The notes: a model not told the origin generated them from the sequence alone. A stretch of 64,000 nt of DNA from Solirubrobacterales bacterium (GCA_038318085.1 JBBQBV010000001.1:2728-66727); one strand, 5' to 3'; positions 1 through 64,000 are shown, counted from the stretch's first letter. Made by a program: numbers and translations.

Positions 1-227
1 CGAGGACCGGCGCCGACCAGCGCGACGAAGACGATCGCGCCGACGAGCAGGACCAAGCCCTGGCGCAGGCGCTCTGAGGACGGGCGGTCGTGCATGCAGG
101 CCTATGCGGGGCAGGCCCGCGAGCGGTTCACCTGCGAGATCGTATACCCGGCCCGCCACGCCCGGCTCGGCCATGGCGCGCCCAGCACCACGGCCCTCGC
201 GCAATCACTCATCTAGCATCGCGCTGC

Positions 228-593
228 ATGAGGCTCTACGCGCTGCGGGGCGCCACGAGCGTCGAGGCCGACGAGCGCGACGCGATCCTGGCGGGCACCG
301 ACGAGCTGATGCGCGCGCTGCTCGAGCGCAACCGGCTCGCGGCGGCCGACCTCGTGTCGTGCCTGTTCACCCTCACCCCTGACCTGCACGCGGAGTTCCC
401 CGCGGTCGCGGCGCGTCAGATGGGCCTGAGCTCGGTGCCACTGATGTGCGCGCAGGAGCTCGACGTCCCGGGCTCGCTCCCGCGCGTCATCCGCGTGCTC
501 GTGCACTGCTACCTGGCCGACGGGCTCGAACCCCAGCACGTCTACCTCGGGGAGGCGCGGAAGCTGCGCCTGGACCTCGAGGGCGCGCAGTAG
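228..593 (+). CDS. aroH: Chorismate mutase, AroH class (monofunctional)
   Basis: Internal ATG at 228 of ORF 90..593. MRLYALRGATSVEADERDAIL...LFTLTPDLHAEFPAVAARQMGL..VPLMCAQELDVPGSLPRVIRVLVH matches the AroH-type pattern. Lies in an aromatic-pathway gene context. Confidence 0.8.
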   Translation: MRLYALRGATSVEADERDAILAGTDELMRALLERNRLAAADLVSCLFTLTPDLHAEFPAVAARQMGLSSVPLMCAQELDVPGSLPRVIRVLVHCYLADGLEPQHVYLGEARKLRLDLEGAQ

Positions 594-607
594 GCTGACA
601 GCACACC

Positions 608-1687
608 ATGGCGCTCGAGTTCGCGGAGAAGCTCCGCCGTCTGACGGTCTATCCCGCGGCCGACGGCTACGCCCTCGGCCCGGAGGTCGCGCTGATGGCG
701 TCCAACGAGACGCCGTACCCGCCGCTGCCGGCGGTCCAGCGCGCGGTCGCGGAGGCGTTGGCGGGCGTCAACCGCTACCCCGACCCGTCCAACGCGCAGC
801 TGCGCCGCGCGCTGTCGCAGCGCTACGACGTCCCGGCCAACCGCATCGCGATCGGCAACGGGTCCTGCGACATCCTGCTCGCCGCCGGCGAGGCGCTGCT
901 CGAGCCCGGCGCCGAGCTCGTCTACGCGTGGCCGTCCTTCAGCGTCTACCCCCACCTCGCCGCCGCGTCCGGCGCTCGCGCGCTGGCCGTGCCCGTCGAC
1001 GCCGATCACCGCCATGACCTCGACGCGATGCTCGCCGAGATCACCGTCGCAACGCGGCTCGTGATCGTGTGCAACCCGAACAACCCGACCTCGACCGCGC
1101 TGGGGCTGGACGCCATCCGCGCCTTCGTCGAGGCCGTCCCCAGCCACGTCGCGGTGCTCCTCGACGAGGCCTACTGCGAGTTCAACCTGCTCGACGACCC
1201 CGACGCGTCGGTCGGCCTGCTCGACCAGCATCCCAATCTCGTGCTGCTGCGCACCTTCTCGAAGGCCTACGGACTCTGCGGGCTGCGCGTGGGCTACGCG
1301 CTGTGCGGCTCGGCGGAGTTCCGCACCGCCGTCGACGCCGTCCGCCAGCCCTTTTATTGCAACGTCGCAGCGCAGGCCGCCGCGATCGCCGCGCTCGGCT
1401 TCCAGGACGAGATCACGACGCGCGTGGAGCGCAACCTCGCCGAGCGCCTCGGCCTCGCCGCCGGCCTGTCGCGCCTGGGGATCGAGGCGGCCGACTCCCA
1501 GGCGAACTTCGTCTGGTTCGACCTGCCGGACCTCGAGAGCGAGCCCGAGGTGGTCAAGGGCCTCGCCGACCGGCACATCCTCGTCCGGGCGGGCGCCCCG
1601 CTCGGCCGCGCCGGCGCCCTGCGCGTGACGATCGGGACCCCGGACGAGAACCGCCGCTTCCTGGCGGCGCTCGGCGAGCTGGTCTGA
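608..1687 (+). CDS. hisC: Histidinol-phosphate/aromatic aminotransferase (class II PLP enzyme)
   Basis: 359 aa with NRYPDP, CNPNNPT and the RTFSKAYGLCGLRVGY Lys motif typical of the HisC/Pat family. Flanked by aroH and aroF, so an aromatic role is plausible. Confidence 0.8.
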   Translation: MALEFAEKLRRLTVYPAADGYALGPEVALMASNETPYPPLPAVQRAVAEALAGVNRYPDPSNAQLRRALSQRYDVPANRIAIGNGSCDILLAAGEALLEPGAELVYAWPSFSVYPHLAAASGARALAVPVDADHRHDLDAMLAEITVATRLVIVCNPNNPTSTALGLDAIRAFVEAVPSHVAVLLDEAYCEFNLLDDPDASVGLLDQHPNLVLLRTFSKAYGLCGLRVGYALCGSAEFRTAVDAVRQPFYCNVAAQAAAIAALGFQDEITTRVERNLAERLGLAAGLSRLGIEAADSQANFVWFDLPDLESEPEVVKGLADRHILVRAGAPLGRAGALRVTIGTPDENRRFLAALGELV

Positions 1688-2105
1688 CGCGAGCGGCGCG
1701 GGCCGGGGATACCACAACGTTCCACGTGAGCGGCCTCGCAGCGGCGGAAGCCGCCGGTGCCTGACGTTGTCCGTCATATACGAGGACAAGCTCAGACAGC
1801 GGCCCGCCGAGCGCATGGACCGCACACCATCTGCCTGCTACCTTTCCGCGAGCATGGCCCACCAGCCGTCCCTGCGTCCGCTGCTGCAGCGCACCCGCAC
1901 CCGCACCCCGCGGGCGGCAGGCTATGCCCACACGTACGGCGCCTGGCGATTTACGCGGGCGCTCGGCCGGCTCTCCGCCTGACCGGCGGACGCCGCCACC
2001 CGAAGGCCCTCTGGGCCGAGCGCCGCTCCGTCGCCGGACGTCTCAGTCCGCATCGCCGCCGGACCCGTACCCTTCCCCAGAGACTTCACAAGAGGTAGCC
2101 CCGAC

Positions 2106-3131
2106 ATGATGATCGTGATGAAACCGACGGCCACCGAGGCCGAGATCGATGCGGTGATCGACCGCATCCAAGGCGTTGGCGCCGTGGCCCACCCGTCGCG
2201 TGGCGAGGAGATCACCGTGATCGGCGCCATCGGCGACCGTGAGCACATCGCCCGCCTCGAGCTCGACGGCGCCCCCGGGGTCGAGAAGGTCGTCCCGATC
2301 CTGCGGCCGTACAAGCTCGCCTCCAGGGAGCTGCGCAAGGAGCCGTCGGTCTTCGAGATCGGCGGCGCCCGCGTCGGCGGCGAGCACTTCGCGCTGATCG
2401 CCGGGCCGTGCACCGTGGAGTCGCGCGAGCAGACCGTCGGGACCGCCCACGTGGTCAAGGAGGGCGGCGCGGCGATGTTCCGCGGCGGCGCCTACAAGCC
2501 GCGCACCTCGCCCTACGCCTTCGCCGGCCTCGGGGAGTCGGGCCTGCGCCTGCTGGCCGAGGCCAAGGCGGCGACCGGGTTGCCGATCGTCACCGAGCTG
2601 ATGGACGCCCGCGACCTGTCGGCGGTCCTGGAGGTCGCCGACGTCATCCAGGTCGGCGCGCGCAACATGCAGAACTACACGCTGCTGACCGAGCTCGGCC
2701 GCGCCGGGCGGCCGGTGCTGCTCAAGCGCGGCTTCTCGGCCACGCTGGACGAGCTCTTGATGGCCGCGGAGTACATCCTCAAGGAGGGCAACCCGCACGT
2801 GCTGCTGTGCGAGCGGGGCATCCGGACGTTCGAGACGGCCTACCGCTTCACCCTCGACCTGACCGCGATTCCGGTGCTCAAGGAGCTCTGCCACCTGCCC
2901 GTGATCGTGGACCCCAGCCATGCCGCCGGACGCCGCGCCCTGGTCGAGCCGCTGTCGCTGGCCGCCGCCGCGGCGGGCGCCGACGGCATCATCGTCGAGG
3001 TGCACCCGAACCCCGACCAGGCGATCTGCGACGGCCCGCAGGCGATCTTCAACGACGACTTCGCCCGCTTCGCCCAGCACGTCGAGCAGGCCGCCGTCGT
3101 CGCCGGCAAGGTTCTGCGCGCGCGCGTGTGA
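2106..3131 (+). CDS. aroF: 3-deoxy-7-phosphoheptulonate (DAHP) synthase, class I-beta with N-terminal regulatory domain
   Basis: 341 aa. The N-terminal about 70 aa form a ferredoxin-like/ACT-like extension. The catalytic core carries [22 protein letters not shown] and LPVIVDPSH motifs. Confidence 0.9.
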
Positions 3132-4198
3132 AGGTCGCCGTCATCGGCGTCGGCCTGATCGGCGGCTCCATCGCCCTGGCCGCCCGCGAGCGCGCCGGCG
3201 GGCACGTCACCGGCTTCGATCCGGCCGACGGCGTGCTCGACGCGGCGCTGGCGCGCGGGGCGCTGGACACCGCGGCGCGGACGCCCGCGGAGGCGGTCGC
3301 CGGGGCCGACGCCGTGTTCGTCGCCGCGCCGGTCGCCCGGCTGCCGGCCACCGTCGCCGCCGCGCTCGACGCGGCGCCGCAGGACGCCGTGGTGACCGAC
3401 GTCGGCTCGGCCAAGCGCGCCGTCACCGCGGCCGTGAGCGACCGGCGCTTCATCGGCGGGCACCCGCTCGCGGGCGCCGAGACGGCCGGGGTAGAGCACG
3501 CCCGCGCCGACCTCTTCGACGGCGCCACCTGGTACCTGACGCCCGACGCGCGCACCGAGGGCGTCCTGTACGAGCGGCTGCACCGGCTCCTCGCGGACCT
3601 CGGCGCGCGCCCGCAGGCGCTCGACGCCGACACCCACGACCGCCTGATGGCCGCCGTCAGCCATCTCCCGCACGTGCTCGCCAACGTCCTGGTCGCCCAG
3701 GCCGCCCGCGCGCTGGACGCCGAGGGCGAACGCCTGCCCGCGACGGGCCCGAGCTTTCGCGACGCCACCCGCGTCGCCGGCGCGCCGACCGCCATCTGGC
3801 GCGACATCTACCTGGCCAACGCCGACGCGCTGGGCACGCTGCTCGACGACACGATCGTCCGGCTGAGCGCCGTCCGCGCCCAGCTCGCCGCCGCGGACGG
3901 GGACGCGATCGCGGCCTGGAACGAGGCGGCCGGCAACGACCGCCGGCGCCTGCTCGAGGCTCACCTGGCGGGCCGCGAGGTCGTCCAGCTGCGCGTCTCG
4001 GTCCCCAACCGGCCAGGGGTGGTGGCCGAGGTCGCGCTCGCGCTCGGCCGCGCCTCGGTCAACATCGTCGACATGGCGCTGCATCCCGCGGGCGACAACG
4101 CCAGCGGCGTCATCGCCCTGTGGCTGGCCGGGGAGCCCGCCGCGCGCGCGGCCCAGGCGCTGATCGAGGGCCTCGGCCATCCGGTGGCGCGCGCATGA
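3128..4198 (+). CDS. tyrA: Prephenate dehydrogenase with C-terminal ACT domain
   Basis: GTG at 3128 overlaps the aroF stop (GTGA). [14 protein letters not shown] Rossmann motif, GGHPLAG and SHLPH motifs. C-terminal ACT-like segment [15 protein letters not shown]. Confidence 0.85.
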
Positions 4199-5499
4199 GC
4201 CGGCGCTTCTTCCGTCCCGCTCCGCGCCTGCGCGGGAGCGTCACCGCGCCGCCGGACAAATCGATCTCGCACCGCGCGGCGCTGTTGGCGGCCATGTCCA
4301 GCGAGCCCGTGCTCGTCTCGAACTACCTGTCGGCGCAGGACACGCTCTGCACGCTGGAGGCCGTGCAGGCGCTCGGGACCCTGGTGCAGAAGCGAGAGGA
4401 CGGCCTCGTCCTGCGCGGGCCGGGCCTGCGCGCCGCCGCCGAGTCCGACCATCCGATCGACGTCGGCAACGCCGGTACGCTGATGCGGCTGCTGGCGGGC
4501 TGGCTCGCGGGCCAGCGCGGGGGAGGCGCCTGGACGCTCGACGGCGACGAGTCGATCCGCCGGCGCCCGATGGGCCGCGTGGTCGACCCGCTGCGGCTGA
4601 TGGGCGCGCGGATCGAGACCCGCGGGGACGGCCTGGCGCCCCTGCACATCGAGGGGCGCAACCTCGAGGGGATCGAGTACCGCATGCCCGTGGCCTCCGC
4701 CCAGGTGAAGTCGTGCCTGCTGGTCGCGGGCATCCTCGCCGACGGCCGCACCACGGTGCTCGAGCCGGCCGCGAGCCGCGACCACACCGAGCGGCTGCTG
4801 CTGCGCGGCGGCGTCGACGTGCGCCGTGATGGGCTCAGCGTCAGCGTCGGCTGTCACGACGAGCTCGAGATGGACTCGATCGCCGTGCCGGGCGACCCGT
4901 CCTCAGCCGCCTTTCACGCCACCGCGGCCGTGCTCGTGCCCGGCTCGCGCATCGTCGTCGAGAACATGGCCGCGAACTGGACCCGCGTCGGCTTCTACCG
5001 GATCCTCGAGCGCATGGGCGGCATCGTCGTCGGGCCGCTGGAGGAGCCCGGTGGCCCGCTCATCGCCGACGAGCCGGTCTGCGAGCTCGACGTCTCCCAT
5101 GGCCCGCTCGTCGGCACGACGGTCGCCGCCGGCGAGGTCCCGCTTGCCGTCGACGAGCTGCCGCTGGTCGCCCTGCTCGGCTGCTTCGCCGAGGGGGAGA
5201 CCGTCGTCGAGGGTGCGCAGGAGCTGCGGCTGAAGGAGTCCGACCGGATCGCCACGGTGGTCGACGGGCTGCGCGGCCTCGGCGCCGACATCGAGGCGAC
5301 CGCCGACGGCTTCGCCGTCCGCGGCACCGGCGGCCTGCGTGGCGGGACCCTTCCCGCGCACGGCGACCACCGCCTCGCCATGCTCGGCGCCGTCGCCGGC
5401 CTCGCCTCTCAGCAGGGCGTGGAGGTCGACGGCATCGAGGCCGCCGCGGTCAGCTACCCCGGCTTCGTCGACGACCTCGCGTCGCTCACCGGCGCGTAG
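4195..5499 (+). CDS. aroA: 3-phosphoshikimate 1-carboxyvinyltransferase (EPSP synthase)
   Basis: ATG at 4195 overlaps the tyrA stop (ATGA). [25 protein letters not shown] and LKESDRI motifs. The upstream part of ORF 2920..5499 is an out-of-frame shadow. Confidence 0.9.
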
Positions 5500-5509
5500 G
5501 CTCTGCGGC

Positions 5510-6133
5510 GTGGTGATCGCCATCGACGGGCCTGCGGGCGCCGGCAAGTCCTCCGTCGCCCGCGCGGTGGCCGCGCGGCTCGGTTTCACCTACCTCGACA
5601 CGGGGGCGATGTACCGCGCCGTCGGCCTCGCGGGGACGCCGGAGGCCGAGATCCGCTTCGACGGCGACCGCGTGCTGCTCGACGGCCGCGACGTCACGAC
5701 CGCCATCCGCACGCCGGAGGCGTCGGAGCAGGCCTCGCGCGTCGCCGCCGACCCGGCCGTGCGCCGGGCGCTCGTGGCCAAGCAGCGGGAGCTCGTCCGC
5801 GACGGGGACTGGGTCGCCGAGGGCCGCGACATCGCGCTCGCCGTCGCCCCCGCGGCCGAGGTCAAGATCTTTCTCACCGCCGAGCCCGAGGAGCGCGCGC
5901 GCCGCCGCGCGGCCGACCTGGGCGCCGACGCGCGTACGGTCCTGCGCGAGCAGGCGATCCGCGACCAGCGCGACCAGGCCACGGGCGACCGCTCGGTGAC
6001 CGAGCCCGCTCCCGGCGCCACGCCCTTGGACACGACGGGCCTGACGCTCGACGAGGTCGTCGACCGGATCGCCGGGATGGCCAACGCGGCCGCAGGCCGC
6101 CACGGTGACGAGCGAAGCGAGGCCGCACGATGA
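5510..6133 (+). CDS. cmk: Cytidylate kinase
   Basis: GTG at 5510. [35 protein letters not shown] is a P-loop plus Cmk signature. Confidence 0.85.
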
Positions 6134-7452
6134 AGGTCGCGGTCCTCGGCTACCCCAACGTCGGCAAGTCCTCGCTGGTCAATCGCCTCACGCAGTCGCG
6201 CGACGCCGTCGTGCACGAGACGGCGGGCGTCACGCGCGACCGGCGCGAGCTCGAGACCGACTGGAACGGGCGCCGCATTCACCTGATCGACACCGGCGGC
6301 ATCGACCTCGACGCCGACGACCCGCTCACGGTCTCGATCGCCGACCAGTCGCGCGCGGCGCTGCTCGACGCCGACCTCGCGGTGCTCGTGGTCGACGCCC
6401 GCGCGGGCCAGCGCCCCGGGGACGCGGAGATCGCCGACCTCCTGCGCCGATGGGACGGCCCGGTGCTGCTCGCCGCCAACAAGATCGACTCGCCCCGCGA
6501 CATGCCGTTGGCCGCCGAGTTCTACAGCCTCGGCCTGGGCGATCCGCTGCCGGTCTCGGCCGCGCAGGGCCTCGGCACGGGCGACCTGCTCGACGCGATC
6601 ATCGCCGTCGGGCCCGACGCCGACAGCGAGGCCGACGACGACGAGGAGACCTTCCGGCTGGCCATCATCGGGCGCCCGAACGTCGGCAAGTCCTCGCTGC
6701 TGAACACCTTCCTGGGCTACGAGCGCGTCCTCGTCTCCGAGGTCGCGGGCACCACCCGCGACCCGATCGACATGGAGTTGGAGGTCGAAGGGCGAAAGAT
6801 GCGCCTGGTCGACACCGCGGGCATCCGGCGGGCCGCCAAGGTCAAAGAGTCCGTCGAGTACTACACGGCCCTGCGCTCGCAGCGGGCGGCGGAGCGCGCC
6901 GATGTCGCGTTCGTCGTCTGCGACGCGACCGAGGGCGTCACCTCCCAGGACCTGCGGGTCGCCGACCTCGCGATGCGCTCGGGCTGCGCGACCGCGCTCG
7001 TCCTGAACAAGTGGGACCTGACGAGCGGTGAGGAGTTCGACCTCGAGCACGAGCGCCAGGTCGTGCTGCGCAAGCTGCGGCTACGGCCCAAGCTGCTGAC
7101 CGCGTCGGCCATGACCGGCCGCCACGTCGCGCGCCTGCTCGTCGAGGCGATTTCCCTCGCCGACCGGCGCCGCCACCGCATCCCGACGCCCGAGCTGAAC
7201 AACTTCATGGCCGAGATCGTCGGAATCCGCCAGCCCCCGGCCAAGCAGGGCCACCGGCTGAAGATGCTCTACGGCGCCCAGATCGGGGTGAACCCGCCGC
7301 GCTTCTCGATCCAGGTCAACTCGCGCGACCGCGTCACCCGCGACTACGCCTACTTCGTCGAGAACCGCCTGCGCGAGCGCTACGGCCTCGACGGCATCCC
7401 GCTGATCATCGACTTCAACGAGCGCAAGCAACGGCGGCGGTCCGAGCCGTGA
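6130..7452 (+). CDS. der: Ribosome-associated GTPase Der (EngA), double G-domain
   Basis: ATGA overlap with cmk. Two GxxxxGKS P-loops ([18 protein letters not shown]), two DTGG/DTAG motifs and NKxD motifs, and a KH-like C-terminus. Confidence 0.9.
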
Positions 7453-8918
7453 CCACCGGGATCGCGGTGTCCGCACTCGCAGCCGCGGCCGCGGTCGTGG
7501 TCGCGTTGCTCATGCTGCTCTTCGGCGGCACGAGCGCCCCGGTGGACCGCGCCGACACGCTCGTCCCCGCCGACGCTCTGGTCTATGTCCACGTGTCGAC
7601 CGACCCCGGCCGCGACCAGGACGCCCAGCTGCTCAACCGCCTGCAGCGCTTCCCGGCCTTCGAGAAGCTGCGCAAGCGGGTCCAGGCCGCGATCGGCCCG
7701 CGCGCCGGCGCCTTTGACTACAAGCGCGACGTGCGCTCCTGGCTGGGCAAGGAGGCCGCCTTCGCCATCACGCCGCACGGCCTGCTGATCCTGCTGTCCG
7801 TCGCCAAGGAGCCGACCGCTCAGGGCGTCCTGCAGCGCATCGCCGGCGGCCAGGCCGCCACCCGCCACGCGGGCGTCGTGGTACGCCACTACGGCGCCGG
7901 GGCCGCCGCGTTCGTCGGCGGCTTCTTGGCGATCGGCCCCGAGCCGGTCGTCGACCAGGTCATCGACCTGCACGCTCCGAAGAGCCGGGAGCGCCCGCTC
8001 AGCCGGGTGACCGAGTACGCCCGCGCAGCCAAGCTGCGGCCCGAGGACCGGGCGCTGGACGCCTGGGCCGCTCCCGGAGCCGTCCGGCTCGCGCTCCCGC
8101 CCCGCTTCGCGGGCCTGCTCGGCGACCGCCCCGTGTCCCTCAGCGCCGCGCCCACCGACAACGGCCTGCACGTCGAGGCGCTGCGGCTCGGCGGCGCCGG
8201 CAAGCGCTCCGAGTTCGGGCCCAAGCTGCTCGACCGCGTGCCCGACGACGTCCTCGCCTACGTCGGCGTCCGCGGGCTGCGGGCCCTCGGGGCGCTGCTG
8301 CCAGCCGCCGCCGGCAAGGCCGCGGGCGGGCTGCGCCGCGGCCTCAAGCCCCTGCTGGCCACGCTCGACGGCGAGGTCGCGATCTTCATCACACCCGCCT
8401 CCCCGGAACCCGTCGTCGCGCTGGTCGCCCGGACCGCAGACGCCGCGGCCGCGCGCGAGGCGCTCGCCGGCCTGCAGGGCGTGATCGCCGGCCTGCTGGC
8501 GGGCTCGGAGGACGCGACAGGCCAGGTGCCGACCTTCGAGGAGCGCGATCTCGGTGGCGGCCTCGACGGCTACGCCCTCAGGCTGGCCGGAGGCGGAGAG
8601 CTCGTCTACGCCGTGTCCGGCGATCGCGTGATCGTTTCCAACGCCGACGACGGCGTACGCCGGACGACCGGTGATGAAGCCTCGCTGCGCGACCGCAGCG
8701 ATTTCGAGACGACCGTGCCCGGCGTGCCCGACGCCGCCGAGGCGATAGCCTTCGTGCTTCCAAGCCAGCTCCTGGCTCTCGGCGACCAGGCGGGCCTCGA
8801 CGCCGGCTCTGCCTATCGCTCCGTCCGCGACGAGTTCCGCAAGGTCCGCGCGGTCGGCGCCACCGTCCGGCGCCAGGGTAACGACACGATCGCGGAGTTG
8901 AACTTCCTCTTCCCATGA
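7449..8918 (+). CDS. Membrane-anchored hypothetical protein (DUF3352-like)
   Basis: GTGA overlap with der. N-terminal TM helix ([22 protein letters not shown]) followed by a large Ala/Leu-rich extracytoplasmic domain. The family assignment is from memory only. Confidence 0.55.
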
Positions 8919-10147
8919 GTTACGCCGAGAACGAGTACCTGTTCACGTCAGAGTCCGTCACCGAGGGACACCCCGACAAGATCGCCGACCAGATCTCCGA
9001 CGGCGTGCTCGACGCCGTGCTGGCCGAGGATCCCTACGGCCGCGTGGCGTGCGAGACGCTCGTCAACACCGGCCTCGTGGTCGTGTCGGGCGAGATCTCC
9101 ACCTCGACCTTCGTCGACATCCAGCAGGTCGCCCGCGACACCGTGCGCAAGATCGGCTACGTCGACGCCGATCTCGGCTTCTCGGCCGACTCCTGCGCCG
9201 TGCTGAACACGATCGACAAGCAGTCGCCGGACATCGCGCAGGGCGTGGACTCGGCCCACGAGGTCCGCACCACGGGCCTGCAGGACGACGAGCTCGATGT
9301 CGCGGGCGCCGGGGACCAGGGCATGATGTTCGGCTACGCGTCCAACGAGACGCCGGAGCTGATGCCGCTGCCGATCCTGATGGCGCACCGCCTCGCCGAG
9401 CGCCTGGCGGCCGTGCGCAAGGACGGCTCGCTGGACTACCTGCGCCCGGACGGCAAGACGCAGGTCTCCGTGCGCTACGCCGACGGCAAGCCGGTCGAGA
9501 TCGAGAAGCTGCTGATCTCCTCGCAGCATCGCGAGGGAGCCGAGTCGCGCATTCCCGGCGACCTCTGGGAGCAGGTCGTGCTCCCGACGCTGCCCGAGGA
9601 GCTGTTCGACGCCGACAAGCTGCGCAAGTCCTTTCTCGTGAACCCGACGGGGCGCTTCGTCATCGGCGGTCCCGTCGGCGACTGCGGGCTGACCGGCCGC
9701 AAGATCATCGTCGACACCTACGGCGGCATGGCCCGCCACGGCGGCGGCGCGTTCAGTGGCAAGGACCCGTCGAAGGTGGACCGCTCGGCCGCCTACGCCG
9801 CGCGCTACGTCGCCAAGAACGTCGTCGCCGCCGGCCTCGCCGACCGCTGCGAGGTCCAGGTCGCCTACGCGATCGGCGTCTCGCACCCCGTCTCGGTGAT
9901 GGTCGAGACCTTCGGCACCGAGCACGTCAGCCTGGCCACGATCGCCGAGCTGGTCGACCGGCACTTCGACCTGCGCCCGGGGGCCTTCCGCGAGTACCTG
10001 CAGCTGCACCGCCCGATCTACCAGAAGACCGCCGCCTACGGCCACTTCGGCCGCGAGGACCCGGACTTCAACTGGGAGCGGACCGACCGGGCCGAGCAGC
10101 TGCGCTCCGAGGCCGGCCTCAGCGCGGCCGCGGCGCCCGTCTCCTAG
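8915..10147 (+). CDS. metK: S-adenosylmethionine synthetase
   Basis: ATGA overlap with the upstream gene. [32 protein letters not shown] and [16 protein letters not shown] signatures. Confidence 0.95.
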
Positions 10148-10644
10148 GCTGCCGGCTCCACCTCGCGCAGCCTGCCCGTCTCGACCTCGTAGACGAACCC
10201 GCGAACCGCGTCCTTGTTCGGGATGAAGGGGCTCGCCTGGATGCGTGCGATCGACTCGCGCACGTCGCCCTCGAGGTCGCTGAAGGCCTCCGGCCCCCAG
10301 GTCGGCTCCTCGCCGGTGGCCTCCTTGAGCTGCGCCTTGAACGCCTCGTCGGTGAAGGTGAGCATCCCGCAGTCCGTGTGGTGGATGAGGATGATCTCCT
10401 TGGTCCCCAGCAGGTGCTGGGAGATGGAGAGCGACCGGATCTCGTCGTCGGTGATGACGCCGCCGGCGTTGCGGATGACGTGCGCGTCGCCCTCCTGCAG
10501 GCCCAGCGCGCCGTAGACGTTCACCCGCGCGTCCATGCAGGCGACGACCGCGACCTGCTTGCCGGGCGGCATGGGGAGCTCGCCCTTGTCGAAGGCGGCG
10601 GCGTAGGCCTCGTTGTTGGCGATCAGCTCGTCGGTGACGCTCAT
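10144..10644 (-). CDS. Beta-class carbonic anhydrase
   Basis: 166 aa with the VVACMDARV ... HHTDCGM zinc-ligand pattern (Cys-Asp-Arg, His-x-x-Cys). Shares the tetranucleotide CTAG with the convergent metK stop. Confidence 0.85.
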
Positions 10645-10741
10645 GTGGACGGGTGCTTCCTCTTGAGTCGGGGGTTCGGTGCCCTCCTACCCACGAGGGA
10701 AGGACGGGAACGGTTCTGTCACACTGTCGGCCGAGCCTGAC

Positions 10742-10948
10742 ATGCCTGACGCCCTCGAACTCCTCGTATCGCGCCTGGAGCGCACAGCGGCCGAACTGCG
10801 TTCGGGCGACCTCGAGCCGGCCCACGCCGCCAGCGTCGTCGACGACCTCGCGCGGCTCGCCGCCGAGGCCGGGGGCGAGCTGGACAGGCGCGTGCGCATC
10901 GGCGACCAGCCGCTCGGTCCTGCCGGTCAGCTCGCGCTGCACGCGTGA
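10742..10948 (+). CDS. xseB: Exodeoxyribonuclease VII small subunit (putative)
   Basis: 68 aa helical protein (LELLVSRLERTAAELRSGDLEP...). It sits immediately upstream of and coupled to ispA-dxs, the same xseB-ispA-dxs order as in E. coli. Confidence 0.6.
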   Translation: MPDALELLVSRLERTAAELRSGDLEPAHAASVVDDLARLAAEAGGELDRRVRIGDQPLGPAGQLALHA

Positions 10949-11844
10949 CCGCGGCGCCAACCGCCCCCGCCTACCCGGACCATCTGCGCCGTGAGGTCGA
11001 GAGCTACCTGCAGACGCTGGACTTCTCCGCGGGGGAGCCCGCGACGGCCGGCCTGCAGGAGGCCATGCGCTACTCGCTGCTCGCGGGCGGCAAGCGGATC
11101 CGGCCCGTGCTCGCGCTCGCGACCGCCCGCGCCGTCGAGCTGCCCTTCGGCGTGCTGCCGCTCGCGGCCGCGCTCGAGCTGATCCACACGTACTCGCTGA
11201 TCCACGACGATCTCCCGGCGATGGACGACGACGACCTGCGCCGCGGCCGGCTCACCTGCCACCGGGTCTACGGGGAGGACGTCGCGATCCTCGCCGGCGA
11301 CGGGCTCTACGCCGAGGCCTTCCGCCACGTCACCCACCACCAGGCGGGCGACCCGCGCTGCGTGCTGGCGGCGGTCTGCGAGCTGGCGGCCGCCACCGGG
11401 GTCGACGGGATGGTCGGCGGGCAGCACATCGACGTCAAGGGCCTGGCCGACAGCGGCGAGACGACCCTGCGGCGATTGCACGAGCTCAAGACGGGCAGGC
11501 TGATCGGCGCGTGCGTGGAGTGCGTACTCCTATTGAGAAACGGCGTTGAGACAGTGACTACAATCGATGACTTCCGGGAGTTCGCCACGGAGCTCGGCGT
11601 GCTGTTTCAGATCGTCGACGACATCCTCGACGTGACCGGGACGGACGTGGCCCTCGGCAAGCCCCGCGGCTCCGACGCGCGGCACGGGAAGCTCACCTAC
11701 GTCAGCTCCTACGGCCTCGACGGCGCCCGGACCCTGGCGGCGGAGTCCCACGACAAGGTCCGCAGCGCCCTGCGGCGCGCCGCCCCGCCACAACCGGCAG
11801 AGCTCGAGCACATCACCGACTTCATCTTCAAGCGCACCTCGTGA
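10945..11844 (+). CDS. ispA: Polyprenyl (farnesyl/geranylgeranyl) diphosphate synthase
   Basis: GTGA overlap with xseB. First DDxxD region LIHDDLPAMDDDDLRRG and second FQIVDDILD. Contains an anomalous AT-rich rare-codon patch at 11521..11575. Confidence 0.85.
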   Translation: MTAAPTAPAYPDHLRREVESYLQTLDFSAGEPATAGLQEAMRYSLLAGGKRIRPVLALATARAVELPFGVLPLAAALELIHTYSLIHDDLPAMDDDDLRRGRLTCHRVYGEDVAILAGDGLYAEAFRHVTHHQAGDPRCVLAAVCELAAATGVDGMVGGQHIDVKGLADSGETTLRRLHELKTGRLIGACVECVLLLRNGVETVTTIDDFREFATELGVLFQIVDDILDVTGTDVALGKPRGSDARHGKLTYVSSYGLDGARTLAAESHDKVRSALRRAAPPQPAELEHITDFIFKRTS

Positions 11845-13775
11845 CCCACCGCCTGCTCGACGCCATCCAGGGCCCCAGGGACCTCCATCGGCTGACGGAG
11901 CCCGAGCTCCAGCAGGTCTCCCAGGAGGTCCGCGAGCTCCTGATCGACACGGTCGGCGAGATCGGCGGGCACTTCGGGGCCAACCTCGGCTGCTGCGAGA
12001 TCGCCGTCGCCGTGCACTCGCTGCTGGACTCACCGACGGACAAGGTGCTGTGGGACGTCGGCCACCAGGCCTACCCGCACAAGATCCTGACGGGCCGCCG
12101 CGACCAGATCTCGACGATCCGCAAGTACGGGGGCCTGGCGCCCTTCTGCGCGATGCTCGAGTCCGAGCACGACATCATGGGCGCGGGCCACGCGTCGACG
12201 TCGATCGGCTACGGCGTGGGCATCAAGGAGTCCATGCGCCGCGGCGACGCGCCGGACGGCAAGGTCGTCGCGGTCATCGGCGACGGCGCCATGACCGGCG
12301 GCGTCGCCTTCGAGGCGGTCAGCCAGGCCGGCGGCCTCGGCACCCCGCTGGTGGTCATCCTCAACGACAACGGGATGTCGATCTCCCCGAACGTCGGCGC
12401 GCTGAGCTCCTACTTCAACCGCGTGCGCCTCGAGCCGCACATGTGGAAGGCGCGCGAGGGCGTCGAGTCTCGCCTCACGCGGCTGCCGGCCGGGATCGGC
12501 GCCGCGGTCGAGCGCCTCGGGCCCCAGTTTAAGGAGGCGCTGAAGGCGTTCTGGGCGCCCGGCCTGTGGTGGGAGGAGCTCGACTGGGCCTACATCGGCG
12601 TCGTCGACGGCCACGACGTCAAGGCGATGCGCAAGGCGCTCAAGGAGGCGCTCGCCGCCGAGCGCCCCGTCGTCATCCACGCCGCGACGATCAAGGGCAA
12701 GGGCTTTGCGCCGGCCGAGGAGGGCGGCCTGGAGGGCATGGAGCACTGGCACGCCGCCAAGCCCAAGTCGATCGCCAACCGGATCCCGTCCGTGGTCACG
12801 GCGAAGCCGGCGGCGGGCACCGCCGTCGCGCCGACCTGGACCGAGGTCTTCGGCAACGCGATGGTGCAGGAGTGCCGCCGCGACCGCCGCGTGATCGGCA
12901 TCACGGCCGCGATGAACTCCGGCACCGGCCTCAACATCCTGCAGAAGGCCGAGCCCGAGCACTACTTCGACGTCGGCATCGCCGAGCAGCAGGCGATCCT
13001 CTTCGCCTCCGGCCTGGCGCTGAGCGGCTCGCGCCCCGTCGCGGCGATCTACTCGACGTTCCTGCAGCGGGCCTACGACCAGATCGTGCACGACGTCTGC
13101 CTGCAGAACCTCCCGGTCGTCTTCTGCATGGACCGGGCCGGCCTGGTCGGCGACGACGGCCCGACGCACCACGGCGTCTTCGACATCCCCTACCTGCGCT
13201 GCCTGCCGAACATCACGCTGATGGCGCCGCGGGACGAGGCCATGCTGCTGCGGATGCTGCGGACGGGCCTGACCATCGGCGGGCCCTCCGCCATCCGCTA
13301 CCCGCGCGGGGTCGCGCTGGGCGTCGAACTCCCCGCCGACCCCGAGCCGCTCGAGCTCGGCACCGGCGAGATCCTGCGCGAGGGCGAGCGGGTCGCCGTC
13401 GTGGCCTACGGCGCCGGCGTGGGCCAGGCGCTCGGTGCCGCCGAGCTGCTCTCCGCCAACGGCCTCGAGGTCACCGTCGTCGACGCGCGCTTCGCCAAGC
13501 CGCTCGACGCCGCGCTGCTCGAGAGGCTGGCGGCCGACCACGAGCTGCTCGTGACGATCGAGGAGGGCGTGCTGACCGGCGGCTTCGGCACCGGCGTCTG
13601 GGAGACGCTCAACGAGCGCGGCATCGTCCCGCGCATGCTGCGCCTCGGCCTGCCGGACCGCTACGTGACGCACGGTGCCCCGGCGCTGCTGCACGCCGAG
13701 GTCGGCTTCACACCCGCGGCCATCGCCGAGCGCATCGAGGCCGCCGTGCTCGACCCGCGCTCGACACTCGTCTAA
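11841..13775 (+). CDS. dxs: 1-deoxy-D-xylulose-5-phosphate synthase
   Basis: GTGA overlap with ispA. 644 aa with GHQAYPHKILTGR, the GDGAMTGG ThDP motif, and transketolase-like middle and C-terminal domains. Confidence 0.95.
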   Translation: MTHRLLDAIQGPRDLHRLTEPELQQVSQEVRELLIDTVGEIGGHFGANLGCCEIAVAVHSLLDSPTDKVLWDVGHQAYPHKILTGRRDQISTIRKYGGLAPFCAMLESEHDIMGAGHASTSIGYGVGIKESMRRGDAPDGKVVAVIGDGAMTGGVAFEAVSQAGGLGTPLVVILNDNGMSISPNVGALSSYFNRVRLEPHMWKAREGVESRLTRLPAGIGAAVERLGPQFKEALKAFWAPGLWWEELDWAYIGVVDGHDVKAMRKALKEALAAERPVVIHAATIKGKGFAPAEEGGLEGMEHWHAAKPKSIANRIPSVVTAKPAAGTAVAPTWTEVFGNAMVQECRRDRRVIGITAAMNSGTGLNILQKAEPEHYFDVGIAEQQAILFASGLALSGSRPVAAIYSTFLQRAYDQIVHDVCLQNLPVVFCMDRAGLVGDDGPTHHGVFDIPYLRCLPNITLMAPRDEAMLLRMLRTGLTIGGPSAIRYPRGVALGVELPADPEPLELGTGEILREGERVAVVAYGAGVGQALGAAELLSANGLEVTVVDARFAKPLDAALLERLAADHELLVTIEEGVLTGGFGTGVWETLNERGIVPRMLRLGLPDRYVTHGAPALLHAEVGFTPAAIAERIEAAVLDPRSTLV

Positions 13776-13834
13776 CCTGGATCCACCGATCCCGGCAGCG
13801 CCATGACACCACCGATCATCGGTGGATCCAGGTT
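13774..13834 (+). terminator. Perfect 17-bp-arm inverted repeat after the dxs stop, containing a nested 17-bp palindrome
   Basis: AACCTGGATCCACCGAT (13774..13790) is the exact reverse complement of ATCGGTGGATCCAGGTT (13818..13834). A third CCACCGAT copy at 13809..13816 forms the palindrome CCACCGATCATCGGTGG. There is no T-tract, so an intrinsic-terminator role is only one option. Confidence 0.45.
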
Positions 13835-13875
13835 CAACCCCTCAACGGGCGGCCGCGTCCGGCCGATGGACCTCT

Positions 13876-15108
13876 ATGGACGAACCGGCGACCGAGATCC
13901 CGATCGCCTCCGCGGCGGCGTGGGCGCCCCACGCGGCGCCCCTGATGCAGGCCGAGGGCCGGACCGTCATCCCCGAGAACCCGGAGTTCGGCACGGCGAG
14001 CACGAACCGGACCGCGCCGGCCGACATCCCGGGCGCGCACGGGTCGATCGCCGCGGTCAACCCGCCGATCGACCGGCTCGCCGCCCTGCGCGACCTCGCC
14101 CGCAAGCTGCGCGCGTCCCCCGACGGCGAGGACACCCTGCAGCAGGTCATCGACGAGGCCTGCCGCTGCACCCGCTCCGACGCGGGCATGCTCACCCTCT
14201 CGGCGCCGCTCTCGCGCCAGTTCGTGTCCGGCTCCGCCCTCGGCGCCGGGCCCTACATCTCCGTCCCGTTGCGCGCAGGCGGCCCGACCTTCGGGGAGAT
14301 CGTGCTCACCCGCCTGGCCGAGGGCGCCGAGTACGAGACGGAGGACGAGACGTTCGGCGAGCTGATCGCCGAGTACGTCGCCAAGGCGATCTCCACGCTG
14401 CGCTCGGGCACCGTGCTCAGCCAGGAGGAGCAGGACTTCATCGACCGCGTCACCGAGGAGCTGCGCTCGCCGCTGGCGGGCACCGTCAGCACGCTCGGGG
14501 TCGCGGTGGTCGCCGAGGGCCTCGCGCAGGACACGCGCCAGTACCTGCGCACCGCCCTCGCCGACAGCCGGCGCCTGCTGGGAACGGTCGACAGCCTGAT
14601 GCTGCTCGCGCATCTGCGCCCGCCGCAGCTGCGCGACATGGAGGCCATCCCGGTCGGGCCGTGGCTCGAGCGCGCGGTCTCAGAGCACCACGCCATGGCC
14701 GAGGACCGCGGTGTCAGCGTCAACTATCGGCCCGCGCCGGAGGCCTACGTCCTGCAGGGCGTCGCGGCGCAGCTCGATCAGGTGGCCGGCGAGCTGATCG
14801 CCAACGCGATCAAGTTCACCGAGTCCGGTGGGCGCGTCGACGTCACGGCCGGCCTCTTCGAGGGCGCCGTGAAGGTGTCGGTGCGCGACACCGGCATCGG
14901 CTTCGACAACGCCGAGGCGGCCCGGGTGACGGACGCGTTCGCGCGTGCGGCCACCGCCGAGTCGGCCCGCATCCCCGGTCTCGGTCTCGGCCTCTTTCTC
15001 TGCAACCGGATCGTGGAGAACCACGGCGGCCGCCTCTGGCTGGACTCCGTGCGCGACGAGGGCACGCACGCCCACGTGTCGCTGCCGCCGCGCCCGCCCG
15101 GCGTGTAG
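13876..15108 (+). CDS. GAF-domain histidine-kinase-like protein lacking the phospho-acceptor His
   Basis: ATG at 13876 (an alternative GTG at 13822 lies inside the palindrome). GAF-like N-terminal half. Dimerisation-box FIDRVTEELRSPL has Glu where His is expected. N-box ELIANAIKFT, G1 VRDTGIGF and G2 GLGLGLFLC are intact. Confidence 0.75.
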   Translation: MDEPATEIPIASAAAWAPHAAPLMQAEGRTVIPENPEFGTASTNRTAPADIPGAHGSIAAVNPPIDRLAALRDLARKLRASPDGEDTLQQVIDEACRCTRSDAGMLTLSAPLSRQFVSGSALGAGPYISVPLRAGGPTFGEIVLTRLAEGAEYETEDETFGELIAEYVAKAISTLRSGTVLSQEEQDFIDRVTEELRSPLAGTVSTLGVAVVAEGLAQDTRQYLRTALADSRRLLGTVDSLMLLAHLRPPQLRDMEAIPVGPWLERAVSEHHAMAEDRGVSVNYRPAPEAYVLQGVAAQLDQVAGELIANAIKFTESGGRVDVTAGLFEGAVKVSVRDTGIGFDNAEAARVTDAFARAATAESARIPGLGLGLFLCNRIVENHGGRLWLDSVRDEGTHAHVSLPPRPPGV

Positions 15109-15260
15109 GGGGTACACAGCAGGTCGTTCGTGCATTTAACCCCCAGGAAGGGGGGGAAGATGCACGGGGTCCCGGTCCTGCTCCGGGGTCGCAGCGCTCG
15201 CCGGTGCGGGCGGGGGGCGCGCTGTGGGCCGGCGCACAGCGGGCTACCGTTCCACGCCTC

Positions 15261-16052
15261 GTGCCCCGGGTCCGCCTCGACTCCCTGCTCGCCGAGCGCG
15301 GCCTGTTTGACTCGCGCACGCGCGCGGCCGCGGCGGTGCTCGCCGGCGACGTGATGCTGCTGCCCGGTCGCCGGCGCGCCGACAAGCCCGGGCAGCTGGT
15401 GGGGGATGACGTCGAGCTCGAGGTCGCCCAAGGCCCGCCCTACGTCTCGCGCGGCGGGATCAAGCTCGCCAACGCGCTTGACGCGCTCGGCCTGGAGGTG
15501 GGCGGGCGCCTGGCGCTCGACGTCGGCGCCTCCACCGGCGGCTTCACCGACTGCCTGCTGCAGCGTGGCGCCGAGCACGTCGTGGCGGTCGACGTCGCCT
15601 ACGGGGAGCTGCACTTCAGGCTGCGCGGCGACGAGCGGGTCACGGTCGTCGAGCGGGTCAACGCCCGCGCGCTGGCGCCAGAGCAGCTGCCCTACCGGCC
15701 CGACCTCGTGGCCGCCGACGTGTCCTTCATCTCCCTCGCCAAGATCCTGCCGGCCGTGCTGGGCTGCGTCGCCGAGGCCTACGACGCGCTGGTTATGGTC
15801 AAGCCGCAGTTCGAGGTCGGCCGCGGGCGCATCGCCAAGGGCGGCGTCGTGCACGACGCCCAGCTGCGGCGCGAGGTGCTCGCAGACGTCGCGCGCGCCG
15901 CGGAGGGCCTGGGGGCGACGGTCATGGGCTTTGCGTCCTCTGGGCTGCCGGGCCCGAAGGGCAACCGCGAGACGTTCGCCTGGTTGGCAGAGGCGGGCCG
16001 CCCCGGGGCCGTCGGAGATCTCCAGGCGGCCGTCGCCGGAGTCGACGCATGA
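15261..16052 (+). CDS. tlyA: TlyA-family rRNA 2'-O-methyltransferase (S4 domain + FtsJ-like MTase)
   Basis: GTG at 15261 in the frame of ORF 13803..16052. RLDSLLAERGLFDSRTRA (S4 domain), YVSRGGIKL and LDVGASTGGFTDCLLQRGA (SAM motif). Confidence 0.85.
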   Translation: MPRVRLDSLLAERGLFDSRTRAAAAVLAGDVMLLPGRRRADKPGQLVGDDVELEVAQGPPYVSRGGIKLANALDALGLEVGGRLALDVGASTGGFTDCLLQRGAEHVVAVDVAYGELHFRLRGDERVTVVERVNARALAPEQLPYRPDLVAADVSFISLAKILPAVLGCVAEAYDALVMVKPQFEVGRGRIAKGGVVHDAQLRREVLADVARAAEGLGATVMGFASSGLPGPKGNRETFAWLAEAGRPGAVGDLQAAVAGVDA

Positions 16053-16891
16053 GGGCGACCGTGCTGACCCGTCGCGGCGGGCGGGACCTCAGCGAGGCCG
16101 TGGGCATCCTGCTCGAGGTGGCGCGCGAGAAGGCCGTGACCCTGTGCGTGAGCGCCGAGGAGGCTGCCAAGCACGGCCTCGGGAGCGAGCCGGGGATCGA
16201 GGTCTGCCCGATCAGCCTGGAGGTCGACCTCTGCATCGTCCTGGGCGGCGACGGGACGATCCTCAGCGCGCTGCGCGCGTACGCGGGCACCCAGGTCGCG
16301 GTGTTCGCGGTCAACTTCGGCGAGGTCGGCTTCCTCGCGACGATGGACCCGAGCAACGTCCGCGAGGGTCTCGGGCGGGCCTTCGGCGGCGCGTTTGAGA
16401 CGATGACGCTGCCGTCGATCACCGTGGGCCTACCTGACGGCCGCTGGACCGCCTTCAACGACATCTCCGTGCACCGGCAGCCGGGCAACCGGGTCGCCGA
16501 CCTCGCTTACGGCGTCGGCGGCGAGGAGATCGGGCGGGTTCGCTGCGACGGGATCGTCGTCTCCACGCCCGCCGGCTCCACGGGCTACAACCTCGCCAAC
16601 GGCGGCCCGGTGCTGGCCTGGGGCGTCGAGGGCTTCGTCGTCTCCTTCATCGCGCCGCACAGCTTCACGGCCCGGGCGCTGGTGGTCGCGCCCGACGACG
16701 CGCTGACGATCAGCAACGCCTCGACCGAGGACGACGCCGAGGTCCATGTCGACGGTCGGCCGGCGCTCACCCTGCCGGCGACGCAGGACATCACGGTGCG
16801 CTTCGGCGAGCCGGTGGCGCTGCTCGCGCAGCTGCCAGGGGCGAGCTTCTATCACCGCCTGCGGGAGCGCTTCGGGCGTCTCGCGCGCTGA
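16049..16891 (+). CDS. nadK: NAD kinase
   Basis: ATGA overlap with tlyA. LGGDGTILSALR and NFGEVGFL motifs. The tlyA-nadK-recN order matches mycobacteria. Confidence 0.9.
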   Translation: MRATVLTRRGGRDLSEAVGILLEVAREKAVTLCVSAEEAAKHGLGSEPGIEVCPISLEVDLCIVLGGDGTILSALRAYAGTQVAVFAVNFGEVGFLATMDPSNVREGLGRAFGGAFETMTLPSITVGLPDGRWTAFNDISVHRQPGNRVADLAYGVGGEEIGRVRCDGIVVSTPAGSTGYNLANGGPVLAWGVEGFVVSFIAPHSFTARALVVAPDDALTISNASTEDDAEVHVDGRPALTLPATQDITVRFGEPVALLAQLPGASFYHRLRERFGRLAR

Positions 16892-16925
16892 TCGTTCCGT
16901 CTGGCGCGGTTGGTAGACCCCGAAC

Positions 16926-18596
16926 GTGCTGTTCGAGCTGCGCGTCGAGAACCTGCTGCTGATCGAGCGGGCCGAGCTGCGCCTCGGCCCGGGTTTGAAC
17001 GTGCTGACGGGGGAGACCGGGGCGGGCAAGACGGTGCTCGCCCACGCCCTCGATCTCCTGCTCGGCGGCAGGCCGCGGCCCGGCATCGTGCGGCCGGGAG
17101 CGCCGGAGGCCTACGTCGAGGGGGTCTTCGACGTGCCCGCCGGGCTGCGCCCGCTGCTGGCGGACCGGCTGCCCGACGACGCGCAGGAGCTCGTGCTGGC
17201 ACGGCGCGTCACCGCCGAGGGCCGCACGCGCGCCTACCTGGGTGGGCGCTCGGCCACGGCGGCGGACCTGCGCGACGTCGGCGGCGCGCTGCTGTCCTTC
17301 TACGGGCAGCACGAGCACCGCCGGCTGACGCTGGCCTCCGCCCAGCTGGAGATCCTGGACGGCTTCTGCGGTCCCGAGCACGCCGCCCGGCGCACGGCCT
17401 TCGCAGCCGCCTACGCGGCGGAGCGCGCGCTGGCGGCGTCGCTTGCGGAGCTCGAGGAGCGCGCGGGCGCGCGCGATCGAGAGCTCGACCTGCTCGACTG
17501 GGAGCTGGGGGAGATCGACGAGGCGGCGCCGTCCGCTCAGGAGGAGGCCGCGCTGCTGGGCGAGCGTGAGCGGCTGCGCCATGCGGAGGCGCTGCGCGAG
17601 GCGGTCGGCGTGGCGCTGGCCGCGCTCGACGGCGACATGGAGGGCGATGGCGTGGGCGCCGTGGGGGCGCTGGCGGCGGCCGCGCGGGGCCTTGAGGCGC
17701 CGGTGGGCGTGGATCCGGAGCTCGACGCGCTCGGCGTGCGCCTCGGGGCGCTGGCGGTCGAGGCCGACGATCTCGCGGGCGAGCTGCGCCGTCACGGCGA
17801 CGGCGTGGAGGCCCCGCCGGGCCGGCTGGACGCCGTCGAAGAGCGCCTCGCCCGGCTGGACCGGCTCAAGCGCAAGCACGGGGGGACGATCGAGGCCGTC
17901 CTGGCCTACGGCGAGCGGTGCCGGTCGCGGCGGGACCTGCTGGCGGGCGCCGACGAGGCGCTGGAGGCGGGCGTCACGCAGCTCGCCGGCGCGCGCGCCG
18001 AGCTGACGTCGCTGGCCGCCGGGCTGCGCGCCACGCGGCGCGCGGCCGGTGAGCGCCTCGCCGTCGCGGTCGTCGAGCGCCTGGCTGCCCTGTCAATGGA
18101 GGGCGCGACGTTCGAGGCGCGCGTCGCCGAGCGCGACGGCTTCGGCCCCATCGGCGGCGATGACGTCGAGTTCCTGATCGCGCCGAACCCAGGCGTGCCT
18201 GCCGCTCCGCTGCGCGAGATCGCCTCGGGCGGCGAGCTCTCGCGGGTCATGCTGGCGCTGATGAGCGTCGCCGCGGACGGGGCGGGCGCCCTCACCCTGG
18301 TCTTCGACGAGATCGACGCGGGCGTCGGGGGGCAGACCGCCCGTGCGGTGGGTGAGCGGCTGCGCGAGCTGGCGGACGGCCGCCAGGTCCTGTGCATCAC
18401 CCACCTGCCCCAGATCGCCTCGCTGGCCGAGCACCACTTCCGGATCGCCAAGGACACCTCGGGCCCGACGGCCCGGACGACCGTCACGGCGCTGCCCCGC
18501 GGCGAGGTCGTGGGCGAGCTCGTCCGCATGCTGGGGGCGCAGGACGGCGACGTCGCGGCCCGCCGCCACGCCAAGGAGCTGCTGCGAGCGGCCTGA
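16926..18596 (+). CDS. recN: DNA repair protein RecN
   Basis: 556 aa. N-terminal Walker A LTGETGAGKT, long coiled-coil middle, C-terminal SGGELSRVMLAL signature and FDEIDAGVGG Walker B. Confidence 0.9.
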   Translation: MLFELRVENLLLIERAELRLGPGLNVLTGETGAGKTVLAHALDLLLGGRPRPGIVRPGAPEAYVEGVFDVPAGLRPLLADRLPDDAQELVLARRVTAEGRTRAYLGGRSATAADLRDVGGALLSFYGQHEHRRLTLASAQLEILDGFCGPEHAARRTAFAAAYAAERALAASLAELEERAGARDRELDLLDWELGEIDEAAPSAQEEAALLGERERLRHAEALREAVGVALAALDGDMEGDGVGAVGALAAAARGLEAPVGVDPELDALGVRLGALAVEADDLAGELRRHGDGVEAPPGRLDAVEERLARLDRLKRKHGGTIEAVLAYGERCRSRRDLLAGADEALEAGVTQLAGARAELTSLAAGLRATRRAAGERLAVAVVERLAALSMEGATFEARVAERDGFGPIGGDDVEFLIAPNPGVPAAPLREIASGGELSRVMLALMSVAADGAGALTLVFDEIDAGVGGQTARAVGERLRELADGRQVLCITHLPQIASLAEHHFRIAKDTSGPTARTTVTALPRGEVVGELVRMLGAQDGDVAARRHAKELLRAA

Positions 18597-18652
18597 CGCA
18601 AATCGCCCACCGTGCGGCGTGTGCGGCGGGTCTCGTCCGCGGCGCGGTCTAG

Positions 18653-20380
<1,728 letters not shown>

Positions 20381-20389
20381 CGAGCGCGC

Positions 20390-21532
20390 TTGCGCCCAGC
20401 CTCCGAGGCCGAGCGGGCCCGCCTGGGCGAGACCTTCGCCGCGCTGTGTCGCATCGCCAGCCCGTTCGGGCGCGAGAAGGCGTGCGCGGACGCGGTGCGC
20501 GCCGAGCTCGAGGGGATGGGCCTGGCCGTCGAGGAGGACGGCGCCGCCGCAGCCTCCGGCGCCGAGTGCGGCAACCTGCTGGCCCGCATCCCCGGACGCG
20601 GGGACCGGACGGTGCTGCTGTGCGCGCACGTCGACACGGTCGAGCCCGTCGCCGCGATCGAGCCGGTCATCCTCGACGGCGGCTGGGAGAACGCCAACGC
20701 CGGGATCCTCGGCGCCGACAACAAGGCCGCCGTCGCGGTCCTGCTCGAGCTCGCGCGCCGCTGCACGATCGAAGGCTCCCCGGTGGGCGTCGAGCTGCTC
20801 TTCACCGTCTCCGAGGAGAACGCCCTGGCCGGCGCGAAGGCGTTCGACGTCTCCCGTCTGCGCTCGCCCTACGGCTACGTCTTCGACCACGCGACCCCGA
20901 TCGGCGAGGTCATCGTGGCCTCGCCGACGTACTTTCGCATCGGAGCGGAGTTCCTCGGCGCCGCCGCCCACGCCGGCATCCGCCCCGAGGCGGGTCGCAG
21001 CGCGATCCTGGCCGCGGTGCACGCGATCGAGCGCATGCCGCACGGCCGTCTCGACGCCGAGACCACCGCGAACGTCGGCTACCTGCACGCGGGCGTCCCG
21101 TCCGCGACCAACGTGGTCCCCGAGCGCTGCTCGCTGCTCGCCGAGACCCGCTCGCTGGACCCCGAGCGGGTCGAGGCGGTGGTCGCGGCGATGGTCGACG
21201 CCCTGCACGACGGCGCAGGGCACGCCGAGTGCGACGTCGACGTCCTCGTCGAGAAGCTCTTCACCGGCTACCGGTTGAAGGCCTCAGAGCCCGCGGTGCT
21301 CGTCGCCGAGGCCGCGCTGCGCGCGTGCGGCTACGAGCCCCGGCGCGTCGTCACGGGCGGCGGCGCCGACGCCAACGCCTTGATGGCGGCCGGCCTTGAG
21401 TGCGTGAACCTCGCCAACGGGACCGAGCGCAACCACCAGCCCGACGAGCGCGTCTCGGTCGGCGCGTTGGACGGCATGCTCGACGTCGCCCTCGCCCTGC
21501 TCGACGCGGTGGCAGAATCTGATGGTGTATGA
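20390..21532 (+). CDS. M20-family metallopeptidase (peptidase T / tripeptidase-like)
   Basis: TTG start. LLCAHVDTVEP metal-binding motif, GADNKAAVAV and FTVSEENALAGA motifs typical of M20. Confidence 0.75.
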   Translation: MRPASEAERARLGETFAALCRIASPFGREKACADAVRAELEGMGLAVEEDGAAAASGAECGNLLARIPGRGDRTVLLCAHVDTVEPVAAIEPVILDGGWENANAGILGADNKAAVAVLLELARRCTIEGSPVGVELLFTVSEENALAGAKAFDVSRLRSPYGYVFDHATPIGEVIVASPTYFRIGAEFLGAAAHAGIRPEAGRSAILAAVHAIERMPHGRLDAETTANVGYLHAGVPSATNVVPERCSLLAETRSLDPERVEAVVAAMVDALHDGAGHAECDVDVLVEKLFTGYRLKASEPAVLVAEAALRACGYEPRRVVTGGGADANALMAAGLECVNLANGTERNHQPDERVSVGALDGMLDVALALLDAVAESDGV

Positions 21533-22059
21533 GCTCGAACTTCGAACGCCTCGCCAGCGAGACGATCTACGAGGGCAAGATCGCCACGGTCCGCCGCGAT
21601 CGCTTCCGCTACGACGACGGCAGCGAGGCCGAGCGGGAGATCGTCGCCCACCCGGGTGCCGTGGCCGTCGTCGCCCACGACGGAGAGTCCGTCTGGCTCG
21701 TCCGCCAGCCGCGCGAGCCCGTCGGCCTCCCCGACCTGCTCGAGCTGCCCGCCGGCAAGCTCGACGAGGAGGGCGAGCCGGTGGTCGAGACCGCCAGGCG
21801 CGAGCTCGCCGAGGAGATCGGCAAGGCGGCCGCGCACTGGGAGCACCTGCACACCTTCTTCAACTCGCCGGGCTTCTCCGACGAGGAGGTCCACATCTAC
21901 CTGGCCACCGGCCTCTCCGACGTCGAGCGTCCCGAGACCGACGAGGACGAGCGCATCGAGATCCTCGCCTGCCCGCTGAGCGACCTCGACCGCCTGATCG
22001 ACGAGTGCCAGGACTCCAAGACCCTCGTCGGCCTCTACGCCCTCCGGCGCCGGCTGTAA
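21529..22059 (+). CDS. NUDIX hydrolase (ADP-ribose pyrophosphatase-like)
   Basis: ATGA overlap with the peptidase gene. Nudix box GKLDEEGEPVVETARRELAEEIG. Confidence 0.8.
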   Translation: MSSNFERLASETIYEGKIATVRRDRFRYDDGSEAEREIVAHPGAVAVVAHDGESVWLVRQPREPVGLPDLLELPAGKLDEEGEPVVETARRELAEEIGKAAAHWEHLHTFFNSPGFSDEEVHIYLATGLSDVERPETDEDERIEILACPLSDLDRLIDECQDSKTLVGLYALRRRL

Positions 22060-22128
22060 CCGCGCGCGCCCCCTGAACGCGCCGTTGCACCGGGCAGGCG
22101 TCCCCGCCGCCCGGGCGAACGGCATGCC

Positions 22129-23076
22129 ATGGGCGTCACCGAAACCACTGCGGGTCCTGCGCCGCTGGAGCCGCACGTGCTCGACTTCCTGGCCTACCTG
22201 GAGTTCGAGCGCGGGCTGTCGCGCAACACGCTCGAGGCCTACCGGTCCGACCTGCTGCAGTACGGCGCCTGGCTGCGTGAGGGGCGGAAGAACCCGCTCG
22301 ACGTCGAGCACTCAGACGTCGCCGCCTTCCTGTCGGGACTGGCCGCCGGGGTCGGTGACCGACCGCCTGTCGCGCCCGCGACGCTGCAGCGCAAGGTCGC
22401 GTGCCTGCGCTCCTTTCACCGCCACCTGCGCCGCGAGGACCTGATCGTCGACGACCCGACCGCGCACATCCACGCGCCGCGCCAGAGCCGCCGGCTGCCC
22501 AAGGTGCTGACCCGCGAGGAGGTCAACGAGCTGCTCGCGCAGCCGCAGGGGACCGAGCCCGCCGCGCTGCGCGACCGCGCGATGCTCGAGCTCATGTACG
22601 CCTGCGGGCTGCGCGCGTCGGAGGCCGTCGACCTCGACGTCGGCGACCTCGACGTCGAGTCGGCGGTGCTGCGCGCCCGCGGCAAGGGCTCCAAGGAGCG
22701 GATGGTGCCCGTCGGCTCCGCGGCGATCCGCGCAGTCGTCGTCTACCTGCAGCGCGGACGGCCGCGGTTGGTGGGCCTGCGCCACGAGTCGCGGCTGTTC
22801 GTCAACCACCGCGGCCAGGGGCTCACGCGCCAGGGGCTGTACAAGATCGTCCAGCGCCACGCGCTCAGCGCCGGGCTCGCCGACAAGATGAGCCCGCACA
22901 CGCTGCGCCACAGCTTCGCCACCCACCTGCTCGCCGGCGGCTGCGACCTGCGCGCCGTGCAGGAGATGCTCGGGCACGCCGACATCGCCACCACCCAGCT
23001 CTACACGCACCTCTCGCCCGGCCGCCTGAAGGACGTCTACTTCGAGGCGCACCCGCGGGCGCAGTCCCCGGGCTGA
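22129..23076 (+). CDS. xerD: Site-specific tyrosine recombinase XerD
   Basis: 315 aa. N-terminal SAM-like domain, catalytic ...GLRASE..., HTLRHSFATHLL, GHADIATTQLYTH. Follows pyrG and NUDIX as in mycobacteria. Confidence 0.85.
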   Translation: MGVTETTAGPAPLEPHVLDFLAYLEFERGLSRNTLEAYRSDLLQYGAWLREGRKNPLDVEHSDVAAFLSGLAAGVGDRPPVAPATLQRKVACLRSFHRHLRREDLIVDDPTAHIHAPRQSRRLPKVLTREEVNELLAQPQGTEPAALRDRAMLELMYACGLRASEAVDLDVGDLDVESAVLRARGKGSKERMVPVGSAAIRAVVVYLQRGRPRLVGLRHESRLFVNHRGQGLTRQGLYKIVQRHALSAGLADKMSPHTLRHSFATHLLAGGCDLRAVQEMLGHADIATTQLYTHLSPGRLKDVYFEAHPRAQSPG

Positions 23077-23091
23077 ATACCCTCTGGCGGC

Positions 23092-23646
23092 GTGCGCCGC
23101 CCCGGTCTGCTCATCATCCTGCTCGTCGCCCTCGCGGGCTGCGGCAACGCGCGGACGCGGCCGCCGGACACCGAGCATCCGGACGCGCCGCGCCTGCCCC
23201 ATGACTACGCGATCGCCGACGCCGGCGTGTCCTTCGAGGGACCCGGGAACTGGCAGCCGCTGCCGCCCGGGGGCCCGCTGGTGGGCGGCATCCGCAACAA
23301 GACGGCCACCCTGGCGATCTGGCGGTATCCGCGCACCGAGCCGCTGCCCACCACCTCGGCCGCGCTCGAGGAGGTCCGTGGCCTGCTGCTCGCGCGCATC
23401 AGGCAGCGCAACCCGACCTTCGTGGTGCGCCAGAGCCGGCTGCGCCGCCGCGGCGGGCTGGAGGGGATCGAGCTCGTCGGGCGCCAGACGATCGCCGGGC
23501 TGCGGTACTACGTGCGCTCGACGCACCTGTTCAAGGCGGGCGCCGAAGTGGTCATCGACGCCTACGCGCCGCCCGGGGAGTTCGTCCGCGTCGACCGCAC
23601 GGTGTTCGGCCCGGTGCTGCGGTCGCTGAAGGTCACCACGCCGTGA
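23092..23646 (+). CDS. Putative lipoprotein, unknown function
   Basis: GTG start. Signal peptide with lipobox LLVALAGCGN. No recognisable catalytic motif. Confidence 0.5.
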   Translation: MRRPGLLIILLVALAGCGNARTRPPDTEHPDAPRLPHDYAIADAGVSFEGPGNWQPLPPGGPLVGGIRNKTATLAIWRYPRTEPLPTTSAALEEVRGLLLARIRQRNPTFVVRQSRLRRRGGLEGIELVGRQTIAGLRYYVRSTHLFKAGAEVVIDAYAPPGEFVRVDRTVFGPVLRSLKVTTP

Positions 23647-24779
23647 GGCGGGCCTTCGTCGTCGTGCTCGACGCGTGCGGGGCCGGCGCGCTGCCCGACG
23701 CAGCCGGCTACGGGGACGGCGAGTCAGACACCCTCGTCCATGTCGCCGCGCTCGCCGGCGGGCTGGACCTGCCGACGCTCGAGCGCCTCGGGCTCGGGTC
23801 GATCCGGCCGCTGGCCGGCGTCGCGCCGGCCACCGACCCGGTCATGCACGGCCGCCTGCACGCCCAGGGGCCCGGCAAGGACACGATCTGCGGCCACTGG
23901 GAGCTGATGGGCGTCGTCACGCCGAGCGCCCTGCCCACCTACCCGGACGGGTTCTCAGACGCCGTGGTCGAGGGGCTGCGCGCCGCCTGGGACCGCGAGA
24001 TCATCGGCAACATCCCGGCCAACGGGGTCGAGATCATCGAGCGCCTCGGCGCCGAGCACGTGCGCAGCGGGGCGGCGATCGTCTACACCTCGGCCGACTC
24101 CGTGCTGCAGATCGCCGGCCACGAGGACGTCGTCGCCGAGCGCGAGCTGTACGCCATGTGCGAGGCCGCCCGCGCGCTCGTCGACGTCGGCCGCGTGATC
24201 GCGCGGCCGTTCCGGGGGACGCCCGGCGCCTTCACCCGCACCGGCGGGCGCCGCGACTACGCGCTCCCGCCACCCGCCCGCTCCTACCTGCAGGAGTGCC
24301 AGGCCGCCGGGGTCCCGGTCCACGGCGTCGGCAAGGTCCACGACGTCTTCGGTGGCGTGGGGCTCGACGCGGGACACGCCGGCGCGGACAACGCGACGGC
24401 GCTCGCGGCCATCACGCGGCTCGTCTCAGAGCTCGAGGGCGGCCTGGTCTTCGCCAACCTGGTCGACACCGACCAGGTCTTCGGGCACCGCAAGGACGTC
24501 GCGGGCTTCGCGGGGGCGCTGGCCGGGATCGACGCGGCGGTGGCGGGCTGGCTGGGGCAGCTCGACCCCGAGCGCGACCTGCTGGTCATCACCGCCGACC
24601 ACGGCGTCGATCCCGCGCACCCCGGCTCAGACCACACCCGCGAGCACGTCCCGCTGCTGGCCGCCTTCGCGGGCCACGGCGGGCGCCGCCACGACGGCCC
24701 GATGGCCGACGTCGGGGCGTCCTGTCTGCGCTGGCTGGCCGATCGCGACGCACCGCTCCCCGGCGAGGCCTTCGTCTAG
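23643..24779 (+). CDS. deoB: Phosphopentomutase
   Basis: GTGA overlap. VVVLDACGAGALPDAAGYGD...DT, GHWELMG, and a C-terminal ADHG.DP...HTRE metal-binding pattern. Confidence 0.85.
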   Translation: MRRAFVVVLDACGAGALPDAAGYGDGESDTLVHVAALAGGLDLPTLERLGLGSIRPLAGVAPATDPVMHGRLHAQGPGKDTICGHWELMGVVTPSALPTYPDGFSDAVVEGLRAAWDREIIGNIPANGVEIIERLGAEHVRSGAAIVYTSADSVLQIAGHEDVVAERELYAMCEAARALVDVGRVIARPFRGTPGAFTRTGGRRDYALPPPARSYLQECQAAGVPVHGVGKVHDVFGGVGLDAGHAGADNATALAAITRLVSELEGGLVFANLVDTDQVFGHRKDVAGFAGALAGIDAAVAGWLGQLDPERDLLVITADHGVDPAHPGSDHTREHVPLLAAFAGHGGRRHDGPMADVGASCLRWLADRDAPLPGEAFV

Positions 24780-25913
24780 GTGCGGGGCGCGCTGCCGCTG
24801 TGCCTGGCGCTCGCGCTGCTGACGGGCTGCGGTGACCGGCAGCCGGGGCCCTCCCCGCGCCCCGCGCCGACCGTCACGCCGACGCCGGCGCCGCCGACCG
24901 ACGCCCAGCTGCTCCGGCGCGTCCTCCGGCGCCGCGCCCGGGCGGTCGAGGCCGCGCGGCGCGTGCGGCGGCTCGGCCTGACGTCGGCGCGCTACGTGGT
25001 CGCCCGTACGACGGTCCGCGGGGACCGGGCGCTCTTGCGCGTGCGCCTGTCCTACGGCGTGCGGGGCGTGGCGGGGGACTTCGGCCTCGAGCGCGTCCTG
25101 CGGGCGCGCAGGCGGCGAGGGGCCTGGCGGATCTCCGGCGCAGCGGGGGAACGCCGCGCCGACGCGTGGGACATCGACGACTACCGGCGCGAACAGTCGC
25201 CGCACTTCGTGGTCTGGACGCCGCGGGACATCCCCGCGCCGATCGCAGCGCTGGAGGCCAGCTACGCGCGCATGCGCGACGTGCTCGACCGTGGCCGCCT
25301 GCGGCGACGCTACCTCGTAGTGATCGCCCGCGACGGCGAGCACGCGCGCCGTCTGACCCAGCGCATCGGCGGTCTGGACAGCCTCGCCGCCCTCACCGAT
25401 ACGGAGGTCCAGCTGGAGGGCCCCGCCGAGAGGGTCGGCACGATCGCGTCGCTACGCCTGCTGATCGTCCAGAGCAGCTTCGCCACGGGCGGCGCGACGG
25501 TCCAGCGGACCGTGATCACCCACGAGCTCACCCACGCGGCGCTCGCGCCGATCACCTCGGGCCGCACCCCCTCGTGGTTGACCGAGGGCGTCGCCGAGTA
25601 CGTGTCCGAGGATGACCGGCGCGCCGAGGCCGCGCGCGACCGCGCAATCGGGACGGCGCCGAGCCTGCGCGCGCTGAGCGCGCCGGACGCGATCGGGCGG
25701 CTGGGAGGAGCGCCGCAGTCGGCCGCCTACGCGGCCGCCTCCGCGGCGGCCTACGCGATCGCCGAGCGCTACGGGCGCGAACGCCTGCTGCGGCTCTACG
25801 AGGCCTACGGGAACGAGCGGCTGCACGGGCGTCCCGGCGACCCCGCGCTCACCGACCGCGCGGCGCGCCGCGTGCTGGGCGTCAGCCTGGCCGCGCTGCA
25901 GGGCAGCCTCTGA
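24780..25913 (+). CDS. Putative lipoprotein with HExxH gluzincin-type metallopeptidase motif
   Basis: GTG directly after the deoB stop. Lipobox LALALLTGCGD. VITHELTHAAL followed by WLTEGVAEYVS, a candidate third ligand Glu. Confidence 0.55.
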   Translation: MRGALPLCLALALLTGCGDRQPGPSPRPAPTVTPTPAPPTDAQLLRRVLRRRARAVEAARRVRRLGLTSARYVVARTTVRGDRALLRVRLSYGVRGVAGDFGLERVLRARRRRGAWRISGAAGERRADAWDIDDYRREQSPHFVVWTPRDIPAPIAALEASYARMRDVLDRGRLRRRYLVVIARDGEHARRLTQRIGGLDSLAALTDTEVQLEGPAERVGTIASLRLLIVQSSFATGGATVQRTVITHELTHAALAPITSGRTPSWLTEGVAEYVSEDDRRAEAARDRAIGTAPSLRALSAPDAIGRLGGAPQSAAYAAASAAAYAIAERYGRERLLRLYEAYGNERLHGRPGDPALTDRAARRVLGVSLAALQGSL

Positions 25914-26755
25914 TGCCGGAGCTGCCCGAGGTCGAGACGATCCGGCGCCAGCTCGCGCCGCACGTGCAGGGCCGTACGCTGGCGCGCCTGGAGGTCCTCG
26001 ACCCGCGCTGGTCGCGGCCGCTCGCGCCGGCCGAGGTCGCGGCGGCCTCCGAGGGCCGGCGGGTGCTCGCGCTGACGCGGCGCGGGAAGTACCTGACCTT
26101 CGAGCTCTCCGATGAGGTGTTCCTGATCTGCCACCTGCGCATGACGGGCACGCTGCTGCTCGACCCGCCATCACCGCCCAGGCACACGCGCGTCCGCTTC
26201 GACTTCGAAGACCACGAGCTGGTCTTCGTCGACCCGCGCCGCTTCGGCACGGGGGAGCTGGCGCTCGGAGCGGCGGCGCGCGACGCGTTCTTCGCCGCGC
26301 GGCTCGGCCTCGAGCCCTTCGACCCGGCCTTCACGGGCGCGCACCTGCGCGCGCTGGCGCGGTCGTCGCGGGCGCCGATCAAGGCCTTCCTGCTCGACCA
26401 GAAGCGGGTCGCCGGCGTCGGCAACATCTACGCCGACGAGGCGCTGTTCCGCGCCCGGATCCACCCGCTGCGGCCGGCGGGCACGCTCACGGGCGCCCAG
26501 CTCGACGCGCTGCGCGACGCCGTGGTCGCGGCGCTGGTCGCCGGGATCGCCGCCAAGGGCGCGACGATCGACGACTTCCGCGACCCCTACGGCGTGCAGG
26601 GGTCCTTCCAGGACCAGTTCCTCGTGCACCGGCGCGCGGGGCAGCCGTGCCCGAGCTGCGCCACGGCGGTGGTCAAGCTGCGGGCGGCCGGGCGGGGAAC
26701 CTACGTCTGCCCGCGCTGCCAAGCTACGCCGCGTCGTCGGAGACGAGGTCTTTGA
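25913..26755 (+). CDS. mutM: Formamidopyrimidine-DNA glycosylase
   Basis: MPELPEVETIRR N-terminus (catalytic Pro2/Glu3), an H2TH region, and a C-terminal zinc finger CPSC...CPRCQ. Confidence 0.9.
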   Translation: MPELPEVETIRRQLAPHVQGRTLARLEVLDPRWSRPLAPAEVAAASEGRRVLALTRRGKYLTFELSDEVFLICHLRMTGTLLLDPPSPPRHTRVRFDFEDHELVFVDPRRFGTGELALGAAARDAFFAARLGLEPFDPAFTGAHLRALARSSRAPIKAFLLDQKRVAGVGNIYADEALFRARIHPLRPAGTLTGAQLDALRDAVVAALVAGIAAKGATIDDFRDPYGVQGSFQDQFLVHRRAGQPCPSCATAVVKLRAAGRGTYVCPRCQATPRRRRRGL

Positions 26756-26987
26756 GGCGCCCGGCGCGATCCCACGCGGCGAGCTCCTGGAAGCCGCCGA
26801 TGCCCTCGCCGTCGATGACGACCTGTGGGAACGTCATCATGCCGGTCTTACCGGCCAGCTCTGCGCGGCCGTCGGGGTCCTTGGCGAGGTTGATCTCGTC
26901 GTAGGTGATCCTGCGGGCAGCCAGCAGCGACTTGGCCGTCCGGCAGAACCCGCACGGTTCAGTGGTGTACATCACGACGCGGCTCAT
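26724..26987 (-). CDS. Glutaredoxin
   Basis: 87 aa. MSRVVMYTTEPCGFCRTAK carries the CxxC active site, TFPQVVIDGEGIGGF follows. It is the 3' part of shadow-extended ORF 26724..27749. Its 3' end overlaps the mutM 3' end by 32 nt. Confidence 0.8.
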   Translation of the reverse strand: MSRVVMYTTEPCGFCRTAKSLLAARRITYDEINLAKDPDGRAELAGKTGMMTFPQVVIDGEGIGGFQELAAWDRAGRLKDLVSDDAA

Positions 26988-27014
26988 TACTTCACTAAGT
27001 ATAGCGACAAGATC

Positions 27015-27755
27015 ATGCCCCGCACCATCAAGACCGAAGCCATCGTGCTGCGCTCCTTCCGCTACGGCGAAGCGGACCGGATCCTGCACCTCTATACCCC
27101 GCATCGCGGCAAGGTGAGCGCGATCGCCAAGGGCGTGCGCAAGGCCAGGTCGCGCTTCGGCGGGCGCCTGGAGCCGTTCTTTCGCCTCGAGGCGGTGCTG
27201 CACGAGGGCCGGTCGGAGCTGCTGACGGTCACCAGCGTGACCACGATCTCCGCCCACCCGCGGCTGCGCGAGGGCGCGGCGCCGCTGGACGTCGCGGCGC
27301 GCTGCTGTGACGCTGTCGCGCGCCTGTTCGCCACCGAGGATCCGCACCCCGGCGTCTACCACCTGCTGGCCAACGAGCTCGCCCTGCTCGAGGGCTCGCC
27401 GGCCTGCGCCACGGCCGCCAACGGCGTCGCCTTCCGCATGAAGCTGCTGCTGGCGGCGGGCATCTCCCCGCAGCTGTCGGCCTGCGCCTCCTGCGGCGAG
27501 ACCGACGAGCTCTCGGGTTTCTCGGGGGCGGCGGGCGGCGTCGTGTGCCCGGCGTGCGAGGCAGGGTCGTTCGCGCTCGGCGAGGCCGCGCACGCGTTTC
27601 TCGTCGAGGCGCTCGGCCGGCCGCTGGCCGACACGCCCGCCGTCGCGGCCTCCCCGCTCGCGCAGGCCGACCGCGCGGTCCGCGAGACCGCCGAGCACCA
27701 TGCGCATGTCCGGCTCGGCGCGCTCGCGGTACGGACCGCGCACGCACATTCGTGA
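27015..27755 (+). CDS. recO: DNA repair protein RecO
   Basis: AIVLRSFRYGEADRILHLYTPHRGKVSAIAKGVRK OB-fold N-terminus and a CxxC...CxxC zinc motif (CASCGE ... CPACE). Confidence 0.85.
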   Translation: MPRTIKTEAIVLRSFRYGEADRILHLYTPHRGKVSAIAKGVRKARSRFGGRLEPFFRLEAVLHEGRSELLTVTSVTTISAHPRLREGAAPLDVAARCCDAVARLFATEDPHPGVYHLLANELALLEGSPACATAANGVAFRMKLLLAAGISPQLSACASCGETDELSGFSGAAGGVVCPACEAGSFALGEAAHAFLVEALGRPLADTPAVAASPLAQADRAVRETAEHHAHVRLGALAVRTAHAHS

Positions 27756-27807
27756 AAACTCTCCGCGAGACGGTCAGGCGGTCCTGGGCGGATGCGACAC
27801 TTCAGGG

Positions 27808-28815
27808 GTGCAGACCTCCGTGGCATCGTCCTACGCCGAGCGCGTGTCCGCGGCCGAGGAGGCGGGGCTCGCACCGCTGGCCATGCGCTCCTACCCTGCT
27901 GCGCGGGCCGTGGCGGAGGAGGAGTGTTCGCTGCGCACGCCATTTCAGCGCGACCGCGACCGGATCGTGCACTCCAAGGCCTTCCGCCGGCTCAAGCACA
28001 AGACGCAGGTCTTCGTCGCGCCGCTTGGCGACCACTACCGCACGCGGCTGACGCATACGCTGGAGGCGACGCAGGTCTCGCGCACGGTGGCGCGGGCGCT
28101 GCGCCTCAACGAGGATCTCGTCGAGGCGATCGGCCTGGGCCACGACCTCGGCCATCCCGCCTTCGGGCACATCGGCGAGGAGGTTCTGGACCGCTGCGGG
28201 CGCGAGCGCTTCGGCCGCGGCTTCCGCCACAACGAGCACTCGTTGCGCGTCGTCGACGTGCTCGAGCGGCTCAACCTGACCGATCCGGTTCGCGACGGCA
28301 TCCTGCGCCACTCCAGCGGGGCCGGCGAGCCCGCCACCCTGGAGGGCAAGATCGTGCGCCTGGTGGACCGCATCGCCTACATCAACCACGACATCGACGA
28401 CGCGCTGCGCGCCGGCGTCATCGTCGCGGGGGACCTGCCCGCGCGGGAGATCGCGATCCTGGGGGAGACCGGCCCGCGTCGCATCGACCGCCTCGTACAC
28501 GATCTCGTCGAGCACTCCGAGCGCGCCGGGGACATCGTGCAGGGCGACGAGGTCGGCTCCGCGATGCTCGCGCTGCGCGCCTTCATGTTCGAGTGCGTGT
28601 ACCTCGGCGACACGGCGCGCCAGCAGCACGCGCGCATCGAGCGCGTCCTGCGCGGGCTCTTCGACTGGTACTGCGAGCACCCGGAGGAGCTGCCGGTCTC
28701 GCTCGAGGCCGCGACGCTCGCCGAGCGGGTCATGGACTACATCGCGGGGATGACGGACCGCTTCGCCACCCGCGCCTGGACCGAGCGCGCGGTGCCGACC
28801 GGATTCGCGGTCTAG
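27808..28815 (+). CDS. dgt: dGTP triphosphohydrolase-like HD-domain protein
   Basis: FQRDRDRIVHSKAFRRLKHKTQV, RLTHTLEATQV, and GHDLGHPAFGH (HD motif). The start is uncertain: GTG 27808 or ATG 27883. Confidence 0.8.
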   Translation: MQTSVASSYAERVSAAEEAGLAPLAMRSYPAARAVAEEECSLRTPFQRDRDRIVHSKAFRRLKHKTQVFVAPLGDHYRTRLTHTLEATQVSRTVARALRLNEDLVEAIGLGHDLGHPAFGHIGEEVLDRCGRERFGRGFRHNEHSLRVVDVLERLNLTDPVRDGILRHSSGAGEPATLEGKIVRLVDRIAYINHDIDDALRAGVIVAGDLPAREIAILGETGPRRIDRLVHDLVEHSERAGDIVQGDEVGSAMLALRAFMFECVYLGDTARQQHARIERVLRGLFDWYCEHPEELPVSLEAATLAERVMDYIAGMTDRFATRAWTERAVPTGFAV

Positions 28816-28825
28816 CGGGCCACTG

Positions 28826-30583
28826 GTGGCGCGCTACACGGACGATTCCCGCGAGAAGGTCCGCGACGCGGTCGACTTCGTCGACCTGGTCGGCTCGCGC
28901 GTCGAGCTGCGCAAGGCCGGCGTCCGGCGCTACGTCGGGCTGTGCCCGTTTCACGACGAGCGCTCGCCGTCGTTCGGGATCGACCCCGTCGAGAAGCTCT
29001 ACTACTGCTTCGGCTGCGGCGAGGGCGGCGACGTCTTCAAGTTCGTCATGGAGACCGAGACGCTCGGCTTCGGGGAGGCGCTCGAGCTGCTGGGCGACCG
29101 CTACAACGTGCAGCTCGAACGCACCGAGGAGGACCCGCGGGCCGCCGAGAAGCGCGATCGCCGTGATCGCCTGCACAGCCTCTTGGAGCGCGCGGCCGCC
29201 TACTACGTGCGGCTGCTGTGGGAGTCGCCCGAGGCGGCGGGCGCCCGGGAGTACCTGGCCGCGCGCGGGTTGCAGGAGCCGACCCTGCGCGAGTTCCGCG
29301 TCGGCTATTCATCCGCGAGCTGGGACCGCGTGGTGACCGCGTCCCTGCATGCCGACTATTCACCGGGAGAGCTGCTGGCCGCCGGGCTGGCGTCGCGCTC
29401 GCGCGGCCGCGACGGGCTGATCGACCGCTTCCGCGGGCGCCTGATGTTCCCCTGGGCCGACGCGCGCGGCCGCGTGCTCGGCTTCGGGGCCCGCGCGCTG
29501 GCACCCGACGACCAGCCCAAGTACCTCAACTCCGCCGAGAGCGAGGTCTTTCACAAGGGCCGCCAGGTCTACGGGACCCACATCGCCCGCACGGCGGCCG
29601 CGAAGGCGGGCTCCGTCGTGCTCGTCGAGGGCTACACCGACGTGATCGCGCTGCACCAGGCGGGCATCGGCAACGCGGTCGGTCAGATGGGCACGGCGCT
29701 TGCCGAGGGGCAGGCCGCCGAGCTGGCCAAGCTCGCGCCCTCCGTGTCGCTGTGCCTGGACGCCGACGCCGCTGGGCAGGAGGCGACCCAGCGCGCCGCC
29801 GGCGTGCTGCGCGCCCTGCCCAACCCGCCGGAAGTGCGCGTCGTCGCACTGCCGCCGGGCTCGGACCCCGCCGAGGTCGCCTCCGCCCCCGGCGGGACCG
29901 ACGAGGTCGAAGCGATGCTCCGTCGTGCGGTGCCCTTCACGCGCTGGCAGGTCGAGGTCGCGCTCGCGCGCGGCGACCTGTCGTCGGCCGAGGGCCGCGA
30001 CAACCTGCTGGCCGAGACCTCCGCGGTCCTTTCCAAGCTCCCGCCGAGCGTCCTGCGCGAGGAGCTCGTCCGGCTGGTCGCCGGGCGACTGGGCCTGTCC
30101 GAGGGACTAGCGGCATCCGCCCTCGGCAGGACGGCATCCGGCTCGGCACCGCGCGCGAACGGCCACGGCGGCTCCGCGCATCGCGCCATGGACCGGCGCG
30201 AGCAGACCGAGCTGGCGTTCCTCTCGCTCTGTCTGTCCTTCCCCGCGCCCGGCGCCGGGCGCCTGGCCGCGCTCGACGGCGACGCGCTCTCCTCAGACCT
30301 CATCCGCCGCGCGGCCGCGCACCTGCGCGCCCACCTCCCCGCCCCGGCCGCCGGCCTGCCGCCTGAAGACGACGCGCTCTCGGCCCTGATCGCCGAGATC
30401 GTCGTGCGCGCAGGCGCGCTCGAGGACGCCGATGCCTCCGAGCTCGACCGGGCCGGCTACATGCTCGACCTCGCCCGTCTGGAGCGCGACATCGCCACCG
30501 CCCGCGTGGCCGAGACCCCCTTGAGCGACCTCGCGGTGGAGCGCCAGCGCGTCCTCGGACAGCTGCGCAGGCTGACGCGCTGA
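28826..30583 (+). CDS. dnaG: DNA primase
   Basis: GTG start. Zinc-ribbon CPFHDERSPSF...YYCFGCGEGGDVFKF, a TOPRIM region VLVEGYTDVIALHQAG, and a C-terminal helical domain. Confidence 0.9.
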   Translation: MARYTDDSREKVRDAVDFVDLVGSRVELRKAGVRRYVGLCPFHDERSPSFGIDPVEKLYYCFGCGEGGDVFKFVMETETLGFGEALELLGDRYNVQLERTEEDPRAAEKRDRRDRLHSLLERAAAYYVRLLWESPEAAGAREYLAARGLQEPTLREFRVGYSSASWDRVVTASLHADYSPGELLAAGLASRSRGRDGLIDRFRGRLMFPWADARGRVLGFGARALAPDDQPKYLNSAESEVFHKGRQVYGTHIARTAAAKAGSVVLVEGYTDVIALHQAGIGNAVGQMGTALAEGQAAELAKLAPSVSLCLDADAAGQEATQRAAGVLRALPNPPEVRVVALPPGSDPAEVASAPGGTDEVEAMLRRAVPFTRWQVEVALARGDLSSAEGRDNLLAETSAVLSKLPPSVLREELVRLVAGRLGLSEGLAASALGRTASGSAPRANGHGGSAHRAMDRREQTELAFLSLCLSFPAPGAGRLAALDGDALSSDLIRRAAAHLRAHLPAPAAGLPPEDDALSALIAEIVVRAGALEDADASELDRAGYMLDLARLERDIATARVAETPLSDLAVERQRVLGQLRRLTR

Positions 30584-30585
30584 GA

Positions 30586-30615
30586 CGGTTCGGATCCGAA
30601 CCGGATTCCGTCCGG
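30586..30615 (+). terminator. Two adjacent palindromes directly after the dnaG stop
   Basis: CGGTTCGGATCCGAACCG is a perfect 18-bp palindrome (30586..30603). It overlaps CCGGA-ttccg-TCCGG (30601..30615). There is no U-tract. Confidence 0.45.
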
Positions 30616-30637
30616 TAGGGGAACTAGTGTTCGCCTC

Positions 30638-31336
30638 ATGGAACGGGAGTGGTTGGAGCGCGAGTTGGCGGCGGGGAGATCGATCGAGTCGATCGCGCGC
30701 GACGTGGGGCGAGACGCGTCGACGGTGTCCTACTGGGTGCGCAAGCTCGGGCTGCGCTCGACGCACGCGGAACGGCACGCGCCGCGGGGCGGAGTCGCGA
30801 TGGAGGTTCTCGAGGCGCTGGTCGCTGCAGGCGCGACCACCCGCGAGATGGCGGTCGAGCTCGGCCTGAGCCAGTCCACCATCCGTCACTGGCTCAAGCG
30901 GTACGGTCTCAGCACGCGCGGCGCGGAGGCGCGCAGAAGGCGGGTGGTGCCGCAGGATGCCGTAACCCGTCTCGGCGTCTGCGCCATCCATGGGGAGGCG
31001 GAGTTCCGGCAGCGACCGGACGGCTACTGGCGGTGCCTTCCGTGCCGGTCGTTACACGTCAGCGACCGACGCCGGCGCGTCAAGCAGATCCTGGTCGAGG
31101 AGGCCGGAGGCCGCTGCGCGCTCTGCGGCTATGACCGCAGCGCCCGGGCCCTGCACTTCCATCACCTGGACCCTGAGGCGAAGCGCTTCCATCTCTCCTA
31201 CGGGGGATTCGCGCGCTCGCTCGCAGCGGCGCGGATGGAAGCCGCGAAGTGCGTGCTGCTGTGCGCGAACTGCCACGCTGAGGTCGAGGCCGGGATCGCT
31301 ACGCTTGTCCCCGCTCCGGACCCGCCTCCGGGGTAG
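30638..31336 (+). CDS. HNH endonuclease with two N-terminal HTH units
   Basis: 232 aa. Duplicated HTH (IARDVGRDASTVSYWVRKLGL / MAVELGLSQSTIRHWLKRYGL), a Cys/His knuckle CAIHGE..WRCLPC, and an HNH core CALCGY..LHFHHLDP..LLCANCHAEVE. It uses visibly more A/T-ending codons than its neighbours. Confidence 0.7.
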   Translation: MEREWLERELAAGRSIESIARDVGRDASTVSYWVRKLGLRSTHAERHAPRGGVAMEVLEALVAAGATTREMAVELGLSQSTIRHWLKRYGLSTRGAEARRRRVVPQDAVTRLGVCAIHGEAEFRQRPDGYWRCLPCRSLHVSDRRRRVKQILVEEAGGRCALCGYDRSARALHFHHLDPEAKRFHLSYGGFARSLAAARMEAAKCVLLCANCHAEVEAGIATLVPAPDPPPG

Positions 31337-31352
31337 CGTGATCCGGGGTAGC
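31327..31352 (+). repeat. 11-nt exact direct repeat TCCGGGGTAGC: end of the HNH ORF and the 5' end of tRNA-Asn
   Basis: Copy 1 at 31327..31337 includes the TAG stop of the HNH ORF. Copy 2 at 31342..31352 is the first 11 nt of the tRNA. They are separated by GTGA. A degenerate third copy, TCCGGTAGGGGAACT, lies at 30611..30625. Confidence 0.8.
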
Positions 31353-31415
31353 TCAACTGGCAGATGCGTCCGACTGTTAATCGGAAGGTTGTGGGTTCGA
31401 GTCCCACCCCCGGAG
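31342..31415 (+). tRNA. tRNA-Asn (anticodon GTT)
   Basis: Hand-folded. Acceptor TCCGGGG/CCCCGGA, anticodon stem TCCGA/TCGGA with loop CTGTTAA, T-arm GTGGG-TTCGAGT-CCCAC, discriminator G, no encoded CCA. The D-stem is irregular: GCTC versus ATGC, or a bulged T. Confidence 0.85.
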
Positions 31416-32645
31416 TTCATCTGCGGTCCCAACCCGTCCATTCTCGGCTGGTTCCGCGACTCTCCCCGCCCATTCCTCGACCGCCCCGGCCGCCGCAGCC
31501 GCGCCGTCATGATCCGCCGACCATGCGGCCAGCGCTCGTGCGCGGGTGCGCAGGTCGGGATCGGCGAGCGCCCGCTGCACGGCGAGCCGGAGCGCGGCAG
31601 CGCAGAGCAGGCGGCGGGGGAGGCGGACGCCGACGCCCGCCCATTCCGCCCGGGCGGCGTTCTCGGCCATGTCGCCCACGGCGGGGCAGACGACGACCGC
31701 GCAGCCCTCGCTCAGGGCACGCGCCAGGGTCCCGTGGCCGCCGTGGGTGATCACGAGGTCGCAGGCCGGCATCGTCCGGGCGTAGGACAGCCAGGGGACG
31801 AGCACGGCGTTGGCCGGGACGCGGTAGCCCGCGCGCCAGGGCGGCTCACGGGCGTTGAAGGTCGCGATCACGCGCACGTCCTCGCGCGCGAGGCCGTCGA
31901 GCGCGGCGCGCAGCAGCGTGTGCCCGGCGTCGTGGGCGGTGGAGGGGGCCACGAGCACGACGGGGCCCGCTCCGCCCGGCGGCTCCACGGCCGACCCCGG
32001 GGGCTCCCACAGCAGCGGGCCGCACACGCGCATCCAGGCCGGCCAGGCGCGCGGGTACTCGAGCTGCGGGAAGGTCCCGACGAGCGTCAGCGAGCGCGAG
32101 AGGCCCGTGTGCAGCTCGTCGCGCGGACCGAGGCCGAGGCGGGCGCGAGCGCCGTTGTAGTCCGCGCGGCCCTGTTCGAGTCCGCGCCGGACCAGCCCGT
32201 CCGTGAGGCCCCACAGCCGCGCGCCGAGCGCGGTGCGCGGCGGCTGCGCGCCGAGGGAGTACGGCGGCATGCCCGCGCCCGGGAGCGGGCAGACGTGGGG
32301 GACGAGGGTCGCGACCGGCACGCCGTGCAGCTCCGCCGCGAGCGCCGGCGCCAGCGTCAAGATGTCTGAGACGCAGGCGTCCGGGGCGAAGCTCTCGACC
32401 AGCCCGACGGTGTCCCGGGTCGCGGCGACGGCCGCCTCGTAGGGCCGCATCGGACGCTCCGGCGTGGGGAAGACCTGGTACTCCGGCGCCGCCGCGAAGG
32501 TCATCCCCGCGGCCTCGACGTCGAGCCGCCACCTGCGCCAGGTCTGCAGGCACACGTCGTGGCCGCGGGCGGCCAGGCGCGACCCGAGCGCGAGCATCGG
32601 GAACGCGTGGCCGGGATCGCCGAACGCGCCCAGCAGGACGCGCAT
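31377..32645 (-). CDS. GT1-family (UDP-glycosyltransferase/MGT-like) glycosyltransferase
   Basis: 422 aa. MRVLLGAFGDPGHAFPMLALG N-terminus and a C-terminal donor-binding region LVITHGGHGTLARAL. The last about 13 codons read through the antisense of tRNA-Asn (..ELRGWDSNPQPSD). Confidence 0.8.
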   Translation of the reverse strand: MRVLLGAFGDPGHAFPMLALGSRLAARGHDVCLQTWRRWRLDVEAAGMTFAAAPEYQVFPTPERPMRPYEAAVAATRDTVGLVESFAPDACVSDILTLAPALAAELHGVPVATLVPHVCPLPGAGMPPYSLGAQPPRTALGARLWGLTDGLVRRGLEQGRADYNGARARLGLGPRDELHTGLSRSLTLVGTFPQLEYPRAWPAWMRVCGPLLWEPPGSAVEPPGGAGPVVLVAPSTAHDAGHTLLRAALDGLAREDVRVIATFNAREPPWRAGYRVPANAVLVPWLSYARTMPACDLVITHGGHGTLARALSEGCAVVVCPAVGDMAENAARAEWAGVGVRLPRRLLCAAALRLAVQRALADPDLRTRARALAAWSADHDGAAAAAGAVEEWAGRVAEPAENGRVGTADELRGWDSNPQPSD

Positions 32646-33679
32646 CAGCCCGCGAGCTCGGCCAGGCTGCGCAGCTGGCCGACGCGGTCCTCGAGCGTCC
32701 AGGCCATGGGCGAGAGGATCAGCGTGCCCACGCCGCCGGAGCGGTAGCCGGCGAGCCGGTCGCGGATGCGGTCGGGCGGACCGACGAGGGTGACGGCGTC
32801 GATCAGCTCGTCCGGCAGGGCGGCTGCCGCCTCCTGCTTTTTGCCGTCGAGGTAGAGGTCCTGGACCCTGCGCGCGGCGTCGCCGAACCCGTAGGAGGTG
32901 ACCAGCGCGTTGTAGAAGTTCTTCTCGCGCGAGCCCATGCCGCCGACGTAGAGGGCGATGTAGGGCCGCATCAGGTCGCGGGCGGCGTCGAGATCCTCGT
33001 CGACGCGCACGGTCACGGTCGGGGCAATGTCAAAGCCCTCGCCGGTGCGTCCGGCACGTGCCCAGCCCACCTCGAGGGCGGATCCGAACTCCGCCATGTG
33101 CTCGGGGGAGACGAGGATCGGCAGCCAGCCGTCGGCGATCTCGGCGGCCAGCGCGGTGTTCCTGGGGCCGATCGCAGCGACGTAGATCGGGATCTCGTCC
33201 TGGACCGGCCCGATCATCAGCTTGAGGGCCTTGCCCGGGCCGTCGGGGAGCGGCAGCTGCACGGTCGCGCCGTCGTAGACGAGCCGCTCGCGGCGCAGCG
33301 CCATGCGCACGACGTCGACGTACTCGCGCGTCCGGGCGAGCTGGCGGGCGAAGCGGACCCCATGCCAGCCCTCGGAGACCTGCGGGCCGCTCGTGCCGAG
33401 GCCGAGCATGAAGCGGCCGCCCGACAGGTGGTCGAGCGTCGCGGCGGTCATCGCCGTCATGGCCGCCGAGCGCGCGGGGATCTGGAAGATGGCGGCCCCG
33501 AGGCGGATCGTCGAGGTCTGCGAGGCGAGCCATGCGAGCACCGTGGCCGCGTCGGAGCCGTAGGCCTCCGCCGCCCAGGCGGAGTCAAAGCCGAGTCGCT
33601 CCGCCTCCTGAACCAGCTCGAGGTGGTCGGACGGGGGTGCCCCGAGCCCCCAGTAGCCGACGTTGATGCCGAGCCTCAC
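32645..33679 (-). CDS. LLM-class (luciferase-like) F420-dependent oxidoreductase
   Basis: GTG at 33679. LGINVGYWG, FDSAWAAEAYGSDA and GGRFMLGLGTSGPQVSEGWHG are typical of the actinobacterial LLM F420 family. Its stop overlaps the GT1 start (TGATG). Confidence 0.8.
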   Translation of the reverse strand: MRLGINVGYWGLGAPPSDHLELVQEAERLGFDSAWAAEAYGSDAATVLAWLASQTSTIRLGAAIFQIPARSAAMTAMTAATLDHLSGGRFMLGLGTSGPQVSEGWHGVRFARQLARTREYVDVVRMALRRERLVYDGATVQLPLPDGPGKALKLMIGPVQDEIPIYVAAIGPRNTALAAEIADGWLPILVSPEHMAEFGSALEVGWARAGRTGEGFDIAPTVTVRVDEDLDAARDLMRPYIALYVGGMGSREKNFYNALVTSYGFGDAARRVQDLYLDGKKQEAAAALPDELIDAVTLVGPPDRIRDRLAGYRSGGVGTLILSPMAWTLEDRVGQLRSLAELAG

Positions 33680-33755
33680 GCCCGGCGCTGCAAGTTCGCT
33701 GTCACGAGAAGGGAAAAGCTTGTCCGGAGCGTGCACAGCGCCTAGCGTGCAGCCC

Positions 33756-34286
33756 ATGAGGCGAGCACGCGACCCTATCACTGAGCTCCGGCGGGCCATC
33801 GATCTGCTGCCCGAGGACACCCGCATAGCGATGCTGGACGGGATCCGAGGGGGCGACAACATCATCGTCGGCGCCTACACGGACTCGAGCGGCGGCATGT
33901 GCCCGATGCTCGCCGCGCACCGCAACGGCAGCCGCTCGGCGGCGCTGGCCTTCGCGCGCTCGTGGGACGGCTTCGCGGGCTCCCGCCGCGCGCGACGCGC
34001 CTCCCGCCGCGAGCTCACCATCCTCGAGACCCAGCTCACCGAGTCGCTGGGCGCGGACCCCGGACCGTCTGACCTGCGTGCCGCGATCGCCGACCACGTC
34101 GCGCTCAAGCAGCGTGCCCTGGAGCCCGAGCCGGTGAAGCCCGCGCCCGCGCCCGAGGAGCAGATCCGGGCCTGGCGCCTGGGCGGCGGCGGCGGTATCG
34201 GCCGCCTGCGGCCGCGCCGGTCTGACGCCGACGCCGAGCGCGTCCTCGCCCGCCTCGAGGAGCACGTACTGGCCGCGACGCGCTAG
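33756..34286 (+). CDS. Hypothetical protein
   Basis: ATG at 33756 inside ORF 33663..34286, divergent from the LLM gene. The codon pattern is consistent with coding. No recognisable domain. Confidence 0.45.
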   Translation: MRRARDPITELRRAIDLLPEDTRIAMLDGIRGGDNIIVGAYTDSSGGMCPMLAAHRNGSRSAALAFARSWDGFAGSRRARRASRRELTILETQLTESLGADPGPSDLRAAIADHVALKQRALEPEPVKPAPAPEEQIRAWRLGGGGGIGRLRPRRSDADAERVLARLEEHVLAATR

Positions 34287-34293
34287 GCGTCCC

Positions 34294-34689
34294 CTACGGG
34301 CCGCCGGCCGCCTGCCGCTGACGCTCGCCGATCCGGTCGACGAGCTGCAGCACCTCGAGCGGGGAGAAGGGCTTGGTCAAGAAGAGATCCGCGCCGGCCT
34401 CGCCGGCGCGGCGCTCGGCGCGGTCGTCGGTCGCGGCGGTGAGCATGACGATGGTCGCGCCCGTGGTCGCCGGCAGGCGCCGCAGCCTCCCGCAGGCGGC
34501 GATGCCGTCCATGCGCGGCATGTCGATGTCCAAGAAGACGATCACCGGGCGGGCCTGCTCGGCCATCTCCAGCGCCTCGACGCCGTCCTGGGCCTCGAGC
34601 ACGTCGAAGCCCGCGACGTCCTCCAGCGTCGTCGCCACGAGGCGGCGGATCAGCGGGTCGTCGTCGACGACGAGGATGGTGCGGCTCAT
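34294..34689 (-). CDS. Single-domain response regulator (CheY-like receiver)
   Basis: 131 aa. ILVVDDDPLIRR acidic pocket, the VFLDIDMPRMDG phospho-acceptor Asp, and the MLTA and TKPF motifs. ATGA overlap with the upstream HD-GYP gene. Confidence 0.85.
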   Translation of the reverse strand: MSRTILVVDDDPLIRRLVATTLEDVAGFDVLEAQDGVEALEMAEQARPVIVFLDIDMPRMDGIAACGRLRRLPATTGATIVMLTAATDDRAERRAGEAGADLFLTKPFSPLEVLQLVDRIGERQRQAAGGP

Positions 34690-35423
34690 CCGACCTCCTG
34701 GCTCAGCGCGATGAAGCGCGCGTCGGGAACGCGGCCGAAGGCCTCGGCCACCTCGGGATCGAACTGCGTGCCCGACACGCGCTGGATCTCCGCGCGCGCC
34801 TTGCGCAGCGTGGTCGCCGGGCGGTAGGGGCGATCCGTGGTGAGGGCGTCGAGCGTGTCGGCGACGGAGAAGATGCGGGCGATCAGCGGGATGTCGTCGC
34901 CGCGCAGGCGGTCGGGATAGCCGTCGCCGTCCCAGCGCTCGTGGTGGTGACGCACGACGAGCTTGGCCTCGCCGAGGAAGTCGATCTCGCGCAGGATCTC
35001 CCAGCCCACCACGGGGTGCTGGCGGATGAGCGTGTACTCCTCGGATGTCAGCGGGCCGGGCTTGAAGAGGATCGCGTCGGGGACGGCGACCTTGCCCACG
35101 TCATGCAGCAGGAAGCCGAACTCCATCTCGGGCGAGTCGACCGCGTCGATGCCCGCCTCGGCCGCGATCTCGATCCCGTAGGCGGTGACGCGCTCGGCGT
35201 GGCGGCCGGTGTAGGCGTCGCGCGCCTCGACGGCGTTGGCCAGCGCGCGCACCGTGGCGCGGTAGGAGCGCTTGAGCTCCTGCGAGCGCTCTCGCTCCTG
35301 CTTGAAGGTCTCGCGCAGGTCCGCGGCGTAGCGCGCCAGCTGGGATTCGCGCGCCGCCGCCTCCTGCTCGCGGTCGGCCAGTGCCGCCCGCAGCTTCTGC
35401 ACCGACGCGTCTTGGAAGTGCAC
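34686..35423 (-). CDS. HD-GYP domain protein (predicted cyclic-di-GMP phosphodiesterase)
   Basis: The HD-GYP core is present: GRHAERV, LLHDVGKVAVPD, HHERWDGDGYP. An N-terminal coiled-coil precedes it. The start is uncertain: GTG 35423 lies 11 nt after the kinase stop. Confidence 0.75.
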   Translation of the reverse strand: MHFQDASVQKLRAALADREQEAAARESQLARYAADLRETFKQERERSQELKRSYRATVRALANAVEARDAYTGRHAERVTAYGIEIAAEAGIDAVDSPEMEFGFLLHDVGKVAVPDAILFKPGPLTSEEYTLIRQHPVVGWEILREIDFLGEAKLVVRHHHERWDGDGYPDRLRGDDIPLIARIFSVADTLDALTTDRPYRPATTLRKARAEIQRVSGTQFDPEVAEAFGRVPDARFIALSQEVG

Positions 35424-35433
35424 CGAGCGAACC

Positions 35434-37878
35434 CTAACGGCCGGCTTCGATGCCGGTGAACTCGCGCAACGCGTCGACCACGGCCTGCGTCGCGTCCTCG
35501 ATCGGGACCGGCGTCGGATCCAGCCGCGCGAGGTCGGACGCGTCCGCGTCCGCATCCGCGGAGAACACGACCACCGAGCGCCGCAGCCGCCGGCCGCGCA
35601 GGTCGAGCTGCGCGAGCGCGGCGTGGGGCGCGCGCATCCCGGAGTCCACCAGCGCGACCTCGAAGTGCGTCTCCTCGCACAGGCGGGCGGCATCGGCGCC
35701 GGAGGTCGCCCAGGCGAAGTCGATGCCGCGCCGGCCGAGCAGCGGTCCGACGACGTCGCGCATCGCCGGCCTGCCGACCACCAGCACGCGGGCGCGCCCG
35801 GCGAGGATGGCCGAGCCGATGGCGTCCGTGAGCTCGTCCGCGTCGATCGGCTTGCTGACCGACCACTCGGCCGCGAGCGTCTCACGGCCAGCCAGCGCCG
35901 ACACCACGATCACCGGCGTGCGACGCAGCTCGGCGTCCTCGCGCAGCGCGCGCAGCACCTCGAAGCCGTCGGCGCCGGTCCCGAGCAGGATGTCGAGCGT
36001 GACCGCGTCGAAGCGCTCGTGCGCCAGCAGCGCCAGTGCCTGCTCGCCGTCGGCCGCGACGCGGACCTCGACGTCGTAGGGCGCCAGCTGGGACACGATC
36101 AGCTCGGCCACCTCCTGCTCGTTCTCGACGACCAGGACGCGCCGCCCCACCAGCGCCCGCCTCGGGTCCGAGACGTCGCCGAGGGCCGGGGCGCGCGGCA
36201 GCCGGACCGTGACCGTCGTGCCGACGCCGACCTCGGACTGGACGTCGATCGACCCCCCGTGCAGCTCGACCAGCGAGCGCACGATCGAGAGGCCGAGTCC
36301 CGTCCCGCTGCTGCCCCGCTCGCCGCGGAAGAACCGGTCGAAGATCCGGTCGAGCTGCTCGGCGCTCATGCCGCGGCCCTCGTCGGCCACCGACAGCAGG
36401 ACCTGATCGCCCGACGCGCCCACGCTGATCTTGATGCGGCCGCCGTCGTCGGTGTAGAGGTGCGCGTTGGTCAGCAGGTTGGTGACGATCTGGCGGATCC
36501 GCGCGGGATCGGCCCAGGCGACGGGCAGCGCGCGGGCTATGTCGAGGTCGAGCGTCTGGGAGTGCTCGTCAAAGCGCGGCTTCATCAGCGCGGCGACCTC
36601 GCGCACCGCCTCGGCGACCGAGATCGGCCGGCGCTGGATCTCGAGCTGGCCCGCCTCCACGCGGGCGACGTCGAGCAGATCGTTGACGAGGTCCACGAGC
36701 CGGTTGGTGGAGAGCAGGATGATGTCGATGAACTCGCGCTGGCGTTCGTTGACGCTCGTACCGCCGAGCAGCTCGACGAAGCCCTTGATCGAGGTGAGCG
36801 GGCTGCGCAGCTCGTGCGACGCGGTCGCCACGAAGTCGCTCTTGGCCCGCTCGAGGCGGACGCGCTCGGTGTTGTCACGGACGGTGAAGACGACGCCGTC
36901 GTCGAGGTTCGGGCCCATGCGGGCGGCGGTGACCGCGAGCGTACGACCCTGGTGGTCGACCTCGACCTCCCGGCCGAGCGCCTGCTCGAGCGGCGGCAGC
37001 GGGCCCGAGCCGGCGACGACGCTGTTGCCGGGCACGACGCCGGGGACGAGCGTCCCGGCGCGCGGGTTGACCTGGATGACGCGGCCGTAGCCGTCGCAGA
37101 TGAGCAGGGCGTCCCCGAGGCTCTCGATCGCGGCAGACAGGCGCCGGCGGCCTACCTCGACCCGCTGCTGCGCGCCCTCGAGGTCGTCGGCCATGGCGTT
37201 GAAGGCGGAGGAGAGCGCCCGCAGCTCGGCCGGGCCGTCGGGCTTCACGCGCGCCCGCAGATCACCGCCGGCCAGGCGCCTGGTGGCGGATACGAGGTTG
37301 GCCATGGGGCGTCGCAGGCCGCCGACGAGGATGGAGACGAGCGCCAGCGCGGCGACGAGCGCGAGCGCGCCGGCGATCCCCGCGGTCAGCACCGCGCGGT
37401 GCGTGCGCGAGGACGCCCGGTCGCGCGCGGCGCCGCGGCGGACGCCCTGCCGAGCGGCGACGGCGGCGACCGCCGCGCGAGCGAGCCGCAGCTCGCCGGC
37501 GAGCCGGTCGATGGCCCGCCGGGACGTCGCGCGCAGCCGCCCCTGGGTCTTGACCACCCGGTCCACCAGGGCTGTGGAGGGCCGGTCGCCGGCGACAGCC
37601 GAGCGCGCCGCCGCGATCGCCTCGTCAAACGCCCGTGCGGCTCTCGCGCGATCCGAGCGGCGCCCGCGCGCGGAGCGCAGGATGGACTCCTCGACCACGC
37701 CGGCCGTCAGCACATTGGAGGCGGCGACCTCGCCCGAGTAGCTGCGCGCCAGGTCGTTCTCGTAGGTCTGGCGGGCGGAGTAGAGGCTTGCGACCTCGAG
37801 CGCGGCGAGGGCGGCGAGGGCCAGCGTCAGGCCGACGAGGGCCAGCAGCAACGACCTGGCGATGGACAATCGGCGCAT
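35434..37878 (-). CDS. Hybrid sensor histidine kinase (2 TM-HAMP-PAS-HisKA-HATPase-REC-degenerate REC)
   Basis: ATG at 37878 (the ORF track starts at a TTG at 37911). H-box ATASHELRSPLTSIKGF, N-box NLLTNAHLYT, G-boxes DEGRGM and GTGLGLSIV. One receiver has Asp in VTLDILL and Lys in SKPID. The second receiver is degenerate. Confidence 0.85.
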   Translation of the reverse strand: MRRLSIARSLLLALVGLTLALAALAALEVASLYSARQTYENDLARSYSGEVAASNVLTAGVVEESILRSARGRRSDRARAARAFDEAIAAARSAVAGDRPSTALVDRVVKTQGRLRATSRRAIDRLAGELRLARAAVAAVAARQGVRRGAARDRASSRTHRAVLTAGIAGALALVAALALVSILVGGLRRPMANLVSATRRLAGGDLRARVKPDGPAELRALSSAFNAMADDLEGAQQRVEVGRRRLSAAIESLGDALLICDGYGRVIQVNPRAGTLVPGVVPGNSVVAGSGPLPPLEQALGREVEVDHQGRTLAVTAARMGPNLDDGVVFTVRDNTERVRLERAKSDFVATASHELRSPLTSIKGFVELLGGTSVNERQREFIDIILLSTNRLVDLVNDLLDVARVEAGQLEIQRRPISVAEAVREVAALMKPRFDEHSQTLDLDIARALPVAWADPARIRQIVTNLLTNAHLYTDDGGRIKISVGASGDQVLLSVADEGRGMSAEQLDRIFDRFFRGERGSSGTGLGLSIVRSLVELHGGSIDVQSEVGVGTTVTVRLPRAPALGDVSDPRRALVGRRVLVVENEQEVAELIVSQLAPYDVEVRVAADGEQALALLAHERFDAVTLDILLGTGADGFEVLRALREDAELRRTPVIVVSALAGRETLAAEWSVSKPIDADELTDAIGSAILAGRARVLVVGRPAMRDVVGPLLGRRGIDFAWATSGADAARLCEETHFEVALVDSGMRAPHAALAQLDLRGRRLRRSVVVFSADADADASDLARLDPTPVPIEDATQAVVDALREFTGIEAGR

Positions 37879-37943
37879 GTGCAGGAGGATCCTGACCGAT
37901 AAGGAAGGCAATGCACCTGCTCGGTCCTATCCTCCCCTGATCT

Positions 37944-38537
37944 ATGGACCTGCTTCGGCTTTGGCGGCGCAGAACCTTCGGCGCGGTGGCGGGCGCGCTC
38001 GTGGCCCCCGTGGCCATCGTCCTGGCCGCCGTGGCGGTCGGCGTCGGCGGTGGCGGACTCGGAGGCCTGAGCTCGATCGGTCAGGCCGTGAGCGGCCCGA
38101 GCCTTCCGTCCGTGGCGCCGCCCGCCGCGAAGGAACCCGCCGCCGAGGCGGGCAGGCTGCTCACGCGCGTGCGTCCGCGCGGCCCCCGGGCCGGCGCGCC
38201 CGCCGCTTCGCGGACGGTGTCCGCGGCGCCGGACTCGGCCGGCGGTCGCTCCGGTGACGGTTCCACGCCGGCCGCGGCGCGCCCGCCGCGCGCCACGAGG
38301 CCGCACGACACGGGGACCTCGCTGCCCGGCACCGGCGCGGTGCCGACCCCGGGCGCGACATCCGCTCCCGCCGCGCCCGTCCCGACCCCCACCGCCACGC
38401 CGCGGCCGAGCGTCATCAAGCAGGTCGGCGACGGCCTGAAGGCGGTGACCGACCAGGTGCCGATCGCGGGGGCACCCGCGGGACAGGTGGTCGACCTGAT
38501 CGTGCAGACGGTCGACGGGCTGACGCCGAAGCCGTAG
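37944..38537 (+). CDS. Membrane-anchored Pro/Ala-rich hypothetical protein
   Basis: 197 aa. N-terminal TM segment (AVAGALVAPVAIVLAAVAVGV), then a low-complexity Pro/Ala/Thr region and a short conserved-looking C-terminus. Divergent from the kinase operon. Confidence 0.4.
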   Translation: MDLLRLWRRRTFGAVAGALVAPVAIVLAAVAVGVGGGGLGGLSSIGQAVSGPSLPSVAPPAAKEPAAEAGRLLTRVRPRGPRAGAPAASRTVSAAPDSAGGRSGDGSTPAAARPPRATRPHDTGTSLPGTGAVPTPGATSAPAAPVPTPTATPRPSVIKQVGDGLKAVTDQVPIAGAPAGQVVDLIVQTVDGLTPKP

Positions 38538-38546
38538 CCGCGCCGG

Positions 38547-47290: not shown

Positions 47291-49142
47291 CGGCGCCCGC
47301 GAAGCGGACGAAGCCCACGTCGCCGAAGCCGCTCAGCGCGCTCGCCTTCAGCCCGGCGGGGGAGAGGGTGTAGAGCCGGTCCCCGATCACCAGTGAGCGG
47401 TCGATGGCGACGCCGTCGTGGGTGACGCTCCCGGCCTGGGTGATGCCGTCGTCGCGCACGGTGAAGCCGATCGCGCCGGAGAAGACCTGGCCGGCGCCGT
47501 CGTAGATCGATGCGGGCAGCACGGCGAGGTCGCGCTTGGGCCACCACAGGAACGCGTGGTGCTCGTACTCGGCCGTCGAAGAGGCGCCCTGGCCGAGGGC
47601 GGCGCGCTGCAGCAGCTTCGGCGCCGCGAGGTCGGAGACGTCGAACAGCGAGACCTGCGTGCCCTGCGTGCGGCCCTGCTCGCTCGCGTCCTGGCCGACG
47701 CCGATCAGCCGGCCGTCGCCCGCCGGATGCAGATAGGAGGAGACGCCGAGCAGCTTGAGCTCCCCGCTGACGCGCGGCTTCGCCGGGTCGGAGAGGTCCA
47801 GCGCGAACAGCGGGTCGACCTGGCGGAACGTCACGACGAAGGCCGCGTCGTCGACGTAGCGCACGGCGTAGATGCGCTCGCCGGCCCCCAAGCCGCTGAC
47901 GCGGCCGAGCGGCGCCAGCCCGGTGGCGGACTCCTGCAGGGTGGTGAGGTGGCTCTGGCTGGCGCTGGTGCCCGCCTCGGCAAACCACGGCGGCTCCTCC
48001 GTGCTCGCCACGCGCAGGACGCCGGCGCGCTCGGACATCGCGAACTGGCTGAGCAGGTAGCCGGGGACCTGGCCGCTGCCCGCGTAGGTCGTGACGTCGG
48101 GGTCGGCGATGTCGAAGCGGTGGATCTGGGTCGTGGTGTCCTGCGGCACCGGGCCGCCCGTCTCGGACTGCACCCGCGGCTGGTAGCGCTGGCTGGCGAC
48201 GAACAGGCTGTCCTTGGAGGCGTAGACCGTCTCGCCGCCCGACAGCAGGCCGTCGGCGTCGACCGGCTCGAGACCCTTGTCCATGTCGATCGTCAGCACC
48301 GTCACCTCTCCGAGGCCGGAGAAGGAGCGCGGGCGCCGCACGGAGCGGCAGCCGACCAGGGGGCGGCTGCGGGCCTTGCCGCTGCCGGCGGTGGCGAACG
48401 TGCCACGCGGCAGCCAGGCCCCGGTCGCGGCTCGGCCGGACGCGGGCTGCACGATCGCGCGCGGCAGGGTGGCCAGCACGAGCCGCGCCGAGGCGCCGAC
48501 GGCGCGGGCGGCGACGAGATCGCCCGCGAAGCTCAGGGTCTTGGTCAGCGCGGGATGGGCGGGATCGCTGACGTCCACGAGGGCGATCACGGTCTTGGGG
48601 GCGACGGTCGGCGGGGCGGGGCTCGGCGCCCGCGCGGCCTGGGCCAGCGGGGCGCCGTCGCCGTACTGGGTCCAGGTGACGAGCAGGCGGTCGCCGCGCA
48701 GCAGGAGCTGGTGGCCGTAGCCCGTCCCGAGCGCCAACGTCCCGAGCTCCTCGGGGGCGCCGCTGGAGACGTCGACGACGTGCAGCCGTCCGGCCTCGAC
48801 GGCGTACAGCGTGGTCCCGTTCGTCTTGACGATGTCGGGCTCGTGGACGCCCGCCTCCTGCACGTTGGTGACGGAGAAGTCCTCACCGGGAGTGGCCGCA
48901 GGGGGGACCGGAGCCGTCACCTCGCCCGCGGGCCCGCCGGCACCCGGCGCGGCGACGAGCGGCGGCGTCGGGACGGCGGCGGGCGGAGGCCCGTTCGGCG
49001 ACCAGCGTGGCGCGTGGCGCTTGCCGTAGGTCACGAGCTGCTTGCAGCTGGCGAAGCGCCTGAGCTTGGGCTTGGCCGCGTCGGCCTGCGCGCTGAGGCT
49101 CAGCATGACGACGAGGGCGAGCAGGGCCAGGACGCGGCGCAT
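47250..49142 (-). CDS. Secreted beta-propeller-domain protein
   Basis: ATG at 49142 gives the signal peptide MRRVLALLALVVMLSLSAQADA. FASCKQLVTYGK and a repeated-strand architecture resemble the 'beta propeller domain' family (from memory). Its 3' end overlaps the patatin 3' end by 41 nt. Confidence 0.6.
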   Translation of the reverse strand: MRRVLALLALVVMLSLSAQADAAKPKLRRFASCKQLVTYGKRHAPRWSPNGPPPAAVPTPPLVAAPGAGGPAGEVTAPVPPAATPGEDFSVTNVQEAGVHEPDIVKTNGTTLYAVEAGRLHVVDVSSGAPEELGTLALGTGYGHQLLLRGDRLLVTWTQYGDGAPLAQAARAPSPAPPTVAPKTVIALVDVSDPAHPALTKTLSFAGDLVAARAVGASARLVLATLPRAIVQPASGRAATGAWLPRGTFATAGSGKARSRPLVGCRSVRRPRSFSGLGEVTVLTIDMDKGLEPVDADGLLSGGETVYASKDSLFVASQRYQPRVQSETGGPVPQDTTTQIHRFDIADPDVTTYAGSGQVPGYLLSQFAMSERAGVLRVASTEEPPWFAEAGTSASQSHLTTLQESATGLAPLGRVSGLGAGERIYAVRYVDDAAFVVTFRQVDPLFALDLSDPAKPRVSGELKLLGVSSYLHPAGDGRLIGVGQDASEQGRTQGTQVSLFDVSDLAAPKLLQRAALGQGASSTAEYEHHAFLWWPKRDLAVLPASIYDGAGQVFSGAIGFTVRDDGITQAGSVTHDGVAIDRSLVIGDRLYTLSPAGLKASALSGFGDVGFVRFAGAASGGAGSATPPSP

Positions 49143-49231
49143 GCCGACGATGGTCCTCTCTGCGACCTGGCGCGTCAAGCGCCGGACCACTGGGCGCCAT
49201 GTCCCGGTGGTCCGTGACGCGCGAGCGAGGC

Positions 49232-49692
49232 TCAGACGAGCGAGATCGCCACGTGCTCCAGCAGGTCCAGCGCCTCCCGCAGGCCGTTCTCCATCCCGGA
49301 GTTGACGTGCACGTCGCGTCGTGCTCGCGACTCGTGTGCTGCACGAGCAGCGTGAGGGTCGTGCGCCCGTCGGACTCGGTGAACGTCGCGATGTTCACCG
49401 CCTCGCCTTCGGGCATGGCCTCGTAGACCTCGGTCGAGACGATGCGCTCGTTGGGGCTGATCTCCCGGTACTCGCCGTGGAAAGCGACCTCGAGCCCGCT
49501 GTGCGTGACCATCGCGTAGCGCCACGTGCCACCGACCCGCAGATCGACGTCGGCCACGATGACCTCGCCTCTGTGTGCCGCCCACCAGCGCTTGATCAGC
49601 GCTGGCGTGGTCCACGCCTCGTAGACCATGGACTTGGGTGCGTCGAACTCCCGCGTGATCAGGATCTCCGTCTCGGCCGGAAGCGTCACCAC
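49232..49692 (-). pseudogene. SRPBCC/AHSA1-family protein interrupted by a -1 frameshift
   Basis: The N-terminal frame reads ...ILITREFDAPKSMVYEAWTTPALIKRWW...TLLVQHTSREH. The family-typical C-terminus RDVHVNSGMENGLREALDLLEHVAISLV continues in another frame (ORF 49232..49615). The junction is at 49319..49320. The 461-nt length is not a multiple of 3. Confidence 0.7.
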
Positions 49693-49696
49693 TGCC

Positions 49697-50068
49697 TCAC
49701 CGCTGCTCGTCACCGGTACCACCTCGTTCCTCCTTGCCTTTGAGTTCTTCCAACAGGACGTCCAGTGCCTCGAAACGCGTGCTCCACGTCTGCTCGTAGG
49801 TTCTGACCCAGTCGTGGATGGGCTTGAGCGGGTGCCCGTTGAGCCGGTACATCCGCTGGCGCCCTTCGTCGCGCACCTCCACCAGGCCCACCTCCCGAAG
49901 CACCTTCAGGTGCTTGGACACCTGCGGTTGAGCCAGACCGAGCAGCGTGACGAGGGCGTTCACGGGGCGCTCCCCGTCGGCGAGGACGTCCAGGATCTGC
50001 CGCCGGCGGGGCTCTGCCACCGCGTTGAAGGCATCCGCTGTCGTTGCTGCTCGCGCCATGCCGCGCAT
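49697..50068 (-). CDS. ArsR/SmtB-family transcriptional regulator
   Basis: ATG at 50068 or 50059. FNAVAEPRRRQILDVLADGERPVNALVTLLGLAQPQVSKHLKVLREVGLV is a winged-HTH. It lies upstream of and co-oriented with the SRPBCC gene, a common pairing. Confidence 0.85.
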   Translation of the reverse strand: MRGMARAATTADAFNAVAEPRRRQILDVLADGERPVNALVTLLGLAQPQVSKHLKVLREVGLVEVRDEGRQRMYRLNGHPLKPIHDWVRTYEQTWSTRFEALDVLLEELKGKEERGGTGDEQR

Positions 50069-50090
50069 AATATTCCCATATAAGAATATG
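50066..50090. promoter_or_regulatory. AT-rich imperfect 12-1-12 inverted repeat, candidate ArsR operator
   Basis: CATAATATTCCC-A-TATAAGAATATG, with perfect core arms ATATTC (50070..50075) and GAATAT (50084..50089). It overlaps the arsR start codon in the only AT-rich intergenic stretch here. Confidence 0.5.
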
Positions 50091-50134
50091 TCAAGGGTTG
50101 GGCATCCTCCGCGCAATCGGGGTACGACGGCGCA

Positions 50135-50629
50135 ATGACCTCCAGCACAAGATGGCCCGATGCCGCCCTGCTCGGCGCCTCCGGCGCGATGCGGACCTTC
50201 GTGCCTCCCGCGATGCTCGCCGTGCGGGGCCGGATCAGCGGCCGCGCCCACCACGCGGTGCTCGCCGCCGCGGTGGGGGAGATGGTCCATGACAAGCTGC
50301 CGATCGCGCGCGAGCGGGTCGACGTCCCGTCCGTCGGCGCGCGCGTCGCCACGGGCCTGTTCTCCGGCAAGGCCGTGGCCGGGCCGGCGGGGGCGGTGGC
50401 CGGCGCCGCGGCCGCCGCGGTCGCCACGTTTGCGACCTACCGCGCTCGCATCCTGGTCGGCCGGGCCACGGGCATCGCGGATCCGTGGATCGGCGCGGCT
50501 GAGGACATCGTGTGCGTCACGGCCGCCGCCGTGGCGACCCGCCAGGCCGCCGCCGCTCCAGGCCTCGGCGCGGCGGGCGCGCTCAGAGCGACGTCACCTG
50601 GTCGCCGGTGGCGATCAGGATCTCGCTGA
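50135..50629 (+). CDS. Membrane protein, DUF4126-like
   Basis: 164 aa, Ala/Gly-rich hydrophobic segments, and a GEMVHDKLP motif. Divergent from arsR. The family call is from memory. Its 3' end overlaps the rpiA 3' end. Confidence 0.45.
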   Translation: MTSSTRWPDAALLGASGAMRTFVPPAMLAVRGRISGRAHHAVLAAAVGEMVHDKLPIARERVDVPSVGARVATGLFSGKAVAGPAGAVAGAAAAAVATFATYRARILVGRATGIADPWIGAAEDIVCVTAAAVATRQAAAAPGLGAAGALRATSPGRRWRSGSR

Positions 50630-51224
50630 CCAGCTCGGGCGCGAAGAGCCCATGGGCGACGACGCCCGGCACGGCGTCGAGCCGTGCCGCCAGCGCGGCC
50701 AGATCGTCGACCGGCCCGTGGTAGTCGGCGATGACGCCGCCGTCGGGGCTCGGCGGCGCGCCGTCGCGCACGGTCGCGTCCCCGAGCTCGCGCAGGGTCG
50801 CCTGCAGCCCGTAGGCGTGCAGCTCGAGCGGGATCGGCGCGCGGATCACGTCGACCGTCTTGTCCGATCCGGCGATCACGACGAAGCGCGCCGACGCCGA
50901 CGCGACGATCTTCTCGCGCGTGTGCGCCCCGCCGCCGCCCTTGACCAGCCAGCGGCCCGGGTCGACCTGGTCGGTGCCGTCGATGGCGATGTCGAGGCGG
51001 TCGAGGTCGTCGAAGGCCTCGACCTGCAGGCCGAGCTCGCGGGCGCGCCGCTCGGTGGCGTCGGAGGTGGCCACGCAGCGCACGCCCTCCAGGCGGCGCG
51101 CGGCGAGCGCCGTCAGCAGGTGCGCGACGGTGGAGCCCGTTCCGAGCCCGACGACCTGCCCGGGCTCCACCATCGCGGCGGCGGCCTCGGCCGCGACCCG
51201 CTTTTCGTGTTCTGGGTCGGTCAT
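50583..51224 (-). CDS. rpiA: Ribose-5-phosphate isomerase A
   Basis: ATG at 51224. VGLGTGSTVAHLL, IDGTDQVD and KGGGGAHTREKIVA motifs. Confidence 0.85.
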   Translation of the reverse strand: MTDPEHEKRVAAEAAAAMVEPGQVVGLGTGSTVAHLLTALAARRLEGVRCVATSDATERRARELGLQVEAFDDLDRLDIAIDGTDQVDPGRWLVKGGGGAHTREKIVASASARFVVIAGSDKTVDVIRAPIPLELHAYGLQATLRELGDATVRDGAPPSPDGGVIADYHGPVDDLAALAARLDAVPGVVAHGLFAPELVSEILIATGDQVTSL

Positions 51225-51273
51225 GGTGAGCAGAGCATGGCGTACCGCTCCGCTCGGTGTGAGGCGACGCACA

Positions 51274-52878
51274 ATGGGAGTGGACACTCACCTTCCCGGC
51301 GGTCATCATGAGCGGCCGATGGGCGCGACCGCCACCAACGCCGGGCGGCTGCGCGGCCCGGACACGATCACGGCCCGCCGCGCGCTGTTGCGCAGCGTCG
51401 ACCGCCGCCTCACGGTCTCGCAGTGGACCGCCCACGCGTTCGGCATCTTCGACGTCGTCGCGCTGCTCTTCTATGTCCTGCCCGGGCCGGTCAACCGCTC
51501 CGAGTTCACCGATCACCTGCACGCGAACGCCGTCGGGTTGGCGATCTACGTCCCACTGTCGATGATCGTCGGGACCATCGTCGGCAAGCGGATGAGCCCG
51601 ACGCGCATGGCCTGGATCGTCGAGGACCGCGAGCCGACGCCCGAGGAGCGCGGGCGGGCGCTGCGCGCCCCGATCTACGAGTTCAAGCTCGACGCCGCCC
51701 TGTGGCTCGGCGCGGCGGTGCTGTTCGCGGCGATCAACCTCCCGACCTCCGGCGCGCTCGCCCTCCACGTCGCCTGGACGATCTTCCTCGGCGGGCTGAC
51801 CACCTGCGGCGTCGCCTACCTGCTGCTCGAGCGCCAGCTGCGCCCGATCACCGAGCTGGCGCTCGCCGCCGGCCCTCCCGCGCGGCCCGCGTGGCCAGGC
51901 GTCGAGGGCCGCCTGGTCCTCGCCTGGCTGCTGGCGACCGGCATGCCGCTGCTCGGGCTCGTCTCGCTCGGTATCGACGGCCTCATCCACGACGTCTCCT
52001 CGGCTGAGATGGCGCGCAGCACGCTCGCGCTCGCGGTCGTGGCGTTCGTGACCGGCGCCGGCGTGACGCTCGTGACCGCCCGCACGGTGGCGCGGCCGCT
52101 GACCGCCGTGCGCAAGGCGCTCGGCCGCGTCCAGGCGGGCGATCTGGCCACGGAGGTCCGCGTCGACGACGGCAGCGAGGTCGGGCTGCTGCAGAGCGGC
52201 TTCAACTCGATGGTCGGCGGCCTGCGCGAGCGCGAGCGCATGCAGGATCTCTACGCGCGCCAGGTCGGGGAGGACGTCGCCCGCGCCGCCCTGGCCGACG
52301 AGCCGCGCCTGGGCGGGGAGGTGCGCGAGGTGGCGGTCCTGTTCGTCGACATCATCGGCTCCACGGCGATGGCCGCGCAGGCGCCACCCGAGCGCGTCGT
52401 CGCGCGGCTGAACCGCTTCTTCTCGGTGGTCGTGGACGTGATCGCCGCCCACGGCGGCTGGGTCAACAAGTTCGAGGGTGACGCCGCCCTGTGCGTGTTC
52501 GGGGCGCCCGTGGTCGCGGAGGACCCGGCCGGCTGCGCGCTGGCCGCCGGGCGCGAGCTCCGGGAGCGGGTGCGCCTGGAGGTGTCGGGCGTCGAGGCGG
52601 GCATCGGCCTGTCGGCCGGGCCGGCGGTGGCGGGGTGGGTCGGTGCGCTGCAGCGCTTCGAGTACACGGTGATCGGCGACCCGGTCAACGTGGCGTCACG
52701 GCTGTCGGAGCTGGCCAAGCAGCGGCCGGGTCGGCTGCTGGCCTCCGAGGCGATCGTCGTGCGCGCGGCTGCCGCGGACGAGCGTGACCGCTGGCCGCTC
52801 GGCGAGCCCGAGACGCTGCGCGGGCGCAGCACCCCGATGCGCCTGGCGTCGCCGGCCGACGCCCTCATCGCCAACTAA
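51274..52878 (+). CDS. Membrane adenylate/guanylate cyclase (multi-TM - HAMP - class III cyclase domain)
   Basis: ATG 51274 (alternative 51319). About six hydrophobic segments, HAMP (ARPLTAVRKALGRVQAGDL...SGFNSMVGGL), and a cyclase core VAVLFVDIIGST, KFEGDAALCVFGAP, YTVIGDPVNVASRL. Confidence 0.85.
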   Translation: MGVDTHLPGGHHERPMGATATNAGRLRGPDTITARRALLRSVDRRLTVSQWTAHAFGIFDVVALLFYVLPGPVNRSEFTDHLHANAVGLAIYVPLSMIVGTIVGKRMSPTRMAWIVEDREPTPEERGRALRAPIYEFKLDAALWLGAAVLFAAINLPTSGALALHVAWTIFLGGLTTCGVAYLLLERQLRPITELALAAGPPARPAWPGVEGRLVLAWLLATGMPLLGLVSLGIDGLIHDVSSAEMARSTLALAVVAFVTGAGVTLVTARTVARPLTAVRKALGRVQAGDLATEVRVDDGSEVGLLQSGFNSMVGGLRERERMQDLYARQVGEDVARAALADEPRLGGEVREVAVLFVDIIGSTAMAAQAPPERVVARLNRFFSVVVDVIAAHGGWVNKFEGDAALCVFGAPVVAEDPAGCALAAGRELRERVRLEVSGVEAGIGLSAGPAVAGWVGALQRFEYTVIGDPVNVASRLSELAKQRPGRLLASEAIVVRAAAADERDRWPLGEPETLRGRSTPMRLASPADALIAN

Positions 52879-52888
52879 TCTCAACGCG

Positions 52889-53752
52889 GTGAAGCGCCAG
52901 ATCAACGCCGCCCTCAGGCGGTCCGGGTACCAGCTGACCAGGATCACTCCGCGGGCGGGGGAGCCCGGCCGCCCGGTCCGGGAACGCCGGCGCAACCCGC
53001 GGCTGCTCCGCGAGCCGGCGTTCGTGCTCTCCACGGTCCGCTCGGGCTCGACCTTGCTGCGGCTGCTCTTGGACTCCCACACGCAGATCCACTCACCGCA
53101 TGAGATGCACCTCAAGGACCTCCGGGTCGAGGTCGGCGGCAAGTACGGCGAGAAGGCCCTCGCCGAGGTCAAGCTGGACCGCGACGAGCTCAACTACGTG
53201 CTGTGGGACTGGTACCTGCACCGCGAACTGGCGACGACGGGCAAGCCGATCCTCGTCAACAAGACGCCGAGCGACGTCTGGATCACCGACGGCATCCAGG
53301 CGTGCTGGCCCGACGCCCGCTTTATCTTCTTGCTGCGCCACCCGCTCGCCGTCGCGCGCTCACGCCAGGCGCTGCGCCCGGACGACGCGGAGGAGGGCAA
53401 CCTCAAGCGCGTGCTCAAGTACGCCACGGCCGTCGAGCACGCGCGCGAGACGCTGCCCGGGCTCACCGTGCGCTACGAGGATCTCGCAGCCGATCCGGTG
53501 GTGCAGACGCAGCGGCTGTGCGCGTTCCTCGGCGTCGCCTGGGAGCCGGAGATGCTCGAGTACGGCAGATTCTCGCACGGGCGCCTGCGGGCCGGGCTGG
53601 GCGACTGGAAGGACACGATCAGGACGGGAGAGGTTCAGCCGCCCAAGCCGCTGCCGGCGCTCGACGAGGTCCCGGAGCTGCTGCGGCCGATCACCGCGGC
53701 GTGGGGCTACTCAGAACCGGTCCGGCCCGAACTCGAACGATCGAAACGCTGA
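52889..53752 (+). CDS. Sulfotransferase-family protein (Stf0-like)
   Basis: GTG at 52889. PAPS 5'-phosphosulfate loop VLSTVRSGSTLL and a 3'-phosphate motif FLLRHPLAVARS. Confidence 0.7.
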   Translation: MKRQINAALRRSGYQLTRITPRAGEPGRPVRERRRNPRLLREPAFVLSTVRSGSTLLRLLLDSHTQIHSPHEMHLKDLRVEVGGKYGEKALAEVKLDRDELNYVLWDWYLHRELATTGKPILVNKTPSDVWITDGIQACWPDARFIFLLRHPLAVARSRQALRPDDAEEGNLKRVLKYATAVEHARETLPGLTVRYEDLAADPVVQTQRLCAFLGVAWEPEMLEYGRFSHGRLRAGLGDWKDTIRTGEVQPPKPLPALDEVPELLRPITAAWGYSEPVRPELERSKR

Positions 53753-54367
53753 CCTCATCGCCTTGACGAGGGCGCGGCCGCGGGCGCCGAGGCGCCGGCG
53801 GCCCTTGACCTGCCGGAAGGTGATGATCGCGCCGTCACGCACGCCGGGCAGCTCGGGGGGGACGGCGAGGATGTCGATCCCCGTGCCGGGCCGCTCGGCG
53901 CTCCCGTAGCTGAAGCCCACCTGGTAGCCGGGCGCCGTGTGCACGCGGGCCTTGCCGTCCGCCTGCAGCCTGAAGCTCGACACGCTGCCGGCGAGGCGCG
54001 CCGCGTAGCCGGCGGTGAAGGCCGGGAGCAGGCCGGCCACGTCGCCGCGGTAAGCGGGGAGGTGCAGGGCGCGTACCGTCACGGCCAGGCCGAGGCCGCG
54101 CCGGTGGCCCTGCAGGCGCAGCAGCTCGCCCGGGCGGGGCGTCGCGCGCTTGACCAGGCCAGGCGTCAGCAGGACGCTGAAGACCGGCGCCTGGCGGTGG
54201 ACCACCTGCTGCTTGCCGTCGAGCGGGTCGTAGAACACGAGCAGCGCGAGAAGCGTCAGAAGGACCAGGACCGCCGCGATGACCGCCACGCTCGTGCGCT
54301 GCCCGATCCCCCGCCGGCGCTCAAGAATCTGCGGAAGCGTCTCACCGAACTCCGCCTGCCCGGTCAC
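53711..54367 (-). CDS. Membrane-anchored hypothetical protein
   Basis: GTG at 54367 overlaps the upstream stop (GTGA). One TM segment (VAVIAAVLVLLTLLALLVF), then a globular domain of unknown function. Confidence 0.5.
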   Translation of the reverse strand: MTGQAEFGETLPQILERRRGIGQRTSVAVIAAVLVLLTLLALLVFYDPLDGKQQVVHRQAPVFSVLLTPGLVKRATPRPGELLRLQGHRRGLGLAVTVRALHLPAYRGDVAGLLPAFTAGYAARLAGSVSSFRLQADGKARVHTAPGYQVGFSYGSAERPGTGIDILAVPPELPGVRDGAIITFRQVKGRRRLGARGRALVKAMRSAFRSFEFGPDRF

Positions 54368-55896
54368 GCGGGCACCGCCTCGGCCGGGTCCGGGGCCGAC
54401 GCCGGCAGCGCGCGCCGCAGCGCCACCGCTGCGGCCAGCAGCGCCCACGTCAGCGGGTCCTCGAGGAAGGCGGCGTAGACGAGCGTGTGCACCACGAGCG
54501 CGGCGAAGGCGGCGGCCACGGCTGCGCGCGGCAGCGACACTCGCGCGCCGCGCAGCTGCAGCCGCAGCGCCAGGACGACCAGCAGCAGATAGGCGGCGAG
54601 TCCGATGATCCCCTGCTCGGCCGCGACGGTGACCGGGATCGTGTGCGACTCGGCCGGCGAGCGGGGGGAGAGCAGGTGCTTGCGGGCGCGGTAGCGCTCG
54701 GCGAAGGACCCCGAGCCGAAGCCCGCGAGCGGCCGGTCGCGCGCCATCTCCAGGCCGCCCTTGATCAGGTCGGCGCGCCCGCTGGTGGCCTTGTTGAGGT
54801 CGTCGAAGGAGCGCGACCCCAGGCCGACGGAGCCCGGGGCCGCCAGCGCGGCCGCGGCGGCCGCGACGACCAGCACGCCCGCGGTCAACAGGACCGGCTT
54901 CACACGCCAGCGCAGCGCCGCGAGGACGACGAGGCCGACGGCCAGCGCGGCGAAGCTCGACTCCGACAGCGACGGCACGAGCCCGGCCCACAGGACGGCG
55001 AGCGCCAGCGCGCAGCCGATGACGACGCGCCGCTGGCTCGCCCACAAGAGCACGCCCGCGACCAGCACCATGGCCAGGGCGAGGAAGCGCCCGTAGATGT
55101 TCGGATCGAAGAACAGCGAGTTCACCCGGAAGTACGGCTTGAGCTCGTTGGCGGTCAGCACCTTCTCGTTCGCGAGCAGCAGGTGTCGCGCCGCGTACTC
55201 GTACAGCCCGACGCCGGCGCACAGCAGCGCGAGGCCGAGCGTCAGGCCGAACGCCCAGCGCAGCAGCCGCGGCGTCCACGTCGCGTCGAGCAGCAGGCGG
55301 AAGAGCAGCGCGAAGGGCACGTAGAAGAAGCAGATGTCCTTGACGGCCGCTTCGACGTCGGTGGAGTAGATCGCCTGGGCCGCGTACAGGACGACGACGC
55401 CGGCCAGGACCCGCTCGACGAGCTCGACCCCCGTGCCGCGCCGGACGGGCGGGGCGCTGCGCGGCAAGCCCACCCGTGCGACCACGCCGCAGGCGATCAC
55501 CCCGTACAGCGGCAGCAGGAGGTTGGCGGTCTCGCCGCCGATCGTCAGCGGGATGCGCACCGGCAGGGCGGCGACGGCGCACAGGACGATCGCGCCCGGC
55601 CAGCGCCTGAAGATCCAGGCGCCGGCGGCCAGAGCCGCGAGGCCGGCCACCACGGCGCCGCCGAGCAGCGCCAGCCGGCCGTCGACGGCGTCCTTGACCT
55701 GCCCGCCGATGACGAGCCCGAGCGCCAGGGCGGCGAACACGACCGCCGCCACCAGGGCCGGCCGGCGCCGGCGCACATCCTCGATCCACAGCACGGCGGC
55801 GGCGGCGAGCGCCGCCGCCAGGGCGGCGGTTCCCTGCACGGCCGGGGCCACCGCGAGCAGCGTCACCGCCGGGACGGTATTGGGCGCGCCCGCCAC
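54364..55896 (-). CDS. O-antigen ligase / Wzy-like polytopic membrane protein
   Basis: 510 aa with at least 10 hydrophobic segments and a large loop containing ...GSGSFAERY...ESHTIPVTVAAEQG, typical of the Wzy_C family. The start is uncertain: GTG 55896 or 55866. Confidence 0.65.
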   Translation of the reverse strand: MAGAPNTVPAVTLLAVAPAVQGTAALAAALAAAAVLWIEDVRRRRPALVAAVVFAALALGLVIGGQVKDAVDGRLALLGGAVVAGLAALAAGAWIFRRWPGAIVLCAVAALPVRIPLTIGGETANLLLPLYGVIACGVVARVGLPRSAPPVRRGTGVELVERVLAGVVVLYAAQAIYSTDVEAAVKDICFFYVPFALLFRLLLDATWTPRLLRWAFGLTLGLALLCAGVGLYEYAARHLLLANEKVLTANELKPYFRVNSLFFDPNIYGRFLALAMVLVAGVLLWASQRRVVIGCALALAVLWAGLVPSLSESSFAALAVGLVVLAALRWRVKPVLLTAGVLVVAAAAAALAAPGSVGLGSRSFDDLNKATSGRADLIKGGLEMARDRPLAGFGSGSFAERYRARKHLLSPRSPAESHTIPVTVAAEQGIIGLAAYLLLVVLALRLQLRGARVSLPRAAVAAAFAALVVHTLVYAAFLEDPLTWALLAAAVALRRALPASAPDPAEAVPA

Positions 55897-55913
55897 TAGC
55901 GTTCCGAAGCGCC

Positions 55914-57344
55914 GTGCGACGCCTCCTTCCAGCCGCGGCGACCATCGTAGGCATCGCCGTGGCGCTGCGGGTCGCCTACGACGCCTGGTATCTGAACTAC
56001 GACGCCCGCTACGGCCTTCTGTGGGCCCGCGACATCGCGCGCGGCCTCACCCCGGACTACGAGGCGCCCTTCGCCCCGACGCCGCACCCGCTGTCGACTG
56101 CCTGGAGCGCGCTCGCCCTGCCCTTCGGCCAGGACGGGGACCGGCTGATGGTGTGGTTCGTGCTGCTGAGCTTCGGGGCGCTGGTCTACCTCGCCTACCG
56201 GCTCGGCGCCGAGCTCTTCTCGCCGTGGGTCGGGGTCGTCACGGCGCTTGTCGTGCTGACGCGACCGGCGATGGAGCGCGACGCGCTCTACGGCTACCAG
56301 GACGTGCCGTTCGCGGTGCTGATAGTGCTCGCGGCGATCCTCGAGGCGCGCCGGCCGCGGCGCGGCGGCGCCGTGCTCGCCCTGCTGGTCGTCGCCGGGC
56401 TGATCCGCCCCGAGGCGTGGGTCCTCGGCGGGCTGTACTGGCTGTACCTGTTCGGATCGCGCACGTGGCCCGAGCGGCTCAGGCTCGCGCTGGTCGTGGC
56501 GATCGCGCCGGTCGCCTGGGCGCTGATGGACCTGATCGTCACCGGCGACGTCCTGCATTCGCTGCACGGGACCGCGGACCTCGCCGTGGCGGCCAACCGC
56601 CGCCGCAGCCTGTCCCAGGTCCCCTACTGGACCGCGAAGTACTACGCCGCCGCGCTGCGCGAGCCGCTCGTGCTCGGCGTGCCGCTCGGGCTCGCGTTCG
56701 CCTGGCGCCAGCGGGCGCGCTTCGGCGCCGCCGCCCGGCTGCCGCTGGCCGTCGCGGCGGCGATGACGCTCGTCTTCGCCGTCAACCCCGTGTTCGGGCT
56801 GCCCCTGATCGGCCGCTACGTCCGCACGCCGTCGGTCTTCCTGGCGCTGTTTTACGGGCTCGCCGTCGCGGGGTGGGCCCTGCTGGACCGCGAGCCGGCG
56901 CGCGAGCGGCGGATCTGGCAGGCGGTCGCCGCGGTCGCGGTCCTCGCCTCGCTCGTCTACGTCCCGGCCCACGTCGGCCTGCTCCGCGGCCTGCAGCAGC
57001 GCTTCGCCCGCGACGGCACGCTCTACGTCGACCTGCGCTCCGTGGGGCGCTCGGGGACCGTCCGGGCGGCCGCCCGGCGCTGCGGCCCGATCCTCGCGGC
57101 CGACCACCGTCCGATCCCGTACCTGCGCTGGTGGCTGGACGGCGATCCGGGCTCGGTCGGCACGGTCGAGGGCCGGCCCGCAGCGCTGGGCACCGCCCAC
57201 GTCGTCCTGCTCCCGCGCCGCGTCCGCCGCGTGCGCCGATTCTACGGCGTCAACTACCCGCAGGTCGCCCCGCCGGCCGGCGCGCGGCGCATCTACGAGA
57301 ACCGCTCCTGGCGGGTGTTCGCCCGGGCGGGGTGTGGTGGGTGA
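55914..57344 (+). CDS. GT-C-fold membrane glycosyltransferase (ArnT/PMT-like), putative
   Basis: 476 aa, polytopic, with an acidic first loop (YDARYGLLWARD) and a soluble C-terminal domain. The family call is tentative. Confidence 0.5.
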   Translation: MRRLLPAAATIVGIAVALRVAYDAWYLNYDARYGLLWARDIARGLTPDYEAPFAPTPHPLSTAWSALALPFGQDGDRLMVWFVLLSFGALVYLAYRLGAELFSPWVGVVTALVVLTRPAMERDALYGYQDVPFAVLIVLAAILEARRPRRGGAVLALLVVAGLIRPEAWVLGGLYWLYLFGSRTWPERLRLALVVAIAPVAWALMDLIVTGDVLHSLHGTADLAVAANRRRSLSQVPYWTAKYYAAALREPLVLGVPLGLAFAWRQRARFGAAARLPLAVAAAMTLVFAVNPVFGLPLIGRYVRTPSVFLALFYGLAVAGWALLDREPARERRIWQAVAAVAVLASLVYVPAHVGLLRGLQQRFARDGTLYVDLRSVGRSGTVRAAARRCGPILAADHRPIPYLRWWLDGDPGSVGTVEGRPAALGTAHVVLLPRRVRRVRRFYGVNYPQVAPPAGARRIYENRSWRVFARAGCGG

Positions 57345-57499
57345 GGGCGCGTCGCGATTTGTGCATTTGCACGCCTCCAGAGGGGGCAACCGCCCAGAAC
57401 CTCGTTTCGCGTAGCTGTCGAGCGGGCGGGCGGGCAGGCTGGTAAGGGAAGGGTTCGGTTCGCGCGCCCTGGTCGCCGCCGCTCATCGGGCCGCCATCC

Positions 57500-57532
57500 G
57501 CAGATAGGGCATCTAATGGATGCCAAATCTGC
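57500..57532. terminator. Stem-loop between convergent genes
   Basis: GCAGAT-AG-GGCATC-taatg-GATGCC-AA-ATCTGC gives 12 paired positions in a locally AT-richer stretch. It lies between the 3' ends of the GT-C gene (57344) and the ABC ATPase gene (57709). Confidence 0.4.
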
Positions 57533-57708
57533 GACGGGTCGGCGTCCGCGCGCGCACCGGCGATGTTCACGCGCTCAATGGGGGTCATAGCCCCGATAAA
57601 GCGCGTCCTCGCAAGAAACCGCTCCCTTCACCCGCCGCAGTAGACGCCTCGCGTCCCTGCGCCGACGCGTCACTGCGCCCGCGGCGCCGGGACACGCGCC
57701 GGCCGCCG

Positions 57709-58497
57709 CTACACGTCTTCGAGCGTGACCGCGTCCTGTGCCACGTCGAGGTAGTCGGTGTAGTGGTCGACGACCGTCTCGGCGTCGTCCCACATCTTCA
57801 GGACGCCCTTTTCGAGCCAGATCGCGCGGTCGCAGAGCTCCTTGATGGTGCCCAGGGCGTGGGAGACCAGGATGACCGTGCGGTCCTCGCCGCAGAGCTC
57901 GCGCATCTTGCGCGCCGACTTGCGCCGGAAGCGCGCGTCGCCGACGGAGAGGGCCTCGTCGATGAGCAGGATGTCCGGGTCCATGTTGACCGCGACGGAG
58001 AAGGCGAGGCGGCCGTACATGCCCGAGGAGTAGGTGCGCATCGGGAGGTCCATGAACTCCTCGAGCTCGGCGAAGGCCACGATGTCCTCGTACTTGTGCT
58101 CCATCTGCGTGCGCGTGAGGCCGGCGGCGAGGCCGCCGAGGATCACGTTCTGGCGCCCCGTGAGCTTGCGGTTGAAGCCGACGCCGAGCGCGAGCAGCGT
58201 CGACACACGGCCCTGGACCTCGACGCGGCCCTGGTTGGGCGGCAGGATGCCGGCGATCGTGCGCATGAGCGTCGACTTGCCGGCGCCGTTGGAGCCGACG
58301 ACGCCGAGCACGGTGCCGTGGGGGACGTCGAAGGAGACGTGCTTGACCGCGTTGACCTCGTGCACGATGCGCTCGCGGCGGCCGAGGCGCTTGACGGTGC
58401 CCTTGAGCGTCGGGTGGCTCTCGACCGACGTGCGGTAGGTGACCGAGACGTCCTGCACCTTGATGCTCAGGCGCTCAGAGGCGGACAGCGAACTCAC
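57709..58497 (-). CDS. ABC transporter ATP-binding protein (polysaccharide/teichoic-acid exporter type, Wzt/TagH-like)
   Basis: Walker A GSNGAGKST, signature YSSGMYGRL, Walker B ILLIDEAL. A short version without a C-terminal carbohydrate-binding domain. Confidence 0.85.
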   Translation of the reverse strand: MSSLSASERLSIKVQDVSVTYRTSVESHPTLKGTVKRLGRRERIVHEVNAVKHVSFDVPHGTVLGVVGSNGAGKSTLMRTIAGILPPNQGRVEVQGRVSTLLALGVGFNRKLTGRQNVILGGLAAGLTRTQMEHKYEDIVAFAELEEFMDLPMRTYSSGMYGRLAFSVAVNMDPDILLIDEALSVGDARFRRKSARKMRELCGEDRTVILVSHALGTIKELCDRAIWLEKGVLKMWDDAETVVDHYTDYLDVAQDAVTLEDV

Positions 58498-59353
58498 GCT
58501 CCCGGGACATGAAGAACAGGCCGCCGGCGATCATCGCGCCGCCGCCCCAGATCAGGGCGACAAGGACCGCGTGCCAGCCCGGCGCGTGGCCGGTGCGCAG
58601 GACGGCGTCCCAGGCGGCCAGCACCTGCCCGATCGGGTTGAGGTCGAGCAGGAACTGGTAGCGGCCGGGCATGCTGGAGGCGAAGTACAGGATCGGCGCC
58701 GAATAGAGCATCATGCGCAGTGCGTAGGGCAAGAAGCTCGCAAGGTCGCGAAAATAGACCTGCACGGCGGCCACGAGCACGGCGAAGCCGGTCGCGATCA
58801 TCGTCATGATCACGACGAGCGGGAGGACCCACAGCAGCTGCGGGCCGACCGGCAGCCCGAAGGCCAGGTGGATCGGGATGTACACGACCGCCGTCGGGAT
58901 GAAGCGCTTGAAGGCGGTGATCACCGACGAGATCGGCAGCAGCATGCGCGGGAAGGCGCTGTTGAGGATCAGCTTGCCGCCGCGGGTCACGGACTTCACG
59001 GCGTCGCGGATCGCGCCGGACACGTAGTAGTAGGCGAAGATGCCGGCCACCAGGTGCGGCAGGAAGTCCGGCGGCCGCCTGCCGCCGCGCACGATGTCGA
59101 TGAGGATGAAGTACACGCCGGCCAACAGCAGCGGGTTGAGCACGAGCCAGAGCTGGCCGAAGACGGTCTCGAAGTGGTCGGCGCGCAGCTTGGTGCGCGA
59201 GAGCTCGAGGGCGAACGCCCGCCGCCGCCACACCTCCTTGAGGTACTGGCGGATCGGTGGCAGCCCGACGAGATGGGGCTCGTAGACGTGCGACTGCGAC
59301 GCCCACTCGTTGGTGGCGTGGTGCTTGGCGGGCGCCTCGGTCGGGGTGCTCAT
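58475..59353 (-). CDS. ABC-2 type exporter permease (Wzm/TagG-like)
   Basis: ATG at 59353. Six hydrophobic segments and FGQLWLVLNPLL, typical of ABC-2 permeases. Overlaps the ATPase gene start. Confidence 0.8.
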   Translation of the reverse strand: MSTPTEAPAKHHATNEWASQSHVYEPHLVGLPPIRQYLKEVWRRRAFALELSRTKLRADHFETVFGQLWLVLNPLLLAGVYFILIDIVRGGRRPPDFLPHLVAGIFAYYYVSGAIRDAVKSVTRGGKLILNSAFPRMLLPISSVITAFKRFIPTAVVYIPIHLAFGLPVGPQLLWVLPLVVIMTMIATGFAVLVAAVQVYFRDLASFLPYALRMMLYSAPILYFASSMPGRYQFLLDLNPIGQVLAAWDAVLRTGHAPGWHAVLVALIWGGGAMIAGGLFFMSREREFAVRL

Positions 59354-59388
59354 GTTGGAAGGTGAGGCTAGTGCTGGGATGCTGTGCG

Positions 59389-60246
59389 CTACATGATCGG
59401 GGGGCGCCCGGCGCGGGTCATCCGCCACAGCGTGGAGGCCCGCAGCGGGCGCCGTTTCCCGGCGGGGAACCGCAGGCCGTCGCGATATCCGCGCAGCGTC
59501 TCCCCGACGGCCTGCCGCGACCGGTGGCGCGGGAGGGAGCGCAGCGCGAAGCTCAGGACATAGAGCGCCCCGATCGGGGCGGGGAGGTGCCGGCGGGCGA
59601 GGTAGACGCGGTTGCGGGCACCGTAGTAGAAGGAATACGCGTGCGGCGGGCCTCCGGTCACGGGGTGCAGCGCCGCGATGTCGCCGGCGTAGCGGATGTG
59701 AAAGCCCGCGTCCATGACGCGCCAGCCGAGGTCGATGCCCTCGTGCACGAAGCGGAAGCCGGCCGGCCAGCCGCCGACGGCGTCGAAGAGCGAGCGCCGC
59801 ACGGCGACCGCCCCCTCCCAGACGCAGGTGACCTCGCTCGACCGGGTGCGGTCTCCGACGCGCACGCGCGGCGTCCAGTCGCGCACCGGCGTGCCGCCGT
59901 CGCGGGGGTCAACGCGCAGCTGGACCATGCCCAGCGACGGGTCGGACGCGAACAGCGCCGCAACGCGCGCCAGCGCGTCGTCAGACGCCAGCGACGCGTC
60001 GTCGTCAAGAAAGAACAGCAGCTCGCCGCTGACGTGGCCGACGCCGGCGTTGCGCCCCGCCGGGATGCCCTCGTCGACCTCGACGTGCACCGCCGCCACG
60101 CCCGCCGGCAGGCCGGTCGGGGCCCACCCGTTGCCCACCACCGCGATTCCGAGCCCGACGCCGGTCTGGCGCAGCAGCGAGTCCAGGGCCAGGCGCAGGT
60201 CGGCGGGCTTGCGCCCCGTCGTCAGCAGCACGCAGCCGAAGGTCAT
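59389..60246 (-). CDS. GT2-family glycosyltransferase
   Basis: CVLLTTGRKP..., GIPAGRNAG, and FFLDDDA (the DxD motif). ATGA overlap with the upstream gene. Confidence 0.8.
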   Translation of the reverse strand: MTFGCVLLTTGRKPADLRLALDSLLRQTGVGLGIAVVGNGWAPTGLPAGVAAVHVEVDEGIPAGRNAGVGHVSGELLFFLDDDASLASDDALARVAALFASDPSLGMVQLRVDPRDGGTPVRDWTPRVRVGDRTRSSEVTCVWEGAVAVRRSLFDAVGGWPAGFRFVHEGIDLGWRVMDAGFHIRYAGDIAALHPVTGGPPHAYSFYYGARNRVYLARRHLPAPIGALYVLSFALRSLPRHRSRQAVGETLRGYRDGLRFPAGKRRPLRASTLWRMTRAGRPPIM

Positions 60247-61007
60247 CGCAGGCGGGCGGACGTGACGATGGCGGCAAGGTGCCCTACCGCGGTGACGGCG
60301 GCGATCGGCACGAGCGCTGTGACCAGTACGCGCGTGCCGTGGTGGTCGCCTCCGGCGGCGTCGACGATCGCCGCGGCCAGCGCGAGCAGCGTCGCCTCCA
60401 TCGCGACGAAGGCGCGAAAGAACGGGAAGAAGCCGACCGCGGTGCGCGCTCGGGCGAGCAGCGAAGGGCGCGGCGCGGCGGCCGCGGCGGTGTCGTCGGC
60501 GCTGGCCTGCCCGGACTCGAGCCGCGCGACGGCGACCAGCGCGCTCTCGGTGCGCACGGCCAGCGCGAGCAGGGCGGCGACGAGCCCGAGCACCGGCTCG
60601 CCGGCGCGCAGGCCCAGCGCCACCGGGAACAGCGTCTCGGTCAGGTAGTGGCCGAAGCGGTCCAGGTAGATGCCCACGGGGGAGAACTGCCGGCGCCAGC
60701 GGGCGAGCTCGCCGTCGGAGCAGTCGAGCAGGATCTGCAGCTGGATCAGGACCACGGCGGCGCCGGCGGTGAGGACGCCGTCGAGGGCCAGGCAGACGGC
60801 GGCTAGGACGCCGACGCCGATCATCAGCGACGTCACGGCGTTCGGCGTCAGGCGGGTGGGGATGAGCAGCCGCGTCAGGTACGGCGATCCGCGCCGGATG
60901 TACAGCCTCCCCGCCCAGTGCTCGCCGCTGTTGCGGGCGAAGATGGACGCGGGCTGGGTGACCTCGCGCAGCTCAGCGATCGACGGCCTCGGCGAAGGCG
61001 CTGACAC
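60243..61007 (-). CDS. CDP-alcohol phosphatidyltransferase-family protein
   Basis: The signature D-x2-DG-x2-AR...G-x3-D-x3-D is present as DCSDGELARWRRQFSPVGIYLDRFGHY. Polytopic. The GTG start overlaps the upstream gene's 3' end by 35 nt, so the start is uncertain. Confidence 0.8.
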   Translation of the reverse strand: MSAPSPRPSIAELREVTQPASIFARNSGEHWAGRLYIRRGSPYLTRLLIPTRLTPNAVTSLMIGVGVLAAVCLALDGVLTAGAAVVLIQLQILLDCSDGELARWRRQFSPVGIYLDRFGHYLTETLFPVALGLRAGEPVLGLVAALLALAVRTESALVAVARLESGQASADDTAAAAAPRPSLLARARTAVGFFPFFRAFVAMEATLLALAAAIVDAAGGDHHGTRVLVTALVPIAAVTAVGHLAAIVTSARLR

Positions 61008-62013
61008 GCCGCTGCACCTCCCCGTGGTCGAGGTCGAGGTGCTCGAGGATCGTGAAGCGTCCCGGCCGCGTCTCGGGCGCGTAGGCCACGGCCTCCGAGA
61101 ACTGCTCGGCGGTGAGGCCGAGGTCGGCCGGCGTGCGCGGCAGCGAGTGCCGCGCGAGACAGGCGCTCAGCGTGGCGAACATCGCGTCGTCTGAGCGCAA
61201 AAAGGTCGTGAACAGGCTCGCCGCGCCCGCCAGTTCCCCGTGGTGGGCTGTGCCGGGGAACAGGTGGTCGATCGCGTGCAGGATCTCGTGGTCGCCGCCG
61301 GAGCAGGGGCGGCTCGACCCGGCGGTGGCCATCGCCAGACCGGAGAGGACGAGCGCCTCGGCGAGCGCGAACAAAAAGGCGTCGTCCTGCACGCCGTCCC
61401 GGCGGTGCAGGATCGCCATCGCGGCGGTGTGGGCGAAGGTGACGGCGAGGCCGTCGACGGACTCGCCGCGCTCGCGCCCGGCCAGGCGCCAGTCGGCCAC
61501 CGCGGCCAGGTTGGAGACGGCGTCGCCGATCCCCGCCCGCCGCATCGCCAGCTCCGAGCGGCGCACGTAGTCGAGGTCGACCATGACGGCGATCGGCATC
61601 TGCACGCCGTAGGAGGCCTTGCGGCCGTCGTGCTCGAGCGAGGCGACCGGCGAGGCGAGGCCGTCGTGGGCGAGCGAGGTCGCCACGGCGACCATCGGCA
61701 GGCCCGTCAGCGTCGCGGCGTGCTTGGTCGCGTCGAGCGTCCGGCCGCCGCCGATGCCGACGACGGCGTCGTAAAAGCCGCCGCGCAGCCGCGTCGCGAG
61801 CTCGCGCGCCGCCTCGACCGTGCCGCCCTCGACGGTCCAGATCGCGGCGTTGACCAGGTTCGGGCGCAGCGCCGCCGCGATCTCCTCCCCGAGCCCGGGC
61901 CCGACCGCGACCGCGACGTGGCCGCCGCTGGAGATGCGCCGGTCGGCGAGCAGCGGGGCCAGGGACGCCACCGCGCCGGGGCCGATGTCGACCGCCAGCG
62001 GGGTGCCGATCAT
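60973..62013 (-). CDS. sn-Glycerol-1-phosphate dehydrogenase-like enzyme (AraM/EgsA type, Fe-ADH/DHQS superfamily)
   Basis: ATG at 62013. 346 aa. VVGIGGGRTLDATKHAA, VATSLAHDGLASPVAS (the G1PDH-typical S-x-DG-x-x-SP), GDAVSN, and GGDHEILHAID...HGE metal ligands. Confidence 0.7.
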   Translation of the reverse strand: MIGTPLAVDIGPGAVASLAPLLADRRISSGGHVAVAVGPGLGEEIAAALRPNLVNAAIWTVEGGTVEAARELATRLRGGFYDAVVGIGGGRTLDATKHAATLTGLPMVAVATSLAHDGLASPVASLEHDGRKASYGVQMPIAVMVDLDYVRRSELAMRRAGIGDAVSNLAAVADWRLAGRERGESVDGLAVTFAHTAAMAILHRRDGVQDDAFLFALAEALVLSGLAMATAGSSRPCSGGDHEILHAIDHLFPGTAHHGELAGAASLFTTFLRSDDAMFATLSACLARHSLPRTPADLGLTAEQFSEAVAYAPETRPGRFTILEHLDLDHGEVQRRVSAFAEAVDR

Positions 62014-62018
62014 GCGGC

Positions 62019-62753
62019 TCAGCAGCGGCACGCGACCTCGCGGGCCCGGACCAGGTCGGCGTGGTCGTCGACCTCGACCCACTCGACGCCGCCGATCGGC
62101 GTCGTGCCGATGCGCCCGCCGCGGTCGGCGAGCTCCTTGAAGCCGTCCTCGTAGTAGCGCTGCGGGTCGCGCTCGAACGTCACCCGCAGGGCCTCGGCGA
62201 GCGGCTCGGCGGCCTGCGGCTCGATCAGCGTGAGGCCGATGTACTCGCCGGCGGCGGCCGCCGGGTCGAGCGCCTTGTTGATGTCCACGAGCAGGCCGGC
62301 GTCTGACACGGAGACCTTCATCTCCTCCTCGCCGAGCACCTTCTCGTCGTCGAGCGCGATGACCAGCTCGGGGCCGCCTGAGCTGTCGATCAGCGCCTCG
62401 GTCACGCTGACGGGCGCGATCGTGTCCCCGTTGACCAGGACGACGCCGCGGTGAAAATGCGCCCGCGCGCACCACAGCGAGTAGGCGTTGTTCCACACCT
62501 CGGCCTTGTCGTTTACGACGAGCTCGAGGCTGACCCCGTGCTCGGCCTCCAGCGCGGTCCGGCGCTCGAGCAGCGCCGACGCCCTGTACCCGGTCACCAC
62601 CACGACGTCCGTGAGGCCGGCGCGGGCGAAGTTGGCCAGGCAGACGTCGAGAATCGTGCGGTCGCCGTCCACCGGCACGAGCGTCTTGGGCAGCGTGTCC
62701 GTGTACGGCGCCAGCCGGCGCCCGGCACCGGCCGCGAGGACCATGCCGATCAT
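62019..62753 (-). CDS. Nucleotidyltransferase (cytidylyltransferase-like, NTP_transferase fold)
   Basis: ATG at 62753 overlaps the upstream stop (ATGA). MVLAAGAGRRLAPYTDTLPKTLVPV is a G-rich NTP loop. 244 aa. It resembles LicC / inositol-1-P cytidylyltransferase-type enzymes. Confidence 0.75.
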   Translation of the reverse strand: MIGMVLAAGAGRRLAPYTDTLPKTLVPVDGDRTILDVCLANFARAGLTDVVVVTGYRASALLERRTALEAEHGVSLELVVNDKAEVWNNAYSLWCARAHFHRGVVLVNGDTIAPVSVTEALIDSSGGPELVIALDDEKVLGEEEMKVSVSDAGLLVDINKALDPAAAAGEYIGLTLIEPQAAEPLAEALRVTFERDPQRYYEDGFKELADRGGRIGTTPIGGVEWVEVDDHADLVRAREVACRC

Positions 62754-64000
62754 CCGCCCTCCTCCTCGTCGGTGTCGTCGGAGACGTCGACGCGCGCCGC
62801 GCGGCCCGCCGTGGTCCAGGTGCGCACCGCGTCGCCGACGAACAGCAGCGCGAAGAACGCGGCCGCGACCCAGTAGCCCGCCGGCAGCGCGCCCGCCACG
62901 AGCAGGATTACGCCCAGCACGATCCGCCCGTCCCAGCCCAGCCCGAGAGCCGAGACGAGCGCCGGCGGCTCCGTCCCGTGGTGGCGCAGCCGGTAGACGA
63001 GGTCGTACTCGCGAAAGCACACCGCGCACAGCAGCGCGAAGGCGGCGGGCACGGCCAGGCGCCCGTCCAGCGTCGCCAGCCAGGTGATGGTCGCGAACTC
63101 CGCCGCGCGCAGGGCGGGCGGGACCAGCCAGCGCAGGCGGTCGACATGGGGGCTGTGCGCCGACGCACCGCCCGTGAGGACGAGCCAGGCGACGACCAGG
63201 ACGGCGCCGACGTGCGACGTCCGGTCGCCGTTGACGACCAGGTTGACGAGCAGCGGCACCGCGCCGGCGCCGATCAGCGCGATCGGCACGGCCGGGAGAC
63301 CGATCCGCAGCCGCTTGGCGAGCGGCCCGTCGTCGCGGTAGAGCTCGATGCGGCCGCGCCCGCCGCCCGCCGGCGCCACCGCAGCCTGCGAGCGCAGCGC
63401 GCGCAGCAGCCGGCCGCCGAGGATGTAGGCGGTGGCGAACCCGCCCCAGCTCAGCAGCACGATGAACGTCACCCGGGGGGTGAACAGCGCCGCCGACAGC
63501 GAGATCACGGCGAAGCGCTCGCCGATCGGGAACTGGATCATCTTCTTGACCCAGACGACGCGGCGGCGGCGCCCCAGCCGGCGCCACCAGCGCACGGCGC
63601 GGTGCAGCGGGCTCCGCGGGACCGGGGCGGGCCGCTCCTCGCGCGCGAGCGGCGCCGAGCGCAGCCACACCGGCGTGTTGAGGCCGAAGCCGTCGCCGGG
63701 GACGTCGAGCGGGGCGTGGTCGACGCCGCCGATGATCTCCTGCTGTACCGCCGGATAGGAGAAGTCGACCGCGTGACGCGCGGTCTGCAGGGCGAGGCAG
63801 GCGCACGCGAGCACCCACACGTCGTCGCCGCTCTGGGTGGCGCCGAGCGCCAGGCCCGCGAATACGGCGTACTCCTTGGTGCGGTCGAAGATCGAGTCCA
63901 GCCACGCCCCGAACTTCGAGAATCGCCGCGTGTAGCGGGCGAGCTGGCCGTCGACGCAATCGAAGGTGAACGCGAGCTGCAGCAGCACGGCGCCCGTGAC
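62750..64000 (-). CDS. CDP-alcohol phosphatidyltransferase-family protein with long polytopic C-terminal extension (5' end outside the window)
   Basis: The signature DCVDGQLARYTRRFSKFGAWLDSIFDRTKE sits at the very start of the visible ORF, so the true N-terminus lies beyond 64000. At least 8 further hydrophobic segments follow. Confidence 0.75.
   Translation of the reverse strand, partial: VTGAVLLQLAFTFDCVDGQLARYTRRFSKFGAWLDSIFDRTKEYAVFAGLALGATQSGDDVWVLACACLALQTARHAVDFSYPAVQQEIIGGVDHAPLDVPGDGFGLNTPVWLRSAPLAREERPAPVPRSPLHRAVRWWRRLGRRRRVVWVKKMIQFPIGERFAVISLSAALFTPRVTFIVLLSWGGFATAYILGGRLLRALRSQAAVAPAGGGRGRIELYRDDGPLAKRLRIGLPAVPIALIGAGAVPLLVNLVVNGDRTSHVGAVLVVAWLVLTGGASAHSPHVDRLRWLVPPALRAAEFATITWLATLDGRLAVPAAFALLCAVCFREYDLVYRLRHHGTEPPALVSALGLGWDGRIVLGVILLVAGALPAGYWVAAAFFALLFVGDAVRTWTTAGRAARVDVSDDTDEEEGG

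Follow-up and report, generated by a model that had tools for sequence, protein, structure and literature searches.

Five coupled minus-strand genes, followed by a TagG/TagH-like ABC exporter, in a soil actinobacterium of the order Solirubrobacterales may encode a system that makes a glycerol-phosphate-containing envelope glycoconjugate without TagD, TagB or TagF, via sn-glycerol-1-phosphate (G1P) and CDP-glycerol; judging from homology and gene context, we give this proposal roughly even chances. The cluster's route to an envelope polymer is probably unlike the textbook one and, if the stereochemistry of its first step is archaeal, it would yield a polymer with G1P units that come from a nucleotide-activated donor. 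The cluster is not entirely new, as actinobacterial homologs of G1P dehydrogenase (G1PDH) are already known from phylogenies, where they lie within the bacterial G1PDH clan (PMC5059525, PMC6431249), and a 2026 paper on Streptomyces synteny lists this set of genes together with tagG/tagH/araM, calling it "associated with teichoic acid biosynthesis" (PMC13118837). Literature searches found no product assigned to this architecture, in agreement with the sequence-only reading from which the analysis started.

Gene organization of the locus

Profile searches (Pfam and NCBIfam) of the window, i.e. the entire stretch of 64,000 nucleotides, placed the five genes within positions 59389–64000 and recovered all the domains that the sequence-only reading had assigned to them (Table 1). 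Both ATGA junctions that it had described are real: the start of the nucleotidyltransferase gene overlaps the stop of the upstream gene for the large CDP-alcohol phosphotransferase (CDP-AP), and the start of the GT2 gene overlaps the stop of the small CDP-AP gene, which itself begins 35 nt inside the dehydrogenase gene. The proposed 5-nt gap before the dehydrogenase gene, based on ATG 62013 (346 aa), did not hold up; because homologs keep the N-terminus MPLLSRM and the protein is 352 aa long in public gene calls, GTG 62031 is the more likely start, giving a 13-nt overlap with the upstream stop. For the exporter permease, whose longest ORF extends to 59428, translation probably begins at ATG 59353 (292 aa), the start annotated in a 94%-identical relative (L001).

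Table 1 Features of the cluster and its surroundings (positions in the window)
Feature	Positions	Strand	Profile match
Large CDP-AP, partial	62750 to beyond 64000	-	CDP-OH_P_transf E 2.9e-10, DUF5941 E 4.4e-26
Nucleotidyltransferase, 244 aa	62019-62753	-	Pfam NTP_transferase, NTP_transf_3
G1PDH-like dehydrogenase, 352 aa from GTG 62031	60973-62031	-	Fe-ADH_2 E 7.7e-30
Small CDP-AP, 254 aa	60243-61007	-	Pfam CDP-OH_P_transf
GT2 glycosyltransferase, 285 aa	59389-60246	-	Pfam Glycos_transf_2 family
ABC-2 exporter permease, Wzm/TagG-like	58475-59353	-	Pfam ABC2_membrane (below cut-off)
Exporter ATPase, TagH/Wzt-like, 262 aa	57709-58497	-	Pfam ABC_tran
Polytopic membrane protein, 476 aa, no known family	55914-57344	+	
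Wzy_C / O-antigen-ligase-like membrane protein, 510 aa	54364-55896	-	Pfam Wzy_C E 6.4e-17
Sulfotransferase (Sulfotransfer_3) at locus edge	52784-53752	+	Pfam E 3.1e-26

The dehydrogenase groups with G1PDHs in sequence and predicted fold

Profiles, phmmer searches of the PDB and the predicted fold all support a grouping of the dehydrogenase with archaeal G1PDH and B. subtilis AraM, a proven G1PDH, and so bear out the kinship that had been proposed. Specifically, the protein scored 218 bits against the NCBIfam G1PDH profile NF002022 versus 39 bits for GldA; the equivalog cut-off of NF002022 is 413 bits, and all ten representatives tested (actinobacterial and other) likewise fall under it. The top PDB match was 3ce9, a Clostridium entry named "glycerol dehydrogenase" although the protein is uncharacterised, and MjG1PDH scored 134 bits, P. 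calidifontis G1PDH 116, AraM 74 and GldA 39 or less. With the predicted model (pLDDT 89.3), Foldseek ranked G1PDHs (TM 0.83–0.85) first, followed by AraM, GldA, Fe-ADH and DHQS. In both comparisons, the dehydrogenase is nearer to archaeal G1PDH than AraM is. Neither by sequence nor by predicted fold does it group with GldA or DHQS.

The motifs of the protein are GIGGGRTLDATK, AHDGLASP, AGIGD..SN..DW, SRPCSGGDHEILHAID and HHGE. Of the two motifs named previously, S-x-DG-x-x-SP and GGG..D..K, the second is present as GGG-RTL-D-AT-K and the first retains its DG..SP core but begins with A (A-H-DG-L-A-SP), the archaeal version being S-N-DG-I-A-SP. Down to 32% identity, the metal-ligand positions D123, H248 and H264 are invariant or nearly so among homologs, as are S127, P128, N174, D180, R241, P242, S244, G245 and H252, and these residues agree with the crystallised archaeal G1PDHs.

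The nucleotidyltransferase is tightly coupled to the dehydrogenase

The nucleotidyltransferase is a predicted glycerol-phosphate cytidylyltransferase. Its signature LAAGAGRRL...PK is intact, its best PDB match is LicC (1jyk), and it matches T. maritima IPCT (4jd0) and NCBIfam NF041135 over its full length, consistent with the LicC/IPCT alcohol-phosphate type expected for it; its N-terminus also resembles sugar-1-P transferases. Among 101 loci that span Actinomycetota from Solirubrobacterales to Micromonospora, its gene lies directly upstream of the dehydrogenase gene, abutting or overlapping it, in 99 (median distance -6 nt). Moreover, one metagenomic protein, P0235, is a natural fusion of the two enzymes, with an N-terminal domain that is 30% identical to the nucleotidyltransferase over the full length (E 3e-29). 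The fusion together with the invariant gene overlap argues that the two enzymes catalyse consecutive steps.

Two membrane CDP-APs

The window holds the C-terminal 416 aa of the 820-aa large CDP-AP (full-length sequence P0272). The partial transferase and its polytopic tail, both seen before, are confirmed, with the tail corresponding to DUF5941, and the missing N-terminus can now be added as a cytidylyltransferase-like domain, giving the order cytidylyltransferase-like, CDP-AP and DUF5941. The N-terminal domain is degenerate and lacks the GxGxR...K signature, and the CDP-AP domain carries the canonical signature DCVDGQLARYTRRFSKFGAWLDSIFD (codons 63961–63884). In the AlphaFold model of the 820-aa protein (pLDDT 89.5), DUF5941 forms ~6 additional TM helices after the core; in Streptosporangium these helices are encoded as a separate ORF. 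A fold search with this model returned IPCT-DIPPS (4mnd) at the top (both domains, E 5.6e-10) and AF2299 next, in line with the IPCT/DIPPS-like logic suggested for the pairing of a cytidylyltransferase with a CDP-alcohol transferase.

For the second transferase, the family assignment was right but the fourth signature aspartate is absent. The small CDP-AP has the variant signature D95xxD98G99xxA102R103(x8)G112xxxD116xxxH120, with His120 (codon 60650–60648) in its place, and in a motif scan covering 103 loci histidine occupied this position in every matching ortholog outside Micromonosporaceae. Without the fourth aspartate, the chemistry of the small CDP-AP may differ or be weak (PMC4634129). 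In sequence searches of the PDB, both CDP-APs matched AF2299 best (51.5 and 42.4 bits), and the sequence and fold comparisons support that both are closest to AF2299 and IPCT-DIPPS rather than to CDP-DAG or CEPT-type enzymes. Among solved CDP-APs, the two nearest, AF2299 and DIPPS, take soluble acceptors, an observation that speaks against an envelope polymer (PMC4634129).

Genomic neighbourhood and distribution

The exporter ATPase scored 213 bits against the NCBIfam teichoic-acid export ATPase and 197 bits against galactan Wzt, both below cut-offs, and the permease gave a weak match to NCBIfam galactan_ABC_perm. TagH-like ATPase and ABC-2 permease genes adjoin the module in 44 of the 101 loci, directly after the small CDP-AP gene in Gaiellaceae, and GT2 and the small CDP-AP occur together in 67. 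In Solirubrobacterales, genes for a GT4 and a TarS-linker GT lie upstream of the module and Wzy_C lies downstream; the Wzy_C-like gene is conserved in 17 loci. The 476-aa membrane protein, kept beside the exporter in this order and conserved in 23 loci, has ~10–12 hydrophobic segments by hydropathy and no match in Pfam, NCBIfam or PADLOC; it may be an extracytoplasmic GT-C-like transferase. The sulfotransferase gene, found in 18 related loci, may act on the product of the locus.

Within 8 kb of the module, 29 loci carry an LCP ligase gene and 37 a TarI/IspD-like cytidylyltransferase gene, and both kinds of gene adjoin the module in Streptosporangiales. The annotated neighbourhoods examined contain no TagF-type (Glyphos_transf), TagB or TagD-type genes, and neither a TagO-like initiating enzyme nor an LCP ligase was seen within the window. 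Conservation of the operon extends to hundreds of actinobacterial species, mesophilic soil actinomycetes, and a CDP-AP gene follows the dehydrogenase gene in all sampled lineages, including the minimal trio in Salinispora. Because Micromonosporaceae have just a three-gene module and a GT4, and no exporter lies within 8 kb of it, the exporter link is not universal.

Proposed pathway and alternatives

We suggest that the five-gene core acts at the cytoplasmic face. The G1PDH-like enzyme would reduce DHAP with NAD(P)H to G1P, the LicC/IPCT-type nucleotidyltransferase would convert G1P and CTP to CDP-glycerol, and the two membrane CDP-APs would transfer glycerophosphate from CDP-glycerol to two different hydroxyl acceptors, releasing CMP; the large CDP-AP with DUF5941 would probably use a lipid-linked acceptor and the small His-variant CDP-AP a second one, a growing chain or a sugar. 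Sugars would be added by GT2 and the adjoining GT4 and TarS-like GTs, the lipid-linked product would leave via the TagG/TagH-like ABC-2 transporter, and the Wzy_C-like and 476-aa proteins, or LCP ligases in other lineages, would attach or finish it outside the cytoplasm. The product would be a teichoic-acid-like wall polymer or a lipid-anchored polymer in which glycerophosphate forms the backbone or a single decoration. Both a glycopolymer or glycolipid and a solute had been envisaged; the former is favoured because of the exporter, the GTs including a TarS-like one, Wzy_C and the LCP ligase and TarI-like genes of relatives, and because the neighbourhoods examined contain no phosphatase or inositol-1-phosphate synthase genes.

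It is unlikely, yet deserves consideration, that CDP-glycerol made from G1P is instead transferred to diacylglycerol or a glycolipid by a Kennedy-type route, giving phosphatidylglycerol with an sn-1'-linked head group or a glycerophospho-glycolipid that the exporter and GTs of some lineages, as neighbours, use or decorate. CDP-APs are classically phospholipid synthases, JGI pipelines annotate the large CDP-AP as "phosphatidylglycerophosphate synthase", the Micromonosporaceae trio has only a GT4 beside it, and lipid-acceptor CDP-APs bear extra C-terminal TM helices (PMC4634129) of the kind that DUF5941 would provide. However, both CDP-APs have their closest relatives in AF2299 and DIPPS, which use soluble donors, and exporter, LCP ligase, TarS-like GT and Wzy_C genes adjoin the module in many lineages. 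Because a lipid-anchored, lipoteichoic-acid-like product also fits the proposed envelope glycoconjugate, the two explanations overlap.

We consider it quite unlikely that the enzymes use a different ketose or polyol phosphate to make another CDP- or NDP-polyol, or that G1P is an acceptor rather than the donor, in which case the product would be phosphodiester-linked but would not be an sn-1 glycerophosphate derived from CDP-glycerol. The dehydrogenase score under the curated G1PDH cut-off, its top match 3ce9 and the partial resemblance of the nucleotidyltransferase to sugar-1-P transferases would fit this, and the TarI-like cytidylyltransferase beside the large CDP-AP in Streptosporangiales may mean that two CDP-alcohol donors are involved. 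Against it, the dehydrogenase keeps all G1PDH-family invariant residues, including those common to DHAP-bound MjG1PDH sequences, the proven G1PDH AraM is more distant from the archaeal enzymes, and P0235 and the invariant overlap argue for consecutive steps. Finally, a cytoplasmic compatible solute of the diglycerol-phosphate or glycerophospho-X type, made from CDP-glycerol and a polyol phosphate through a phosphorylated diester that is then dephosphorylated, is highly improbable: the IPCT-DIPPS fold match and domain order of the large CDP-AP and the binding of CDP-glycerol by AF2299 (PMC4634129) are outweighed by the missing phosphatase and inositol-1-phosphate synthase genes, the degenerate N-terminal domain, the added DUF5941 membrane module, the translational coupling to GT2 followed by a polymer-type exporter, and carriers that are mesophiles rather than (hyper)thermophiles.

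Comparison with known systems

The large CDP-AP shares its domain order and CDP-AP signature with A. fulgidus IPCT/DIPPS, which makes di-myo-inositol-phosphate, as well as the logic of a soluble CDP-alcohol donor. It differs in that a separate nucleotidyltransferase with intact signature is encoded downstream of the degenerate domain, in DUF5941, and in a context of envelope polymer export rather than inositol-phosphate synthesis. A. fulgidus AF2299 (4o6m/4o6n), for which we know of no assigned physiological reaction, also has a cytidylyltransferase-like N-domain; with six TM helices and a complete set of four signature aspartates, it differs from the small CDP-AP, which has histidine as the fourth, and from the large one, which adds DUF5941. 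The hydrophilic donor pocket of AF2299 holds the glycerol of CDP-glycerol (PMC4634129).

The dehydrogenase shares fold, metal-ligand positions and signature motifs with archaeal EgsA and B. subtilis AraM. EgsA supplies ether-lipid synthesis (GGGPS) and AraM supplies PcrB (heptaprenylglyceryl phosphate), whereas the invariant partners here are a nucleotidyltransferase and a CDP-AP, and GGGPS/PcrB or UbiA-type genes are absent from the annotated neighbourhoods. As in the TarI/TarJ (Bcs1) CDP-ribitol synthase, a dehydrogenase/reductase for making the polyol phosphate and a cytidylyltransferase for activating it are encoded by neighbouring genes and in some cases fused, here as P0235; however, neither enzyme is related to its counterpart, one having the Fe-ADH_2/DHQS-like fold and the other being a LicC/IPCT-type NTP_transferase, and the predicted substrate is DHAP rather than ribulose-5-phosphate.

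Should the dehydrogenase be a genuine G1PDH, the polymer would have G1P as its unit, the enantiomer found in LtaS-dependent LTA. LtaS polymerises extracellularly from phosphatidylglycerol head groups, whereas the route proposed here would be cytoplasmic, nucleotide-activated and exporter-dependent. In Actinobacteria with poly(glycerol phosphate) LTA, clear LtaS orthologues are absent (PMC3196553).

The Bacillus/Staphylococcus WTA pathway (TagD, TagB/TagF, TagG/TagH, LCP) resembles the module in its cytoplasmic CDP-polyol (predicted here), phosphodiester transfer at the membrane, GTs including the TarS-linker type, TagG/TagH-like ABC-2 export and, in Streptosporangiales, adjacent LCP ligase genes. 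Unlike in WTA synthesis, the roles of TagD, TagB and TagF would fall to an NTP_transferase-fold enzyme and integral-membrane CDP-APs. WTA is usually supplied by the Gro3P route (PMC8262930); because glycerol phosphate would here come from DHAP via the G1PDH-like enzyme, sn-1 rather than the sn-3 configuration of classical WTA is expected.

Gene organization of the locus

Five consecutive minus-strand genes encoding a CDP-alcohol phosphotransferase (CDP-AP) cut off by the window edge, a cytidylyltransferase, a dehydrogenase resembling sn-glycerol-1-phosphate dehydrogenase (G1PDH), a second CDP-AP, and a GT2 had been described in the sequence-only reading, together with an ABC-2 exporter following them. 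All five were found between 59389 and 64000 by Pfam and family-model matches, both of the claimed ATGA start/stop overlaps are present, and the exporter consists of a permease and a TagH/Wzt-like ATPase (see the table). By contrast, the 5-nt gap proposed to precede the dehydrogenase gene had to be given up: because the peptide MPLLSRM is kept in homologs and public gene calls are of 352 aa, the start is most likely the GTG at 62031, giving a protein of that length and a 13-nt overlap with the upstream stop. The small CDP-AP gene overlaps the dehydrogenase gene by 35 nt. Past position 64000, where the rest of the operon was to be sought, the same gene order is found in two related Solirubrobacterales loci, L001 (94% identical) and L002 (80% identical), in which genes for a GT4, a methyltransferase, and a GT2 with a TarS-linker domain lie upstream of the cluster. 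The window has a G+C content of 71–77% and is most closely related to metagenome-assembled Solirubrobacterales (Thermoleophilia, Actinomycetota).

On the other side of the exporter, the 476-aa membrane protein has no match in Pfam, NCBIfam, or PADLOC; 23 Solirubrobacterales loci encode it at the same place, flanked by the ABC exporter and Wzy_C genes. Recurrence of the sulfotransferase in 18 related loci suggests that the product may be sulfated. The 218-aa ORF has an equivalent called gene in L001 (17504-18160), and the HAMP/cyclase assignment was borrowed from the equivalent L001 gene. The primase, dGTPase-like, histidine kinase, asparagine synthase, and other genes further upstream in the window are unrelated housekeeping genes.

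Features of the envelope locus and its flanks, in window positions
Feature	Position	Strand	Remark
Large CDP-AP with DUF5941 tail	62750 to >64000	minus	Partial in the window
DUF5941 part of large CDP-AP	62750-63400		Fused to the CDP-AP
NTP_transferase (nucleotidyltransferase)	62019-62753	minus	244 aa
Fe-ADH_2 dehydrogenase	60973-62031	minus	
Small (second) CDP-AP	60243-61007	minus	254 aa
Signature of small CDP-AP	60648-60725	minus	Residues 95-120
GT2	59389-60246	minus	285 aa
ABC-2 permease	58475-59353		After GT2
TagH/Wzt-like ATPase	57709-58497		After ABC-2 permease
Polytopic protein without known family	55914-57344	plus	476 aa; ~10-12 hydrophobic segments
Wzy_C/O-antigen-ligase-like protein			Beyond the 476-aa protein, then sulfotransferase
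ORF without family match	53711-54367	minus	218 aa; directly downstream of Wzy_C gene
HAMP + adenylate/guanylate cyclase membrane protein, and Sulfotransfer_3 protein	50860-53752	plus	Flank the envelope locus
Large Beta_propel (PF09826) protein	47250-49190	minus	Few kb upstream of the locus
Patatin-like phospholipase	45875-47290	plus	Few kb upstream of the locus

The dehydrogenase ranks with G1PDHs

The "archaeal" stereochemistry of glycerol is determined by G1PDH. The dehydrogenase of the locus matches Fe-ADH_2 (Pfam, E 7.7e-30) and, among NCBIfam models, scores 218 bits against the G1PDH model NF002022 versus 39 bits against GldA; the former value lies under the equivalog cut-off of 413 bits, as do those of ten diverse relatives (226–355 bits). 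Its best PDB matches are 3ce9, an uncharacterised Clostridium protein (140 bits), followed by the G1PDHs of M. jannaschii (134 bits; 36% identity over 240 residues) and Pyrobaculum (116 bits) and by B. subtilis AraM (74 bits), with glycerol dehydrogenases at 39 bits or less. An AlphaFold model (pLDDT 89.3) gave the same picture in Foldseek, with 3ce9 ranked before G1PDHs (TM 0.83–0.85), AraM, GldA, other Fe-ADHs, and, last, DHQS.

The signature motifs of G1PDH, GGG..D..K, DG..SP, SRP.SG..H...HA.D, and HGE, are all present. Specifically, in an alignment of 28 dehydrogenase sequences reaching down to 32% identity, G94–G96, D100, K103, D123, S127, P128, N174, D180, W181, R241, P242, S244, G245, H248, H252, H264, and G265 are invariant or nearly so, and all are matched in the sequences of the archaeal crystal structures (Mj and Pc G1PDH). 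By comparison with GldA and G1PDH structures, D123, H248, and H264 are the putative metal ligands. Because the protein ranks with G1PDH and above GldA, ADH, and DHQS in both scores and fold, the G1PDH-like identity originally proposed stands, and we reject an ordinary glycerol/alcohol dehydrogenase or DHQS on the same rankings. We infer that the protein is a G1PDH, predicted to reduce DHAP stereospecifically to sn-glycerol-1-phosphate with NAD(P)H.

RefSeq lists the module proteins as "iron-containing alcohol dehydrogenase family protein" and "CDP-alcohol phosphatidyltransferase family protein". The top sequence and fold match of the dehydrogenase, 3ce9 (Clostridium acetobutylicum NP_348253), was deposited as "glycerol dehydrogenase"; because it groups with G1PDHs by these scores, this name may be wrong. 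We also noted that the 90%-identity protein cluster of the Nocardiopsis protein P0121 mixes Fe-ADH proteins of 349–355 aa with CDP-AP proteins of 256 aa, which may be a clustering artefact of overlapping genes or may reflect a fused gene call bridging both.

The nucleotidyltransferase is coupled to the dehydrogenase

The nucleotidyltransferase has an intact signature, LAAGAGRRL...PK (MVLAAGAGRRLAPYTDTLPKTL), that fits (L)xxGxGxRL...PK. Its top solved relatives are the phosphocholine cytidylyltransferase LicC (1jyk, E 2e-9) and, over the full length, inositol-1-phosphate cytidylyltransferases (IPCT), with matches to 4jd0 over residues 4–234 and to NF041135 over residues 3–240. By these matches the enzyme is of the LicC/IPCT alcohol-phosphate type, and its predicted substrate is glycerol phosphate. 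The nucleotidyltransferase gene immediately precedes the dehydrogenase gene, in the same orientation, in 99 of 101 non-redundant loci, with a median spacing of −6 nt; the remaining two are contigs that start at the dehydrogenase gene. Moreover, P0235, a metagenomic protein of 579 aa from a low-G+C organism, is a natural fusion of nucleotidyltransferase and G1PDH-like domains; the window nucleotidyltransferase and the N-terminal domain of P0235 share 30% identity over the full length (E 3e-29). This coupling of the genes, together with the fusion, leads us to expect that the two proteins catalyze consecutive steps.

Two CDP-APs with different signatures

The partial gene at the window edge encodes the last 416 residues of P0272, a large CDP-AP of 820 aa whose exact sequence is present in the protein collection. 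AF2299 of A. fulgidus is the best match of the large and the small CDP-AP alike, and both have the P(D/N)xx(T/S) motif at the start of TM1 (PNQVT and PNAVT, respectively). AF2299 and DIPP synthase each combine an N-terminal cytidylyltransferase-like domain with a small, hydrophilic pocket that takes CDP-glycerol or CDP-inositol as donor (PMC4634129). A model of the 820-aa protein (pLDDT 89.5, pTM 0.88) had the bifunctional IPCT-DIPPS 4mnd as its top Foldseek match, covering both domains over 601 columns, and its N-domain superimposed on the IPCT structures 2xme and 4jd0 with TM 0.65–0.67; in some homologs PF12804 matches. This N-domain lacks the GxGxR...K signature: P0272 reads VLFATAPGGPDGGPAAAF, and the consensus of the family, ATAxAxDGG, carries neither Arg nor Lys where the signature has them. 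The domain is unlikely to act as a cytidylyltransferase itself. No inositol-phosphate synthase domain was found in the 20-kb neighbourhoods of L001, L002, and L092, a Streptosporangium longisporum locus. Given the degenerate N-domain and the missing inositol context in these neighbourhoods, we reject the reading of the large CDP-AP as a bona fide bifunctional IPCT/DIPPS.

The long polytopic tail noticed in the sequence-only reading corresponds to DUF5941, about six more helices after the CDP-AP core. In Solirubrobacterales, DUF5941 forms one protein with the large CDP-AP, whereas in Streptosporangium it is a separate ORF of 220 aa (L092, 4242-7149), which makes it a separable membrane module; it lies directly upstream of the nucleotidyltransferase gene in 61 loci. 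By analogy with CDP-APs acting on lipid acceptors, which carry additional C-terminal helices (PMC4634129), DUF5941 may hold a lipid-linked acceptor.

[quoted passage not shown] All eight are there in the large CDP-AP (DCVDGQLARYTRRFSKFGAWLDSIFD), while the small CDP-AP (Pfam E 1.9e-07) has seven of the eight: DCSDGELARWRRQFSPVGIYLDRFGH, residues 95–120, reads DxxDGxxAR(x8)GxxxDxxxH, with His120 at the site of the fourth Asp, the putative catalytic base. The HMMER alignment to AF2299 places a 4-residue gap at this signature; the ungapped register retains the AR-8-G-3-D spacing. Outside Micromonosporaceae, all small CDP-AP orthologs matched by the motif scan have His at D4, whereas Asp is kept in the large CDP-AP and in the single CDP-AP of Micromonosporaceae. 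To our knowledge, this His variant of the signature is unique. In PIP synthase, changing D4 to N abolishes activity (PMC4634129). As judged from its sequence, the small protein is a CDP-AP homolog, but a variant one.

Distribution and envelope context

A pattern search of 185,579 species genomes, built on a trimmed alignment of eight dehydrogenase sequences, identified a close homolog in at least 597 of them. The best 80 of these carriers include Solirubrobacterales, Gaiellaceae, and Frankiales, Streptosporangiales (Actinomadura, Nocardiopsis, Streptosporangium, and Microbispora), and Micromonosporaceae (Micromonospora, Salinispora, and Actinoplanes). Across lineages the core comprises the large CDP-AP with DUF5941, the nucleotidyltransferase, the dehydrogenase, the small CDP-AP, and the GT2; among the 101 non-redundant loci used for context counts, 71 have a large CDP-AP homolog, 76 a small CDP-AP homolog, and 67 a GT2 homolog. 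In Micromonosporaceae only the nucleotidyltransferase, the dehydrogenase, and a CDP-AP are retained, with a convergent GT4; in correct reading frames, CDP-AP and GT4 lie downstream of the dehydrogenase in Salinispora. A TarI/IspD-like cytidylyltransferase adjoins the large CDP-AP in 37 loci, mostly of Streptosporangiales, and lies directly upstream of it (L092, 888-4257, and 36 more). Two cytidylyltransferases alongside two CDP-APs suggest that these lineages use two different CDP-alcohol donors.

An ABC exporter adjoins the module in 44 loci, and in Gaiellaceae it is immediately 3' of the small CDP-AP. Among family models, the window ATPase scores highest against those for teichoic-acid export ATPases (213 and 183 bits) and for galactan Wzt (197 bits), with every score under its cut-off, and the permease is weakly Wzm-like; from these matches the transporter is clearly predicted to be of the ABC-2 class. 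A tblastn search of the window gave no LCP gene; 29 other loci, mostly of Streptosporangiales, have an LCP (LytR_cpsA_psr) ligase gene no more than 8 kb from the module. No TagB/TagF glycerophosphotransferase or TagD cytidylyltransferase was found at 52–64 kb of the window or in the L001, L002, and L092 neighbourhoods, and the annotated genes of these three neighbourhoods include no GGGPS/PcrB or UbiA-type gene either. We reject an anti-phage defence system because no PADLOC match was obtained and the context is unfitting.

A candidate pathway and its alternatives

Based on homology and gene context, we suggest a pathway for an envelope polymer. The G1PDH-like dehydrogenase would reduce DHAP to sn-glycerol-1-phosphate, which with CTP would be converted to CDP-glycerol; two acceptors on the cytoplasmic side would receive glycerophosphate from the two CDP-APs, GTs would add sugars, and the ABC-2 transporter would export the lipid-linked product to be attached or finished extracellularly. 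We give this model as a whole an even chance of being correct. A more far-reaching proposal, which we put forward tentatively and consider doubtful, is that many Actinomycetota make, inside the cell, a wall or lipoteichoic acid (LTA) of poly- or oligo-(sn-glycerol-1-phosphate), with CDP-sn-1-glycerol supplied by G1PDH and the LicC-type cytidylyltransferase as donor, and with synthases of the CDP-AP family, one carrying His for Asp, replacing TagF/LtaS.

Alternatively, the module could make a membrane-lipid head group; we regard this as unlikely, and it would overlap the envelope-polymer model if the product were lipid-anchored. That a different polyol phosphate is used, or that sn-glycerol-1-phosphate serves as the acceptor, appears decidedly unlikely. 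A compatible solute of the diglycerol-phosphate type, one of two products originally envisaged, is highly improbable: it is disfavoured by the exporter/GT/LCP context, by the distribution in mesophilic soil actinomycetes, and by the lack of a phosphatase gene in the annotated neighbourhoods of L001, L002, and L092.

If the intracellular sn-glycerol-1-phosphate polymer is real, it would explain the purpose of the deep bacterial G1PDH clan other than by archaeal-type ether lipids, the poly(glycerol phosphate) LTA route of actinobacteria lacking LtaS, and the role of DUF5941. So far, discussion of the clan, mostly Firmicutes and Actinobacteria, has centred almost exclusively on the lipid divide, its actinobacterial homologs being read as a possible capacity for archaeal-like lipids (PMC5059525, PMC6431249). 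Because the actinobacterial gene is tied to a cytidylyltransferase and CDP-APs and not to prenyltransferases, a different use for bacterial sn-glycerol-1-phosphate is indicated. Poly(glycerol phosphate) LTA occurs in actinobacteria without LtaS (PMC3196553); the module is a concrete, testable candidate for the missing synthase. Under the envelope-polymer model, the enzymes of envelope phosphodiester polymers would also come to include integral-membrane CDP-APs, one of them a variant in which the canonical catalytic Asp is missing, and there would be a natural source of a CDP-glycerol enantiomer whose production is not otherwise known. These predictions are directly testable because carriers include the cultivable, genetically tractable genera Nocardiopsis, Actinomadura, Streptosporangium, Micromonospora, and Salinispora, as well as Streptomyces (PMC13118837).

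Relation to known systems

Bacterial CDP-glycerol normally derives from glycerol-3-phosphate via TagD-family enzymes (PMC8262930). Our searches of open-access text turned up no publication describing a glycerol-1-phosphate cytidylyltransferase, DUF5941, or CDP-1-glycerol as a metabolite occurring in nature. [quoted passage not shown] A preprint on umbrella toxins and Streptomyces TUA-WTA deals with TagF/TarIJ loci, which are different from the present module. Given this prior literature on the families, their synteny, and CDP-glycerol routes, we conclude that the cluster is a real, widespread, and uncharacterised pathway variant assembled from known enzyme families and not a new kind of system. 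Its pairing of dehydrogenase and nucleotidyltransferase follows the same pattern as the TarJ/TarI CDP-ribitol synthase. The large CDP-AP shares with bifunctional IPCT/DIPPS the combination of an N-terminal cytidylyltransferase fold and a CDP-AP membrane domain, but its N-domain lacks the GxGxR...K signature of a competent cytidylyltransferase.
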